Assembly (NCBI GenBank): GCA_017460175.1
Contig: JAFUBO010000004.1
Location: 23,592-87,591 of the forward strand
DNA: 64,000 nucleotides
Direction: 5' to 3'
Source of the DNA: Bacilli bacterium
GTDB lineage: Bacteria > Bacillota_I > Bacilli_A > RF39 > UBA660
Part shown: positions 1 through 64,000 of the stretch, in pieces
Layout of the letters: every line of letters starts with the position of its first letter
Numbering within the stretch: position 1 is the stretch's first letter
Position numbers and translations under genes: made by a program
The notes under the pieces: generated by a model
What the model was told of the DNA's origin: nothing
The model's input: only the letters and a program-made list of their open reading frames with translations
Databases searched by the model: none

Positions 1-52
1 TATCGATAAGGCTAAAATTATAAGTAAATGTAAAAAATAGAAGAATAATCTT

Positions 53-955
53 CTATTTTTGATTTGTATCAGTTTTTATTTTTTCAAATATAATATTATC
101 TCCATCACTCGATGCAATAATGGTACCATCTAAATCTGTTCTATATATTTTTATATTTAATTTATTTAAATTGTTTAATACAATATCATGTGGAAAATGA
201 TAATCATTATCTTTTTCTACTGAGATAATTGCATATTTTGGATTAACTTTTTCTAAAAAGTCTAATCCTGTTGCGTCGTATGATCCATGATGAGACACTT
301 TTATTAAATCACTTTGTATATCTTGATTCATTATCTTTTTTTCTACTTCTTTTGTAGCATCTCCTGTAAATAAATAATTTGTATTTTTATAGTTTGCTTT
401 TAATACAATTGATGAATCGTTTAAATTTTCTAAATCATTTCCTATACTTAGTACTTTAAAATTTATTTCTTCCATAGTAAATGTATCATTTATATTAGGT
501 GTTTCGATAATTATATTTTTCTTTTTTAATTCTTTTAATACTTCAGTATATGTCATATTATCTGTATAGGTATCGGGCATTAAAAAGTGTTCTATATCAA
601 ATTCTCTTATGATGTTATCCATACCACCTATATGATCTTCATGAACATGTGTAGTTATTACATATTTAAATTTATTAATGCCTAATGATTTAAAATATTT
701 TATTAACTTATTACCATCTTTATTATTTCCTGCATCTATTAAAGAATATTCTCCATTGTTATAAATTAAAGTTGAATCTGCTTGTCCAACATCTATAAAA
801 TATATTTTTAAGTTTTCTTCTATATTACCTACTGGTTTTATTACTTCTTTTGATGGATTTATGTAATAATAGTATCCTAGAAATAAACCAATTAATAATA
901 CTATTTCTATTGTATATTTTAATTTTTCTTTAAACATGTTATATTTCTTTTTCAA
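53..955 (-). CDS. MBL-fold metallo-hydrolase with N-terminal membrane anchor (ComEC C-terminal-domain-like)
   Basis: There is an N-terminal hydrophobic segment. The metallo-beta-lactamase motif 'THVHEDHIGG' is present, with a later 'HHGS' His-rich motif. It overlaps the upstream gene by 17 nt, so it is in an operon. Confidence 0.65.
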   Translation of the reverse strand: MKKKYNMFKEKLKYTIEIVLLIGLFLGYYYYINPSKEVIKPVGNIEENLKIYFIDVGQADSTLIYNNGEYSLIDAGNNKDGNKLIKYFKSLGINKFKYVITTHVHEDHIGGMDNIIREFDIEHFLMPDTYTDNMTYTEVLKELKKKNIIIETPNINDTFTMEEINFKVLSIGNDLENLNDSSIVLKANYKNTNYLFTGDATKEVEKKIMNQDIQSDLIKVSHHGSYDATGLDFLEKVNPKYAIISVEKDNDYHFPHDIVLNNLNKLNIKIYRTDLDGTIIASSDGDNIIFEKIKTDTNQK

Positions 956-1637
956 TTAATTTATCTTTATAAGATACAAGAAATGCTTTTGAGTTTTTAT
1001 TAGATTTAATTATGCTAATTTTATTATCTACTATTTTTAAAGCTGTACAATTTTCTAATGAATATACTTCTTCATTATGTTTACTCAAATATTCTTCTAA
1101 TTCTTTTGTTTTAGTTGGATTAGAATGATAATGTGGGCAAAAATTTAGATTAACAAAATTTAGTCCTTTAATAAATTCGTGTTTATTACTTTCACCTCTT
1201 ACTATCAAAGAATCGGAAAAACCTTTATTTGATAGTAATATAGCTCCTGCTGACATACCAGCAAGTACAGTACCTTTATTGTATGCATTTAAAAGTAATT
1301 TATCTATTTTATATTCTTTAATGTCATTTATTAATTTTACTGTATCTCCTCCGCATATATATATAATATCTGCATTTTCTATTTTATTTACTACAATATC
1401 TGGATTATTAATAATATTTTTCTTTTTTAAATATACTGTCTCACAATTTAAATCTTTATAAATTTTTTTCATAGTATCATAATATGAATCAGAATGTGAT
1501 GATGCTAATCCTATAAAAAGAAAGTTTGGTTTTTCTTTTTCGGTCATTTTAACTATTTCTTCGTCTATTTCTTTAGTTTCATAAGAAGTTGTTCCACGTC
1601 CTGTATCACCACCACCGATTAACATTAATTTTTTCAT
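939..1637 (-). CDS. Peptidase S51 family protein (peptidase E / cyanophycinase-like, class I glutamine amidotransferase-like fold)
   Basis: The N-terminus 'MKKLMLIGGGDTGRG' and an internal 'IYICGGDT' match Ser-His-Glu dipeptidase E-type proteins, and the ~230 aa length fits. The stop overlaps the start of the downstream gene. Confidence 0.55.
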   Translation of the reverse strand: MKKLMLIGGGDTGRGTTSYETKEIDEEIVKMTEKEKPNFLFIGLASSHSDSYYDTMKKIYKDLNCETVYLKKKNIINNPDIVVNKIENADIIYICGGDTVKLINDIKEYKIDKLLLNAYNKGTVLAGMSAGAILLSNKGFSDSLIVRGESNKHEFIKGLNFVNLNFCPHYHSNPTKTKELEEYLSKHNEEVYSLENCTALKIVDNKISIIKSNKNSKAFLVSYKDKLIEKEI

Positions 1638-2194
1638 AATAATACCTCCTCAATTTCTTTCCAATTGTTTACTCTTATTATATTTTTATCATATTTTTTA
1701 TTGATGTTATGCCATCTATTAAATAATATTTTGATGTCTGCACCTTCTAAATTAGTTATTTTATCATCAATTTTAATATCAAAATTTAATAAATTCTTAT
1801 TAGTTGTAAAAATGTATTTAGATGGGTTAATAAATGGTAACATTTCTTTTAAATAGTAATATTTATATCCTAAATTTTTACCACTTATATCAATAACATC
1901 AGTCCATAGATATGATGTTACTATATATAAATCATATTTATCATTTAATTTTTTTAATACTTCATAGCAATCTTTAAATAAAGGTGCTCCTTTATATAAA
2001 TCTTTATTTTCTACATATTTCCAAAATTCTTCTTTTTTTGATTTAACTAAATCTTGAACATATTCATAATTAGTAATTTTAGTCATATCTATTTTTATAT
2101 TCATAAATTCTTCTATATATTTATTAAAATTACCATTTGTAATTACATCATCCATATCTATCATTAATGTTTTCATATTTTTCACTTCTATCAC
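1634..2194 (-). CDS. 5'(3')-deoxyribonucleotidase-like HAD-family phosphatase
   Basis: The N-terminal 'MKTLMIDMDDVITNG' is a HAD motif I (DxDxV/T). The ~186 aa size and overall pattern are typical of the NT5C-like family. Confidence 0.55.
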   Translation of the reverse strand: MIEVKNMKTLMIDMDDVITNGNFNKYIEEFMNIKIDMTKITNYEYVQDLVKSKKEEFWKYVENKDLYKGAPLFKDCYEVLKKLNDKYDLYIVTSYLWTDVIDISGKNLGYKYYYLKEMLPFINPSKYIFTTNKNLLNFDIKIDDKITNLEGADIKILFNRWHNINKKYDKNIIRVNNWKEIEEVLL

Positions 2195-3298
2195 TTATTT
2201 ATCATTTTTAAAGATATTATTAATATAATCTTTAAATTCTTCTTTCTTTGTGTTTTTGAAACAATCTAGTATTAAATTTATAAAATCAATTAATATTTCT
2301 TTTGTATTATTATTTATTTCTTTAGTTTCTTTAATTAATGTAAATATTTTTTTGTTTTTACTTGTTAATTCTAAGATGCTGGTAACTTCTGCTTTTTTTA
2401 ATACATCATTTAAATTTGTTACAAAATTATATTTATCTTCTTTATTATATTTTTCTAACCATTCTTTTAATCTTATATCTAAATTTGTAGACATTGGTGA
2501 TAAATCTGATTGTATTAGTTTTTTATCTTCTATCATCCAAAAATTAATTGCATGTGATAATATACCTTTATTTGATGATTTAACTACATAATCATTTGAA
2601 TGGTTTAAAAATAATCCTATATATGTTGTATCTGGAATTATATGCACATATTTATTATTTATTTTTTTATACTTTTTAGAATTAAATTCTTTATCTAATA
2701 AACCAGGTCCATCCATATTATAGATTAATTTAATTTTTCTTCTTACAAAGATATTAGCATTCATTCCTGCAACTAGAGCAAGATTACCTCCTTTTGAATG
2801 ACCACCTACTATTAGTTCTTTTGAATTAAATGTAAAGTTTTTATTTAAGTATCTAATGGCCGTTTTATGCGATATCGTTGGAAATTTATAACTTATAATA
2901 AAATCTTCTATCCATCCACTAAATAATTGATCAGTTCCTTCGAATGATACATAAACTTTATTAGGCATATACTCTATGGAAATGGCTCCAAATTGAATTT
3001 TTTCATTTCCTATGTATTCATAATTATATACTATACAATTTTTGTATCTTTTCGTATCAGCTATATATTTTAATAATTTATTTGCTTCTTTAACAGCATA
3101 TATATTTTTATCTTTAGTATTATGTATTTTTTGATAACTCTCAGCTATGTCTCTTATGCTTTTCTTACTTGATTTATCTAGTATGTTTTCAAAATTTGCA
3201 TATGAAAGAAAACTAAATAATACTGAATCTATTTCATTAAATTGTTCTTCTTCAAATGTTTTATTACCATATTTATCAATGTAATTGTATATATCCAT
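2195..3298 (-). CDS. Alpha/beta-hydrolase, lipase class-3-like (DUF2974/Mbeg1-like)
   Basis: A nucleophile-elbow motif 'GGHSKGGNLALVAG' (GxSxG) is present. Confidence 0.5.
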   Translation of the reverse strand: MDIYNYIDKYGNKTFEEEQFNEIDSVLFSFLSYANFENILDKSSKKSIRDIAESYQKIHNTKDKNIYAVKEANKLLKYIADTKRYKNCIVYNYEYIGNEKIQFGAISIEYMPNKVYVSFEGTDQLFSGWIEDFIISYKFPTISHKTAIRYLNKNFTFNSKELIVGGHSKGGNLALVAGMNANIFVRRKIKLIYNMDGPGLLDKEFNSKKYKKINNKYVHIIPDTTYIGLFLNHSNDYVVKSSNKGILSHAINFWMIEDKKLIQSDLSPMSTNLDIRLKEWLEKYNKEDKYNFVTNLNDVLKKAEVTSILELTSKNKKIFTLIKETKEINNNTKEILIDFINLILDCFKNTKKEEFKDYINNIFKNDK

Positions 3299-3329
3299 AA
3301 AATCACCTTCTAAAATATTATATCATATA

Positions 3330-3356
3330 AAAACAAAAAGGACTTAGTCCTTTTAT
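3330..3356 (-). terminator. Rho-independent terminator downstream of trxB (hairpin GGAC-tta-GTCC flanked by A/T runs; could act bidirectionally)
   Basis: The sequence aaaaaGGACttaGTCCtttt is read directly. It overlaps the trxB stop codon. Confidence 0.5.
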
Positions 3357-4261
3357 TGATTTATGTATTTAACAGCTTCTGTTGCAGCAAGTGCACCATC
3401 AGATGTAGCTGTTACCAATTGTCGTAATGATTTTTCTCTAATATCCCCTGCAACAAATATACCTGGTATGTTGGTATGACATAATTTATCACTTACGATA
3501 TAACCATATTCATCTATTTCTATAATATCTTTGAATATGTCATTCATTGGAATTTTTCCTATCGCAATAAATAATGCATCAGTAGATATTGTGTCTATTT
3601 TATTGTTTGATAAAATATCAATACTATCTAATTTTTCATTACCATTTAATTTGTTTATTGTGGCGTTTAATACTAATTTAATATTACTAATACTATTTAA
3701 TTTATCAATTAAAATTTGATCAGCTCTAAATTTATCTCTTCTATGAATTAAATATACTGTATTACATATATTAGATAAATATATTGCTTCTTCTAATGCG
3801 GTATTTCCCCCACCTACTACACAAACATTTTTATTTTTGTAGAATGACCCGTCACAAGTAGCACAATATGATATACCTTTTCCAATGAATTTATCTTCAT
3901 TTTCAATGTTTAATTTACGATTATCAGTTCCTGTTGCAATAATAATGGCTTTTGCTTTGTATATATTGTTTTTTGTATTTACTTTTTTATAATCTTTTAA
4001 ATTTTCAATTGAAATTACTTTTTCTTCTATTATTTCTACACCTAATTCGGTAATTTGATTATATAGTTTAGTTGCAAAATCGTATCCTGATATATGTTCT
4101 TGAGTTGGATAATTTTCTATATCCACTGTATTTATTATTTGTCCACCATAATTTAATGCTTCTAAAACCAATACTTTTTTATTTGCACGTTTTGCATATA
4201 GTGCTGCTGTCATACCAGCTGGTCCTGCACCTATTATTATAATATCATACATATTATTCAC
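3353..4261 (-). CDS. trxB: Thioredoxin-disulfide reductase
   Basis: An FAD-binding N-terminus 'IIIGAGPAGMTAALYA' and the redox-active 'CATCDG' are present. A second 'GGGNTA' NADPH motif is also there, and the 302 aa length fits. Confidence 0.9.
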   Translation of the reverse strand: MNNMYDIIIIGAGPAGMTAALYAKRANKKVLVLEALNYGGQIINTVDIENYPTQEHISGYDFATKLYNQITELGVEIIEEKVISIENLKDYKKVNTKNNIYKAKAIIIATGTDNRKLNIENEDKFIGKGISYCATCDGSFYKNKNVCVVGGGNTALEEAIYLSNICNTVYLIHRRDKFRADQILIDKLNSISNIKLVLNATINKLNGNEKLDSIDILSNNKIDTISTDALFIAIGKIPMNDIFKDIIEIDEYGYIVSDKLCHTNIPGIFVAGDIREKSLRQLVTATSDGALAATEAVKYINQ

Positions 4262-4565
4262 CTATTAATTCTTCTATTTCATTTTTAGAAATTAATCCAA
4301 CATTTCTTTTTATTTCTTTTCCATCTTTTACAACTACTAAACATGGTATAGAAAATACATTATATTCTTTTGCTAAATCTTGATTATTATCTACGTCAAT
4401 TGAAACAATCTTTATATTATCGTTTTGCTCTGCTATTTTTTCAAGAACTGGACCTATCATTTTACAAGGACCACACCAAGTAGCATTAAAATCTATTAAT
4501 ACTTTTTGTTTTGAATTTATAACTTCTTCATTAAAATTATCTTCATCTACATTTATTATTTTCAT
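4254..4565 (-). CDS. trxA: Thioredoxin
   Basis: It has the 'WCGPCK' active site and is 103 aa. It overlaps the trxB start by 8 nt. Confidence 0.9.
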   Translation of the reverse strand: MKIINVDEDNFNEEVINSKQKVLIDFNATWCGPCKMIGPVLEKIAEQNDNIKIVSIDVDNNQDLAKEYNVFSIPCLVVVKDGKEIKRNVGLISKNEIEELIGE

Positions 4566-4669
4566 ATTATCTCTCCTTACTTATAATTTTAACATTTTAT
4601 TAATTTTCAAACAATATTTTTTATAAAGTATATAAAAATAAAACACAAATATATAATTTGTGCTTTATT

Positions 4670-4975
4670 TTACTTTTTCTTTAATACTTTGGTTGAATCT
4701 TCGTTATATTCAGTATTAATTTTTTTTATAATTTCTTCTTCCTCTATTCCTGTACTTATATAATATAAATATTTTTGTCTTATTTCAAAAAATAACGAAA
4801 AATCTTCTGTTATATCTTTATCTATTTTTATAATTTTTTTAGAATTTAAAACTTCATTTTCATCTAGTGTAATCATCATACCACAATCTAAACAAACACA
4901 GTCGTATTCAGTTTTAGTACCGTTTGATGTTTTTTTTCTAATTAATAAAGCTTTATGTTCATTTTTATTTTCCAT
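4670..4975 (-). CDS. Hypothetical small protein with a possible zinc-ribbon (CVCLDCG)
   Basis: I see an ORF only, plus the Cys cluster 'CVCLDCG'. I do not recognise a family. Confidence 0.35.
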   Translation of the reverse strand: MENKNEHKALLIRKKTSNGTKTEYDCVCLDCGMMITLDENEVLNSKKIIKIDKDITEDFSLFFEIRQKYLYYISTGIEEEEIIKKINTEYNEDSTKVLKKK

Positions 4976-4988
4976 ATTTTAACTTCCT

Positions 4989-5684
4989 TTATTTTATTTT
5001 TCTTAAAATTTTCTTTTCTTTTTGTACTTCTTTTTTAAATTCTTTAGAGCTTGTAGATGATTTAAATCTCTCAATTTCTTTTTTTAATTTTTCTTTATAA
5101 CATTCTTGTACTGGTTTTTGATTTTTTTCTATTTCTTCTAGTATCTTTTGAATATATTTGCTTAAATTTATATTGTCTTCATCTAACATTATATTATATA
5201 AATAATCTATTGTATCTTTAAAATCTTCTATTTTAGTAATTTTTGGATTTTGCATTTTATAATATAAATTTTTTTCTATTACATACCCAAGAGAAGTATC
5301 ATAAACCCATGTTCTACCATCTTTTTCTTCTCTTTCTACAAAACAATGGTTGGCATAGTTATCACCTAATTCTCCATTTTGATATTTTTCTAAGTATTTT
5401 GGTTGATATTTTAAACCATCAACATCGGCATGGATGACTTTTGCTTTATCTCCAAGGAATCCTAATGTTATTAATCTAGCTCTATCATAACAATGTTTTT
5501 GAACTAAATTATAATCTAGTAATAATATTGTTGCGGGTATGCCTCCACAATAAATATATCTTAAGTTTTCAAGTAATTCATTATCATATTCTTTAACTAA
5601 ACCTTGTATCTTTCCATAATTCATTAGAGATTTATAATTTTTTACATAATTACTCCAGTTTATTTCATCTTTTAAATCTAACAT
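4989..5684 (-). CDS. Hypothetical protein (possible Cys/His hydrolase-like core, Lys-rich C-terminal tail)
   Basis: This 231-aa ORF has conserved-looking 'YCGG', 'HADVDG' and 'NHCFVE' segments. The C-terminal 50 aa form a K/E-rich coiled-coil-like tail. Confidence 0.35.
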   Translation of the reverse strand: MLDLKDEINWSNYVKNYKSLMNYGKIQGLVKEYDNELLENLRYIYCGGIPATILLLDYNLVQKHCYDRARLITLGFLGDKAKVIHADVDGLKYQPKYLEKYQNGELGDNYANHCFVEREEKDGRTWVYDTSLGYVIEKNLYYKMQNPKITKIEDFKDTIDYLYNIMLDEDNINLSKYIQKILEEIEKNQKPVQECYKEKLKKEIERFKSSTSSKEFKKEVQKEKKILRKIK

Positions 5685-5748
5685 ATTATCCCCTCTCTAT
5701 ATAGCAGTATATTATAACATATTTATCGCTTTTTTTCAAGAAAAATTA

Positions 5749-5770
5749 AAACAATCATTTCTGATTGTTT
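5749..5770 (-). terminator. Terminator-like hairpin downstream of the tRNA pair
   Basis: The sequence AAACAATCA-tttc-TGATTGTTT forms a 9-bp stem. On the minus strand it is followed by a U-rich tract. Confidence 0.3.
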
Positions 5771-5778
5771 ATTACATA

Positions 5779-5862
5779 TGGTGCGAGTAACAGGAGTTGA
5801 ACCTGCACGTCTAAGACACTAGATCCTAAGTCTAGCGCGTCTGCCAATTCCGCCATACTCGC
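5779..5862 (-). tRNA. tRNA-Leu (anticodon TAG), 84 nt with long variable arm
   Basis: The reverse complement reads GCGAGTATGGCGGAATTGGCAGACGCGCTAGACTTAGGATCTAG...GGTTCAACTCCTGTTACTCGCACCA. It has a 7-bp acceptor stem, an anticodon loop CTTAGGA, a T-loop GGTTCAACTCC and an encoded CCA. Confidence 0.8.
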
Positions 5863-5873
5863 ATATATAAAAA

Positions 5874-5950
5874 TGGTGGACCCTACAGGACTCGAACCTG
5901 TGACCGCCCGGTTATGAGCCGGATGCTCTAACCAACTGAGCTAAGGGTCC
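5874..5950 (-). tRNA. tRNA with CAT anticodon (elongator Met or lysidine-modified Ile2), 77 nt
   Basis: The reverse complement reads GGACCCTTAGCTCAGTTGGTTAGAGCATCCGGCTCATAACCGGGCGGTCACAGGTTCGAGTCCTGTAGGGTCCACCA. Its anticodon loop is CTCATAA. Met cannot be told from Ile2 by sequence alone. Confidence 0.8.
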
Positions 5951-6020
5951 ATCGCTATTTAATAATAGCATAATTTTTACTTCTGTGCAAGAGAAATAAT
6001 AAAAAAATAAGAGTTTTCTC

Positions 6021-6449
6021 TTATTTTTGTAACATATTTAATAAATTAATTTTAAACATATCTTTTTCTGGATTTGTTTTAGAAATCATGACACCTTTAT
6101 ACGTAGATAATTCCGCTCTATGTCCTTCATCTAATATACCTTCTGGGGTAATATTAGTTAATAGAATAATCTTCTTATCATTATATACCGTATAATGTAA
6201 TGTTACAGGTCCATGAACTTTTTTAAATAATTCATCTGTTGGTAATAATAATTCATAACTTACAGTATTATTTTTTTCGTCTCTTTTAACTTCTTTACCT
6301 AAAAATGTTCCTTTACGTAATTCTGGGTAATAGTTAAAAGTTAATTTCTTATAAGCTAACATATTATATTTTCTTACAGATCTTTCTTTTTTTCTAAAAT
6401 CATTTTCATCAAGATATTCGAATATAAAACTATTTTTCATTATATTCAA
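6021..6449 (-). CDS. Hypothetical protein (142 aa)
   Basis: I see an ORF only. It sits next to the tRNA genes and I recognise no motif. Confidence 0.35.
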   Translation of the reverse strand: MNIMKNSFIFEYLDENDFRKKERSVRKYNMLAYKKLTFNYYPELRKGTFLGKEVKRDEKNNTVSYELLLPTDELFKKVHGPVTLHYTVYNDKKIILLTNITPEGILDEGHRAELSTYKGVMISKTNPEKDMFKINLLNMLQK

Positions 6450-6560
6450 CCCCCTAAATACTTGAAGCCTTCTGTACCTTCAATGTACACATATTATACT
6501 ACTTTTTCATTGATTTGTCAAACATTTTTTCGTAAAAAAAGATAAAAAAGTTTTTCTTTT

Positions 6561-8966
6561 TTATCTTCTATTTCTATTATATGAATATTCTTTTGAAGAA
6601 ACAATTGGATTACCATCTTCATCATATGATATATATTGTTCATCGTATTCAATATATGCTTGACCATTATCTACATCAATATATTCGATAAGATCATCAT
6701 ATGATACTTTTGCTGTATTATTTATATAGTTTCTTTCCTCAAATGCATTTTCAGTATCTTCTGGATTTGGTAAAGGTTCATAAGCTCCACTTGGATCTGT
6801 GGTAATGTTTTGAACTGAATCATCTAAATTTCCATTTTCATCAGAGTATTCATCATCAAAATCTACATTAGAAGAAAAGTCATCTTCATTTACTGATATA
6901 TTATTTGATGGGTCTATATCACTATTGTTTTGATCTATTTTATCATTTGCAGTATTTATATCGTCTTGTAATTGTTGTTGTTCTTGTGCTATTTCTTGAT
7001 TTATTTTATCTGCATTTGCATCTTCTAAATCTTGTTGTCTTCTTGCTTCTTCTTCTGCTTCTTCTGATCCTCTACGGCTTGCTTCTTGATTTTCTTCATC
7101 AATATCATTATCAATATCGTTACGAACATCAGTAGGTATTTCTCCTTCAGTTGTAGAAGTAACCGTATCATATGTTGTAGATGATTCTTCCCAAGAAACT
7201 GTTTCTGAGTATGTTGCTTCTGTATATGTTGTATCTTCATATAATGTAAATTCATTACCTAATAGAATATTTTCTCTATTAACTATTGATTGGAATAAAT
7301 AAAGATTAGCTAATTCTCTATGTTCGTCATCAATTACATATTCATTTCTATCAGTTAAATCTTTTATTATTGAACTTCTATATTGTTCATATAATGGATT
7401 TTCATTGTCTTCATATGCACCTAACATTATAGTTTCAATACGTTCAAACTTATCATCAGCATGATTACATAAACCAATATCATTTATAAAATCAATTGAT
7501 GTATCATCTAGTGTATTATCTACTTCTAAATTTTGGAATATTATTTCAGCTGCAGCTATCATAGGTGTAACAGCTAATTGATAATCTTTTAATGAATTTC
7601 TACTATCAGCATGTGATATTCCTTCTGTTCTTTCTTCTTCAGTTATTGGGAAGTCTTCTTTAACTGCTGCATAGAATTCGTTAACTAATTCTATTTGTTC
7701 TTCACCTGTTGCTTCTTTAGCAGCTAAGAACATATTATGATATCTAGCATAGAATTCTTTTCCTTCATCACTGTTTATTAAATTTGACATATCTACAGGA
7801 TTTTGACTATTTTCAATTACATAAGCTCCCATTAATTGTAATGATGCATCTTTATATGCGTTTGACATATCTTCAGCGTTTATTACTGTTCCATTGAAAT
7901 ATGCTCTAACATCTTCAACGCTGTAATCATTATACGCTTGTTGTAATGCAACCATTTCATCAAATGATAAAGCTGCTCTAATATTATTTGCATTTTCTAA
8001 GTAAGCATTTGCAAATGTACCATTAAATGCATTTAGTGAAGCACTTAAATTGATCATAGAATCTTTTTGTGTATCACTCAATGTAACATTTAATAATTCT
8101 GCAAATGTATAATCATTATATAAATCATTATTTGCAGTAAATTCTGTACTTTCAGTTTGATCAGTACTACTTAAAGTTGGACCATATAATGTATCATCAA
8201 TTGTATTTTCATCTTCTAATGTTGTTGTTGTAGTTGTAGTTGTTGGTAAATTACTATTTTTAATTTCTCCTGTTTTCTTTTTATGACAACATGCAAATAT
8301 AGTTCCAGCTACTAGTAATCCTAATAAACCAGCACCAATTTTTATTCCTAAATAATTTCTTTTTGCTAATTTTTCTCCTGCTCTATTAATGAAATTATCT
8401 TCATCTTCTATAATGATTTCGTCTTCTAATTCTTCATCTTCTATTTCTTCATCAAATGATGCATCAAGTTTTTCTTCTTCTACTTCTTCTTCATAAGATT
8501 CACTGATTTGTTCATCTTCTATATTTTTACTAGGATAGTAGTAATCTTCACTAATATATTCTTCTTGTTTTTCTTCATCATTAACTACTATTGTACTATT
8601 ATTAATAGTAGTAATTTCAGGTTCTGTTTCTTTTTCTTCATCATTAACTACTATTGTACTATTATCAACAGTAGTAATTTCAGATTCTGTTTCTTTTTCT
8701 TCGTTTTTTTCAATAAATATGTTGTATTTATCCATAAATTCATCAATTGTCATTACATGGAATACATCTTTATTAATCATTTCTTTTAAAGTTTCTTTTG
8801 ATGTAATATTTCTTTGTTTAGCTACTTCTTCACATGCTACTAAACCTTCTTCATAACTACCAATTTTTCTTCTACCATCACTATAGAAAATACATGAGTT
8901 AACTATTCTTTTTCCATTTTCATAGTAATAATATATAACTATATCTTTAATTAAATCTTTTTCCAT
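6561..8966 (-). CDS. Large single-pass membrane protein with extremely acidic low-complexity regions and internal tandem repeats
   Basis: This is an 801-aa protein with a globular N-terminal ~90 aa. It has D/E-rich tracts and one TM segment 'LGIKIGAGLLGLLVAGTIFACC'. A Thr8 linker and duplicated 'EKETE(S/P)EITT(V/I)(D/N)NSTIVVNDEEK' modules (nt ~8560-8700) follow. The C-terminus is acidic with a Q/E-rich coiled-coil-like region. Confidence 0.5.
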   Translation of the reverse strand: MEKDLIKDIVIYYYYENGKRIVNSCIFYSDGRRKIGSYEEGLVACEEVAKQRNITSKETLKEMINKDVFHVMTIDEFMDKYNIFIEKNEEKETESEITTVDNSTIVVNDEEKETEPEITTINNSTIVVNDEEKQEEYISEDYYYPSKNIEDEQISESYEEEVEEEKLDASFDEEIEDEELEDEIIIEDEDNFINRAGEKLAKRNYLGIKIGAGLLGLLVAGTIFACCHKKKTGEIKNSNLPTTTTTTTTLEDENTIDDTLYGPTLSSTDQTESTEFTANNDLYNDYTFAELLNVTLSDTQKDSMINLSASLNAFNGTFANAYLENANNIRAALSFDEMVALQQAYNDYSVEDVRAYFNGTVINAEDMSNAYKDASLQLMGAYVIENSQNPVDMSNLINSDEGKEFYARYHNMFLAAKEATGEEQIELVNEFYAAVKEDFPITEEERTEGISHADSRNSLKDYQLAVTPMIAAAEIIFQNLEVDNTLDDTSIDFINDIGLCNHADDKFERIETIMLGAYEDNENPLYEQYRSSIIKDLTDRNEYVIDDEHRELANLYLFQSIVNRENILLGNEFTLYEDTTYTEATYSETVSWEESSTTYDTVTSTTEGEIPTDVRNDIDNDIDEENQEASRRGSEEAEEEARRQQDLEDANADKINQEIAQEQQQLQDDINTANDKIDQNNSDIDPSNNISVNEDDFSSNVDFDDEYSDENGNLDDSVQNITTDPSGAYEPLPNPEDTENAFEERNYINNTAKVSYDDLIEYIDVDNGQAYIEYDEQYISYDEDGNPIVSSKEYSYNRNRR

Positions 8967-8979
8967 TAGTGATACCCCC

Positions 8980-28665: not shown

Positions 28666-29841
28666 ATGTTAGATGATTTTTTAGAAGATCTAGGTTATAG
28701 TAATGATCAAATTAAAATTGTTCATAATATATATCCCAATAAAATATATTCTGAATCTTCTTTGTTATTTAATTTTAAAAATTTATATTATTATCTAAAT
28801 AAAAATAACATTAGTAATGAAGATTTTATTAATATAACAATGACAATACCTAGTATTATTTCTCTTAGTTTAGAGGATATTAATAATAAAATTATTGAAT
28901 TAAATGATTTGGGTTTTAATAAAATTAATTCATTTAAATTAATATCAAAATATCCATATATCATTGAAATTAATAAATCAACATTAAAAAATAGTATCAA
29001 TAGTTTTAAAAGTATAGGTTTTAAGGAAAATGATATTATTACAGTTATTGTTAATAATCCTAGTTTACTTCAAGGTGATTTTTCTAATTATAAGTGTGTT
29101 ATAGATTATTTAATTAATTATGGATATTCTAATGATAATATTATGAGATTGATTAGAAAAATTCCTGAATTATTAAATTTGAATATTATTGATATTAAAA
29201 ATAAATACAAAAAGATTGAAGATTTTGGATTTGATCAAAATGTTGTCATTCAAATAACTAATATAATTCCTAGTATTTTGTTATCTGATAAAAATTTAAT
29301 TACTGATTATTTTGATTCTTTATTATCATTTGGATATACTAATATGGATATTATTGAGATAATTAAAAAAATTCCTATTATATTTAAAGATAGATATAGA
29401 GAACATTTAAATGATAGAATTAATAACTTTTCTAATTTAGGGATTAATAGTAAGGATATTATTTTGATGACTTCTAATAATCCATATTTATTTTTATATT
29501 CTGAAGACAATATTATTACTATATATAAGAATTTATTAAAATTAAAATATTCTAATGATGATATTAATAAAATATGTGTTAGTTTTCCTTTAATATTTGG
29601 ATATAATTGGAATTATACTCTTGATAAAATTATGTATTATAAAAAAATTGATTTAGATAAGTATTTAATTAGTAATAGTAAAATATTATTATTACCTATT
29701 GAACTAGTTCATTCAAGATACCTATATATTTCAAAATATAAAAATATAGATAATAATTATAAAGATTTATTTATTGATGATTGTAGTTTTTATAAATTAT
29801 ATAAAATTAAGAGAGATAGTTTGCTGAAAGGAGAATTTTAA
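28666..29841 (+). CDS. mTERF-like repeat protein (about 11 tandem ~30-aa helical repeats with L-G-[FY]-[ST]...I..I....P.[IL][LF] periodicity)
   Basis: The repeats 'LGYSNDQIKIVHNIYP', 'LGFNKINSFKLISKYPYII', 'IGFKENDIITVIVNNPSLL', 'YGYSNDNIMRLIRKIPELL', 'FGFDQNVVIQITNIIPSIL', 'FGYTNMDIIEIIKKIPIIF', 'LGINSKDIILMTSNNPYLF' and 'LKYSNDDINKICVSFPLIF' are read directly. A good RBS (GGTGGTGA) precedes the ATG. Confidence 0.5.
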   Translation: MLDDFLEDLGYSNDQIKIVHNIYPNKIYSESSLLFNFKNLYYYLNKNNISNEDFINITMTIPSIISLSLEDINNKIIELNDLGFNKINSFKLISKYPYIIEINKSTLKNSINSFKSIGFKENDIITVIVNNPSLLQGDFSNYKCVIDYLINYGYSNDNIMRLIRKIPELLNLNIIDIKNKYKKIEDFGFDQNVVIQITNIIPSILLSDKNLITDYFDSLLSFGYTNMDIIEIIKKIPIIFKDRYREHLNDRINNFSNLGINSKDIILMTSNNPYLFLYSEDNIITIYKNLLKLKYSNDDINKICVSFPLIFGYNWNYTLDKIMYYKKIDLDKYLISNSKILLLPIELVHSRYLYISKYKNIDNNYKDLFIDDCSFYKLYKIKRDSLLKGEF

Positions 29842-30224
29842 TGGATTTCTTAATTAGAAATGGATTTACTATTGAAGAAATTAAAATTATGATGGATACA
29901 AATGATTCTATTGAATATGTTAATGAAAAAAATATTAATTTATTAGTAAGTGTATTAAAGGAAAATAATTGTACTGATATAGATATTAAAAATATATTTA
30001 TTTGTAATCCCTTTTCTATTACTAATGATATTAATATTATTTGTAATTTAATAAATAAATTAAAGGAATTAAAAATAGATAATTTGAATTTATTATTTAC
30101 TAGTAATCCTTATATATTAAATATGAGTGACAAAGATTTAGAAAAATTATATAATAAGAAAAAAAGAGAAGGACTTAATAATAATGAAATAATTGATTTT
30201 ATTAATTATAATATTATTTTTTAG
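29841..30224 (+). CDS. Short mTERF-like repeat protein (3 repeats), translationally coupled (TAATG) to the preceding gene
   Basis: The same repeat type is present: 'NGFTIEEIKIMMDTN', 'NNCTDIDIKNIFICNPFSI' and 'LKIDNLNLLFTSNPYIL'. The reading frame differs from the upstream gene. Confidence 0.45.
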   Translation: MDFLIRNGFTIEEIKIMMDTNDSIEYVNEKNINLLVSVLKENNCTDIDIKNIFICNPFSITNDINIICNLINKLKELKIDNLNLLFTSNPYILNMSDKDLEKLYNKKKREGLNNNEIIDFINYNIIF

Positions 30225-30234
30225 GGGTGAATAT

Positions 30235-31146
30235 ATGAATGTTGTTATAAAAGTTAATGATGAAATTAAAGAAAAAATGATTGAATATTACAAAGATAAA
30301 AAACGTGATAAAGTAATTCCTTATGTAGTATTTCAAGCACAAGATGAAGATACAGTTATAACTATGTATGAATCAGGTAAAGTAATGTTTCAAGGAACTA
30401 GTGCTGATGTAGATGCTGCTATGTGGGGTGTTGCATTAGAAAATACAAATGAAAAGAAGGAAGAAAAAAAGAAAGAAAATTTGAAATATTATAATGCACC
30501 TAGTGTTGGTAGTGATGAAGTTGGTACAGGAGATTATTATGGCCCTATTGTAGTTACTGCTTGTTTTGTAGATAAAAATAATTTAGAAGAACTTAAAAAA
30601 TTAGGAGTTGGAGATTCTAAAAAAATTGATGACTCTAAGATATTAAAAATAGCTCCGCAGATTGCTAAATTGGTTAAATATAAATCTGTTATATTAACTA
30701 ATAAAGAATATAATGAAAAGTATAATAAAGATATCAATATGAATAAAATTAAGGCTATTCTTCATAATAAAGTTTTATATCAATTAATTAATGAAGAGAA
30801 ACCTGTATACGAATATATTATTGTTGATGAATTTGCAAGAGAAGCTAGATATTATGAATATTTAAATGGACAAAATAATATTCAAAAAGGAATAACGTTT
30901 TTAACAAAGGCAGAAGATATATCACCTGCTGTTGGATGTGCTTCTATTATAAGTAGATATATATTTTTAAAAGAATTTGATAAATTATGTGATTCTATTC
31001 ATATGCCTTTACCTAAGGGTGCCGGACGTGATGTAGATGAAATTGGTGAAGAAGTGGTTGAAAAATATGGAGAAGATAAATTAAAAGAAATAGCTAAAGT
31101 TAATTTTAAAAATACAGATAGAATATTACATACTATGATTTATTAA
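30235..31146 (+). CDS. rnhC: Ribonuclease HIII
   Basis: I chose the start at MNVVIKV (30235), with RBS AGGGGTG 8 nt upstream; the ORF track starts earlier. An N-terminal DUF3378-like domain is followed by an RNase HII/HIII catalytic core: 'DEVGTGDYYGP', '...VDEFA...', 'KAED..'. Confidence 0.85.
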   Translation: MNVVIKVNDEIKEKMIEYYKDKKRDKVIPYVVFQAQDEDTVITMYESGKVMFQGTSADVDAAMWGVALENTNEKKEEKKKENLKYYNAPSVGSDEVGTGDYYGPIVVTACFVDKNNLEELKKLGVGDSKKIDDSKILKIAPQIAKLVKYKSVILTNKEYNEKYNKDINMNKIKAILHNKVLYQLINEEKPVYEYIIVDEFAREARYYEYLNGQNNIQKGITFLTKAEDISPAVGCASIISRYIFLKEFDKLCDSIHMPLPKGAGRDVDEIGEEVVEKYGEDKLKEIAKVNFKNTDRILHTMIY

Positions 31147-31149
31147 AAA

Positions 31150-31180
31150 GAAAAAAGAGTTTTAATAACTCTTTTTTTTA
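31150..31180. terminator. Bidirectional terminator between convergent rnhC and thyA-like genes (AGAGTT-ttaat-AACTCT flanked by A/T runs)
   Basis: The hairpin is read directly. Confidence 0.55.
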
Positions 31181-32356
31181 TATACCTAATGGAAATTTTA
31201 ATTGTGGATTTTTTATTTTTATTAATTCTTTTGGATAATCATCTACATATATATCATCCGGTTTAACATCATTAAAACTTATTACTTCTTCTTTTAATTC
31301 GATACTACATTTTGCATTTATTGGTTCTCTATTTAGCATTTCAATTGTTTGGTCTAAATGTCTATCATATATTTGAACGTTAACTGGTTTCCAAGTAAAA
31401 ATACCTGGAATATATCCTAAATCTCTTGCAACCATTTTATGTTCTGCAACATATTGAACTTGATTAATGCATGCAGCTGTATCAAAGTCACTTGAACGTT
31501 GAATCATAGTCATATCTAAATAGTCTAATCCATCCCATCCATGCCTTACATTCCAAACAGTTAGAAAAGCACAAGGTTTTAATCCATGAGGTCTTTGAAA
31601 ATCATCTGTTTGCCATAAACAAGTTATATTCCTTCTACCATCAGGATTCTTTCTGATTTGTTCTATTACTTCAGTATAAATCATATTTCTTGGACCAGTA
31701 GTACCACCATAACATGAGCCTATTATTGGATGAGATTTTTCATTTAAAATGTAGTTTCCATTTTCATCACGAAGTGCCCATTCTTCCCACCAATTATTTA
31801 TTTTATGATCTTTATCCCAAGTATTCTTGCCTATTAGTTCATCAAATTCTACTAAGTCATTACTTTGTTTTTGATAAATCCAAAGTATTTCAGCAACTGA
31901 TGTTTTTATAGCTATAGGACGAAGTGTAATCATTGGTGTTTCTCCTTTAGATAAATCATATATACACTCAATTCCTTGATTAACGCTTAGTGTATGAGCT
32001 GGAACGTGTACTTCTACTCCATGTTCTTTTTCAATTACTGTTTCATTATCTCCTACTTTGATTTCTTCATTTTCTTTTGTAGTAATAATTCTTTTTAAAT
32101 CATCATATGTAGCATCAGAATAAAAATCATGATATTTTGGTCTAGGATTATGATCTAAGCATCCTTCTTGAAGAATCTTATCCATAATTAATTTGTGATA
32201 CATATCTCCTTTAGTACCTATTTTATGACCTTCTTCATCTTGTAAATATCCATCTTTTATTTTTAAATCGTTATATGTAGTTTTTATTAATTTTAATGGG
32301 CTTTCCCCTAATTTTAGTTTTTCTATATTTATTCTGTTCAAATTAAATTCTTTCAT
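31178..32356 (-). CDS. Thymidylate-synthase-family protein, unusually long (392 aa) with insertions
   Basis: The C-terminal half aligns by eye to ThyA. The features are 'RNMIYTEVIEQIRKNPDGRRN' (RR phosphate-binding pair), 'KPCAF' (catalytic Cys) and 'MIQRSSDFDTAACINQVQYV'. Also seen are 'PMITLRPIAIKTSVAEILWIYQ' and a terminal 'IYDRHLDQ'. The N-terminus has ~60 extra residues and several insertions. Confidence 0.6.
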   Translation of the reverse strand: MKEFNLNRINIEKLKLGESPLKLIKTTYNDLKIKDGYLQDEEGHKIGTKGDMYHKLIMDKILQEGCLDHNPRPKYHDFYSDATYDDLKRIITTKENEEIKVGDNETVIEKEHGVEVHVPAHTLSVNQGIECIYDLSKGETPMITLRPIAIKTSVAEILWIYQKQSNDLVEFDELIGKNTWDKDHKINNWWEEWALRDENGNYILNEKSHPIIGSCYGGTTGPRNMIYTEVIEQIRKNPDGRRNITCLWQTDDFQRPHGLKPCAFLTVWNVRHGWDGLDYLDMTMIQRSSDFDTAACINQVQYVAEHKMVARDLGYIPGIFTWKPVNVQIYDRHLDQTIEMLNREPINAKCSIELKEEVISFNDVKPDDIYVDDYPKELIKIKNPQLKFPLGI

Positions 32357-32394
32357 ATGAACCTCCTAAAATAATTATAACAAAAAAAGAATGA

Positions 32395-33543
32395 TTATTC
32401 ATTCTCTTTTATAAATTTATTGAACTTTTTAATTTCGTCTGTATCTAATTCTGTTCTTGATAATTTTTCAATTAATTCTTTTTGTTCTCTTGTTAATCTA
32501 TTAGGGGTATAAACTTTAAAGATTAAGTACATATCACCTTTAATTTTTCTAAATCTATTATCTACACCTTTACCTTTTATTCTTTGTTTGTCTCCACTAT
32601 TAGTTCCAGCTGGAATGTTTATTTTTACATTACCATATAATGTAGGTATATCTTTCTTACAACCTAATATTGATTCAGTAAGTGTTAGTGGTACTTCTAG
32701 ATAAATGTCATTTTCGTCACGTTCAAAATATTTATGTCTTCCTACTACGAATTCAATATATAAATCACCATTTTCTCCACCATTTATACCAGGATTACCT
32801 TTACCACTGATTTTTTGTCTATCTCCTGTATTAATACCCTCTGGTATGTTAATAGTGATTTTTTTATTAATTTTAACTTTTCCTTTACCATTACATTCAG
32901 AACATTTTCTTTTGTATGTATGTCCAAGTCCTTTACAATCTGGACATGTTGTTTTTGACATAAATGATCCAAGTATTGTTCTTTGTTCATGAGTTACAGT
33001 TCCACTTCCATGACATGTATGGCATGTTTCTCTATCAAATCCACCATTACCATGACATTCGCTACACTCTTCTACTACATCTAAATTGAATTTTTTTTCT
33101 GTACCATAGATTGCTTCATCAAATGATAAGTCTAAACGCATTAGTATATCACTGCCACGAGTTGGACGATTAGTAGTACTTCCTCTTCCTCCAAAACCAG
33201 TAAAATTTGAAAAACCTCCACCAAAAATAGAATCAAATATATCTCCAAAATCAAAATCGGATGCATCAAAATTAGTATATGTTCCTCCACCAGGATATCC
33301 TGCAGTTGGTCCATTGCCACTTACTCCAGCATGTCCAAATTGATCATACATTTTTTTCTTATTTTCATCGCCTAATACTGAATATGCTTCTTGTACTTCT
33401 TTAAATTTATCTTCGGCTTTTGGATCGTCTTTGTTAAGGTCTGGGTGTAGTTCTTTTGCTTTTTTACGATAAGCACTTTTTATTTCAGCTTCTGTAGCAC
33501 CTTTTTTTATACCTAAAACCTCATAATAATCTCTTTTATCCAT
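32395..33543 (-). CDS. dnaJ: Chaperone DnaJ
   Basis: It has a J-domain with 'HPD', a G/F-rich linker and four CxxCxGxG zinc-finger repeats. It is 382 aa. Confidence 0.9.
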   Translation of the reverse strand: MDKRDYYEVLGIKKGATEAEIKSAYRKKAKELHPDLNKDDPKAEDKFKEVQEAYSVLGDENKKKMYDQFGHAGVSGNGPTAGYPGGGTYTNFDASDFDFGDIFDSIFGGGFSNFTGFGGRGSTTNRPTRGSDILMRLDLSFDEAIYGTEKKFNLDVVEECSECHGNGGFDRETCHTCHGSGTVTHEQRTILGSFMSKTTCPDCKGLGHTYKRKCSECNGKGKVKINKKITINIPEGINTGDRQKISGKGNPGINGGENGDLYIEFVVGRHKYFERDENDIYLEVPLTLTESILGCKKDIPTLYGNVKINIPAGTNSGDKQRIKGKGVDNRFRKIKGDMYLIFKVYTPNRLTREQKELIEKLSRTELDTDEIKKFNKFIKENE

Positions 33544-33547
33544 TTAA

Positions 33548-35362
33548 TCACATCTTTCTTTCATTCTTTTTTGTTAGAACCTTAAATTCTTCTATTGTTT
33601 TATCAAACATCTTAATAGCATTTTCATACACTTTTTTATTTGTCATATCTACTCCTGCTATTTTTAATGTATCTATTGGATTATAGAAATTACCACTTTC
33701 TAACATTTTTAAATAATTAGAAACTGAATTTTCTTCATTGTTTAATATACGAGTAACTATATCACAAGCAGCGCATAAGCTAGTTGCATATTTATATACA
33801 TAGAAATTGTAGTAGAAATGTGGAATTCTTTCCCATTCATATTTAATTTCATCATCTACTACTACACTATCACCAAAATATAATTTATTTAATTCTAAAT
33901 ATTTATCACTTAATTTATCTGAAGTTATAACATCATCATTTTCTACTAAATCATACGCATATTTTTCAAATTCTTCAAACATTACTTGACGATAAATAGT
34001 AGATTTAAATAATTCCATTAAATGATTTAGTGCAGCCATTTTTTCATTATCATCATTACTATTATTTATTAAATAGTATGCAAGTAATAATTCATTTGTA
34101 GTTGAAGCTACTTCTGCTACAAATATTGGATAGTCTCCATATTGATATGGATTATTATTTCTTGTATAAAAACTATGCATAGAGTGACCCAATTCATGAA
34201 TAAGAGTTGATACATCATCTAATCTTTCTTGATAATTTAATAATAGATAAGGATATGTATCAAAACATCCTCCTGAGTAAGCACCTCCTCTTTTATTTTT
34301 ATTAGGATATATATCTATCCATTTTTCAGTAAATGCTTTTTCTAAGTCTTTAGTATATTTTTTACCTAATATGGAAGTCGCTTTAAATACTAAATCTTTT
34401 GCTTCTTCAAATGTATATTTTTTATCATAATCTTTTATTAAATCTGTATATACATCATACATATGCATTTCATCTAAACCTAAAATATCTTTCTTTAAAT
34501 TAAAATACTTTTGATATACATCTAAATTATTATGAATAGTATTTACTAAAGTATTATATATATCTATATTTAATTCATCTTTATATAATTCTTTTTCAAA
34601 TACACTTTCATATCCTCTTAATTTAGTAAGAGCTACATTTTCTTTTATATGCCCATTTAAGCATGATGATATTGTATTTTTATATTGTTTATAACCAGCA
34701 TATAATGCTTTAAATGCTTCTATTCTTACTCTTCTATCTTTACTTTTAATATAAATTGAGTAATTTGTATCATTTAATTCAACATCATTATCATTTTCAT
34801 CTTTTATATTACCTAGTGTCATATCAGAATCTGTTAAATAACTATAGGTTGTTTCATCATTATCAAAAGCTTTAGATAGTTTTGATAATATTTTTTCTTC
34901 ATCATCGCTTAAAGTATATTTCTTATATCTATATATTTTTTCAATATATCTTTTGAATTCTTCTAATTCTTTTTCTTCTTTTAGATATTTATCTATAATT
35001 TCTTTTTCTACTTTTAATATTTCTGGAGTTAGAAAATATGAATTTTTAATAGCCAAATCATATAAATTAAGTATTTTACTATTTAATTCTTGATTTTCAT
35101 TATTTGAGATATCTTCATCACATAACATATGTGTATATGAATATAGTTTTTCTATTCTTCTTGATATTTCTATATCGTCTTTAATTACAGATAATAATGT
35201 TTTAGAACTATCCATTACATGATTTTCATATTTTTTAAATCTTTCTATTAATTTTTTTGTTTCTTCATAGAAAGTATTAAACTCATCTAAATTTTTAAAT
35301 ATTTTGGTTAGATCCCATTTATATTCATCATTGATTTCTTCTCTTGTTTTTATAGTACTCAT
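33548..35362 (-). CDS. pepF: Oligoendopeptidase F (M3B)
   Basis: The 'HELGHSMHS' HExxH zinc motif is present in a 604-aa protein. It lies between dnaK and dnaJ. Confidence 0.85.
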   Translation of the reverse strand: MSTIKTREEINDEYKWDLTKIFKNLDEFNTFYEETKKLIERFKKYENHVMDSSKTLLSVIKDDIEISRRIEKLYSYTHMLCDEDISNNENQELNSKILNLYDLAIKNSYFLTPEILKVEKEIIDKYLKEEKELEEFKRYIEKIYRYKKYTLSDDEEKILSKLSKAFDNDETTYSYLTDSDMTLGNIKDENDNDVELNDTNYSIYIKSKDRRVRIEAFKALYAGYKQYKNTISSCLNGHIKENVALTKLRGYESVFEKELYKDELNIDIYNTLVNTIHNNLDVYQKYFNLKKDILGLDEMHMYDVYTDLIKDYDKKYTFEEAKDLVFKATSILGKKYTKDLEKAFTEKWIDIYPNKNKRGGAYSGGCFDTYPYLLLNYQERLDDVSTLIHELGHSMHSFYTRNNNPYQYGDYPIFVAEVASTTNELLLAYYLINNSNDDNEKMAALNHLMELFKSTIYRQVMFEEFEKYAYDLVENDDVITSDKLSDKYLELNKLYFGDSVVVDDEIKYEWERIPHFYYNFYVYKYATSLCAACDIVTRILNNEENSVSNYLKMLESGNFYNPIDTLKIAGVDMTNKKVYENAIKMFDKTIEEFKVLTKKNERKM

Positions 35363-35413
35363 AGTAATCCTTTCATAAAAGTAAGAAGTTCTAAATGGAA
35401 CTTCTACTTTTTA

Positions 35414-37237
<1,824 letters not shown>

Positions 37238-37253
37238 TTATTATCTCCTTTTC

Positions 37254-37811
37254 TTATTTTTGATTTATTTTTACTGATGCTGGACGAATTACTCTATCCT
37301 TTAACTTGTAACCTTTCAATAATACTTCTAGAACTATATCATCATTTTTTGATGAATCATTTTCTACTAAAAGTGCTTGTTCTTGATTAGGATCAAATAT
37401 TTGTCCAACACGATTTATTTCTTCTACTCCGTATTTCTTTAAAATATCATATAAATTCTTATGAATCATTTTAAATCCTACTAAGTATTTTTTTAATTCA
37501 TCACTTAAATCCTCTTCCTTATTAATAGCTCTTTCAAAATTATCAATAACTGGTAGAATTTCAGTAATAATACTTTGATTTGCATATTTTAATAAATTTT
37601 CGACTTCTTCATCTTTACGTCTTCTATAATTAATTAATTCTGCTTGAGAAAGTTTTACTTTTTCTAATAAACTTTTATTTTCTTCTGTTAAAGTATTTAT
37701 TTCGTTTTCTAGTTTTAACATTTCTTCATTTAATTTTGTGTCTTGTTCTAATTCTTTTGTTTCTTCTAGTAATTCTACATTTTCTTTTTCTTCTTCTTTT
37801 TTCTTTCTCAT
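37254..37811 (-). CDS. grpE: Nucleotide exchange factor GrpE
   Basis: This 185-aa protein has a coiled-coil N-terminus. Its C-terminal beta-domain pattern ('RRRKDEE', 'G.Q.FDPN.H.A') is GrpE-like. Confidence 0.9.
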   Translation of the reverse strand: MRKKKEEEKENVELLEETKELEQDTKLNEEMLKLENEINTLTEENKSLLEKVKLSQAELINYRRRKDEEVENLLKYANQSIITEILPVIDNFERAINKEEDLSDELKKYLVGFKMIHKNLYDILKKYGVEEINRVGQIFDPNQEQALLVENDSSKNDDIVLEVLLKGYKLKDRVIRPASVKINQK

Positions 37812-37816
37812 AAAGC

Positions 37817-38806
37817 CTACCTTTCAATATTCTCTTTCATATATTCTAATAGTCCAACAACACGATCATATTCCATTCTTTTTGGACCAATTATAGCGAT
37901 TGTACCTTCTTCATTACCTTTTTTAAATTTAGTCTGAATTACAGTCATATCACTATCTATATGATTTTCATTTCCAATATAAACTTTTATGTTATTATCA
38001 TCGTCTTCTTCAATATTTTTTAGTAATTGTTTGTCTTCTAATTTATTAAATACTTCTTTTATTTTATTTACATTTGAAGAAAACTCAGGTTGTTCTAACA
38101 TTTTTGTCTTTCCCATAATATTGACTTCTTGATTAGTGAAATCAGTAAATACATTATAGAAAGCATTATATAATTGTTCATGTTGTTTTACATATTTACC
38201 TATAATAGGTTTTATTTCAAACTCTAATTTAGATACTATATCATCTATTGGAGTTCCTGAGATCAAGTTATTAATCAATCCAACTGTTTTTCGTATTTCA
38301 TCTAAAGAAACATCTTTAAGTCTAATATTTTTGTGTTCTACATGTCCTTTATCTGTAACAATGATAACAGTCATATTTTCATCATCAATAGGAATTACTT
38401 CTATTTGTTTAAGAAGATTCTCATGAGATTTGCTTCCTAGCACTACTGTAGTGTAGTTCATCATATCAGATATTACTTGAAGACTTTTAGTAATAACATC
38501 TGATAGAGCTAGTTGTTGATTTTTGAAGACAATTTGTAATTTTAACATATCTTCTGCATTCATCTTTTTTAATTCCATTAAGTGATCTACATAATAACGA
38601 TATCCTGCCTCACTAGGAATTCTTCCTGAAGATGTATGAGTTTTTTCTAATAGTCCTAGTTTTTCAAGTTCTCCCATTTCATTTCGTACAGTAGCGCTTG
38701 AGCAATTGAGTTCCCTCGAAATTACTTTTGAGCCTACTGGAATCGGTTCTTTGATATACTTTTCAACTATTAGTTTAAGTATTTTTTCTTGTCTTTCGGT
38801 TGGCAT
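37817..38806 (-). CDS. hrcA: Heat-inducible transcription repressor HrcA
   Basis: The N-terminal winged-helix region 'RQEKILKLIVEKYIKEPIPVGSKVIS' is present. It is 329 aa and sits upstream of grpE-dnaK. CIRCE elements lie upstream. Confidence 0.9.
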   Translation of the reverse strand: MPTERQEKILKLIVEKYIKEPIPVGSKVISRELNCSSATVRNEMGELEKLGLLEKTHTSSGRIPSEAGYRYYVDHLMELKKMNAEDMLKLQIVFKNQQLALSDVITKSLQVISDMMNYTTVVLGSKSHENLLKQIEVIPIDDENMTVIIVTDKGHVEHKNIRLKDVSLDEIRKTVGLINNLISGTPIDDIVSKLEFEIKPIIGKYVKQHEQLYNAFYNVFTDFTNQEVNIMGKTKMLEQPEFSSNVNKIKEVFNKLEDKQLLKNIEEDDDNNIKVYIGNENHIDSDMTVIQTKFKKGNEEGTIAIIGPKRMEYDRVVGLLEYMKENIER

Positions 38807-38817
38807 AACTTACCTCC

Positions 38818-38844
38818 TTAGCACTGCTTTTATTCAAGTGCTAA
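38818..38844. promoter_or_regulatory. CIRCE operator (HrcA binding site) TTAGCACTG-N9-AAGTGCTAA
   Basis: It matches the established consensus TTAGCACTC-N9-GAGTGCTAA with 2 mismatches. It lies 12 nt upstream of the hrcA start. Confidence 0.7.
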
Positions 38845-38863
38845 TTATATAGTACTCTTATTT

Positions 38864-38890
38864 TTAGCACTTGTCAATAGTTTGTGCTAA
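38864..38890. promoter_or_regulatory. Second, more degenerate CIRCE-like inverted repeat TTAGCACTT-N9-TTGTGCTAA
   Basis: It is read directly 20 nt upstream of the first CIRCE, with 3 mismatches to consensus. Confidence 0.55.
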
Positions 38891-38932
38891 AACATTTTAA
38901 AAATAAAAAGCATGTATGTAAAATACTGCTTT

Positions 38933-40786
38933 TTAATCTATTGGTATTAATTTAAATCTTGCTGTTGTTGAATTGTTTTTACCTACTATAATCATATTTT
39001 TTCTTGTAGATACACTATTATTTGTTTGAGGTAGTATATATCCTGTATTACTAGATGATGTTGGAACTACTGTTTCAATAATATATGTATTATTACCTAC
39101 AGGAATTATATGCCATATTTGTTTTTCATTTCTATTTTGATTATCAAATGAATTTGAAGCAATGAGTGTAGTATTTGTTTTATTTAAATCACTTAATTCC
39201 AAAGCTTTATAACCTGAAAGATTTAATATTTTATATTCATTATCATGTCCTTGATTAATATTAGAATCTGTAATTTTTTCAATTGACCATTTTTGTTTAA
39301 CAGAACCGTTAAGTGTACTAATATCAATTGAAGTAGAATTTGTATTATTAGTTATAACTTTATTTTCTGAAAGAACAGGTAATATATAATAATTTCCTAT
39401 ATCTGGTAGTGTTTGTGTTGCGTCTGGTTGATAGGCAGATACTCTGATACCTGTTTTTGTTTCAGTTTCTGAAATTGTTGTATTTTGCCCTAAATTTTTA
39501 ATATATTGCCAATTTACTCCATCATTTGATACTTGAATAGTATTATCATTATAATCAATACCTGCAACTGGTTTATGGAATATTGCAATTTCATCTAAAT
39601 CGTGATTTTCTTGTAGGTCTAATGTTGCACATTTTGAACTACCTTCTGTAGAATATGTTAAAGTTTTTCCTGACGCTACATTAATTCCTTGTTTTACAGC
39701 AGTTATTTTTTGCCATGTAATATTATCTATTGTTGGTGTTGAACCACTTGTACAATCTTTAATATATCTAATATTGTTAAATTTTTCATTTTTTCTAGGT
39801 AATGATTGATTATTTTCAGTTTTCGATAAAACTTTTGTTATTTTTGCTTTACCATTAGCAAGATTAACTCCAGGAAGCATTATTCCATTAACAAAATAAT
39901 ATGTTTTTACTAAGTTTCCGTATGTAAAGTTACCATCTTCTATATTAGTTCTTTCATAATATTGATAGCATGGCGATGAAGTAGTTATTCCTTTATCTAA
40001 TCCATATGCTCCTGCATATCCTGCAATATATGAAGCACCACCAGTATTTGCTTTTGCACTAGGATAAAATCCATCTCCTCCATTGTTTGTCGCTAAAGGA
40101 GAAGGAATATTAACTCCTAAATGTTGTTCATCTCTATGAACATCACTTGGTTCATAGTCTTTAGTAATTCCAATTAAAGTTCCATTTGAATAATTATTGG
40201 TGTCTGTTGCTGGGGTTAATCCATAGTCTATATTTGGTTCTTGTATATTAATTGAACCACCATATGATTTCATTTTATCGTTATATCCATATAGTGTACC
40301 ACCAGCAGAATCACTTTCACTTCCACCACCGGCAGCAACCATTATTCTTGATTCATATGATATTTCGCTATTATAGGCACCTTTATATATTCTTACATCT
40401 GTTTCTCTTCCAGAACCACTGGTCTTATGTTTTGGTACATAAAAATATAATGTTTCTCCTTCCTGTAATTCAATTATTCCAGATGTATAGGCACCCCATC
40501 CTCCAGCTGCACCACCTTGGCTACCCCATAGTTCTATTTTATACCATCCTGTTTCTGGTACTATGTATTCTTGGGCAGTAGGCATATCTCCTTCTGTTGC
40601 TTGAAATACTGTATCTGTTTTACTAAATCTATTTAATTCGTCTTCTATACTCTTAGATAAACTACTTGTATTTGATCTAGTTTGAGCCATAGTTGCCATT
40701 AAAATCGCAACTATCATTATTCCCATAATTGCTAAACCATATATTAATGTAGATATCGCAAACCCTTTATTATTCATCTTTCTCAT
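38933..40786 (-). CDS. Surface protein: pilin-like hydrophobic N-terminus + Gly-rich (ALK/LTK GRD-like) domain + discoidin-like region + C-terminal ricin-B beta-trefoil lectin
   Basis: This 617-aa protein starts 'MRKMNNKGFAISTLIYGLAIMGIMIVAIL'. 'GWYKIELWGSQGGAAGGWGAYTSGIIELQEGETLYFYVPKH...VAAGGGSESDSAGGTLYGY' resembles the Gly_rich fold. The C-terminal ~130 aa carry QxW-type motifs ('QKWSIEKI', 'QIWHIIPV'). Confidence 0.5.
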   Translation of the reverse strand: MRKMNNKGFAISTLIYGLAIMGIMIVAILMATMAQTRSNTSSLSKSIEDELNRFSKTDTVFQATEGDMPTAQEYIVPETGWYKIELWGSQGGAAGGWGAYTSGIIELQEGETLYFYVPKHKTSGSGRETDVRIYKGAYNSEISYESRIMVAAGGGSESDSAGGTLYGYNDKMKSYGGSINIQEPNIDYGLTPATDTNNYSNGTLIGITKDYEPSDVHRDEQHLGVNIPSPLATNNGGDGFYPSAKANTGGASYIAGYAGAYGLDKGITTSSPCYQYYERTNIEDGNFTYGNLVKTYYFVNGIMLPGVNLANGKAKITKVLSKTENNQSLPRKNEKFNNIRYIKDCTSGSTPTIDNITWQKITAVKQGINVASGKTLTYSTEGSSKCATLDLQENHDLDEIAIFHKPVAGIDYNDNTIQVSNDGVNWQYIKNLGQNTTISETETKTGIRVSAYQPDATQTLPDIGNYYILPVLSENKVITNNTNSTSIDISTLNGSVKQKWSIEKITDSNINQGHDNEYKILNLSGYKALELSDLNKTNTTLIASNSFDNQNRNEKQIWHIIPVGNNTYIIETVVPTSSSNTGYILPQTNNSVSTRKNMIIVGKNNSTTARFKLIPID

Positions 40787-40816
40787 ATAAACACTCTCTA
40801 TTCTAGTTTTATTTTA

Positions 40817-41356
40817 TCATATTTTTTTTAATATGACTACATATTTATCTCCATACTTTTTATCTTTAATACATATATAATTACTATCATAAATTATTCT
40901 ATCGAGTCTATCACTTTCACATACTATTATTCCCTCTTTATTCAAAATATCATATTTAGTAATTAATTTAATGGATTCTTCAATATAATTACTATTATAT
41001 GGGGGATCTAAAAAAATAATATCAAATTTTTCGTCTTTTAAATATTCTAGTGCTTTTTTATAATCCATATTAAGGACATCAGTATCATTAATACCTATAT
41101 TTTTAAGATTTTTTTCAATTGTTTTAATTGCTTTATAATTAGAATCTACTAAAATTATTTTTTTTGCTCCTTCGGATAATGCTTCTATACCTAGATTACC
41201 ACTACCAGAAAACAAATCTAAAACTATGCTATTATCTATATAATTTTGAATTGTCGCAAAAAGTGATTCTTTTACTCTATCCATTGTAGGACGAGTACCA
41301 TCTATATCAAATCCTTCTATATTTCTTCCTTTATATTTTCCACTAATTATTTTCAT
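40817..41356 (-). CDS. rsmD: 16S rRNA (guanine966-N2)-methyltransferase RsmD
   Basis: 'LDLFSGSGNLGIEALS' (SAM motif I) and 'IIFLDPPY' are present. It is 179 aa. Confidence 0.8.
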   Translation of the reverse strand: MKIISGKYKGRNIEGFDIDGTRPTMDRVKESLFATIQNYIDNSIVLDLFSGSGNLGIEALSEGAKKIILVDSNYKAIKTIEKNLKNIGINDTDVLNMDYKKALEYLKDEKFDIIFLDPPYNSNYIEESIKLITKYDILNKEGIIVCESDRLDRIIYDSNYICIKDKKYGDKYVVILKKI

Positions 41357-41637
41357 TTACTACACTTACCTTTATTGTTTATTTCTTTTAATTTTTTATT
41401 AATTTCTAATATTATAAAATTGCATTCTGCTTCACTGTGTTTATATTTTTGAAATAATGAATTATTTATTATTTTATTCTTCAATTCTAAATCATTTGTT
41501 TCTTGGTATTTTTTAATTTCTTCTAATAACTCCTTATCTTTCATTATTTCTTCATTGATTTTCTTTAAATTGACTATTTCTTCATTTTTATCTAGTGTTT
41601 CTTTTAAATCTTCAACTTTCTCTATTAATTCATTCAT
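41353..41637 (-). CDS. Hypothetical coiled-coil protein (possibly YheA/YmcA/YlbF-like)
   Basis: This 94-aa helical protein is K/E-rich with a terminal Cys. Its family is uncertain. Confidence 0.3.
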   Translation of the reverse strand: MNELIEKVEDLKETLDKNEEIVNLKKINEEIMKDKELLEEIKKYQETNDLELKNKIINNSLFQKYKHSEAECNFIILEINKKLKEINNKGKCSK

Positions 41638-41658
41638 AAGTTTATTTTACCATAAAAA

Positions 41659-41880
41659 TTATTCTATTACACTCATAAATGTATTTATAAGATTAATAGT
41701 ATTTTTAAAATTTTCCATTTTATCAATAATGGTTAGTTTATATTTCATTCTAGCTAATCTTTCGATTTCTTTAATATAATTATTATCTCGATAAAGATAT
41801 TTATAATGATATGATTCTTCTCTTAAAAATCTATTTATTATTTCATTATTTTTAATAATATATATTATTTCTTCACTCAT
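41659..41880 (-). CDS. Hypothetical small protein (73 aa)
   Basis: I see an ORF only. Confidence 0.3.
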   Translation of the reverse strand: MSEEIIYIIKNNEIINRFLREESYHYKYLYRDNNYIKEIERLARMKYKLTIIDKMENFKNTINLINTFMSVIE

Positions 41881-42227
41881 TATTTTTCAAACCTCTTATA
41901 TATTGGTTCGGATTCATAATTATTTTTATTAGTTAATCCAATGTCTTGGAGTAATCCAATTGTTTTTTCAATATTACTAATTCCTTTTTGTACTGAATCC
42001 ATATCTATGTTTTTAAGATTATATATAAAATCTTTTAGAGTTGATGCACTACTATTAATTTGATCTGTTATAGAAGGTTTTGTGAAATAATTGTTCCAAA
42101 TATTATCATTTTCTCCATATATTTCATATATTTCATATAATTGTTGCCATGATGCATCTCCTTTTAATACAGTATCTGCTAATTCTGGATGTGTTTTTGC
42201 AAATTTTTTAAATGTTTCTTTTGACAT
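41880..42227 (-). CDS. Hypothetical protein (115 aa)
   Basis: I see an ORF only. It is coupled (overlapping stop/start) to the 73-aa gene. Confidence 0.35.
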   Translation of the reverse strand: MSKETFKKFAKTHPELADTVLKGDASWQQLYEIYEIYGENDNIWNNYFTKPSITDQINSSASTLKDFIYNLKNIDMDSVQKGISNIEKTIGLLQDIGLTNKNNYESEPIYKRFEK

Positions 42228-42260
42228 ATTATCACCTATATAAATATATGATAAAAAAAA

Positions 42261-42290
42261 GAAAAGACGACTTTTATTTTAAAAAGTCAT
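42261..42290 (-). terminator. Rho-independent terminator after parC (GACTTTT-atttta-AAAAGTC, followed on minus strand by U-run)
   Basis: The hairpin is read directly. Confidence 0.5.
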
Positions 42291-44841
42291 CTATTGTCAT
42301 TAATCTATCATCTATTTCAGATAATGATATTTGATCTTTTTTAGGTATTTTTTTTACTTCAACTTTATCTTCTTCAACTATAGAATTGTCATCAATTAAT
42401 TTTTCTTGAGTATTTACTTCTTTAGTTAATGTTGAAACTATAAAGGCATCTGTTAAAGCATGTTTAGATATCTGACTACCAGTAGAATATCTATCTGCTA
42501 TAGGTAGTTCAGTTAATTTAATAACATTGATATCTCCATTTTTTAATCCTAAATGTTTTCTAGAATCATCTATAAATGTTGTTAATACTTCATATGGATT
42601 AGACTTGACTTCACGAAGAACTTGAATACCACGTCTTGTACGTGTCGAGATTGGAAATTCATTTAATCTTACTCTCTTACCAGTACCTTTAGTAGTTATA
42701 ATACTAATAAATTCATGTTCATTATATGAGAAATTATTTACAGATACTAAATAATCATCTTTTAATTTCATTGCTTTAACACCAGCTGCTTTAACACCAA
42801 TTACTGGTATTTCATCTGTTTTAAAGCTTAGCCCATAACCTGTATTTGTTGTTAGGAATACTGAATCATATTCTTCTAGTACTGCACTAATCACTTGATC
42901 ATTGTCTTTTAATTTCATACAGCTTGTTGCTTTATTATATCTTTGTAATTTAAATTCTTTTAATTTAGAACGTTTAATAATACCATCTTTTGTAGTAATA
43001 ATAATATTTTTGTCACTTGAGAAGTCATAAGCTGGTATTGCAGATATAATTGATTCTTCGGCAGGAACTTCTATTACATTACTAACATGTTTTGGCATAT
43101 CTTTCCATTTTAAGTCTGGTATTATATGAACTGGAATATGTAAATAATTTCCTCCAGTAGTAAATACTAATAATGTGTCTGTAGTATTCATCTCATATAA
43201 ACCAATTAAATAATCATTTTCTTTTAAAGTTATATCATCATCATTTGATGCTGTATAACTTCTATATGAAGTACGTTTGATATAACCATCTTTTGTAACG
43301 GCTACTATAACATCTTCTTTAGGTATCATAGCAGATTCATCTATTTTAATTTCTGTTATTTCTTCTTTTATATCTGTAAGACGTGGTGTATCATATTCTT
43401 TCTTAATATTTTGTAGTTCTTTTTTCATTACATGTTTTAATGCTTCTTCATTATTAAGAATTTGTTCCCAAATAGATATTTTCTTCTCTAAGTCAGCTAA
43501 TTCTTCTTCTAACGCTACTACATCTGTATTAGTTAATCTATATAATTGTAATGTTACAATAGCTTCTGCTTGAGGTTCAGTAAATTTAAATTCTTTTACT
43601 AAGTTATCTTTGGCATCAGATTTATTTTTAGAAGCACGAATTACTTTAATTACTTCATCTAAAATAGATAAACATTTAATTAAACCTTCTACTATATGAT
43701 ATCGCGCTTTAGCATGTTCTAAATCAAATAAAGTTCTACGTCTAACTACTTCTTTTTGATGTGCAATAAATGCATCTAGGGCTTCTTTTAATCCTAATAA
43801 TTTAGGTCTTCTATTTACGATAGATACTACATTAAAGTTATAACTGATTTGCATATCTGTGTTTTTTAATAAGTAATTAATAATTAAATCAACGTTAGCT
43901 GTTTTCTTTAATTCAATTACAATACGAATATCACTAGCTGATTCATCTCTAACTTCAACTATTCCTTCTACTTTTTTATCTATTCTTATGTCATCAATTT
44001 TTTTAACCATTAAAGCTTTGTTAACTTCAAATGGTATTTCTGTAATAATAATTTGTACACCATTCTTTGTATTTTCTAATGTATATCTACTTTTAATTAT
44101 AATACGTCCACGGCCTGTTTCATAAGCTTCGCGAATTCCATTAAGTCCTTCTACTATTCCGCCTGTAGGAAAATCTGGTCCTTTGACATATTTCATTAAT
44201 GTATCTAACTGACAGTTAGGATTATCAATTCTATGAATTGTAGCATCTACTACTTCTCCTAAATTATGTGGTGGAATATTAGTAGCATATCCTGCAGATA
44301 TACCTTGAGCACCATATACTAATAGTGCAGGGAATCTTGCTGGTAGGACAGTTGGTTCAACTGTTGTGTCATCAAAGTTAGGTGCAAACTCGACTGTATT
44401 TTTCTCTATATCACGAAGCATTTCATTAGAAATTTTTGATAATCGTGCTTCTGTGTAACGATATGCAGCAGGAGAATCACCATCTATTGAACCGTTATTA
44501 CCATGCATATCAATATAAGGTAATCTTGTTTTCCAAGGTTGAGACATACGAACCATGGCATCATAAATTGATGTATCACCATGTGGATGGTAATTACCGA
44601 TAACGTCACCAACAGTTTTTGCTGACTTACGATAACCTTTATCGTACGTATTATGTTCTTTATGCATTGAATATAAAATACGTCTTTGAACTGGTTTTAA
44701 ACCATCTCTAGCATCAGGAATAGCACGATCTTGAATAATATATTTAGAATAAGATCCAAAGCGTTCTCCCATTATATCTTCTAGAGTATAATCAAAAATC
44801 TTTTCAATTACCTTTTCTGTTTCAGTTTTCTTTTTTGGCAT
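42274..44841 (-). CDS. parC: DNA topoisomerase IV subunit A (type IIA topoisomerase A subunit; GyrA box absent)
   Basis: The N-terminal 'DGLKPVQRRILY' is present and the catalytic Tyr lies in 'AAYRYTEARL'. I see no QRRGGKG GyrA-box at the start of the C-terminal domain. It lies immediately downstream of a GyrB/ParE-type gene. It is 855 aa. Confidence 0.75.
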   Translation of the reverse strand: MPKKKTETEKVIEKIFDYTLEDIMGERFGSYSKYIIQDRAIPDARDGLKPVQRRILYSMHKEHNTYDKGYRKSAKTVGDVIGNYHPHGDTSIYDAMVRMSQPWKTRLPYIDMHGNNGSIDGDSPAAYRYTEARLSKISNEMLRDIEKNTVEFAPNFDDTTVEPTVLPARFPALLVYGAQGISAGYATNIPPHNLGEVVDATIHRIDNPNCQLDTLMKYVKGPDFPTGGIVEGLNGIREAYETGRGRIIIKSRYTLENTKNGVQIIITEIPFEVNKALMVKKIDDIRIDKKVEGIVEVRDESASDIRIVIELKKTANVDLIINYLLKNTDMQISYNFNVVSIVNRRPKLLGLKEALDAFIAHQKEVVRRRTLFDLEHAKARYHIVEGLIKCLSILDEVIKVIRASKNKSDAKDNLVKEFKFTEPQAEAIVTLQLYRLTNTDVVALEEELADLEKKISIWEQILNNEEALKHVMKKELQNIKKEYDTPRLTDIKEEITEIKIDESAMIPKEDVIVAVTKDGYIKRTSYRSYTASNDDDITLKENDYLIGLYEMNTTDTLLVFTTGGNYLHIPVHIIPDLKWKDMPKHVSNVIEVPAEESIISAIPAYDFSSDKNIIITTKDGIIKRSKLKEFKLQRYNKATSCMKLKDNDQVISAVLEEYDSVFLTTNTGYGLSFKTDEIPVIGVKAAGVKAMKLKDDYLVSVNNFSYNEHEFISIITTKGTGKRVRLNEFPISTRTRRGIQVLREVKSNPYEVLTTFIDDSRKHLGLKNGDINVIKLTELPIADRYSTGSQISKHALTDAFIVSTLTKEVNTQEKLIDDNSIVEEDKVEVKKIPKKDQISLSEIDDRLMTIDDFLK

Positions 44842-44862
44842 ACTACCACTACTTTCTATTTA

Positions 44863-46770
44863 TTATTGAGCTATTTCATAATCATCTTCTAGAGAGAATT
44901 CTACGTTTTCTTCAATCCACTCTTTACGAGGTGGTACGTCATCTCCCATAAGAATTGATACACGTTTTTCTGCTAATTGTGCATCTTCTATATTTACTCT
45001 TATTAATGTACGACTACCTGGTTTCATAGTTGTTTCACAAAGTTGATCTGCGTTCATTTCACCAAGTCCTTTATAACGTTGAATATCGCATTTTTTACCT
45101 TTAGATTTTTCTTTCATTTCTTCGACTGTATAAGCATACTCTATATCTTTACCACTTTGTATTTTAAATAATGGTGGAAGGGCAACAAAAAGTCTTCCAT
45201 CTTCAATAAGTGGTTTCATATAACGATAAAAGAATGTTAAAAGTAAACATTGAATATGACCACCATCTTCATCTGCATCAGACATGATTATTACTTTAGA
45301 ATACTCGCAATCTTTTATATCAAAATTAGAGCCATATCCTGCACCTATTGTATATATCATTGTATTTATTTCTTCATTTTTTAAAATATCTTCTTCTTTT
45401 GTTTTTTCAGTATTAAGAACCTTTCCACGTAAAGGAAGAATTGCTTGATATAGTCGGTCTCTACCTTGTTTAGCAGAACCTCCTGCAGAATCACCTTCGA
45501 CTAAGAATAATTCCTTTTTATCTTTATCTTTACTCTGAGCTGGTGCAAGTTTACCGGAAAGAGATCTTTCTTTATTGTTTTTCTTAGTACCTTTTCGTGC
45601 TTCTTCTCTTGCTTTTCTTGCAGCTTCACGAGCAATCTTACTTCTTAAACTTTTATTAATTATTTCAGTAGCTATTGCTTTATTTTCTTCTAAGTATACT
45701 TTTAATTGTTCTGTAACAATATTTTCTACTGCATTCTTAGCTTGTGGTGTTCCAAGTTTTCCTTTAGTTTGTCCTTCAAATTGTAGAATTCCTTCAGGTA
45801 TTTTTAAACTAATTACAGCAGTTAATCCTTCACGAACATCACTACCTTCAAAAGCTTTATCTTTTTCTTTTACAAAACCATTTGATTTAGCATAATCATT
45901 AAATACTCTGGTTAAAGCAGTTTTAAACCCAACTTCATGAGATCCACCATCTATTGTCTTAACATTATTTACAAAACTCACTATATTTTCATTATAAGTA
46001 TCTGTATATTGCATAGATATTTCTACATCTATTTTATCTTTTGTTCCATTTATACTTAATACTTTATGCAAAGTATTTTTTCCTTTATTTAAATCTTCAA
46101 CAAATTCTTCTATTCCTCTTTCATAACAGTATTTAGCATCACGATTATCTTCTTCATCGATTACTTCTATAGTGATACCTTTTAGTAAGAAAGCTGATTC
46201 TTGCATTCTTTCACATACTGTAGTAAATGAAAAATTAGTAGTTGAAAATATTTCAGGATCAGGCATAAAACGTACAGTAGTTCCTGTTCTATTAGTTGGT
46301 CCTACTTTTTTTAAAGGCACAGCAACATGACCACCATTTTCAAATCTAATGTATGATTCTTCTTTATCTCTTTTAATGGTTACTTCCATCCGTTTTGATA
46401 AGGCATTAACAACTGAAGAACCAACTCCATGTAGTCCACCTGATACTTTATAACCATCTGATTCAAACTTACCACCGGCATGAAGTACTGTATATATTAC
46501 TTCAGGAGTAGATTTTCCTGATTCATGCATTCCTGTTGGTACACCACGACCATGGTCTTCAACGGATACTGATCCATCTTTATGTAATATAATTTTAATG
46601 TAATCTCCATATCCATTTATAGCTTCATCTACTGAATTATCTACTATCTCCCAAATAAGATGATGTAATCCTCTTTTATCAGTTGAACCTATATACATAC
46701 CAGGACGTTTTCTAACAGCTTCTAGTCCCTCTAGTATTTTAATAGACGATGCATCATATTTACCGGCCAT
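44863..46770 (-). CDS. parE: DNA topoisomerase IV subunit B (GHKL ATPase + TOPRIM)
   Basis: 'GLHHLIWEIVDNSVDE' (Bergerat fold), 'GLHGVGSSVVNALS', TOPRIM 'LFLVEGDSAGGSAKQGRDR' and 'PLRGKVLN' are present. It is 635 aa. Adjacency to parC favours ParE over GyrB. Confidence 0.75.
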   Translation of the reverse strand: MAGKYDASSIKILEGLEAVRKRPGMYIGSTDKRGLHHLIWEIVDNSVDEAINGYGDYIKIILHKDGSVSVEDHGRGVPTGMHESGKSTPEVIYTVLHAGGKFESDGYKVSGGLHGVGSSVVNALSKRMEVTIKRDKEESYIRFENGGHVAVPLKKVGPTNRTGTTVRFMPDPEIFSTTNFSFTTVCERMQESAFLLKGITIEVIDEEDNRDAKYCYERGIEEFVEDLNKGKNTLHKVLSINGTKDKIDVEISMQYTDTYNENIVSFVNNVKTIDGGSHEVGFKTALTRVFNDYAKSNGFVKEKDKAFEGSDVREGLTAVISLKIPEGILQFEGQTKGKLGTPQAKNAVENIVTEQLKVYLEENKAIATEIINKSLRSKIAREAARKAREEARKGTKKNNKERSLSGKLAPAQSKDKDKKELFLVEGDSAGGSAKQGRDRLYQAILPLRGKVLNTEKTKEEDILKNEEINTMIYTIGAGYGSNFDIKDCEYSKVIIMSDADEDGGHIQCLLLTFFYRYMKPLIEDGRLFVALPPLFKIQSGKDIEYAYTVEEMKEKSKGKKCDIQRYKGLGEMNADQLCETTMKPGSRTLIRVNIEDAQLAEKRVSILMGDDVPPRKEWIEENVEFSLEDDYEIAQ

Positions 46771-46871
46771 ATCTTATCACTCCTATGTTTCCACATATAT
46801 TATTATATCGAAGGAAGTGTAAATTTTCAATTGACTTTACTTTATTTTACATTTTTTCTTTATATATCAAC

Positions 46872-46900
46872 AAAAAAAGTATTTACTGGATACTTTTTTT
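46872..46900. terminator. Bidirectional-capable terminator at the end of the Cpn60-like gene (AGTAT-ttactgg-ATACT between A7 and T7)
   Basis: The hairpin is read directly. Confidence 0.45.
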
Positions 46901-48432
46901 TACATTATATTATTATTTATTTCTTCTTTCAAGTTTATAACTAAAGATGACGTAGAAAGTAAAATTGAAGATATACTCAATGCATTTTTAAATGCACATA
47001 TAATAACATCAGCAGGATCAATTATATTACTATTATTTATAGATACATAATCATTTATTTTATAATCATAAACTAAATTATATTTATTTTTAATAATATT
47101 ATTCTTTATATCTTTATAATCTAATCCTAAATTCTCCATAACCTTTTCAAATGGCTTTTCTAAAGATTTTTTAAGTATCATAGATGCTGTATTATCAGAC
47201 TCAAGTATCTCACTTACTTTCAAGTAAGTTATTCCTTCTCCAATAACAATTCCATTTTTTGCAGTTTCTAGTGCACATATTGCATCTTCAAAACGCATTA
47301 ATTTTTCTCTTCTTTCAGATTTAGTAGTACCACCTACATAAATAGTAGTAATTCCTTCTTCTAATTTAGAAATACGACTAGCAATAAACTCTTTTTCATA
47401 ATCACTATTACATGTTTTTAGTTCTTCTTTTAGTTTATTAATTAATTCTATACTATTCTTAGAATCTAGTAATACTATTTCATCATTTTTTATTATTACA
47501 TTATCAATTATGCCTAAGTCACTAAATGTAGTTTCTTCATAATCAATATTCTTAATATTAGATTTTGAAAGGAATGATATATCTTCTTCAATTTTATCTC
47601 TATGGGATGAGTATTCTTCTAATTCTACTACAAAAATATTTTTATGATTAAAGTAATATACTAATACTTCATTTTTAATTTCTTCATTCATAGCTTCTAC
47701 TAGTATTAATAAATTCTTATCATTTTCTAATGCATCATTTACTATATCACTGATTGATTCTAAATTGTCAAAATATCCTTTTAATACTAATACATTAACA
47801 TCTTTTAACTCAATAGTTTTATTTTTTGTAAAATACATACTTGATATATTATTAATTGGAATATTATAACCTTTTTTATTAATACTATATGTTTCTTCAT
47901 TATTTGATTCTTCTAGTTTAATTGAATATTTACTTTTAACTTTTCCAAATATTTCTGTAGTAAGTTTTCCTATTTCATAGTCATTTGATGAAGTAGTTGC
48001 AATACTTAATAAATCATCATCTGTTGGTTCTTGTTTTAATTTATTAATTTCTTCTACTACTTTATTCATACAAGATAATAATTCGTTTTTTAGTACTATT
48101 TTATTTTTACCATTATTTATTTCTTCAAGTCCTAAATTAAAAATGCTTTGTAAAAGTACTAAAGTAGTTGTTGTTCCATCTCCTACTAATTCATTTGTTT
48201 TTAGTGATGCTTCTTTTACTATTTCTAGTACTGTATTAATTTTTTCATCTTCACTTTCTATGTTACTAGCTATTGTTACACCATCGTTTGTGATAAATGG
48301 TGTTACCTCACTATTATTAATTAATATATTATTCCCAGTTGGACCTAAAGTACTTGATACTGTATCACATAATAAATTAACTGCATCACTCATTACTTTT
48401 TTTAATTCTTCTCCGCTTATTACTTTTTTCAT
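46900..48432 (-). CDS. Highly divergent GroEL/Cpn60-family protein (full three-domain architecture, no Gly-Met tail, no adjacent groES)
   Basis: By-eye alignment to GroEL is co-linear. 'LGPTGNNILI' aligns with LGPKGRNVVL and 'FITNDGVTIA' with TITKDGVSVA. 'VGDGTTTTLVL' matches AGDGTTTATVL (ATP-binding). '...GITTIYVGGTTKSE' matches GGVAVIKVGAATEVE and 'IIDPADVI' matches ILDPTKVT. It is 510 aa. It overlaps the upstream gene by 4 nt (ATGA). Confidence 0.6.
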   Translation of the reverse strand: MKKVISGEELKKVMSDAVNLLCDTVSSTLGPTGNNILINNSEVTPFITNDGVTIASNIESEDEKINTVLEIVKEASLKTNELVGDGTTTTLVLLQSIFNLGLEEINNGKNKIVLKNELLSCMNKVVEEINKLKQEPTDDDLLSIATTSSNDYEIGKLTTEIFGKVKSKYSIKLEESNNEETYSINKKGYNIPINNISSMYFTKNKTIELKDVNVLVLKGYFDNLESISDIVNDALENDKNLLILVEAMNEEIKNEVLVYYFNHKNIFVVELEEYSSHRDKIEEDISFLSKSNIKNIDYEETTFSDLGIIDNVIIKNDEIVLLDSKNSIELINKLKEELKTCNSDYEKEFIASRISKLEEGITTIYVGGTTKSERREKLMRFEDAICALETAKNGIVIGEGITYLKVSEILESDNTASMILKKSLEKPFEKVMENLGLDYKDIKNNIIKNKYNLVYDYKINDYVSINNSNIIDPADVIICAFKNALSISSILLSTSSLVINLKEEINNNIM

Positions 48433-49175
48433 AATTCATCCTCCACTTCAAGCATATTTTTCCAATACTTCTTAGGCATAAAGTTTTGTCTACATCTTTT
48501 GTTTTCTCTTTCTTTAATACCTATTGTTTTATAGAATGTTTTCCATAAATCTTCTATTAAGTCTTCATTATCTTTTTCTAGATTCAAACTTATTACTTCT
48601 TCATCAGTTAAATAAATTACTTTTTCTTTATCATATATAGCATATATTCCTCTTTTAGTATCATGAATTATCCAGTTATCACTCATTAATCTTTTACTAA
48701 AATGACTAGCAAGTATACCTATAACATTATTATTAGACTCAAATTTAGCATAATAAAAATTATTTTTCATTTTACTGAATCTTAAAAAACCTTTTAATTT
48801 ATGTGCTTCTCCCCTAACGTATTTAGATATTTGAATTGATTCATTTACACAATCTATATTTCTTCTTCCAAATACTGTTTTTCCATATTTAAAATAACTT
48901 TTTAAGAAATTATAAATAATAATTTCTTTATTTTTATTATCTGATAAGAATACATTATATATACAATATAATGCTTCTCTACTAATTTTATTTTTTAGAA
49001 GTTTAATGTTTTCTTGTTCATTTTCTACTTTTAAATATATTTCAGTATCAAATAAACCTAAGTCATATGAATTTATTAGTTTTATATCATCAGGTGTTAT
49101 TTTATTTTTAAATAATTCTACTACTAAAGCAATAAAACTAATAAATCCTCCATCATAAATATATATCTTATTCAT
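48429..49175 (-). CDS. DUF4130-like 'probable DNA metabolism protein' partner of the radical SAM enzyme (TIGR03915-like, assignment by context and size)
   Basis: This 248-aa protein overlaps the rSAM gene by 8 nt upstream and the Cpn60-like gene by 4 nt downstream. I cannot verify family motifs by eye. Confidence 0.45.
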   Translation of the reverse strand: MNKIYIYDGGFISFIALVVELFKNKITPDDIKLINSYDLGLFDTEIYLKVENEQENIKLLKNKISREALYCIYNVFLSDNKNKEIIIYNFLKSYFKYGKTVFGRRNIDCVNESIQISKYVRGEAHKLKGFLRFSKMKNNFYYAKFESNNNVIGILASHFSKRLMSDNWIIHDTKRGIYAIYDKEKVIYLTDEEVISLNLEKDNEDLIEDLWKTFYKTIGIKERENKRCRQNFMPKKYWKNMLEVEDEL

Positions 49176-50388
49176 TGAATAGACTTAATTGAACTCCTTT
49201 ATTAGATACTACTTTATCTTCTAAAACTAAATTAGCTTCTATTATTTTTTTATTAAATATGTTTGTATCAGTAAAATATTTCCCATTACAAGTAATAAAG
49301 TATTTAGCACGTTTTAATGATATATTCATTTTCTTTAAATCATTAAACTCTAATTTATAATACTTTCTATTGGAAACTATCTTTTTAGCGTTTCTAGGAC
49401 CAATTCCTGGGATTTTAAGTAAATCATAGTAGCTCGCAGTATTAATCTCTTTAGGATACTCTTCTAAGTGTCTTAGGGCCCAATCTGCTTTAGGATCTAT
49501 TAAGATATTAAAATTAGGATTATCATGTGATAATAAATCATCTACTTTGTAGTTATAAAATCTAAGTAACCAATCTGCTTGGTATAAACGATTTTCACGA
49601 ACCAGTGGAGGATTCTTAATAGCAGGTAATAGTTTATCTTTGTTAACTGGAATATAAGCTGAATAAAATACTCTTTTTAAAGAATAATTATTATATAAGT
49701 TTTCACTCTTACCAAGAATATCTAAATCAGTTTCACCTGTTGCTCCTACTATCATTTGAGTAGATTGCCCTGCAGGTGTGAAACTTCTACTTCTATTTAC
49801 TTTAATAGTTTTCATGATATTAGTAACTTTATCTTCATTTTTATTAGGAGCAAGTAATTTTAATCCATTACTTGTTGGAAGTTCTATATTAGCACTAACT
49901 CTATCTGCGAGAGTTCCAAGTTTTTTTAACAATACTTCACTAGCACCAGGTATTGCTTTAACATGAATATAACCATTAAAATGATACTTCTTACGTAGTA
50001 AATATAAAGTTTCAATTAATTTCTCCATAGTATAATTAGGAGACTTAATAATACCACTAGATAAAAATAATCCTTCAATATAGTTTCGTTTATAAAAATT
50101 CATTGTAATTTCACATATTTCAACCGGAGTAAATATAGCTCTTTTTACATCATTACTCTTTCTATTTATACAATACTTACAATCAAATATACATGAATTA
50201 GTCATAAGTATTTTTAAAAGTGAGATACAACGGCCATCACTAGCAAAAGAATGGCAAATACCTGAATACGCTGCATTACCAGTACCATTAGTGTTTGACC
50301 TAGTGCTACCACTTGAAGAACATGATGCATCATATTTAGCTGAATCACTTAGTATAATTAACTTCTCTTTTATTGTCATATTATTCAC
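49168..50388 (-). CDS. Radical SAM protein of the putative DNA modification/repair class (TIGR03916-like; SplB/photoproduct-lyase-related)
   Basis: The N-terminal CxxxCxxC 'CIFDCKYC' is preceded by an aromatic/Ser-rich stretch. A C-terminal helix-hairpin-helix 'LLKIPGIGPRNAKKIV' is present. It is 406 aa. Confidence 0.65.
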   Translation of the reverse strand: MNNMTIKEKLIILSDSAKYDASCSSSGSTRSNTNGTGNAAYSGICHSFASDGRCISLLKILMTNSCIFDCKYCINRKSNDVKRAIFTPVEICEITMNFYKRNYIEGLFLSSGIIKSPNYTMEKLIETLYLLRKKYHFNGYIHVKAIPGASEVLLKKLGTLADRVSANIELPTSNGLKLLAPNKNEDKVTNIMKTIKVNRSRSFTPAGQSTQMIVGATGETDLDILGKSENLYNNYSLKRVFYSAYIPVNKDKLLPAIKNPPLVRENRLYQADWLLRFYNYKVDDLLSHDNPNFNILIDPKADWALRHLEEYPKEINTASYYDLLKIPGIGPRNAKKIVSNRKYYKLEFNDLKKMNISLKRAKYFITCNGKYFTDTNIFNKKIIEANLVLEDKVVSNKGVQLSLFNE

Positions 50389-50435
50389 CTAAATATATTA
50401 TACATCTGTTCGATAATATATTTCAAGAATATTTT

Positions 50436-50449
50436 CGAAAAAATGTTCG
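50436..50449. promoter_or_regulatory. Candidate LexA (Cheo) box CGAAAAAATGTTCG upstream of the rSAM operon
   Basis: It matches the Firmicutes LexA consensus CGAACRNRYGTTCG at 12/14 positions (half-sites GAAA / GTTC). It lies ~48 nt upstream of the rSAM start codon. Confidence 0.4.
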
Positions 50450-50452
50450 AAG

Positions 50453-51304
50453 TTATTCTATCATTTTATTATGTTCATATTTATCTAATTCTTTAAGACT
50501 CTTATTGGGTGTTGGTAAATCTTCAGGCATAGTACCACCTATATCAGTAATTGCCTTTCTAACCTTTTTGCCAACTTCATAATGAGTATTACAAGATAAT
50601 CCTTCACTTTTCTTTTTTTGTTTAGTAAGCAAATCTTCTGTTTGAGTTATTCTAAATATATTGGCACCTAATTCTACACTACCCATATTATCTAGTATTT
50701 CTTCTCTATATCTCAATCTTTTTCTTTTAGCTATATCATCAGCAGTTTCTCCATTATATAAACCTTTATATCCGGCATTAGTAAATTTATCAAAGTTTTT
50801 TACTCCTTTTAAACTAGCTATTTTATTCAAAGATTTATTACTTTCTTTTACTTGTTTTCTTCTATATATCCTTTTCTCATATTCGCTCATTAAATCATAA
50901 GATTTTTCTAATAATTCTTGGTGTCGTGTTTGAATTGCAAAATATGTTTGAGCAAGTGCAATTACTTTTTTTCTAGAATCACCATTCATCGCAATTAAGT
51001 AACAAGCATAGCGTGATAGTTTATAATCATCTACTTTTCTTTTGCCACCTTTACCTATGTTTATCAATTTCCCAACCCCGGGAAAATGATCATTGATATC
51101 ATAACCACTATTCTTACAGGTTTCTTTAGCACTATCAATAGTATTGGAAAATCTTTCCCATTTTTTATAGTCTAAAACACCCATCAATTCACGCGCTAAC
51201 CAGTATTCTTTTCTCTCCTCATCAATATGTTTAATACTTTCAAATATAGTATTATTTATTTCTTTTAAATCCATAAAATTCCTCCTTGAGGAAAAACTAT
51301 ACAA
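50453..51304 (-). CDS. dinD: DNA-damage-inducible protein D
   Basis: It is co-linear with E. coli DinD. '(F)WLARELMGVLDYKKWERF' aligns with FWSARELAPLLDYRDWRNF. 'LSRYACYLIAMNGD' aligns with LSRYACYLVVQNGD and 'AQTYFAIQTRHQEL' with GQTYFAIQTRRQEL. 'GANIFRITQTED' and the C-terminal 'IGGTMPEDLPTP' also match. Confidence 0.8.
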   Translation of the reverse strand: MYSFSSRRNFMDLKEINNTIFESIKHIDEERKEYWLARELMGVLDYKKWERFSNTIDSAKETCKNSGYDINDHFPGVGKLINIGKGGKRKVDDYKLSRYACYLIAMNGDSRKKVIALAQTYFAIQTRHQELLEKSYDLMSEYEKRIYRRKQVKESNKSLNKIASLKGVKNFDKFTNAGYKGLYNGETADDIAKRKRLRYREEILDNMGSVELGANIFRITQTEDLLTKQKKKSEGLSCNTHYEVGKKVRKAITDIGGTMPEDLPTPNKSLKELDKYEHNKMIE

Positions 51305-51430
51305 TATTTAAAATTATCATGCAAACCACCATTTATTTAAATTCAAACAAAAAAATAACTGAATTAAATTAATTCACTTTAGTGAATATTTAAAATTCAG
51401 TTATATATTTATATTTAATTATCAAGTTTA

Positions 51431-52615
51431 TTAGTCTCTTGAGAAAATATCTCTAGTATAAATTATATCTTTAACATCATCTAATTCATTATCTACTCTA
51501 TTAACTATAATAGTATCAGAAATATCTTTAAATAGTTTTAAATCATGAATTACTTCAAAATCATTAAAAGTATTATCTTTAATAGTAGGCTCATATATTA
51601 CTATATTTATACCTTGTTCTTTTAATATATTAATAACTCCTTGAATAGCACTAGCTCTAAAGTTATCTGAACCACTCTTCATAGTTAATCTATATACTCC
51701 TACTACTTTAGGATTTTTCTTTAATATCATATCAGCTATATGATGTTTTCTTGTATCATTAGATTTAACTATAGCTTCTATTAAATTTTCAGGTACATCT
51801 TTATAGTTAGCAAGTAATTGTTTAGTATCCTTAGGTAGACAATAACCACCATATCCAAAAGATGGATTATTATAATGAGCACCTATTCTTGGATCTAGAC
51901 ATACTCCATCAATAATATCTTTAGTATTTAGTCCTTTTAATTCAGCATATGTATCTAATTCATTAAAGTAACTTACACGTAAAGCTAAATAAGTATTCGC
52001 AAATAACTTAACTGCTTCAGCTTCTGTAGAATCCATATATTTGATTACTACATCTTCTTTTAGACAAGCATTCTTTAAAAGTTCAGCAAATTCTTTAGCT
52101 CTTTCGCTCTTTTCACCTACTATAATTCTGGATGGATATAAATTATCATATAAAGCTTTACCTTCTCTTAAAAATTCAGGTGAAAACATAATATTATCTA
52201 TATTATATTTTTTCTTCATACTTTCAATAAATCCAACTGGAATAGTAGACTTAACTACCATTGTAGTATCAATACCCATACTAATTACTTTTTCAATTAT
52301 ATCTTCTACACTAGATGTATCAAAATAATTTAATTCATCATCGTAATTAGTAGGCGTACTAATGATTATAAACTTTGCATCACGAAAAGCTTCTTCATAA
52401 TCTAAAGTTGCCCTTAAATTTAAAGTTTTTTCATCAAAATACTTTTCAATATATTCATCTTTAATAGGACTAATACGCTTATTAATCATATTAACCTTCT
52501 CTTCTATTACATCTAAAGCTACTACTTCATTTTCTATACTAAGTAATGTCGCTAAAGACAATCCAACATAACCTGTACCTGCAACTGCTATTTTCATTTT
52601 ATTACTTCCTTTCAA
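51431..52615 (-). CDS. ugd: UDP-glucose 6-dehydrogenase
   Basis: The Rossmann N-terminus '[20 protein letters not shown]' and the catalytic 'GGYCLPKD' are present. It is 394 aa. Confidence 0.85.
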
Positions 52616-52749
52616 TCGACTAGATAATTATAACACAAAATAAATAGTTTTCAAGCATAATTAATTACTATTTATAATTTTTTTAATTTTATTTAATTGA
52701 TTGCATAATTAATTTTTATAGATATTTATATCAATTAAAAACATAAATA

Positions 52750-53634
52750 CTATTTTTTAGGTAATTCTAGCAATTTTCCAATTTCATAATCCCATTTTTT
52801 ATCTAAAAAAGGAATAATTCCACCACCTGTAAAAAAGGTCATTTCTCCAAAATAAATTTTTCCATTTATATTATAAAAATCAACTCTAACGTGTGGCATA
52901 TTTTTTGATAATATTTCTGCAAGTTCTTTCATTTTATTAAAATTTTTAGGTTTTTTAGGAACTTGCTCAAAATCCAAATAATCATTTCTTTTAATATTAA
53001 GTTGATTATAATTCATATCAAAAAAAGCTATTTGTTGTTTGTTTGTGTGTGAGTTTTTAGAAACATACATAATTTTGGGAATACCATCAAAACAGAAAAA
53101 TTTATAATCATTTAGTTCTTTATTTGTTTTATCTTCTATATATTCTTCTGCAATTATCCTTGGCTTTACATTTTTATATGGCCATTCTCTACCATGATGA
53201 TAGTAGTTTGTTCTTAATGATTTAGTTATTTTATTCTTTATATCTATAATATTAATTTTTGATTTATCCTTGCAAATAATAACTCCACCAGAATCATGTG
53301 TACATTTCAAAACAAATTGATTTGGCAAATTATCAAAATTTATTTCATCAAAATTATCCCATACACCTAATGTTTTGATTATGTACTCCTTTCCAATTAA
53401 ATCGTGTACATATTTTTTTACTTCATATTTATCTACTAATTTAATATATAAAGGATTTCTATCATATAGTTTTAGCCATTGCATTTTTTCATTAAAAGAT
53501 TTCGGATTTTTTAAATCTAATCTATGACCTGTTTTGACTTTATATAATAATTTTATATATAATTTATCACTTAGAATATTAAGTAAATTTCTCCTCTCTA
53601 ATGCTAAAATTGATTTCTTAAAAAAATCTTTCAT
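52750..53634 (-). CDS. TupA-like ATP-grasp amidoligase family protein (polysaccharide modification)
   Basis: It is a paralog of the next gene. 'KPRIIAEEYIEDKTNKELNDYKFFCFDG' and 'MPHVRVDFYNINGKIYFGEMTF' are the shared signatures. Confidence 0.55.
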   Translation of the reverse strand: MKDFFKKSILALERRNLLNILSDKLYIKLLYKVKTGHRLDLKNPKSFNEKMQWLKLYDRNPLYIKLVDKYEVKKYVHDLIGKEYIIKTLGVWDNFDEINFDNLPNQFVLKCTHDSGGVIICKDKSKINIIDIKNKITKSLRTNYYHHGREWPYKNVKPRIIAEEYIEDKTNKELNDYKFFCFDGIPKIMYVSKNSHTNKQQIAFFDMNYNQLNIKRNDYLDFEQVPKKPKNFNKMKELAEILSKNMPHVRVDFYNINGKIYFGEMTFFTGGGIIPFLDKKWDYEIGKLLELPKK

Positions 53635-53639
53635 ACTGA

Positions 53640-54539
53640 CTACTCACCATCTTTCATATTAGGTAGTTTTAACCATTCTCCAATTTTGTAATCCCATTCA
53701 TCAGGTTCAAAAGGTACAATTCCAGACCAGTGATAAAATGTCATTTCTCCAAAATAAATTTTTCCATTTACATTATAAAAATCAACTCTAACGTGTGGCA
53801 TGTTTTTTGATAATATTTCTGCAAGTTTTTTCATTTTATCATAAGTATTTGGAACTTTTATATCTTGCGGAGAATTTGGATGCCCATTTGTAAAAGGTAA
53901 ATGATTCAATTCATCATCATAAAAATCAAAATATGTATCACCTTTACCTTGTCTGTTTGATGCTATAAATAGCATTTTTACTTTACCATCAAAGCAAAAA
54001 AATTTATAATCTCTCAATTCTTTATCAACTGTATCTTCCATATATTCTTCTGCAATTATTCTTGGTTTTACATTTTTGTAAGGCCATTCTCTACCACCAG
54101 TATAAAAATAGTTTGTTTTTAATGATTTGTTAATTTTTCGTTTTGCGGCTTTAAAATCAAATGTTTCTTTGTTTTTGCAAATGACAATGCCACCAGAATC
54201 ATGAGTACATTTCAATACAAATTTATTTGGTAATGAATCAAAATCTATTTCATCAAATTTATCCCAAACACCTAATGTTGGAATTATATATTGATCACCT
54301 ATTTCTTTAGCTACCAATTCTTTCACTTCATACTTATCGACTAATTTTGTATATATTGGATTTCTATTATACAACTTTAGCCATTGTAATTTTTCATTGT
54401 ATGTTTTTGGGTTGTTTAAATTCAATTTTTTATCTAATTTAACCCAATACATCAATTTTAAGTAATTTTTATCACTTAAAAAATTCAACAATCCTTTTCT
54501 ATTTAAAAAAGAAAAAGTAAATTTAAATATTTTATTCAT
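53640..54539 (-). CDS. TupA-like ATP-grasp amidoligase family protein (second tandem paralog)
   Basis: It is ~55-60% identical by eye to the 52750-53634 product, with the same 'KPRIIAEEYMED...DYKFFCFDG' and 'MPHVRVDFYNVNGKIYFGEMTF' motifs. Confidence 0.55.
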   Translation of the reverse strand: MNKIFKFTFSFLNRKGLLNFLSDKNYLKLMYWVKLDKKLNLNNPKTYNEKLQWLKLYNRNPIYTKLVDKYEVKELVAKEIGDQYIIPTLGVWDKFDEIDFDSLPNKFVLKCTHDSGGIVICKNKETFDFKAAKRKINKSLKTNYFYTGGREWPYKNVKPRIIAEEYMEDTVDKELRDYKFFCFDGKVKMLFIASNRQGKGDTYFDFYDDELNHLPFTNGHPNSPQDIKVPNTYDKMKKLAEILSKNMPHVRVDFYNVNGKIYFGEMTFYHWSGIVPFEPDEWDYKIGEWLKLPNMKDGE

Positions 54540-56065
54540 TCTTGGATTCTCCCATTCTTTTTTTTCATATTTTTTAATATATTTAATGTATTCTTAAAAT
54601 CTTTATTATATATTAACACGTTTGCAATCATAACAATTACTGAGGACATTGTAAATACTTTTAATGCATCTATAACCCATTCCACATAATTTGTTGCCTT
54701 TACAATATTCATATAATAGATTATACCACAGCATAGTACCATTTCAATAATACTAAATATAGCCTTTTTAAATGCTATGCTACTTTTTCTATATAAAACT
54801 TTTTTTGATGTATAAATCATAAATTCAATTGTTCTTATTATCATTGCAACTATTGTACCTATAGTAACACCTATTAAACCAAATTTAAATACAAGTATTA
54901 TTGAAATCACCAAATTAATTATTGCTTCTAAAATAGCACCGTTTCTTGTTTCTTTAAATTTACCAGCGGCTAAAGTAATTGTACTATATGGTAACCTAAT
55001 AGCATGAATATATTCAGCAAATGACATTAATATTGCAAAAACTGGTCTGTAATAATTTACATCTTTTACGTTTCTTGTATATATACATACAAATGAGCTT
55101 AATAACGAAATAGTACATATATAAATTATCGTAATTAATGTATAATATAGAAATTCATAAACACTAAAACTATTATTTAGGTGTTCTTTCTCATCTTTTG
55201 CTATCATATTTCCAAAAGAAGCATCTACGCCATTACTAATTGCTTGTATTAATTTTTTTATTCCATTTATGACTAGATAGTGAACAGAATATACGGAAAC
55301 TTCTAGTACATTGGTAAAAATTGTTAGTATTGTTACATCAGTGTTACCATGTATAACTGCTGCAATATGTTGTGCTAATCCATCCCATTTTTTTTCTATT
55401 TTATAATTTTTATTAGCTTTACGTAAATTAATATTATATTTTTTCTTGACATAAACATTTTGCAAAATTGGTCTTATAACAAAAATTAAACTACTTACTA
55501 GTTTTACAATCAAGATATTTGCATTTAATCTTATTAATACTACTACAAAAATAGTATTTAAAACTGTTGTTAGTATTTGCAACAATGATACTATATATAA
55601 TTTTTGTTCAGCTTGAAGATATATCTTATATGTCATTCCAAAATAGTACTCTGCAAATGTACTAATTGATATTATAATTAATAAAGTTATTGTAAAAATA
55701 TGATTAAAATTAGTAGAAACTAATGTAGGATATATAAATATCAATATTATAATATATACAATAAAAATACGTGCAATTATCTTAAAAAATCTTTCAGTAG
55801 CATATAGTATATTTTCTATTTCTTGCTTGTTTTTTTTGGCTATTGGTTTATACAATAGTGATTTTATTACTGGACTAAAACCTGAATCCAACAAAACTAT
55901 ATATGCCAAAAATTGTGTAATTGATGATATTAAACCATTTACGCTTGATCCAAATTTAGAAATAATCAATCTTGGCACTATTAATCCACATACTATAGTA
56001 ACAGTTTGCTGTATTAATGTATATATAATATTCTTTAACGCCTTTTTACTTCTCACCGTTATCAC
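54536..56065 (-). CDS. wzx: Oligosaccharide flippase (Wzx / polysaccharide biosynthesis protein, MOP superfamily)
   Basis: This 509-aa protein has ~12-14 TM segments. The N-terminal 'KNIIYTLIQQTVTIVCGLIVPRLIISKFGSSVNG' is a typical PST-family start. Confidence 0.65.
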   Translation of the reverse strand: MITVRSKKALKNIIYTLIQQTVTIVCGLIVPRLIISKFGSSVNGLISSITQFLAYIVLLDSGFSPVIKSLLYKPIAKKNKQEIENILYATERFFKIIARIFIVYIIILIFIYPTLVSTNFNHIFTITLLIIISISTFAEYYFGMTYKIYLQAEQKLYIVSLLQILTTVLNTIFVVVLIRLNANILIVKLVSSLIFVIRPILQNVYVKKKYNINLRKANKNYKIEKKWDGLAQHIAAVIHGNTDVTILTIFTNVLEVSVYSVHYLVINGIKKLIQAISNGVDASFGNMIAKDEKEHLNNSFSVYEFLYYTLITIIYICTISLLSSFVCIYTRNVKDVNYYRPVFAILMSFAEYIHAIRLPYSTITLAAGKFKETRNGAILEAIINLVISIILVFKFGLIGVTIGTIVAMIIRTIEFMIYTSKKVLYRKSSIAFKKAIFSIIEMVLCCGIIYYMNIVKATNYVEWVIDALKVFTMSSVIVMIANVLIYNKDFKNTLNILKNMKKKNGRIQE

Positions 56066-56074
56066 TCCATAAAT

Positions 56075-57277
56075 TTATTTTTTTATAATTATATCTTTAT
56101 CTTTTATATTTGTACATATTAGTGATATTGTTAATATTAATAAATATATTTTCATATAATAACTTATTGTTCCATAATCTAGTATTAAGAAGACAATTAA
56201 ATTACATAATCCAAATCTAACAATACTATTGTCTCTATTTTTGTAATTTTTAAAGATTAATACAATTGGATACAAATAATATAGTAAAAATCCAATTATC
56301 CCTGAATTAGATAATAATTCTACATAATTGCAATGACTATAAACAGCACTTATATCCCACATATTTAAGAATTCCGTTTGAGTTGATAACCATATCTTAA
56401 ATCCATCCATACCATTACCAATAACTGGCTTTTGCAAAAATAAATCAATTGCAAATTTAATAAAATATCCTCTTACTTTAGTGCTTGCATCTGAATTTGA
56501 ATTATTTCCAAACATAGATAATATTTTAGTATTAAAAATGTAATTTGCACTACTGTTATATTTTATAATAAAAAGTGCTAATATTCCAATAAATATAAGA
56601 ATGATTATATTTTTTATATTATTTTTTATTCCTTTTTCAAAAATATGCATTATTGCAACAAGCAACAATAAATGAATTATACATTTTCGGGAACCTGTTG
56701 ATAATGATAATATTGATAATAGAATAAATAAAATTATATTTACTTTATTCTTATTTTCATATTTGTATAGGAATAGTGAGAAAAAAGCTGCATAAGCTAG
56801 ATAATATCCTGCAGAATTTCTCCAGATTCCAAGATACTCTCCCATGCTTGTACTTCCCCACGTTGATATTGGTGAAGTCATATAATAAATTATACCCATA
56901 ATAAAAGTTGTGTATGTAAATATTTTTATAAAAGAAAATATTTTTTCTTCTCTATTCATATATTTTACAGCACAATATATTATAATTATCATTTCAAATA
57001 TATTTCTAATTATTGATGATTGTGTATTTGTTGAATTACTGGCCCAAAAAAATGACAAAAGTGTATAACAAAAAAACAATATAAAATATAAGACTATTTT
57101 ATTATTTTTTAATTCATCATTAGTACTATGCTTTTTTGTGTACAAAAGTGTAGCAATTAAAAGTACTATTGTACTTACATAATGCATATATATAAATATT
57201 TTATCAAATACATATATTGTCAGGAAATATAATATCCATAATAAAGATAAAATATTAATTTTTTTCATATTATTCAA
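56075..57277 (-). CDS. O-antigen/polysaccharide polymerase or ligase-like membrane protein (Wzy-type)
   Basis: This 400-aa protein is very hydrophobic with multiple TMs. It carries a ~40-aa periplasmic-loop region typical of Wzy_C proteins ('STGSRKCIIHLLL'). Confidence 0.55.
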   Translation of the reverse strand: MNNMKKINILSLLWILYFLTIYVFDKIFIYMHYVSTIVLLIATLLYTKKHSTNDELKNNKIVLYFILFFCYTLLSFFWASNSTNTQSSIIRNIFEMIIIIYCAVKYMNREEKIFSFIKIFTYTTFIMGIIYYMTSPISTWGSTSMGEYLGIWRNSAGYYLAYAAFFSLFLYKYENKNKVNIILFILLSILSLSTGSRKCIIHLLLLVAIMHIFEKGIKNNIKNIIILIFIGILALFIIKYNSSANYIFNTKILSMFGNNSNSDASTKVRGYFIKFAIDLFLQKPVIGNGMDGFKIWLSTQTEFLNMWDISAVYSHCNYVELLSNSGIIGFLLYYLYPIVLIFKNYKNRDNSIVRFGLCNLIVFLILDYGTISYYMKIYLLILTISLICTNIKDKDIIIKK

Positions 57278-57280
57278 CCC

Positions 57281-58381
57281 CTATCTAATATTATTTATCA
57301 TATCCATAAACTCCTTAATAACTATGTTTTCTGAATAATTATTAATTATTTTTTCTCTTGCTTTTTTACCTATATTTTCTACTTTTGAATGTTCACTTAA
57401 TACTTTTTTTATTTTTAACTCTAAATCATCTAAAGATCCTTCTTCATATAATAATCCAACTTTGTTACTATCTATTAATGTTTTTGGACCTGTTTTACAA
57501 TCACTCGATATACATGGTAGACCAATTGCCATTGCTTCCATCAATGCATTAGGCATACCTTCATATCTGGATGTCATAACAAATAAATCAGAACTAATAA
57601 GTTCTTCCATTATATTATTTGTTCTTTCTTTTAAGAAAACTGTATTGCTTAAATTATATTTTTTTATTAATTCTAATAATTTATTTTTATTAGGGCCATC
57701 ACCAAATATTTTTAATTTTATATTAGGATAAGTGTTTTTTAAATCATATATTGCCCTTATAAGCATCTCATGGTTTTTTTGATTTGTTAATCGACCTACA
57801 CTAATAATATTAGTTATGTTTTTGTTATATATATTTTTCTTATTTTCTATAAATTCTGGTGATATAGGATTGTTTACAACATAAATTTTTTTATTTAATT
57901 GATTATCAAAAAAACTTTTTTGTTCATCATTTTGAACCATAATTGCATCACATTTTCTATTTATGTAATTTCTCATTATCTTATCTATCATTTTTCCTTC
58001 TTCATGCCATGGTGAATCTCTTATTGTTCTTATGAAGTATGCATTTGTAAATCTACTAGCAAGATAAGATACATATAAAATTGTACCAACAAATGGTATG
58101 ATGATATCAGGAGATATTTCTTTTATAATTTTTTTCATATCTGTAATTCGTTTTAATTTTGTAATAATACTATCTTTCCTATGTGGCATATAATGAACAT
58201 TAACTTTGTCATCTATTCTGTAATTATTATTACTTTTTTCATATAATATTATGTGAATATCATAGTTTTGTTTTACTAAACTATTACATAATACAGACAC
58301 TACTCTTTCTGCTCCTCCTCCAGTTAAACTTCGAATTATAAACAATATTCTTTGTTTTTTTATTATTTTCATATCATTCAT
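57281..58381 (-). CDS. Glycosyltransferase family 4 (GT-B, retaining)
   Basis: The N-terminal 'GGGAERVV' and the C-terminal 'EGMPNALMEAMAIGLPCIS' (EX7E-type motif) are present. Confidence 0.75.
   Translation of the reverse strand: MNDMKIIKKQRILFIIRSLTGGGAERVVSVLCNSLVKQNYDIHIILYEKSNNNYRIDDKVNVHYMPHRKDSIITKLKRITDMKKIIKEISPDIIIPFVGTILYVSYLASRFTNAYFIRTIRDSPWHEEGKMIDKIMRNYINRKCDAIMVQNDEQKSFFDNQLNKKIYVVNNPISPEFIENKKNIYNKNITNIISVGRLTNQKNHEMLIRAIYDLKNTYPNIKLKIFGDGPNKNKLLELIKKYNLSNTVFLKERTNNIMEELISSDLFVMTSRYEGMPNALMEAMAIGLPCISSDCKTGPKTLIDSNKVGLLYEEGSLDDLELKIKKVLSEHSKVENIGKKAREKIINNYSENIVIKEFMDMINNIR

Positions 58382-64000: not shown

Follow-up and report, generated by a model that had tools for sequence, protein, structure and literature searches.

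Proteins of the mTERF family are usually described as nuclear-encoded factors which are sent to mitochondria or plastids. Unlike such nuclear and organellar cases, the two mTERF genes described here belong to an operon of a bacterium, with cvpA on one side and rnhC on the other, and the locus raises the question what a pair of these proteins may do next to the gene for RNase HIII. The analysed window is a 64,000-nucleotide stretch of a rumen-type MAG recorded as 'Bacilli bacterium'. The larger gene is referred to as mTERF-L (L) and the smaller as mTERF-S (S).

Identity of the three gene products

The two open reading frames proposed in a sequence-only reading of this DNA were confirmed at the same positions and lengths (Table 1). 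Its suggestion that the products are mTERF-like was borne out for L by the Pfam profile PF02536 (121.6 bits, E=4.4e-35, cut-off 23.1) and by fold comparison. The AF2 model of L (pLDDT 89.5) is all-helical with a repeating pattern of two long helices and one short helix, and its best PDB matches in Foldseek were MTERF1, MTERF3 and MTERF4, with probability 1.0 against MTERF1. The mitoribosomal protein mS93 was also found among the PDB fold and profile matches of L. The family profile of the bacterial L proteins matched human MTERF1 with E=3.5e-23 over approximately residues 92-391, a stretch which covers the C-terminal tail. L is a solenoid protein of ten mTERF repeats. The repeat had been estimated at about 30 residues, but the actual period is a very regular 35 residues, as seen from the prolines of L at positions 24, 62, 97, 132, 167, 202, 237, 273, 308 and 344. 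The proline spacing of 35-38 residues was observed in all ten repeats of L and in two of the three repeats of S, with the pattern G[FY]-x12-P-x-[ILF][ILF]. The motif given in the earlier reading has zero matches when taken literally, while a relaxed form occurs four times in L against 0.0005 expected from shuffled sequences.

S scored 22.5 bits with PF02536, which is 0.6 under the cut-off. Despite this sub-threshold score S is a true mTERF fragment, because its profile matched the L profile in hhalign (96.6% probability, E=7e-10), most S orthologues carry a precomputed PF02536 match, and its AF2 model (pLDDT 91.9), all-helical with the helix pattern described for L, found MTERF1, MTERF3 or MTERF4 in all of its top 17 PDB matches in Foldseek. 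Both L and S had MTERF4 among their closest matches by fold. The two proteins differ in charge: S has a pI of 4.7 (median of its orthologues 4.5, range 4.2-5.4) while the L orthologues are near neutral, with a median pI of 6.3 and a net charge from -11 to +17. In the NCBI records MBQ9019130.1 (L) and MBQ9019131.1 (S), both are named 'hypothetical protein'.

Judged by its sequence, the rnhC product is an orthodox, catalytically intact RNase HIII. It scored 226.9 bits with TIGR00716 (cut-off 161.2), contains the Pfam domains DUF3378 (PF11858) and RNase_HII (PF01351), and shows 100% identity with an RNase HIII recorded at NCBI under 'Bacilli bacterium'. Its segments GSDEVGTGDY, IIVDEF and TKAED align with the catalytic D/E/D/E residues of the Geobacillus enzyme (PDB 2D0A). 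The longest rnhC reading frame would begin at TTG 30193. A length of 303 aa in more than 100 clusters of homologues, however, supports the ATG given in Table 1 as the start codon.

Table 1. Features of the L-S-rnhC locus (positions in the window)
Feature	Position	Strand	Description
cvpA	27877..28584	-	Colicin V production protein family, PF02674 E=4.7e-15; divergent neighbour
Conserved element ATTATAAACTATTT	28613..28626	.	nearly invariant in 38 aligned upstream regions
Extended -10 promoter of L-S-rnhC, TATGCTATAAT	28635..28645	+	predicted from conserved sequence
Ribosome-binding site of L, GGTGGTGA	28654-28661	+	downstream of TATGCTATAAT
mTERF-L (L)	28666..29841	+	391 aa; ten 35-aa mTERF repeats, then C-terminal tail
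mTERF-S (S)	29841..30224	+	127 aa; three mTERF repeats, acidic
rnhC	30235..31146	+	RNase HIII, 303 aa; ribosome-binding site AGGGGTGA in the 10-nt gap region
A/T-rich hairpin followed by T-run	31149..31179	.	RNAfold -12.7 kcal/mol, z=-3.6 against shuffles

Organization and conservation of the locus

The gene layout given in the sequence-only reading was correct, with divergent cvpA, the TAATG junction by which L and S overlap by 1 nt in different frames, and 10 nt between the S stop codon and the ATG of rnhC. Across loci, the L-to-S gap varied from -17 to +20 nt (mostly -1 to +4) and the S-to-rnhC gap from 1 to 19 nt (mostly 9-11). The ribosome-binding sites of the downstream genes are situated within the upstream coding sequence, that of S in the last codons of L. 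Each of the 38 loci examined has a TGnTATAAT promoter, TGCTATAAT, at a distance of 24-34 nt before the start codon of L. On the minus strand, the conserved element ATTATAAACTATTT contains a TATAAT (28613-28618) which is likely the -10 box of cvpA. Between 28600 and 31260, the only clear hairpin with a T-run is the one directly after rnhC, which likely serves rnhC and the convergent thyA as a bidirectional intrinsic terminator, and no terminator-like hairpin was seen inside the operon. A candidate internal promoter for rnhC (GTGACA-17-TATAAT at 30127-30155, 11 of 12 matches) was rejected; it is found only in the closest relatives of the window, and its TATAAT stems from conserved Tyr-Asn codons. 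Among the 49 reading frames of at least 150 aa in the window, the L-S-rnhC operon is the sole plus-strand unit. Together with gene order, the invariant promoter and the single hairpin after rnhC strongly imply the claimed co-transcription with rnhC, as one operon. These gene identities and this operon structure are put forward with high confidence.

The arrangement of cvpA on the minus strand followed by L, S and rnhC on the plus strand was found in 42 of the 43 related loci fetched with L or S, among them 34 of the 35 GTDB species-representative MAGs found. cvpA had this divergent position in 38 of the 43 loci. Three further loci with the same arrangement were reached blind, through two RnhC matches. 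In the genome-collection scan the matches came from the S alignment, while L as sole query gave none. The host lineage consists of very AT-rich uncultured Bacilli from gut, rumen and digester samples, and the version of S from the human gut occurred on 449 contigs. The genes 3' of rnhC differ among loci but the L-S-rnhC triad never breaks. Since cvpA and thyA are also syntenic across the clade, the adjacency of L and S to rnhC weighs less than the number of loci suggests. It is plausible, as had been proposed, that the locus represents the rnhC-cvpA neighbourhood of Bacillus with L and S inserted.

The pair might be an artefact or a product of decay, either one mTERF gene broken by a frameshift or a sequencing error or a eukaryotic contaminant in the MAG. 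A TAATG junction with a change of frame could, in one sequence, hint at a frameshift, and the GC content of the L/S region (16-18%) is the lowest of the neighbourhood. The single-gene ancestor raised in the earlier reading did not hold. L and S were separate reading frames in 39 of 39 loci, with relative frames 0, 1 and 2 all occurring and with an ATG and a ribosome-binding site of its own for each S, so they are not one frameshifted gene. S homologues formed 113 clusters, nearly all of 125-132 aa, and S aligned with internal repeats of L (residues 44-161), not with a missing C-terminus. The genes on either side are bacterial, and the contig which carries the locus is 776 kb long. Also, dN/dS was well below 1 for both genes (L 0.10-0.31, S 0.08-0.28). 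The artefact or decay reading is refuted by the split, the dN/dS values and the uniform length of S, and we give it next to no credence. Among 159 homologues no L-S fusion protein was found, S matching generic repeats and best those in the N-terminal part of L. There was no mTERF-enzyme fusion; ten homologues of great length (649-872 aa) consist purely of mTERF arrays, and the other Pfam matches had no supporting domain stretches.

Two other origins were considered and rejected. As a defence system, the locus gave only chance-level matches in PADLOC and a negative NCBIfam search. For a phage or plasmid origin, tblastn against the records of 50,697 phages and 72,556 plasmids gave no match, and neither did IMG/VR.

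L and S are under purifying selection, yet both evolve much faster than RnhC (dN/dS 0.03-0.08). The median pairwise identity was 39% for L, 46% for S, 83% for RnhC and 68% for ThyA. The correlation of pairwise identities was highest between L and S (0.53) against 0.17-0.39 for the other pairs, and no special covariation of L or S with RnhC was found by this measure (Spearman 0.22 for S and RnhC).

Possible roles of the mTERF pair

The operon points to a putative shared nucleic-acid-handling job of L, S and RNase HIII. The explanation which we favour is that L and S constitute a nucleic-acid-binding module working with RNase HIII on RNA:DNA hybrids; taken as a whole it is a tentative reading, to which we give somewhat less than an even chance. 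Its first step is that L and S would form a heterodimeric helical-repeat module. This is suggested because large-plus-small mTERF pairs recur in four unrelated genomic contexts, with such pairs also in the loci L040, L044 and L047, and because L and S covary most. The partnership itself is probable.

The module would bind nucleic acid along the repeat face used by MTERF1. The residue right after the repeat proline is an invariant Tyr or Phe in some repeats, and at this position MTERF1 has the DNA contacts R202, F243 and R350. The same face is proposed for L and S because their invariant aromatics sit at this DNA-contact position. The MTERF1 stacking residues R162, F243 and Y288, by which the flipped bases are held, are not conserved; they align with a variable Lys (K165 of L), Ile (I238) and a non-aromatic residue. 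Aromatics at the same within-repeat position are found elsewhere, at Y98 and Y274 of L and F58 and Y91 of S. The near-neutral L, the acidic S and the lack of conserved base-flipping residues speak against a simple DNA-binder picture.

The solenoids may alternatively serve mainly as scaffolds which bind proteins. On this view the acidic S, by itself or together with L, would bind RNase HIII, perhaps as a nucleic-acid mimic, and restrain, stabilise or localise the enzyme, with nucleic-acid recognition not being the main role. The consistently low pI of S beside a near-neutral L fits such a protein-level regulator, as do the better conservation of S compared with L and its translation immediately before RnhC. 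An additional surface for interaction would agree with the higher median identity of RnhC compared with ThyA. MTERF4 partners the RNA methyltransferase NSUN4, which it binds through its C-terminal part, and the MTERF4-NSUN4 structures 4FP9, 4FZV and 7O9K were among the fold matches of L. To our knowledge, however, every characterised mTERF-family member binds DNA or RNA. The bacterial pTERF proteins do so as well (PMC11417379), the invariant aromatics occupy a repeat position that contacts DNA in MTERF1, and S showed no covariation signal with RnhC. Regulation at the protein level is accordingly regarded as improbable.

In the favoured explanation, the L-S module would act in the RNase HIII pathway, with or without touching the enzyme directly, and this functional coupling comes close to an even call. 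The synteny could also be read as a matter of history. L and S may be nucleic-acid-binding factors with a job of their own, for example site-specific transcription regulation or termination, or rRNA and ribosome assembly as for MTERF3 and MTERF4, which were inserted between the promoter and rnhC in the ancestor of the clade. The region is generally syntenic, with cvpA and thyA also kept nearby, and the lack of special covariation of L or S with RnhC agrees with such an origin. Other bacterial mTERF genes adjoin unrelated genes such as relA, choline kinase, SSB/HTH_3 and metabolic genes, and the top fold matches include the ribosome-associated MTERF3 and MTERF4 and mitoribosomal mS93. In B. subtilis, rnhC has a separate promoter, PrnhC, beside the zapA-yshB-polX-mutSB-yshE unit (PMC7261158). 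On the other hand, about 40 species retain the tight junctions with their embedded ribosome-binding sites despite L identities of only 30-50%, there is no conserved independent rnhC promoter, and the triad stays intact while the downstream genes vary. Moreover, in a separate spore-forming Bacillota lineage four mTERF genes, one of them S-like, are embedded in the xseA-xseB (exonuclease VII) operon, a second, independent embedding in a nuclease operon; the metagenome scan found no further copies of this cluster. A purely historical shared transcript is possible but on the doubtful side.

As the likeliest mechanism for joint work with RNase HIII, the L-S module would mark or hold particular sites on DNA or on RNA:DNA hybrids, for example where transcription ends or comes into conflict with replication, and RNase HIII would then remove the RNA strand there. 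Confidence in this specific site-marking mechanism is low. A role in R-loops, replication-transcription conflicts or termination, as raised in the earlier reading, is inferred by analogy, from the operon linkage and the role of the family elsewhere. In a stronger version L and S would be subunits dedicated to giving RNase HIII its specificity or its targets. This would make a bacterial RNase H 'holoenzyme' whose mTERF heterodimer recognises particular DNA or hybrid sites, such as transcription-end or head-on-conflict sites, and brings the nuclease to them. It would be the counterpart in free-living bacteria, perhaps also the evolutionary source, of the MTERF/RNase H1 conflict-handling system of mitochondria; this version is still less likely. 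The xseA-xseB embedding, as a link to nucleases, and the precedents of pTERF, MTERF4-NSUN4 and mTTF were counted for the favoured explanation; the fast divergence of L and S compared with RnhC, the unrelated contexts of other bacterial mTERF genes and the lack of an enzyme-fused homologue were counted against it.

Comparison with known mTERF systems and RNase HIII

L and S share with MTERF1 (PDB 3MVA, 3N6S) the solenoid fold of three-helix repeats, and L has the proline in each repeat. L and S differ in being encoded on a bacterial chromosome, split into ten-repeat and three-repeat proteins, in the strictly regular 35-aa period and in the operon with RNase HIII. MTERF1 is basic while L is near neutral and S acidic. 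The RnhC of the window resembles the Bacillus and Geobacillus RNase HIII (2D0A) in its TBP-like N-terminal domain and RNase HII-type catalytic domain, and is unusually conserved within its clade. Unlike the B. subtilis gene with its own promoter (PMC7261158), rnhC here is the third gene behind two mTERF genes.

The sequence-only reading had called mTERF repeats overwhelmingly eukaryotic. The literature says so, since reviews and a 2026 survey describe mTERF proteins as absent from prokaryotes (PMC12977773), but the 2024 Nucleic Acids Res report on prokaryotic mTERF-like 'pTERF' proteins shows bacterial cases (PMC11417379). That report is the only exception found in the literature and comes without physiological context. 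It is the closest precedent of L and S, the likeness resting on the published description (PMC11417379). pTERF1 and pTERF2 are likewise bacterial, from Bacillota MAGs of the ruminant gut, and bind specific dsDNA with nanomolar affinity (PMC11417379). Compared by description, pTERF1 (TR_35_C32_2, MBQ3414883.1) also consists of 35-aa three-helix tandem repeats with mTERF motifs, and like the proteins of the window MAG it carries an MBQ-series accession. pTERF1 is described as having neither the conserved proline nor the hydrophobic pattern, and its identity with eukaryotic mTERFs is given as only 9-18% (PMC11417379). L, by contrast, has a proline in each of its ten repeats and reaches 121 bits with PF02536. 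The L040 paralogue of 331 aa, with near-perfect tandem repeats, resembles the pTERF description more than L does. The pTERF paper gives no gene context, leaving RNase H and operons unmentioned (PMC11417379), and no paper which treats mTERF together with RNase HIII came up in a search of the literature.

The locus thus adds a bacterial mTERF clearly homologous to MTERF1 and vertically conserved across dozens of gut and rumen Bacilli species. What is new is an mTERF pair under purifying selection in one operon with a well-understood enzyme, RNase HIII, which gives a concrete hypothesis on the role of the mTERF solenoid outside organelles. With L-S-rnhC, the recognition of nucleic acids by mTERF proteins could be studied in a simple system; the locus also bears on the origin of the eukaryotic mTERF family, and L and S, hypothetical proteins in public MAGs, could now receive names.

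Two eukaryotic systems resemble the proposed partnership. In MTERF4-NSUN4, too, an mTERF solenoid accompanies or targets an enzyme which acts on nucleic acid. NSUN4 is an rRNA methyltransferase whose complex with MTERF4 has a solved structure, while here the proposed partner is RNase HIII, a pairing suggested by the operon. In Drosophila mitochondria, RNase H1 dosage alters fork pausing at the binding sites of the MTERF protein mTTF (PMC6433063). The mTTF/mTerf5 system belongs to a eukaryotic organelle, involves RNase H1, of another class than RNase HIII, and has a genetic and physiological link with no operon, but it likewise connects a DNA-bound MTERF roadblock with RNase H in replication-transcription conflicts (PMC6433063).

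Two mTERF proteins encoded beside RNase HIII

The genes of a large product (mTERF-L, here L) and a small one (mTERF-S, here S) lie upstream of rnhC. Both proteins and RnhC are identical to those of an NCBI 'Bacilli bacterium' MAG (776-kb contig), in which L (MBQ9019130.1, IJ097_02310) and S (MBQ9019131.1, IJ097_02315) are each annotated as 'hypothetical protein'. The Pfam mTERF model PF02536 matched L with E=4.4e-35 and 121.6 bits (cut-off 23.1). The AF2 model of L, built with nine homologues, is helical throughout (pLDDT 89.5), and Foldseek against the PDB placed human MTERF1, MTERF3, MTERF4 and a Tetrahymena mitoribosomal mTERF protein on top (probability 1.0, E about 1e-7). A profile of 36 bacterial homologues also matched MTERF1 (E=3.5e-23); the match spans L positions 95-380 and takes in the C-terminal tail. 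The mTERF assignment of the sequence-only reading is thus borne out. Its repeat length of ~30 aa has to be corrected, as the spacing of prolines 24, 62, 97, 132, 167, 202, 237, 273, 308 and 344 defines ten repeats of 35 aa. Its motif has 0 occurrences in the literal form, while the relaxed form occurs 4 times against 0.0005 expected by chance.

S scored 22.5 bits with PF02536, slightly below the cut-off. Despite this, it is a real mTERF protein, as had been read, with three repeats: its profile aligns with residues 44-161 of L (probability 96.6%), a precomputed PF02536 match is present for most of the 113 clusters of its homologues, and its AF2 model (pLDDT 91.9) retrieved mTERF structures only, with TM 0.64-0.83 normalised to S. 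L and S belong to the mTERF family by HMM, fold and motif, and lie outside its organellar, nuclear-encoded context. Judged by its sequence, RnhC is a typical RNase HIII: the TIGR00716 equivalog model recognises it, a DUF3378 and an RNase_HII domain are present, and alignment with 2D0A shows the active-site residues intact.

Coordinates of features in the window and in metagenome or MAG loci outside it
Sequence	Feature	Position	Strand	Description
Window	ORF	14062-18840	-	1592 aa, beyond the cvpA-side neighbour
Window	ORF	27178-27807	-	209-aa membrane/coiled-coil protein adjoining cvpA; weak SLATT_1 match
Window	cvpA	27877-28584	-	
Window	cvpA/L promoter region	28613-28645		Divergent
Window	L	28666-29841	+	391 aa
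Window	S	29841-30224	+	127 aa
Window	Internal promoter-like site	30127-30155		Best internal site
Window	rnhC	30235-31146	+	Starts with ATG
Window	Hairpin plus T-run	31149-31179		-12.7 kcal/mol, z=-3.6
Window	thyA	31178-32356	-	Convergent with rnhC
L038	rnhC	6393-6935		Shortened
L041	S	458-757		Aligned from residue 43 only
L040	Serine-recombinase-like ORF	1471-3144		
L040	Collagen-like ORF	3153-3692		GPTG repeats
L040	Reversed mTERF pair	6001-8973		
L044	mTERF genes with exonuclease VII	2283-7498		JGI Ga0318466_10000328
L047	mTERF pair	982-3398		

Conservation and transcription of the gene arrangement

The L and S genes overlap by one base (TAATG) in different frames and rnhC starts 10 nt after S; here the ORF coordinates agree with the first reading. 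L and S have a GC content of 16-18%, in an extremely AT-rich region. The 64-kb window has 49 ORFs of 150 aa or more; 47 are on the minus strand and only L and rnhC on the plus strand. With the shorter S gene, also on the plus strand, they form the sole unit against the dominant gene orientation; the genes on either side lie on the other strand in related loci as well. Presumably the operon is head-on to replication, if the dominant orientation tracks it. The Pfam thymidylate synthase domain spans only residues 122-376 of the 392-aa ThyA, implying an N-terminal extension of ~120 aa, which is also present in relatives (390-409 aa). A DHFR gene adjoins thyA in most related loci and is absent beside the window thyA.

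Look-up of L homologues gave eight metagenome loci (L001-L008), and a scan with the S alignment, one genome per GTDB species, gave 35 MAGs. The source of all 35 was rumen, gut or a related sample type, and their deposits name uncultured Erysipelotrichaceae, Bacilli, Bacillales or Mollicutes. By tblastn, the same locus showed the order L, S, rnhC on one strand in 42 of the 43 and a divergent upstream cvpA in 38, so the arrangement read in the window is kept in related genomes. Two RnhC homologues of digester and bioreactor metagenomes, picked without regard to mTERF, likewise had L and S upstream. An exhaustive profile search yielded ~25 more full-length orthologue clusters, all metagenomic. 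The S gene of one MAG (L041) aligns from residue 43 only and RnhC of another (L038) ends after ~180 aa, which may reflect misassembly or local pseudogenisation.

The possible origin of the pair by frameshift in a single-gene ancestor is contradicted by 39 loci, in which L and S are separate and all three relative frames are found. In these, L and S lie -17 to +20 nt apart (commonest -1 to +4), the S ribosome-binding site GGAG/GGTGA sits within the final codons of L, and a further site is present in the S-to-rnhC gap of 1-19 nt (mostly 9-11). These features indicate that the two-gene split is ancestral and maintained. All 38 upstream regions hold an extended -10 box, TATGCTATAAT, 24-34 nt ahead of the start codon of L. 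They also share another conserved element, ATTATAAACTATTT, which gives TATAAT when read on the cvpA strand. Inside the operon, the best promoter-like site is kept in the nearest relatives of the window only. No hairpin-plus-T-run was found inside the operon, and one directly follows rnhC. Co-transcription of L, S and rnhC, as first suggested, is strongly implied by these sequence signals. The divergent promoter region (ATTATAAACTATTT, 8-10 nt, TATGCTATAAT) is almost invariant in 38 related loci, across species with L proteins only 30-50% identical.

Evolutionary rates and possible function

RnhC is the most conserved of five proteins compared in the clade, with a median pairwise identity of 83% against 68% for ThyA, 51% for CvpA, 46% for S and 39% for L; such conservation is unusual for RNase HIII. 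In six closer pairs, dN/dS was 0.03-0.08 for RnhC, 0.08-0.28 for S and 0.10-0.31 for L. L and S are functional, fast-evolving genes beside an unusually constrained RNase HIII. An artefact or pseudogene reading of them was excluded. Identities of L and S correlate with each other (Spearman 0.53) and at 0.17-0.39 with those of RnhC or CvpA.

To our knowledge, every characterised mTERF family member binds DNA or RNA. The position after each repeat proline corresponds to the MTERF1 DNA contacts R202, F243 and R350 (worked out from mutant-chain numbering). Invariant aromatic residues occupy it in L (Tyr98, Tyr274) and S (Phe58, Tyr91), which argues for nucleic-acid binding. Arguments against a simple MTERF1-like binder are the near-neutral L (median pI 6.3, net charge from -11 to +17), the acidic S (pI 4.2-5.4) and the alignment of the base-flipping residues of MTERF1 (R162, F243 and Y288) with a variable Lys, an Ile and a non-aromatic residue; L falls outside the MTERF1 base-flipping subtype. 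On the favoured, tentative reading, L and S would form a heterodimeric solenoid that binds DNA or hybrid sites and shares a pathway with RNase HIII. Acidic S and hyper-conserved RnhC would also suit regulation of RNase HIII by L and S at the protein level, which we regard as improbable.

Other bacterial mTERF loci and known systems

In a spore-forming Bacillota contig (L044; also L045 and L046), four mTERF genes occur within an exonuclease VII operon in the order nusB, xseA, mTERF (375 aa), mTERF (301 aa), S-like (131 aa), xseB, mTERF (270 aa), with overlapping or short junctions. This counts for a nuclease link beyond adjacency. The main rival to a shared pathway, in which L and S were inserted before rnhC and do nucleic-acid work unrelated to it, is considered somewhat unlikely. 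In the locus L047, overlapping 404-aa and 134-aa mTERF genes lie between SSB and HTH_3 genes, an arrangement resembling a replication or mobile-element module. In L040, a reversed paralogous pair, an S-like 131-aa gene followed by a 331-aa protein built from tandem repeats of 35 aa that are almost identical (LGYTKEE..K.T...P.LYS.S...IK.KI.DLI), lies upstream of a RelA/SpoT-type gene (relA). The large-plus-small architecture is therefore recurrent, but its partner gene is not always a nuclease. A tblastn search with L found no match in 50,697 phage and 72,556 plasmid records.

The literature search found no paper naming mTERF together with RNase HIII, and mTERF is still given as absent from bacteria in a survey of 2026 (PMC12977773). 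The mTERF pair is a real, conserved feature without current annotation, and its functional hypothesis is specific and testable. Nucleic-acid binding has a bacterial precedent in pTERF1 and pTERF2, whose affinity for specific dsDNA is nanomolar, in a paper without discussion of gene context (PMC11417379). Compared by description only, pTERF1 lacks the conserved proline present in L, and the near-perfect tandem-repeat paralogue of L040 is a closer fit to pTERF than L is. Eukaryotes offer two precedents. MTERF4, among the fold matches of L, is the partner of NSUN4, an mTERF-enzyme pairing. In fly mitochondria, RNase H1 dosage changes fork pausing at mTTF sites (PMC6433063).

Follow-up and report, generated by a model that had tools for sequence, protein, structure and literature searches.

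Three predicted binding domains on a type IV pilin-like helix in a variable-headed surface protein from uncultured Bacilli of the gut and rumen

The 617-aa protein encoded between rsmD and hrcA has four parts. An N-terminal helix of 48 residues is followed by an ALK/LTK-type glycine-rich domain, a discoidin-like β-sandwich, and a ricin-B β-trefoil. As read from its sequence and a structural model, the architecture is that of three predicted binding domains borne on a type IV pilin-like helix. The protein is most likely a surface-exposed, multi-domain binding protein for which glycan binding is predicted, and a carbohydrate-binding role at the cell surface is the natural reading of its domains. 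More tentatively, with a likelihood a little short of even, it is a degenerate modular pilin that lacks Glu5 and displays a lectin array, probably at the tip of a filament. About 80 species of uncultured, low-GC Bacilli of the gut and rumen, lineages that appear to have reduced genomes, have a single copy of the gene, flanked by rsmD and hrcA. Clustering at 50% identity divides the family into at least 727 clusters. The features of the locus within the window, which is the whole 64-kb stretch of DNA that was analysed, are the following.

38933 to 40786, minus strand: open reading frame of 617 aa, complete with stop codon and with the N-terminus MRKMNNKGFAISTLIYGLAIMGIMIVAIL; it fills the conserved rsmD-X-hrcA slot and encodes a variable-headed surface protein.
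40763 to 40786, minus strand: leader, residues 1–8 (MRKMNNKG), short and basic, ending in an invariant Gly, with a putative prepilin-peptidase site G8↓F9.
40625 to 40762, minus strand: helix, residues 9–54, hydrophobic over residues 9–35 (FAISTLIYGLAIMGIMIVAILMATMAQ) and amphipathic over residues 36–54, with Thr13 at the position of the pilin Glu5.
39812 to 40576, minus strand: ALK/LTK-type TNF-like and glycine-rich (TG) domain, residues ~71–325, from Pfam PF12810 and Foldseek.
39422 to 39784, minus strand: discoidin-like (F5/8 type C, NedA-like) β-sandwich, residues ~335–455, from the Pfam scores of orthologs and the model.
38936 to 39409, minus strand: ricin-B-type β-trefoil lectin domain, residues ~460–617, from Pfam PF14200, Foldseek, and QxW repeats.
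40817 to 41356, minus strand: rsmD (Cons_hypoth95 16S rRNA methyltransferase), Pfam 186 bits, 30 nt upstream of the open reading frame.
38901 to 38935, minus strand: candidate intrinsic terminator, a hairpin with a U-run, overlapping the stop codon and continuing past it; it would end the ylbD-ylbE-ylbF-rsmD-X unit.
38818 to 38890, minus strand: hrcA promoter region with two CIRCE-like inverted repeats, from a reading of the sequence (TTAGCAC-N13-GTGCTAA and TTAGCACTT-N9-CAGTGCTAA).

The AlphaFold2 model, made from 79 homologs, has a mean pLDDT of 90.5 and a pTM of 0.86. Residue conservation was measured on the alignment of the same number of homologs, and its two highest stretches are residues 1–20 (mean top-residue frequency 0.84) and the glycine-rich core at residues 81–100 (0.83). 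The head domains differ between orthologs, which may have the glycine-rich domain only, the ricin domain only, both, or DUF285, while the N-terminal module is constant. All of these variants occupy the same rsmD-X-hrcA slot. The initial annotation had proposed a lectin-bearing surface architecture, and Pfam and Foldseek confirm both its glycine-rich and its ricin-B domain; neither of the two matches on which that proposal depended is missing.

In the protein itself, the glycine-rich domain scores 58.2 bits for ALK_LTK_GRD (PF12810) against a cutoff of 24.5, and same-slot orthologs reach up to 124.6 bits. When the family profile is compared with the sequences of the PDB, ALK ranks first (E 0.004). 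Foldseek against the PDB returns the TG domains of LTK and ALK, with 7nx1 at E 2.7e-7 and 7nwz, 7mzy, 7lrz, and 7lir at E about 1e-6 to 5e-6; the TM-scores to these domains are low, since all four parts of the protein were used as the query. With a Pfam score above the cutoff and a fold match to solved ALK/LTK structures, the Gly_rich assignment first made by eye from the letters is upheld. ALK/LTK glycine-rich domains are marked by conserved Gly runs that build a bundle of polyglycine-II helices. The glycines conserved among the 79 homologs are G153–155, G162–163, G236–239, and G249–250, and these runs are modelled as coil (by DSSP) at high pLDDT. The metazoan ALK/LTK TG domain (PDB 7nx1, 7n00, 7lrz) belongs to the same Pfam family and has a matching fold, but its sequence identity to the bacterial domain is only ~14–16%. 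In ALK/LTK the TG domain binds ALKAL cytokines and drives receptor dimerisation, whereas the 617-aa protein is a bacterial surface protein without a kinase, in which two lectin-type domains accompany the glycine-rich one. The fold had also been described as rare, which is not the case here, as PF12810 recurs within the clade, in other large surface proteins and in canonical pilins, and many proteins of phages and giant viruses also have it. A literature search on PF12810 found nothing beyond an unrelated mention.

The middle domain is recognised through the family. In the 617-aa protein, F5_F8_type_C_2 (PF22633) scores 21.8 bits against a cutoff of 27.8 and PF00754 scores 18.2 bits against 28.2, so that the F5/8 type C match suggested for checking falls below threshold in this member. 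The homologous region of orthologs, which lies between the other two domains, does pass PF22633, at 35.0 and 32.5 bits. This suggests that the 617-aa protein is probably also an F5/8 type C member. The AlphaFold2 model places β-strands across residues 339–450 at high confidence.

The C-terminal domain was first annotated as a ricin-B lectin with QxW repeats, and three lines of evidence agree with this. RicinB_lectin_2 (PF14200) passes marginally in the 617-aa protein, at 25.8 bits against a cutoff of 25.6, and same-slot orthologs score 41–51 bits (best 51.2). Foldseek against the PDB finds ricin-B trefoils at target TM 0.74–0.80, among them ThreeFoil, HA17, and fungal lectins (3pg0, 3win_C, 4lo7_C). 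Two QxW repeats are conserved, Q498-K-W500 and Q556-I-W558, and a third is degenerate. Botulinum HA33 and HA17 and the fungal ricin-B lectins thus resemble the domain in β-trefoil fold and QxW repeats, but the 617-aa protein has only two clear QxW repeats and lacks a partner domain of the toxin or enzyme type. Fold matches to HA33 and a mosquitocidal toxin raised the idea of a toxin or an enzyme, which was rejected; the matches reflect the shared ricin-B trefoil, and the protein has no catalytic domain.

The N-terminus combines features that are present in type IV pilins with the absence of others. Present are a hydrophilic leader that ends in Gly and is followed by Phe at +1 (MRKMNNKG↓F), and the hydrophobic start (residues 9–35) of a predicted, extended α1-like helix of about 50 residues. 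The conserved stretch within the first 20 residues reads NNKG↓FAIsTxIYGL. G8, F9, A10, T13, Y16, and G17 are invariant in the 79 homologs, and N5, N6, and K7 are each at least 90% conserved. The helix is unbroken over residues 7–54 in the AlphaFold2 model. A linker of low confidence follows (residues 50–56, pLDDT <50), and confident structure resumes with the glycine-rich domain. Absent from all members is Glu at mature position +5. Thr13 is invariant in the close family, and in more distant orthologs the position is taken by Ser or Thr, in no case by Glu; the replacement of Glu by Thr pointed out in the initial annotation is therefore real. The Pfam search gave no match to PF07963 at E≤1 in the 617-aa protein, TIGR02532 was not matched either, and no NCBIfam model at all matched at E≤1. 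The globular pilin head, in which α1C packs on an antiparallel β-sheet, is absent from the AlphaFold2 model, where the helix stops at residue 54. The idea of a pilin-like anchor thus stands as a resemblance, but membership of the pilins does not follow, as both curated models are unmatched and both Glu5 and the modelled head are lacking. The α1N segment of pilins is normally strongly conserved, which is not usual for a plain anchor or for a Sec signal that is cleaved off. The strong conservation of this N-terminus therefore argues against an ordinary Sec signal peptide.

Large canonical pilins of the same genome and clade provide a close comparison. The N-terminus of the 617-aa protein aligns in register with their prepilin signals (KKG↓FTLTE), and the resemblance to a type IV prepilin leader noticed at the outset is supported by this alignment with canonical class III signals in the same genome and in the clade. 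A comparison of the family's N-terminal profile with the canonical pilin N-termini of the clade gives an hhalign probability of 83% (P 8.7e-6) over 22 columns. An HMM search over 1624 proteins has canonical pilins at 29 of its 60 top ranks (hypergeometric p 1e-31), each with a weak score below 10 bits. The best match outside the family is P0143, a protein of 1182 aa with the N-terminus MKLNKKG↓FTLTELLVV and a TIGR02532 score of 28.3 bits against a cutoff of 16.3. Its leader (MKLNKKG↓F) is in register with MRKMNNKG. P0143 shares its contig with the window genes and is adjoined by a second canonical pilin and by comEA/comEC. The canonical giant pilins of the clade have 700–1,200 aa and contain Listeria-Bacteroides repeats, TSP1, and glycine-rich modules. 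Five canonical pilins of the clade (P0184, P0186, P0195, P0206, and P0207) bear a C-terminal PF12810 domain, and on these pilins the glycine-rich domain is a grafted module. The clade's large pilins and the 617-aa protein come from the same host lineage, have leaders that are almost identical, (L/M)N(K/N)KG↓F, and are encoded at scattered chromosomal sites of housekeeping type; in several cases they also share the PF12810 module. In contrast, they have FTL(T/V)E with Glu5 and a Gly14 and Pro22 pattern, a head of about 120 residues with conserved cysteines, and a passing score for TIGR02532 or PF07963. A general sorting signal common to many proteins was considered and rejected, since a genome scan finds the motif almost only in the rsmD-X-hrcA slot.

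A pilin-like helix with three predicted binding domains suggests that the protein probably belongs with the known modular pilin adhesins. Lectin-bearing modular pilins are known, such as PilC of Streptococcus sanguinis (PMC9934059), and a survey covers more than 1,200 modular pilins (PMC8179133). S. sanguinis PilC and PilB resemble the 617-aa protein in that an N-terminal pilin-type helix bears large grafted binding modules via a short linker, with a bona fide lectin in PilC (PMC9934059, PMC8179133). Modular pilins of the PilB/PilC type are predicted at the filament tip because of their bulk. PilB and PilC have a canonical class III signal with Glu5 and a small pilin head, whereas the 617-aa protein has Thr, no N_methyl match, and no head. 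Unlike them, it is encoded outside a pil locus. The combination of glycine-rich, discoidin, and ricin-B domains is not among the 15 most frequent architectures given in the survey (PMC8179133).

The lack of Glu5 has parallels as well. Subunits without Glu5 and with degenerate class III signals, which prediction tools miss, include S. sanguinis PilA and the K subunit of HIJK; the K subunit (GspK/PilK) is described as capping the tip complex, and PilA is at the top of the model (PMC9934059). PilA and GspK/PilK are thus similar to the 617-aa protein in having a degenerate signal that lacks Glu5 and is not recognised by prediction tools. They differ in structure, as PilA is small (17 kDa) and has the normal fold of a pilin, and GspK has this fold with an inserted α-domain. 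PilA and GspK are also encoded in operons with partner minor pilins, and the 617-aa protein is not.

In the proposed mechanism, the protein would be inserted in the membrane via residues 9–35, and the cell's prepilin peptidase would cut after Gly8. With Thr instead of Glu at +5, the N-terminus of the subunit above would be left un-neutralised. The protein would hence be a top or initiating (tip-type) minor subunit on a type IV filament made of the clade's canonical pilins, or at least a pilin-like stalk. The glycine-rich, discoidin-like, and ricin-B domains would be pushed outward, where they would bind the glycans of host mucus or of neighbouring cells. Cleavage after Gly8, incorporation into a filament, the tip position, and the ligand are all putative.

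The search for pilus machinery returned no candidates. No motif of a T2SSE-type ATPase or an A24 peptidase turned up in a scan of the window and 84 related loci (1.49 Mb). Genes for a prepilin peptidase, an assembly ATPase, or a platform protein were likewise not found in this ~1.5 Mb; the scanned loci are nearly all from one syntenic region, so this null result says little about whole genomes. None of the three was found in the ~110 kb of the genome that was covered (the window, L085, and L091). The two canonical prepilin-type proteins and comEA/comEC on the same contig are indirect evidence for such machinery. The surroundings of the canonical large pilins in five genomes contain no pilus machinery, and all of these pilins lie among housekeeping genes. 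Five small genes in L089 resemble a comG operon by size and were rejected, having no supporting Pfam match. A literature search on RF39 and RFN20 found nothing relevant on pili.

The main rival to the modular pilin is an uncleaved signal-anchor. The protein would then be a type II membrane protein whose helix tethers the lectin array to the cytoplasmic membrane without any filament, and the leader would be a relic or convergent. This is possible though less probable. The unmatched curated pilin models, the missing Glu5, a model without a pilin head domain, and the position of the gene outside a pilus locus all agree with it. For related uncultured orders, a thin wall or none at all is predicted (PMC10868615), and if the clade belongs to them, a tethered protein of ~560 residues could reach the outside. 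However, a signal-anchor leaves unexplained the invariant G8-F9-A10, the near-invariant NNK of the leader, and the in-register likeness to canonical prepilin leaders of the same genome, and it does not account for an N-terminus that is conserved above the functional domains.

A wider form of the pilin reading is doubtful. Here the protein would be a "headless" type IV pilin without Glu5, with the α1 helix fused straight to swappable domains, conserved at one fixed housekeeping locus throughout a broad clade of gut Bacilli with reduced genomes. Taken with the many scattered giant pilins, this would make the type IV pilin pathway the clade's general route for showing surface adhesins, and the 617-aa protein would be the universal cap or initiator. 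The nearest uncultured orders are reported to be without sortases (PMC10868615).

A housekeeping role in the envelope instead of adhesion, compatible with any type of anchor, is improbable. Its ligand would be a polysaccharide of the cell's own wall or capsule, which the protein might, for instance, sense or organise. Such a role would suit a gene that is single-copy, nearly universal, and found next to rsmD and the hrcA-grpE-dnaK operon at an unchanging position in about 80 species, and a capsule/exopolysaccharide locus is present within the 64-kb window and just beyond it. Full-length identity is 42–69% among the 120 closest homologs listed, which is unusually stable for an adhesin. On the other hand, lineages differ through exchange or loss of head domains (ricin alone, glycine-rich alone, or DUF285), a pattern more in keeping with diversifying ligand recognition than with one fixed self-ligand. 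Long canonical pilins also bear this glycine-rich module at their far end.

Least probable is an ordinary Sec signal peptide, cut by signal peptidase I near ATMA34↓Q35 to release a soluble secreted lectin: the first 34 residues do contain a small-x-small motif (T32-M33-A34) as well as a hydrophobic core and a basic n-region, but it was rejected on a hydrophobic stretch of ~27 residues, a predicted helix that is continuous over residues 7–54, Asp at the −1 position in at least one ortholog (P0006: MATMDQTR), and strong N-terminal conservation, as a discarded peptide is unlikely to be among the most conserved parts of a protein.

As a single-copy, near-universal protein with three predicted binding domains, the 617-aa protein is a prime candidate for the attachment factor of its carriers, and its soluble domains, predicted at high confidence, make it a tractable target. 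If the N-terminus is a working pilin signal without Glu5, the range of modular pilins extends to a headless form, current detectors miss this whole family of at least 727 clusters, and the ALK/LTK glycine-rich domain gains a bacterial setting in which it can be studied. If the N-terminus is only a membrane anchor, what is left is a surface lectin that is well conserved but otherwise ordinary.

The gene is surrounded by housekeeping genes and lies outside any pilus operon. Its upstream neighbour is rsmD in nearly all loci compared, and rsmD and the 617-aa open reading frame are probably co-transcribed. The candidate terminator hairpin folds at −10.1 kcal/mol (z −3.66). The consensus terminator scan did not report a hairpin at this site because the stem has too few G-C pairs. 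A promoter-like site, TTGACA/TACTAT, lies at 38877–38849, upstream of hrcA. The hrcA promoter region with its CIRCE-like repeats marks the downstream heat-shock operon as a separate unit.

The family gene lies in a window with a G+C content of about 26% and nearly all genes on the minus strand. GC skew is positive only at 28001-32000, coinciding with the sole plus-strand gene block (28666-31146) and pointing to a local inversion or insertion. The family gene and its borders are as follows.

38933-40786, minus strand: single ORF for the 617-aa family protein, starting MRKMNNKGFAISTLIYGLAIMGIMIVAIL
Ending 30 nt upstream of this ORF: rsmD (Cons_hypoth95, 186 bits, Pfam)
38818-38890: two CIRCE-like inverted repeats, TTAGCAC-N13-GTGCTAA and TTAGCACTT-N9-CAGTGCTAA, overlapping a promoter-like site just upstream of hrcA

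Further upstream, beyond rsmD, are ylbD, ylbE, ylbF, parC, and parE. An AT-rich hairpin (-10.1 kcal/mol, z -3.66) spans and trails the stop codon of the family ORF and is followed by a U-run, and beyond these come the promoter-like site, the inverted repeats, and hrcA-grpE-dnaK-dnaJ. This order indicates that the family gene is the predicted final gene of a ylbD-to-rsmD unit, apart from the heat-shock operon.

The family protein has more than 500 homologs, of which the best 120 are full-length with 42-69% identity. The few with a source name belong to "Bacilli bacterium" MAGs, and the family is called only "hypothetical protein" where any source names it. With one genome scanned per species, the family gene appears at 80 loci, whose hosts are apparently uncultured gut or rumen Bacilli, labelled Erysipelotrichaceae, Bacillales, Mollicutes, Tenericutes, "Mycoplasma sp. 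CAG:877", and "Candidatus Faecimonas". The gene (X) is conserved, single-copy, and located between rsmD and hrcA in nearly all 80 loci, within the order parE-parC-ylbD-ylbE-ylbF-rsmD-X-hrcA-grpE-dnaK. The commonest head, found in most lineages, comprises glycine-rich, discoidin-like, and ricin-B domains, while some lineages carry the glycine-rich domain alone, ricin alone, or the two together. Two loci of other genomes have further versions in the same slot.

L084 10001-11122, rsmD-X-hrcA slot: shared N-terminal module with DUF285 repeats, 373 aa
L092 3581-4765, rsmD-X-hrcA slot: complete 394-aa version, helix and ricin-B domain alone

The N-terminal module and the chromosomal location are constant across lineages, and the heads vary. 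In a 354-aa protein (P0371), found by the N-terminal profile, a Mur_ligase_M domain comes after the conserved module; this apparent fusion may not be genuine and may stem from a chimeric gene call or assembly.

The glycine-rich and ricin-B domains proposed in the initial annotation score above their Pfam cutoffs, ALK_LTK_GRD (PF12810) at 58.2 bits (cutoff 24.5) and RicinB_lectin_2 at 25.8 bits (cutoff 25.6), and fold matches agree. The suggested F5/8 type C domain (F5_F8_type_C_2) is below its cutoff in the window protein (21.8 vs 27.8 bits) and reaches 35.0 bits in same-slot orthologs. Because these orthologs score much higher, with up to 124.6 bits for the glycine-rich domain and 51.2 for RicinB_lectin_2, the weak scores of the window protein reflect divergence and not chance. 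The NCBIfam search of the family protein gave no match. Against PDB sequences, the family profile ranks human ALK and LTK first (E 0.004). An AlphaFold2 model built from an alignment of 79 sequences (mean pLDDT 90.5, pTM 0.86) has a single helix at residues 7-54, a low-confidence hinge at residues 50-56, and all-beta or coil domains beyond it. Foldseek against the PDB retrieves ricin-B trefoils (ThreeFoil, HA17, and fungal lectins; target TM 0.74-0.80) and the TG domains of LTK/ALK (7nx1, E 2.7e-7; also 7nwz, 7mzy, 7lrz, and 7lir). Among predicted viral structures, glycine-rich-domain proteins of phages and giant viruses match best, and many of these carry the automatic name "receptor protein-tyrosine kinase", so the fold is far commoner than the rarity first ascribed to it.

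Residues 1-20 have a mean top-residue frequency of 0.84, about equal to the glycine-rich core (0.83 at 81-100), and all other stretches are lower. In 79 aligned homologs G8, F9, A10, T13, Y16, and G17 are invariant and N5, N6, and K7 nearly so. The wider-clade motif is (K/R)G|FA(I/V/F)(S/T)(S/T)xxY, in which position +5, counted from F9 after the putative prepilin-peptidase site G8|F9, is Thr or Ser and never the usual pilin Glu5. Searched against 1.84 billion representative proteins, a profile built from residues 1-57 matches 727 clusters at E<=1e-3 and 302 at E<=1e-10, at the extreme N-terminus in all 150 of the matches listed. The N-terminal profile of the family and the N-termini of canonical pilins in the clade align in register (hhalign probability 83%, P 8.7e-6, 22 columns). 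Of the 60 top places in an HMM search over 1624 proteins, 29 go to canonical pilins (p 1e-31), with every score below 10 bits, and the best non-family match is P0143, a large canonical pilin of the same genome. The curated pilin models PF07963 and TIGR02532 find no match in the family protein in Pfam and NCBIfam searches, and the AlphaFold2 model has no pilin head, the flexible hinge joining the helix straight to the glycine-rich domain. The likeness to prepilin signals appears real and specific, yet short of a membership call. The initial description of the domains and N-terminus is confirmed, and its interpretation is partly supported; the pilin-like anchor holds as an in-register resemblance, short of pilin membership.

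Canonical pilins are encoded in the same genome, and P0143 shares one ENA contig (k141_245669) with the window genes.

L085 10001-13549 and 22786-23502: two canonical prepilin-type proteins, one of them P0143
L085 2166-4722: comEA and comEC, 5-8 kb upstream of the prepilin-type genes

P0143 (1182 aa, start MKLNKKG|FTLTELLVVIAILGIITGLSIP) passes TIGR02532 with 28.3 bits (cutoff 16.3) and is named 'type II secretion system protein' at NCBI; the second protein, nearby, starts MKKNG|FTFAELL. Both genes sit among rnr, thrS, and dnaG, and giant pilin genes are likewise scattered among housekeeping genes. Homologs of a giant canonical pilin make up a large group of N_methyl proteins, 640-1,390 aa long, with Listeria-Bacteroides and TSP1 repeats. 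At least five from relatives (P0184, P0186, P0195, P0206, and P0207), which also have Listeria-Bacteroides repeats, carry a C-terminal PF12810 domain, for example ...NTGNYKLEVWGAQGG..., the same motif as GWYKIELWGSQGG of the family protein. A protein of over 3,244 aa in a further relative (L090 1-6701) has this domain too, so PF12810 seems to be a common surface module of the clade.

The family protein is tentatively read, with somewhat less than even confidence, as a degenerate, Glu5-less modular pilin. What is shown is the architecture, the conservation, the synteny, the same-genome canonical pilins, and the glycine-rich modules on canonical pilins; cleavage, assembly, a tip position, and the ligand are inferred. 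The protein would insert into the membrane through residues 9-35, and the cell's prepilin peptidase would cut after Gly8. It could then be the top or initiating subunit of a canonical-pilin filament, or be kept as a pilin-like stalk, with three predicted binding domains displayed outward that may recognise glycans. Glu5 is missing from two subunits that belong to the tip complex, PilA of S. sanguinis and K of the HIJK complex, and the PilA signal escapes prediction tools (PMC9934059). A survey counts more than 1,200 modular pilins in 264 architectures (PMC8179133). Sortases are reported absent in the related uncultured orders RFN20 and ML615J-28, and thin or absent walls are predicted for RFN20, ML615J-28, and RF39 (PMC10868615).

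An uncleaved signal-anchor, which is rather unlikely, would fit the pilin features that the family protein lacks but leaves the invariant leader unexplained. A role in the cell's own envelope, such as capsule binding, is improbable: the gene behaves like a core gene and the window has a capsule locus, but the head domains are swapped between lineages. A cleaved Sec signal peptide is very improbable: the N-terminus is conserved, the helix runs unbroken, and one ortholog has Asp at -1. The large uncharacterised family is best described as a variant on the theme of modular pilins and surface lectins.

A cluster at 14062-21220 on the minus strand resembles a SipW/TasA-type fibre system.

19359-19838, minus strand: archaeal-type signal peptidase I (TIGR02228, 70.1 bits vs 51.85; well below the SipW cutoff)
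18872-19351 and 20648-21220, minus strand: flanking small family-less proteins whose N-termini end in A(I/L)YRS-like motifs
14062-18840, minus strand: protein of 1592 aa whose N-terminus is similar (SIYRN), with seven Listeria-Bacteroides repeats and a Y_phosphatase3 domain at the C-terminus

Two large minus-strand ORFs at 6561-10890, 801 and 636 aa long, match no family credibly; Pfam matches of the 636-aa ORF are only compositionally biased (e.g., Apicomplexa microprotein and Tna_leader), and its N-terminus has a hydrophobic segment. The large capsule/exopolysaccharide locus spans 51431-64000 and continues past the window end into L091 1-10000. It contains Wzz, a CpsD-like ParA-family protein, CpsB, a priming transferase, several glycosyltransferases, Wzy, an acyltransferase, and ATP-grasp TupA-like proteins.

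Follow-up and report, generated by a model that had tools for sequence, protein, structure and literature searches.

Why does a gene for a chaperonin stand in one operon with the genes for a DNA repair or modification enzyme, and what might it do there? The question is raised by a 64-kb stretch of DNA, here called the window, in which an earlier note had described three coupled genes bracketed by a LexA-like box and a hairpin terminator.

The three-gene unit

The three minus-strand open reading frames and their overlaps of 8 and 4 nt were seen directly in the sequence at the positions that had been claimed. The features of the locus are the following:

49168–50379, minus strand: gene for a radical SAM (rSAM) protein with an HhH domain, TIGR03916, 403 aa from the ATG at 50379
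48429–49175, minus strand: DUF4130/TIGR03915 partner gene, 248 aa, with an 8-nt overlap with the rSAM stop
46900–48432, minus strand: gene for a divergent group I chaperonin (Cpn60/GroEL-like ATPase), 510 aa, with a 4-nt overlap with the DUF4130 stop
50436–50449, minus strand: LexA-like (Cheo-box-like) palindrome CGAACATTTTTTCG, directly 5' of the −35 hexamer
50397–50426, minus strand: sigma-70-type promoter, TTGAAA (50426)–18–TATAAT (50397), with 11 of 12 consensus positions
46866–46900, minus strand: weak intrinsic-terminator-like hairpin and U-run, beginning at the chaperonin stop codon, with the parE promoter next

Read off the sequence, the two overlaps are ATGAATAA and ATGA. The rSAM gene most likely starts at the ATG at 50379 and not at the GTG at 50388 given in the list of open reading frames; an AGGTGA is found at 50390–50385, 6 nt ahead of this ATG, and tblastn alignments of the rSAM protein in other loci begin at residue 3 or 4.

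Two of the elements placed around the operon by the earlier note stood only in part. A hairpin with a U-run is present at the 3' end, but it is weak and A/U-rich, with 11 bp that are almost all A-U (dG −6.9 kcal/mol, z −2.65 by RNA folding), and 3 of 200 shuffled sequences folded equally well. It escaped a terminator scanner based on G+C content. A promoter-like site ahead of parE was found at 46830–46802. The gene directly upstream of the operon is indeed dinD (NF008573, 328.8 bits), but among the related loci compared it adjoins the operon only in the window and in L005, and is therefore an incidental neighbour outside the conserved unit.

The enzyme pair

The rSAM protein scored 615 bits against TIGR03916, well over the cut-off of 343.5, which bears out the class proposed for it, and also matched Radical_SAM (PF04055) and HHH_3 (PF12836). 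Its identification as a SPASM maturase is ruled out by the TIGR03916 assignment. In addition to C63-x3-C67-x2-C70, cysteines C20, C42, C51 and C364 are conserved, and all seven are kept in 82–83 of 84 aligned homologues, the exceptions being gaps in the alignment and a single Leu in place of C364. The 248-aa protein matched TIGR03915 (232 bits, cut-off 112) and PF13566 (DUF4130, 160.6 bits) and is thus the expected partner. It had also been suggested that Cpn60 replaces a uracil-DNA-glycosylase (UDG) gene at the third position. Cpn60 is found there, but a replacement is not established: according to the TIGRFAM description only some members of the family have the family-4-like UDG domain, fused to DUF4130, and a comparison of gene families found no UDG gene conserved near the related loci.

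The rSAM/DUF4130 pair has been reported as SOS-linked (PMC3765255, PMC4951493), LexA regulation has been predicted for the TIGR03916/TIGR03915 operon of Verrucomicrobia (PMC4951493), and a heterodimer of the two proteins has been predicted with high confidence (bioRxiv 10.64898/2026.08.19.745780). Our literature search found no mention of a chaperonin partner, in agreement with the earlier view that the combination is undescribed.

Conservation of the linkage

In 83 non-duplicate relatives, 80 of which are GTDB species genomes, the order rSAM–DUF4130–Cpn60 with overlapping frames was found in every assessable locus. DUF4130 lies directly 5' of the chaperonin gene in 82 of the 83, the exception having no upstream DNA, and the rSAM gene was present in all 77 loci where the contig extended far enough. 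The rSAM/DUF4130 junction is an overlap of 8, 4 or 1 nt in 61/77 loci and the DUF4130/chaperonin junction a 4-nt overlap in 49/80, so the translational coupling described for the window is kept across the family. These are the only three gene families common to the loci (the next most frequent occurs in 16), and the flanking genes vary from locus to locus. Identity to the window proteins across the related loci was 67–91% for rSAM, 41–83% for DUF4130 and 39–75% for the chaperonin. As neither rSAM nor DUF4130 was found near any of 160 canonical groEL control loci and the order recurs in all assessable relatives, the linkage is not a matter of local chance. The carriers form a large group of gut bacteria that have not been cultured, joined by some cultured relatives. 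At 26% G+C the lineage is A+T-rich, and several of its records are labelled Tenericutes or Mycoplasma.

A diverged chaperonin

The 510-aa protein matched PF00118 with 112.8 bits (cut-off 34.3) and aligns end to end with GroEL models, yet falls under every GroEL cut-off (270.7 bits on TIGR02348, cut-off 582.1). The claim of a full-length Cpn60/GroEL homologue therefore holds, for a very divergent one, with 26–34% identity to canonical GroELs including that of Bacillus subtilis. An AF2 model (pLDDT 88.7) superposed on GroES-bound GroEL/Hsp60 subunits with TM scores of 0.87–0.89. Within the family, the ATPase residues T30–P33, D52, GDGTTT, D398 and D495 show no variation or almost none. Elsewhere G415 is replaced by Glu and R197/E386 by Ile/Lys, and the protein is without the GGM tail. 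Divergence is greatest in the apical domain (22.8% identical to canonical GroELs, vs 35.4% for the equatorial domain), with Asn for Y199, Ser for L234 and Lys for L259; of 118 family members, 101 have Ser at 234 and 99 have Ile at 237. By these comparisons the apical domain is remodelled. At the C-terminus many members have a short tail that is conserved, acidic then hydrophobic, such as NDYNEL or EYTEI, and identity within the family is 40–54%, vs 69–74% among canonical GroELs. The N- and C-terminal ring-building strands are conserved and the inter-ring contact residues of GroEL are not; the protein probably still forms rings.

No groES adjoins the chaperonin gene: none was found in the window or in the 83 related loci, and the same search on canonical controls found one in 34/39 and 71/73 loci. 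CIRCE was present in none of 85 loci with the three genes vs 32 of 80 canonical groEL loci. An hrcA gene, with CIRCE elements in tandem, is present in the window itself. The 64-kb window and approximately 0.9 Mb of related loci showed neither a canonical groES nor a canonical groEL.

The promoter and its operator

The LexA-like box reported upstream of the operon was confirmed as a phylogenetically conserved element. It has one mismatch relative to CGAAC-N4-GTTCG, and a half-site, CGAACAGATGTATAAT, at 50412–50397 overlaps the −10 hexamer; the identical half-site covers the −10 in L001, L005, L007 and L009, and a one-base variant does so in L006. An equivalent box was found in about 68 of 74 non-redundant orthologous promoters, giving the family palindrome C[AG]AAC-AWWT-GTT[TC]G at a fixed promoter position, with A and not the canonical G as second position in most loci. 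The window box scored 16.2 bits on the family weight matrix, and just one other site in the 64 kb reaches 12 bits; 68 of the 72 sites of at least 15 bits in 989 kb lie upstream of the rSAM gene, although the matrix was trained on the same promoters that it scores, so that the independent evidence is the rarity of sites elsewhere. The few other strong matches precede genes for RhuM, an SNF2 helicase and MgsA/RarA. A second conserved promoter element lies 10–11 nt upstream of the box.

The palindrome matches the Firmicute LexA motif GAAC-N4-GTTC (PMC4951493). As neither lexA nor recA of the lineage turned up in the window or the related loci retrieved, the assignment of the palindrome to LexA is by resemblance, and we infer that a LexA-type repressor acts here and that the operon is induced by damage as part of the SOS response.

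Less diverged linked chaperonins

Eight further sampled chaperonins outside the 83 loci, seven less diverged ones (the sister set group B, including four Breznakia assemblies) and P0243, were all linked in the same manner, and two of the eight loci have an operonic Cpn10. Among the carriers are relatives with larger genomes, such as Breznakia, which is cultured, and an organism that has genes for spore germination. The four-gene locus L166 has the same box as the window family. Breznakia-type promoters have a different operator, consisting of repeated TTGCRTWWAYGCAA palindromes, and a divergent neighbouring gene for an HTH_3 and Peptidase_S24 repressor, whose C-terminal domain scored 76 bits on the LexA model, below the cut-off of 110.95.

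The less diverged forms retain canonical apical residues, and GroEL HMM scores fall stepwise from 599 (canonical) through 568 and 553 (group B) and 410 (P0243) to 271 for the window protein. A neighbour-joining tree placed the linked chaperonins together, a grouping that long branches or shared A+T-rich composition could distort. The operon may have begun as rSAM–DUF4130–Cpn10–Cpn60, next lost Cpn10, and ended with the strongly diverged chaperonin of 510 aa seen in the window. This series suggests a captured copy of groESL that specialised step by step.

Possible roles of the chaperonin

Going by its family and a published model, the first product would be a DNA-binding radical-SAM enzyme that has, besides its HhH domain, probably a second Fe-S cluster, and the DUF4130 protein would be its subunit without catalytic function. 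A promoter seemingly under DNA-damage control suggests a repair enzyme that travels with a private ATP-driven chaperone. We propose, giving the idea an even chance, that the third gene encodes a DNA-damage-induced chaperonin paralogue dedicated to the rSAM–DUF4130 enzyme in a translationally coupled operon. A LexA-type repressor would be bound at the promoter palindrome and, after damage, its RecA-stimulated self-cleavage would de-repress the operon. The enzyme would presumably reverse or modify a DNA lesion via radical chemistry. The GroEL paralogue would still bind and hydrolyse ATP, probably still in rings, but would no longer depend on GroES or on heat-shock control through HrcA and CIRCE; it would serve in folding, assembly or maintenance of the enzyme and be made in step with its client on the SOS response, not on heat shock. 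In Escherichia coli, UmuC, a subunit of an SOS polymerase, is stabilised by GroE (PMC6590174).

That the enzyme is the client is inferred from gene linkage, which would be equally expected if the chaperonin were a working subunit. Instead of helping with folding, it would then be an integral, ATP-driven part of a machine of three components for DNA repair or modification, and might evict or remodel proteins at a lesion, deal with DNA–protein cross-links or gate DNA to the radical-SAM site. Absolute linkage and coupling, which imply a fixed stoichiometry, agree with such a machine, as do an apical substrate-binding domain strongly remodelled yet conserved in the family, C-terminal tails that resemble a docking peptide, and similar rates of evolution of chaperonin and DUF4130 while rSAM stays at 67–91%. 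We consider it unlikely, as the canonical apical residues of the less diverged forms, two of them with operonic Cpn10, imply an ordinary encapsulating chaperonin as starting point; there is no sequence sign of DNA binding, and no group I chaperonin is known to us that takes part as a subunit in the catalytic cycle of a DNA enzyme. It is distinctly improbable that the gene is simply the lineage's general-purpose GroEL, evolving fast, fixed by chance behind rSAM–DUF4130 and kept by descent. A co-resident canonical GroEL was sought and none was found in the DNA covered, the ATPase residues are intact, and the lineage is A+T-rich with some records labelled as Tenericutes or Mycoplasma, a group in which some members have lost or degraded their chaperonins. 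However, groES is absent at the 83 group-A loci by a method that finds it in 105 of 112 controls, a LexA-like box takes the place of CIRCE in an organism with an hrcA gene that bears CIRCE, and the three-gene unit alone is conserved while its flanks change. The same linkage in larger-genome relatives, the replaced apical residues for GroES and substrate contact, and the much faster evolution of the family also argue against a general role.

We give little credence to a role outside SOS repair, with the palindrome belonging to another regulator and the products of all three genes acting on nucleic acids in some other way, for example in base modification of DNA or RNA or against phage. The TIGR03916/TIGR03915 proteins are biochemically uncharacterised, and a recent structural analysis left the type of nucleic acid undecided; the departure of the box from canonical GAAC, the second promoter element and the few other motif-bearing genes, which are not classic SOS genes, would also fit. 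Those genes are nevertheless all DNA-transaction genes, PADLOC matched none of the three proteins, and viral contigs yielded no member of the family. Moreover, two lineages have operators of different types, each of which points to a self-cleaving S24 repressor, and LexA control of the gene pair was inferred independently in Verrucomicrobia.

Comparison with known systems

A chaperonin dedicated to the rSAM–DUF4130 enzyme, the reading preferred here, can be set beside several known systems. Like the TIGR03916/TIGR03915 pair, the two window proteins exceed the curated cut-offs and are encoded by adjacent, overlapping genes in the canonical order; the rSAM protein has the CxxxCxxC motif and a C-terminal HhH, and a LexA-type operator appears to lie on the promoter. 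Unlike the UDG-fused TIGR03915 forms, DUF4130 stands alone here with no UDG gene conserved nearby, and the chaperonin, always the third coupled cistron, is absent from the descriptions of the pair that were searched. The window chaperonin shares with canonical GroEL the full three-domain architecture, the nucleotide-pocket residues and the ring-building strands, and differs in having no groES partner, CIRCE/HrcA control or GGM tail, in Glu at G415 and in loss of the R197–E386 contact.

Specialised chaperonin paralogues include the nif-co-regulated groESL3 of Bradyrhizobium, mycobacterial GroEL1 and chlamydial GroEL2/3, and phages encode GroES-independent GroELs such as gp146 of phage EL. The window chaperonin is likewise a diverged GroEL copy, probably an extra one, seemingly tied to one process and, like the phage and some paralogous GroELs, probably works without a co-chaperonin. 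It scored 52.7 bits on the NCBIfam chlamydial GroEL2 model (cut-off 600), and no match to the GroEL3 model was reported. Unlike these paralogues, it shares an obligate operon of overlapping frames, under a putative LexA-type operator, with an enzyme of DNA repair or modification, a tie that spans hundreds of species in a graded series of divergence. E. coli Pol IV levels, too, depend on GroE (PMC6590174), so that GroE with UmuC and Pol IV provides a functional precedent for DNA-damage-response proteins that need a chaperonin. There, GroE is a housekeeping, heat-shock-regulated chaperonin encoded elsewhere, whereas here what is probably a separate paralogue lies inside what appears to be the damage-response operon itself.

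A conserved three-gene unit in the window

The earlier note had claimed that an rSAM (radical SAM) gene, a DUF4130 gene and a Cpn60 gene form one unit joined by 8-nt and ATGA overlaps, and this was confirmed from the open reading frames (ORFs), the sequence and curated protein models. The features of this triad and its control region are as follows, together with a second LexA-like box found elsewhere in the window.

Features of the triad and LexA-like boxes in the window
50436-50449, minus strand: LexA-like box CGAACATTTTTTCG, flanking the promoter, one mismatch from the Gram-positive LexA box
50426-50397, minus strand: promoter TTGAAA-18-TATAAT, 11 of 12 consensus positions
49168-50388, minus strand: rSAM/HhH gene, ORF from GTG, 406 aa (TIGR03916, Radical_SAM, HHH_3)
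48429-49175, minus strand: DUF4130 gene, 248 aa (TIGR03915 and PF13566)
46900-48432, minus strand: divergent chaperonin gene, 510 aa, full-length alignment to GroEL models
Starting at the chaperonin stop codon, minus strand: terminator-like hairpin, 11-bp A/U stem and U-run, -6.9 kcal/mol, z -2.65
6519-6532, minus strand: second strong LexA-like box, CGAAAAAATGTTTG, 15.8 bits, overlapping the -35 hexamer (TTGACA) of a good promoter

The rSAM and DUF4130 ORFs overlap by 8 nt (ATGAATAA) and the DUF4130 and chaperonin ORFs by 4 nt (ATGA), with a GGAGG sequence inside the final part of the DUF4130 gene. Translation of rSAM probably starts at the ATG at 50379, which is preceded by AGGTGA (alignments with homologues begin at residue 3-4). 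Downstream of the hairpin, the next genes are parE-parC. No riboswitch or leader RNA was detected when positions 46000-52000 were searched with Rfam.

The rSAM protein was assigned to TIGR03916, as had been proposed, with 615.1 bits (cut-off 343.5), its residues 6-394 matching model positions 1-402 of 415. It includes the CxxxCxxC motif as CIFDCKYC (PF04055, 37.1 bits) and a C-terminal HhH domain (PF12836, 28.6 bits). The 248-aa protein likewise proved to be a DUF4130 protein, scoring above the cut-offs of both TIGR03915 (232.3 bits, cut-off 112.25) and PF13566 (160.6, cut-off 27), and the scan of Pfam and curated models revealed no additional domain. The chaperonin-like protein (MBQ9019146.1) is annotated as a 'hypothetical protein' in the source metagenome-assembled genome, an uncultured 'Bacilli bacterium' with 26% G+C. 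It fell below the cut-offs of TIGR02348 (270.7 bits, cut-off 582.1) and of the top GroEL subfamily model, NF009487 (290.6 bits, cut-off 352), and the only chaperonin model that it passed was the broad Pfam model Cpn60_TCP1 (112.8, cut-off 34.3). A match to the Pfam model Fe-S_biosyn on the chaperonin (E 0.0096, under the cut-off) was treated as noise.

Conservation of the linkage

Homologues of the window chaperonin of about 510 aa were numerous in gut metagenomes, and three sampled contigs had the same three-gene order in unrelated surroundings. A scan of GTDB (one genome per species) with family-specific peptide patterns found 303 species with a relative of the chaperonin, and the loci of the best 80 of these were retrieved; all 80 come from uncultured gut Bacilli with labels such as 'Tenericutes' and 'Erysipelotrichaceae'. 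Genomes with the triad include a single 1.19-Mb contig (DAJPHG010000001.1), Breznakia sp. PF5-3 (GCA_029504715.1) and the assembly that encodes MBQ9019146.1 (locus tag IJ097_02390, on a contig of 776,745 bp). Synteny was assessed by tblastn in 83 non-duplicate loci with a strongly diverged chaperonin (group A). The DUF4130 gene was directly upstream of the chaperonin gene in 82 of these, the remaining locus having no upstream DNA, and the rSAM gene was upstream of DUF4130 in all 77 loci where the contig was long enough. The rSAM/DUF4130 junction is an overlap of 8, 4 or 1 nt in 61/77 loci, and the DUF4130/chaperonin junction is a 4-nt overlap in 49/80. Identity to the window proteins was 67-91% for rSAM, 41-83% for DUF4130 and 39-75% for the chaperonin. 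When the flanking ORFs were clustered, the three triad families were the only conserved ones, found in 83, 80 and 77 loci, and the next family was in 16; the triad is thus retained while its surroundings change.

Canonical groEL loci, 80 from viral contigs and 80 from metagenomes, served as controls. The viral loci came from a scan of viral contigs for the chaperonin family that returned only canonical GroELs (at most 32% identity), and these data thus give no hint that the family came from phages. The metagenome loci came from a scan with the group-B alignment (group B, less diverged chaperonins, is described below) that the generic GDGTTTA pattern dominated and that yielded canonical GroELs only. 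GroES was upstream of groEL in 34/39 (viral) and 71/73 (metagenome) assessable control loci, and an rSAM or DUF4130 gene was near groEL in none of the 160. By tblastn, no GroES/Cpn10 gene was present within about 6 kb in any of the 83 group-A loci. On this genomic evidence, the linkage of the triad is conserved, specific and modular.

A fusion to, or neighbourhood with, a uracil-DNA glycosylase (UDG)-like gene is a trait of only part of the TIGR03915/DUF4130 family. A family-4 UDG query gave no tblastn match in the window or in the 85 loci, and the UDG family was absent from the conserved triad neighbours among the flanking-ORF clusters. One UDG gene was found 2.7 kb from the triad in a single locus (L173).

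The rSAM-DUF4130 enzyme

About one in five bacterial genomes has the TIGR03916/TIGR03915 pair. The pair has been associated with SOS and mutagenesis genes (PMC3765255), and LexA regulation of the pair has been predicted in Verrucomicrobia (PMC4951493). A tight rSAM-DUF4130 heterodimer has also been predicted, in which DUF4130 is a non-catalytic, RecJ/DHH-like nucleic-acid-binding subunit (bioRxiv 10.64898/2026.08.19.745780). A chaperonin partner is mentioned neither in these three sources nor in the other literature searched.

The cysteines of the CxxxCxxC motif (C63/C67/C70) were conserved in 83 of 84 aligned rSAM homologues, the exception being an alignment gap. Four further cysteines (C20, C42, C51 and C364) were conserved in 82-83 of the 84, in association with both chaperonin groups, and the exceptions were gaps and one Leu at C364. 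Their conservation suggests a second (auxiliary) Fe-S cluster, which would join the N-terminal extension to the C-terminal region.

Structure and residues of the divergent chaperonin

An AF2 model of the window chaperonin (pLDDT 88.7) has the three-domain fold, and Foldseek gave TM scores of 0.87-0.89 to GroES-bound GroEL/Hsp60 subunits. The nucleotide-pocket residues T30-L31-G32-P33, D52, G86-T91, D398 and D495 are invariant or nearly so among 118-162 family members, so ATP binding and hydrolysis are to be expected of chaperonins of this type. G415 is replaced by Glu in most of the family. As indirect evidence on assembly into a heptameric ring or tetradecamer, the equatorial terminal strands and stem-loop are conserved, but the inter-ring contacts of GroEL (R452, E461, V464 and A109) are not. 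The inter-subunit salt bridge R197-E386 of GroEL is replaced by Ile/Lys, and in the apical hydrophobic set that binds GroES and substrate in GroEL (Y199, Y203, F204, L234, L237, L259, V263 and V264) Y199, L234 and L259 are replaced by Asn, Ser and Lys. Hydrophobic residues remain at 237, 263 and 264, and 203/204 vary with the alignment used. The apical domain is the most diverged: identity to canonical GroELs is 22.8% there and 35.4% in the equatorial domain. The corresponding values within the family are 39.5% and 53.5%, whereas canonical GroELs are even at 69-74%.

The Gly-Gly-Met-rich C-terminal tail of GroEL is absent, the window protein ending in ...NLKEEINNNIM and other family tails being polar or acidic. 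In loci L006-L085, most chaperonins end in a short acidic and aromatic motif with a terminal hydrophobic residue (...NDYNEL, ...NEYTEI, ...EYNNW), of which the window tail (...EEINNNIM) is a weaker form. Group-B chaperonins end in ...NDELL..S..G[LT][YF]. These C-terminal motifs may be docking peptides.

A graded series of rSAM-linked chaperonins

In the hunt for a housekeeping GroEL, the A+T-rich GroEL representative P0190 was queried and turned out to belong to a second set of rSAM-linked chaperonins, group B (535-557 aa). Its members include proteins annotated as 'chaperonin GroEL' in four cultured Breznakia assemblies (MDF9825628.1 and three further accessions) and the chaperonin of a Coprobacillaceae metagenome-assembled genome. 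The rSAM-DUF4130 pair directly precedes the chaperonin gene in all seven group-B members examined; the triad of Breznakia sp. PF5-3 is at 3195-7641 in L168 (JAQFIO010000051.1), with a second locus at 3236-7674 in L170. Two group-B loci contain a four-gene operon, rSAM - DUF4130 - Cpn10 - Cpn60 (L166, 2715-6614; L167, 3-3920). The reading frames of L166 overlap, and those of L167 either overlap or almost touch. Their Cpn10 (87-91 aa) resembles GroES at the N-terminus and has the mobile-loop motif GLII, and their Cpn60 is 535-537 aa. Unlike the window-type family, group B keeps the canonical GroEL apical residues, E386 and G415, which agrees with the finding that some group-B operons include Cpn10.

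Two other sampled proteins extend the comparison. P0243 (512 aa) is intermediate, with DUF4130 upstream and spore-germination genes on the same contig, and P0179, which is A+T-rich, near-canonical and from an unrelated lineage, belongs to an ordinary groES-groEL pair without rSAM. Scores against the GroEL model drop stepwise, from 599 bits for P0179 through 568 and 553 for group B and 410 for P0243 to 271 for the window protein. In a rough neighbour-joining tree, in which long-branch or composition artefacts are possible, the rSAM-linked chaperonins cluster separately from canonical GroELs. The simplest reading is that the rSAM pair acquired a groESL copy downstream, which then lost Cpn10 and became more and more specialised. 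Judged from the loci compared, the triad is conserved over hundreds of species and includes an evolutionary series from a GroES-containing to a GroES-less form.

Promoter, operator and regulation

Half-site CGAACAGATGTATAAT overlaps the -10 hexamer of the triad promoter in the window. When 74 non-redundant promoters were aligned, a 14-bp palindrome, C[AG]AAC-AWWT-GTT[TC]G, was present in about 68, in a fixed place over the -35 region, and it matches the Firmicute LexA motif GAAC-N4-GTTC (PMC4951493). LexA-like sites of at least 15 bits numbered 72 in the 989 kb of the window and retrieved loci, and 68 of them were upstream of the rSAM gene. The promoter of the four-gene operon in L166 carries the same box (CAAACAAACGTTTG). 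LexA binding to the box and damage induction of the operon are inferred from these sites. Searches with lexA and recA sequences found neither gene in the window or retrieved loci.

Other strong boxes precede genes for a RhuM-family protein (L016, 226-1285), an SNF2 helicase (L008, 8651-11809, directly downstream of the chaperonin gene) and MgsA/RarA (L045, 5078-6512), all of them DNA-related and candidate regulon members. In the window, the 142-aa ORF behind the box at 6519-6532 (6021-6449, minus strand) has no Pfam, NCBIfam or PADLOC match and may be another member of the same regulon.

The Breznakia-type loci (L168 and L170-L173) are without a GAAC-type box and have instead 2-4 copies of the palindrome TTGCRTWWAYGCAA. 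In L168 and L170, a divergently transcribed gene for a 204-aa HTH_3 and Peptidase_S24 repressor adjoins the triad. Its C-terminal domain scored 76 bits against the LexA model, under the cut-off of 110.95, and contains the sequences VKAGYD and GDSM, interpreted as its Ala-Gly cleavage site and its catalytic-serine motif.

A second conserved promoter element, AAWTT[ATG][GC]CA (e.g. AAAATTACCA and AAATTGGCA), was seen about 10-11 nt upstream of the LexA-like box in loci L006-L085. It was found in 23 of 68 promoters, 17 with the fixed 10-11-nt spacing, where the background rate is 0.009 per 45-nt window; the window's own triad promoter has no clear copy. It could be an UP element or the site of a second regulator.

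The window also contains hrcA (37817-38806), preceded by two tandem elements (38818-38890) that resemble CIRCE, the HrcA operator, with 2 and 3 mismatches and are found nowhere else in the window. The ORFs downstream of hrcA (37254-37811, 35414-37234 and 32395-33543) are, judged by their sizes, candidates for grpE, dnaK and dnaJ. CIRCE with up to 3 mismatches was found in 0/85 triad loci compared to 32/80 canonical groEL loci. With HrcA and CIRCE at hrcA, the organism thus has a classic heat-shock circuit, but the chaperonin-like gene is not in it: it has left that circuit and stands behind a damage-type operator.

The earlier note had placed dinD immediately upstream. The adjacency held, as dinD ends 3 nt before the LexA-like box, but dinD is not part of the conserved unit and was rejected as an operon member: it adjoins the triad in only 2/85 loci (the window and L005) and lacks a LexA-like box of 12 bits or more in front. 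The gene (50453-51304, likely start ATG 51274) matched NF008573 (329 bits) and also the PADLOC candidate defence family PDC-S13 (331 bits). A promoter region of its own precedes it, and there is no terminator between it and the triad promoter; read-through into the triad operon is possible.

Other genes in the window

Upstream of the triad on the same strand is a polysaccharide-synthesis cluster (51431-62533) with genes for a UDP-glucose dehydrogenase, two tandem TupA-like ATP-grasp proteins, a Wzy-like polymerase, two GT1 glycosyltransferases, a DXD glycosyltransferase and an acyltransferase. Two large ORFs, 6561-8966 (801 aa) and 8980-10890 (636 aa), could not be placed convincingly in any family. 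Acidic low-complexity sequence abounds in the 801-aa protein, together with a repeated EEKE(T/Q)E... segment, and the Pfam matches of the 636-aa protein resemble composition artefacts.

Proposed role of the chaperonin

The earlier interpretation of a chaperonin wired into a putative DNA-damage operon was supported. With moderate confidence, we read the triad as an operon induced by DNA damage, whose GroEL paralogue works without GroES and is dedicated to a labile Fe-S DNA enzyme of two subunits, as its private chaperone for folding, assembly or maintenance. DNA damage would turn the operon on, the chaperonin would be made with rSAM-DUF4130, and it would then fold, assemble or maintain this enzyme. 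The TIGR03916/TIGR03915 pair recurs in SOS regulons, and an obligate co-transcribed chaperonin would imply an enzyme that is hard to fold, assemble or keep alive.

That the chaperonin is instead a working subunit of a repair machine seems unlikely. A specific form, in which the diverged protein does not help folding but is an exapted ATP-driven ring and third rSAM repair subunit that, for example, unfolds or extracts proteins cross-linked or stalled on damaged DNA and so clears the way for rSAM-DUF4130, is a long shot, but if true it would give the group I chaperonin fold a new task and SOS a new type of function. We also doubt that it is a relocated housekeeping GroEL, as no GroES was found within about 6 kb in the group-A loci. 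In favour of this reading, tblastn with B. subtilis GroEL and GroES, run in search of a canonical groESL, hit the divergent gene alone in the window and retrieved loci. Least probable is a non-SOS role in nucleic-acid modification or defence, against which stand the lack of a match to PADLOC defence-system models for any of the three triad proteins and the absence of the chaperonin family from the viral contigs scanned.

If the chaperonin is a private chaperone of the enzyme, its co-expression offers a practical route to soluble rSAM-DUF4130 for biochemistry, and the cultured Breznakia strains, which carry rSAM-DUF4130-Cpn60, make these hypotheses directly testable. The linked loci form a natural dense series, from near-canonical GroEL with Cpn10 to proteins with no GroES, no GGM tail and a remodelled apical domain. 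One and the same operon spans the whole series, which is unusually suited to questions of how a generalist becomes a specialist and how the lid is lost.

In E. coli, UmuC is stabilised by GroE, which also influences the levels of Pol IV (PMC6590174), a functional precedent for a chaperonin serving damage-response proteins. The rSAM-DUF4130 pair is already known, and specialised GroEL paralogues are known in general. As far as the searched literature shows, an rSAM-DUF4130 operon with an obligate chaperonin cistron controlled by a LexA box is undescribed, and this would be a chaperonin under SOS, not heat-shock, control.

Follow-up and report, generated by a model that had tools for sequence, protein, structure and literature searches.

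The gene at positions 46900–48432 on the minus strand of the window (the whole 64-kb stretch of DNA analyzed, 64,000 nucleotides) encodes a real but strongly diverged group I chaperonin of the GroEL type (Cpn60/GroEL-like). The reading frame starts with ATG, gives a protein of 510 aa, and is the third and last of a three-gene cassette; judging from its junctions and gene order, this cassette is a radical-SAM–DUF4130–Cpn60 operon in which translation of the chaperonin is coupled to that of the gene before it. A LexA-type operator precedes the cassette, and through it the operon is probably switched on by DNA damage. On balance, we think it probable that the protein is a specialized, SOS-inducible, GroES-independent group I chaperonin, a fixed part of this module with dedication to the radical-SAM/DUF4130 pair.

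Family Assignment of the Chaperonin

The five motifs on which the first identification had rested (LGPTGNNILI, FITNDGVTIA, GDGTTTTLVL, GITTIYVGGTTKSE, and IIDPADVI) are all present in the 510-aa translation. The Pfam profile Cpn60_TCP1 (PF00118) matches residues 23–498 with an E value of 2.2e-32 and 112.8 bits, against a cutoff of 34.3, and the match covers profile positions 3–486 of 490, which places the protein within the superfamily. The NCBIfam GroEL models also match from end to end, at 246–291 bits, each under its curated cutoff (352–582); with the GroEL equivalog TIGR02348 the protein scores 270.7 bits and does not reach the cutoff of 582.1. In the comparison with E. coli GroEL, 142 of 507 positions are identical (28%). 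The earlier note, which had proposed a diverged Cpn60 co-linear with GroEL and put the identity at ~25–30% by eye, was therefore right on both points.

The top solved structure for the protein is the T. thermophilus Cpn60 (4v4o, E 3e-67), and Foldseek comparison of the AF2 model (pLDDT 90.4, pTM 0.81) with 4v4o, 8wuw, and 5opx gives TM scores of 0.87–0.88. The chaperonin is shorter than GroEL, and both the AF2 model and the alignment lack the apical insertion that forms the helical protrusion of group II. The suggestion that the ring might be group-II-like does not survive these comparisons, since the thermosome and CCT models give ~30–52 bits on the N-terminal 130–190 residues only, against cutoffs of 400–710. 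Membership in the chlamydial GroEL2/GroEL3 or phage EL-type groups was likewise rejected on scores: the chlamydial models NF038370 and NF038369 give 52.7 bits with the window chaperonin and at most 117 with its relatives, against cutoffs of 600, and the match to the phage EL chaperonin (6tmt), with 90 bits, is confined to residues 5–193, the N-terminal equatorial part. At NCBI the identical sequence is MBQ9019146.1, "hypothetical protein IJ097_02390 [Bacilli bacterium]", and the PGAP label for one family member, from Candidatus Caccenecus avistercoris, is "chaperonin GroEL"; both kinds of pipeline label mask the association with the cassette.

A Conserved Three-Gene Cassette

The first gene of the cassette (49168–50379, minus strand) encodes a radical-SAM protein that scores 615.1 bits with TIGR03916, against a cutoff of 343.5, and contains the Pfam Radical_SAM and HHH_3 domains. 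Translation probably begins with the ATG at 50379 (403 aa, the ENA call), while the mechanical ORF begins at a GTG at 50388. The second gene (48429–49175, minus strand) encodes a DUF4130/TIGR03915 "putative DNA repair protein" of 248 aa, which matches PF13566 with an E value of 3e-47 and TIGR03915 with 232.3 bits (cutoff 112.25); across related loci this ORF is ~245–265 aa long. PF13566 is the sole domain of the window protein, the fused UDG-like domain (TIGR03914) being absent. The two genes are adjacent and co-oriented and overlap by 8 nt. In turn, the DUF4130 gene stops within a 4-nt ATGA overlap (48429–48432, minus strand) that also holds the chaperonin start, and a Shine-Dalgarno GGAGG (48440–48444, minus strand) lies 7 nt before the chaperonin ATG, still inside the DUF4130 gene near its 3′ end.

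This arrangement extends well beyond the window. We took 68 chaperonin-family loci from ENA, Logan, JGI, and GTDB contigs, in which the chaperonin is 31–83% identical to the window protein. The DUF4130 gene lies immediately 5′ of the chaperonin gene in 66 of the 68, and the other two have <60 nt of upstream DNA; the radical-SAM gene is also present in 60 of these 66 loci, and in the remaining six the DNA ends or the DUF4130 match is partial. The tblastn matches to DUF4130 and chaperonin are 0–5 nt apart in 56 of 57 scorable related loci and overlap by 4 nt in one. The earlier note had called the gene an orphan, a description that has to be given up: its 4-nt overlap with the upstream gene had gone unnoticed, as had its place in a conserved operon.

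The flanks of the cassette vary: on the downstream side 42 loci show 29 neighbor families, and on the upstream side 40 loci show 24. Outside the window's own species, neither parE nor parC follows the cassette, and in the window a separate promoter (TTGAAA-17-TATAAT, 46802–46830) serves parE; a functional tie to this pair was dropped on these two grounds. On the other side lies dinD (50453–51304, minus strand), which encodes a DNA-damage-inducible protein D with a Bro-N domain (NF008573, 328.8 bits, cutoff 242) and which is found beside the cassette in L008, L012, L013, L015, and L017 as well, making it a frequent but not obligatory neighbor.

Within the cassette, the three proteins have diverged together. 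For 41 non-redundant cassettes, the pairwise identities of Cpn60 correlate with those of DUF4130 at r = 0.925 and with those of the radical-SAM protein at r = 0.896, and the chaperonin diverges ~2.2 times faster than its radical-SAM neighbor. Two-gene cassettes without a chaperonin are found in Clostridia, with examples in Pusillibacter and Lachnospira, indicating that the chaperonin is a lineage-specific addition. None of eight long Cpn60 proteins proved to be a DUF4130–Cpn60 fusion; these are tandem Cpn60s or an artificial HBV-core fusion. PADLOC returned no match for any of the three cassette proteins, and an anti-phage defense system was rejected on this basis. A tight radical-SAM–DUF4130 heterodimer has been predicted with AlphaFold 3 (bioRxiv 10.64898/2026.08.19.745780).

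A co-chaperonin gene does not accompany the cassette. A tblastn search of the 64-kb window with E. coli and B. subtilis GroES found none (best E 1.8), in agreement with the earlier observation that no groES-like ORF lies on either side, and neither a GroES nor a second GroEL was found in the window or in ~8 kb beyond it, a search that covered ~72 kb of the 637–777-kb contig. Likewise, neither L143 nor any of the 66 cassette loci gave a tblastn match to Cpn10. As a positive control, the same search detected GroES beside the canonical GroELs in L011, L060, L062, L067, and L068.

A LexA-Type Operator Upstream of the Cassette

The three genes are preceded by a sigma-70-type promoter, TTGAAA-18-TATAAT (50397–50426, minus strand; 11/12 matches), and an equivalent −10 element occurs at the matching place in related loci. 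Directly 5′ of the −35 hexamer lies the palindrome CGAACATTTTTTCG (50436–50449), a Cheo box, the LexA operator of Firmicutes. It is the sole match to CGAACNNNNGTTCG with at most one mismatch in the 64 kb, where 0.02 would be expected. Of 43 distinct upstream regions, 37 have a Cheo box with at most two mismatches within 100 nt 5′ of the radical-SAM start, compared with 17 of 5911 background windows (0.3%), an enrichment with p of about 6e-88, and its position is conserved; a recognizable box is missing from the other 6 of the 43 cassette promoters. A second, half-conserved box, CGAACAGATGTATA (50399–50412, minus strand), overlaps the −10 hexamer and may also be functional, and the identical string ATCGAACAGATGTATAAT occurs in L006, L008, L010, L013, L016, L020, and L056.

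These observations suggest that the cassette operon is probably switched on by DNA damage through a LexA-type operator. Predicted LexA-binding sites have been described for TIGR03916/TIGR03915 operons in Verrucomicrobia (PMC4951493). A lexA gene was seen neither in the window nor in the fetched loci, and no Cheo box was found 5′ of the window dinD. A search of the 64 kb for CIRCE with up to three mismatches gave two sites only, at 38818–38890, 5′ of hrcA, and none at the chaperonin operon. Directly after the chaperonin stop, an AT-rich 11-bp hairpin followed by a U-run (46872–46900, minus strand) is a possible weak intrinsic terminator, with an RNA fold of −6.9 kcal/mol (z = −2.96 versus shuffles); a simple terminator scan passes over it because it has no G-C pairs.

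Proposed Role of the Chaperonin

Under our preferred reading, DNA damage would lead to cleavage of LexA, and the single operon promoter would fire. The three proteins would then be produced together, with translation of the chaperonin coupled to that of DUF4130. The chaperonin would assemble into a GroEL-type ring, probably a single one, that binds and hydrolyzes ATP, and without GroES it would fold, hold, or assemble the Fe-S radical-SAM/DUF4130 complex, or stay bound to it as a subunit. The radical-SAM/DUF4130 complex would in turn work on damaged or modified DNA. Several elements of this scheme are our inferences, namely, ring formation, the number of rings, and GroES independence on the side of the chaperonin, and LexA control and the identity of the partner on the side of the operon. 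Membership in an operon does not establish a client relationship, and the radical-SAM/DUF4130 pair is accordingly described here as a putative client. A bolder proposal, which we advance tentatively and would not call probable, is that these proteins form a new chaperonin class, a GroES-less and probably single-ring Cpn60 that serves an SOS-induced radical-SAM DNA-repair complex either as an obligate, stoichiometric subunit or as its assembly machine.

Dedicated Hsp60 paralogs are known, but we know of none in a DNA-repair operon or under a LexA-type operator, and a literature search for a chaperonin in either setting found no report. If the bolder proposal is right, this would be the first case of a chaperonin wired firmly into a DNA-damage-response operon. 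It would also offer a handle on the chemistry of the widespread TIGR03916/TIGR03915 system. That one lineage recruited its own folding or assembly ATPase suggests that the radical-SAM/DUF4130 complex is hard to fold or assemble, and co-expression of the chaperonin might render the radical-SAM enzyme tractable in vitro. A GroES-independent ring with one client, if it exists, would be a compact model of chaperonin specialization.

Extent and Divergence of the Family

In a neighbor-joining tree the family is monophyletic, and every GroES-linked sequence falls outside it. Members scoring above the generic GroEL plateau form ~58 clusters at 50% identity. The members all come from metagenomes, from uncultured gut and rumen Bacilli; they are 29–75% identical to one another, and >300 of the sequences are intact ORFs of 480–540 aa. 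A search of genome contigs returned one relative (uncultured Erysipelotrichaceae RUG14253) and a Legionella GroEL.

Eight family members, including the window protein, score 244–366 bits with TIGR02348, well short of the equivalog cutoff; for the loosest of the GroEL subfamily models, two members do reach the cutoff. The control, a GroEL linked to GroES on a contig with 26% GC, scores 582.5 bits. In the window itself, DnaK gives 826 bits with its Geobacillus counterpart, and both ParE and ParC exceed their equivalog cutoffs. The divergence of the chaperonin is therefore specific to this gene, and AT bias or a fast-evolving genome was rejected as its cause.

A rival explanation is that the protein is the lineage's only, housekeeping chaperonin, that is, a fast-evolving GroEL ortholog that has lost its GroES and sits behind the radical-SAM genes by chance, with a parallel in the loss of GroES/EL from some Mollicutes. 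The lack of any GroES or second GroEL in and near the window fits this explanation, as do the fully conserved ATPase core described below, the low-GC uncultured Bacilli that are the hosts, the PGAP label of the Candidatus Caccenecus avistercoris member, and the two members that pass a GroEL model. We nevertheless consider it unlikely. A housekeeping chaperonin would not be expected only behind a LexA-type operator, with neither a promoter of its own nor CIRCE, when two CIRCE sites remain at hrcA-dnaK in the same window. GroEL is normally among the slowest-evolving proteins, yet here it outpaces its radical-SAM neighbor and varies widely within the family. Chance position also sits poorly with a cassette linkage that holds across the ~58 clusters while the flanks rearrange freely. 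Finally, the contig encodes GerA and YlbD/E/F, which makes the organism a probable spore-former rather than a minimal mollicute. The low TIGR02348 score, the faster divergence, the lack of CIRCE, and the LexA-type operator together favor the view already taken in the earlier note, that the protein is specialized and not the housekeeping GroEL.

The low identity to GroEL and the restriction of the family to metagenomes could also be read as marks of a duplicated groEL that is now a decaying relic or a pseudogene, or of a phage-derived GroEL on a mobile element. The copy in L088 is indeed split, and GroES-less GroELs are common on phage contigs in IMG/VR. This explanation is very improbable, and the conservation pattern already largely refutes it, as the many intact ORFs share an invariant catalytic core. 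Phage or plasmid origin was rejected because the family is missing from the IMG/VR viral contigs (maximum 31% identity) and from the PLSDB plasmids (maximum 33% identity), and scans of IMG/VR for the radical-SAM protein yielded no informative match; the blank PADLOC result and the truncated match to the phage EL chaperonin speak against it as well.

ATPase Core and Lost GroEL Features

Residue conservation was scored over 123 non-redundant chaperonin relatives, with numbering by E. coli GroEL columns. G32, D52, G53, D87, G88, T89, D398, and G414 are invariant in the 123 members, and T30, T90, T91, G416, and D495 are kept in at least 97%. The window chaperonin keeps T30–P33, D52, D87–T91, D398, G414–G416, and D495, except that G415 is E. 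At the hinges, the glycines G192 and G410 never vary, and G375 is found in 115 of 118 close members. The intact GDGTTT loop, from which ATPase activity had been called plausible, is thus accompanied by D52 and D398, and from these residues the activity remains plausible. Three changes in the pocket count against it, each a departure from every canonical GroEL: K51N (119/123), G415 to E, S, A, or C (107/123), and A480 to an aromatic or aliphatic residue.

Outside the pocket, several features of canonical GroEL are lost. Among the apical residues that bind GroES and substrate, the hydrophobic positions whose retention had been in question divide into two groups: the aromatic pair Y203/F204, L237 (as I/V), and V263 (as L) are retained, whereas Y199 is replaced by N or L, L234 by S (94/123), and L259 by K or variable residues, and V264 is variable. 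The allosteric R197–E386 bridge is gone (R197 to I/T, E386 to K), and F44 is replaced by D or E. The inter-ring contact sites R452, E461, S463, and V464, tested together with K105–E434, are unconserved, and the E434 segment is deleted in 123/123 members. The absence of a GGM tail, already seen in the window protein, is a property of the family: GGM and MGG are both absent from the final 40 residues of all 123 members, and the tail past the D523 column has a median of 10 aa, compared with 25 in E. coli. The window chaperonin itself stops ~10 residues past that column. Mean column conservation is lowest in the apical domain (0.48, versus 0.62 in the equatorial domain), a pattern that a rigid, specific docking surface would not predict.

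The loss of the GroES/substrate residues, F44, the cavity features of the GGM tail, and the allosteric bridge, with the ATPase kept, could also be expected of a neofunctionalized ring ATPase whose task is something other than folding. Such a ring might remodel or unfold DNA-crosslinked or stalled proteins to give the radical-SAM enzyme access, or serve as a scaffold for the repair complex. Its strict and probably stoichiometric co-expression with an HhH-bearing radical-SAM enzyme and a DUF4130 protein of RecJ-like fold would suit this role. The AF2 model, on the other hand, is a plain GroEL subunit fold to which neither a domain nor an insertion has been added and in which nothing obvious would bind nucleic acid, and the role is without precedent. 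The present evidence fits a client-specific chaperone equally, and nothing in it separates the two. We regard the ring ATPase as improbable and retain the dedicated chaperone as the preferred reading.

Comparison with Known Systems

The window chaperonin shares with GroEL/Cpn60 the three-domain fold and full-length co-linear alignment, identical TLGP, D52, GDGTTT, D398, and D495, and the hinge glycines, and the N- and C-terminal strands and stem loop that form the ring are still hydrophobic segments. It differs in being only 28–30% identical, in lacking an adjacent groES, CIRCE/heat-shock control, and the GGM tail, in the pocket, apical, allosteric, and inter-ring changes listed above, and in being encoded within a DNA-repair operon.

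The chlamydial GroEL2/GroEL3, mycobacterial GroEL1/Cpn60.1, and rhizobial nif-coregulated GroELs are specialized GroEL paralogs that lack a GroES of their own; like the window protein, itself a possible paralog, these extra chaperonins are diverged group I proteins with altered C-termini. In these paralogs GroES dependence is lost or weakened and roles in narrow pathways have been acquired, and the rhizobial proteins are co-regulated with a specific enzyme system. None of them is known to be translationally coupled into a radical-SAM/DNA-repair operon or placed behind a LexA box, however, and the low scores given above exclude subfamily-level homology to chlamydial GroEL2/3. Phage EL gp146 and its relatives, single-ring GroELs, offer a functional analogy as GroES-independent group I chaperonins without canonical inter-ring contacts, although the window family is chromosomal, lies in an SOS operon context, and is missing from the viral contigs of IMG/VR.

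Two further precedents concern the recruitment of chaperones. HscA/HscB of the isc operon is an Hsp70 system dedicated to one Fe-S client, the scaffold IscU, and it resembles the cassette as a general chaperone class drawn into an operon for one Fe-S-related client; the analogy is conceptual only, as HscA is an Hsp70 and not an Hsp60, acts in another pathway, and has no sequence relationship to the window protein. E. coli GroEL/ES stabilizes the SOS proteins UmuC and DinB.

Finally, the TIGR03916/TIGR03915 system as described consists of two genes, and according to the TIGRFAM description, TIGR03915 carries a UDG-like fusion in ~40% of cases. The two upstream genes in the window are bona fide members of this pair, and their apparent LexA-type control agrees with the prediction for Verrucomicrobia (PMC4951493). 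Here, the UDG domain is absent and the Cpn60-like third gene is always included.

Identity and Fold of the Chaperonin

The chaperonin ORF (46900..48432, minus strand) opens with ATG, and its 510-aa translation includes each of the five peptide motifs listed in the earlier note. The window protein matches the Pfam Cpn60_TCP1 profile over residues 23–498 (E 2.2e-32) and aligns end to end with the NCBIfam GroEL models. The scores of 246–291 bits are each under the curated cutoff: 270.7 bits vs 582.1 for the TIGR02348 GroEL equivalog, and 290.6 bits vs 352 for the loosest GroEL subfamily model. Identity to E. coli GroEL (reference sequence identical to PDB 4pkn) is 142/507, or 28%, in agreement with the ∼25–30% estimated by eye. 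The closest solved structure is T. thermophilus Cpn60 (E 3e-67), and matches to thermosome and CCT chains are confined to the N-terminal third. An AlphaFold2 model, with 50 relatives as input, has a pLDDT of 90.4 and a pTM of 0.81, and fits full-length GroEL subunits, in the conformation they adopt when bound to GroES, with a TM of 0.87–0.88. The ORF, profile, structure, and fold results therefore confirm the observation and place the protein in group I; the group-II-like option raised earlier is not sustained. As had been described, the protein has no GGM tail, and tblastn finds no GroES in the whole 64 kb; no second GroEL is found by tblastn within the 64-kb window either. An identical protein is deposited in GenBank under accession MBQ9019146.1 as "hypothetical protein IJ097_02390 [Bacilli bacterium]", on 637–777 kb contigs.

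A Conserved Three-Gene Cassette

The gene is not the orphan it was taken for, as its start overlaps the stop of the gene upstream and this linkage recurs in relatives. The overlap of ATG and TGA is ATGA (48429–48432), with GGAGG 7 nt before the ATG. Directly upstream lies a DUF4130/TIGR03915 "putative DNA repair protein" gene (48429..49175, minus strand), which is itself preceded by a radical-SAM gene (TIGR03916; 49168..50379, minus strand); both products score far over their family cutoffs. The gene neighborhoods of relatives were taken from ENA contigs, Logan contigs, JGI metagenomes, and a single GTDB genome. Family members, 31–83% identical to the window protein, are encoded at 68 of the loci. 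DUF4130 is immediately upstream of the chaperonin in 66/68, the other two having <60 nt of upstream DNA. The radical-SAM gene is also seen in 60 of the 66; in the remaining six, the DNA ends or the DUF4130 match is partial. GroES occurs in none of the cassette loci. Outside the trio, gene content differs: 42 loci have 29 families of downstream neighbor between them, 40 loci have 24 families of upstream neighbor, and the window's own species is the only one in which parE/parC come after the trio. Cassette-less matches (25–32% identity) form two groups: ordinary GroELs preceded by GroES, and unrelated Cpn60s without GroES, which in many cases lie on phage contigs.

In a search of 1.84 billion representatives with a 50-member profile, some 58 clusters (50% identity), mostly of 490–526 aa, score 396–718 bits, followed by a generic-GroEL plateau at <380 bits. 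The 123 family members group together as a single clade in a 136-sequence neighbor-joining tree, and every GroES-linked sequence falls outside it. All members come from metagenomes or MAGs (rumen, chicken gut, and human gut) under the names "Bacilli bacterium", "uncultured Erysipelotrichaceae RUG14253", "Firmicutes bacterium", and "Candidatus Caccenecus avistercoris"; the last carries the PGAP label "chaperonin GroEL" because it barely passes the loosest model.

Across 41 non-redundant cassettes the genes co-diverge (r = 0.925 for Cpn60 vs DUF4130 and 0.896 for Cpn60 vs radical SAM), the chaperonin diverging at ∼2.2x the rate of the radical-SAM enzyme and at about that of DUF4130. The divergence of the chaperonin is gene-specific: the window DnaK scores 826 bits against Geobacillus DnaK, ParE and ParC are over their equivalog cutoffs, and a control GroES-linked GroEL from an equally AT-rich contig attains the GroEL cutoff. 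Our literature search found no report of a GroEL paralog tied to radical-SAM, DUF4130, or TIGR03915/6 genes. We regard the family as a separate Cpn60 subfamily whose defining trait is this invariable genomic partnership, which had not been reported before.

Several loci merit mention in their own right. The most divergent cassette-linked member (L082, 8380–9828; 31% identity, 482 aa, 24% GC contig) has 50 C-terminal residues no longer alignable to GroEL models, and in L088 (581–2093) the family chaperonin gene lies in two pieces behind DUF4130, which may be a frameshift or pseudogene. The IMG/VR loci L092–L142 hold many phage-contig Cpn60 genes, 20–36% identical to the query and unrelated to the cassette family; most are without GroES by tblastn, with weak GroES-like matches in 5/51 loci. 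Protein cluster P0309 has 67 Cpn60 members on ∼160 kb contigs that could be jumbo phage or plasmid.

Residues Kept and Changed

G32, D52, G53, D87, G88, T89, D398, and G414 are invariant in 123/123 non-redundant members, and T30, T90, T91, G416, and D495 are conserved at ≥97%; the nucleotide loop is intact, as claimed. Of the hinge glycines, G192 and G410 never vary and G375 almost never does; hydrophobic character is retained in the stem loop and in the N- and C-terminal strands that form the ring. An origin as a relic or from a mobile element is contradicted by the unvarying catalytic residues and by the viral and plasmid collections, in which no family member was found. The nucleotide pocket carries two family signatures, K51N (119/123) and G415 to E, S, A, or C (107/123).

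Other functional sites are altered. Three GroES/substrate contacts change (Y199 is N or L, L234 is S, and L259 is K or varies), and R197 to I/T with E386 to K removes the allosteric salt bridge. At the inter-ring contacts, R452, E461, S463, and V464 are unconserved and the E434 segment is deleted in every member; F44 becomes D/E, and the GGM tail is absent throughout the family. Mean conservation is 0.48 in the apical domain, the lowest of the protein, vs 0.62 in the equatorial domain. Despite this, apical helix H keeps a family-specific pattern (E231, I233, S234, I237, N238). We infer an ATP-driven ring, probably single, with an altered binding surface and no GroES dependence.

Promoter and Operators

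A promoter, TTGAAA-18-TATAAT (50397–50426, minus strand), lies upstream of the radical-SAM gene, and just upstream of its −35 hexamer is the palindrome CGAACATTTTTTCG (50436–50449), one base off the Firmicutes LexA (Cheo) box CGAAC-N4-GTTCG. No other site in the window matches with ≤1 mismatch, and 0.02 such matches are expected by chance. A Cheo box (≤2 mismatches, ≤100 nt from the radical-SAM start) occurs in 37/43 distinct upstream regions vs 17/5911 background windows of the same loci (p ∼6e-88), and in many cassette loci a second conserved half-box spans the −10 hexamer. The only CIRCE sites in the window are two tandem operators (38818–38844 and 38864–38890) upstream of hrcA, which heads an hrcA-grpE-dnaK-pepF-dnaJ cluster (32395..38806, minus strand); the scan found none near the chaperonin, and no strong promoter was found over the few hundred bases at the 3′ end of the DUF4130 gene. 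Taken together, the Cheo box, the lack of a nearby CIRCE, and the lack of a strong internal promoter are therefore most simply read as making the chaperonin the last gene of a putative SOS-type operon rather than a heat-shock gene. A caveat to this reading is that the window and the fetched loci contain no lexA gene. Comparative genomics has predicted that TIGR03916/03915 operons are controlled by LexA in Verrucomicrobia (PMC4951493).

A second Cheo-like box, CAAACATTTTTTCG (6519–6532), lies ∼70 nt upstream of a Pfam-less 142-aa ORF (6021..6449, minus strand), which may be another SOS-regulated gene. Adjoining the cassette is dinD (Bro-N domain, DNA-damage-inducible protein D; 50453–51304, minus strand), which has no Cheo box before it in the window, also matches the PADLOC defense candidate PDC-S13, and flanks the cassette on one or both sides in several relatives (L008, L012, L013, L015, L017).

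Proposed Role

AlphaFold 3 predicts that the radical-SAM/DUF4130 pair forms a tight heterodimer with a narrow channel fitting single-stranded nucleic acid (bioRxiv 10.64898/2026.08.19.745780), and a role for the pair alongside UDG domains, acting on bases that are damaged or modified, has been proposed (PMC3765255). Two-gene cassettes without the chaperonin are found in Clostridia (Pusillibacter, Lachnospira), and the chaperonin is therefore a lineage-specific addition. In the mechanism we propose, DNA damage would lift LexA repression of the cassette, all three cassette proteins would be produced together, and the chaperonin would fold, hold, or assemble the Fe–S enzyme complex, or stay part of it. 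The client relationship and LexA binding are, like ring number and GroES independence, inferred. There are precedents for such roles: the SOS proteins UmuC and DinB require GroEL/ES for stability in E. coli, and a dedicated Hsp70, HscA, serves one Fe–S client. The data are also compatible with a non-chaperone remodeling or scaffold ATPase, which would be more novel.

Host and Other Window Genes

A GerA spore-germination gene lies on the same contig, ∼10 kb beyond the start of the window (L143, 13516–14901). This gene and the window's YlbD/E/F suggest that the host forms spores and is not a minimal, mollicute-like organism. The possibility that the window protein is the host's sole housekeeping chaperonin fits poorly with this probable sporulation, with the SOS-type control and absence of CIRCE at the gene, and with its fast divergence.

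Three other window genes were noted. A 391-aa mTERF-domain protein (28666–29841, plus strand; PF02536, E 4e-35), of a family that is mainly organellar or eukaryotic, is encoded in the window's only plus-strand island, within its most AT-rich stretch (28001–30000, 17.6% GC). A 617-aa protein (38933–40786, minus strand) joins a prepilin-like hydrophobic N-terminus to an ALK/LTK-type glycine-rich domain (PF12810), and a 1592-aa protein (14062–18840, minus strand) carries seven Listeria-Bacteroides repeats and a C-terminal tyrosine-phosphatase domain.
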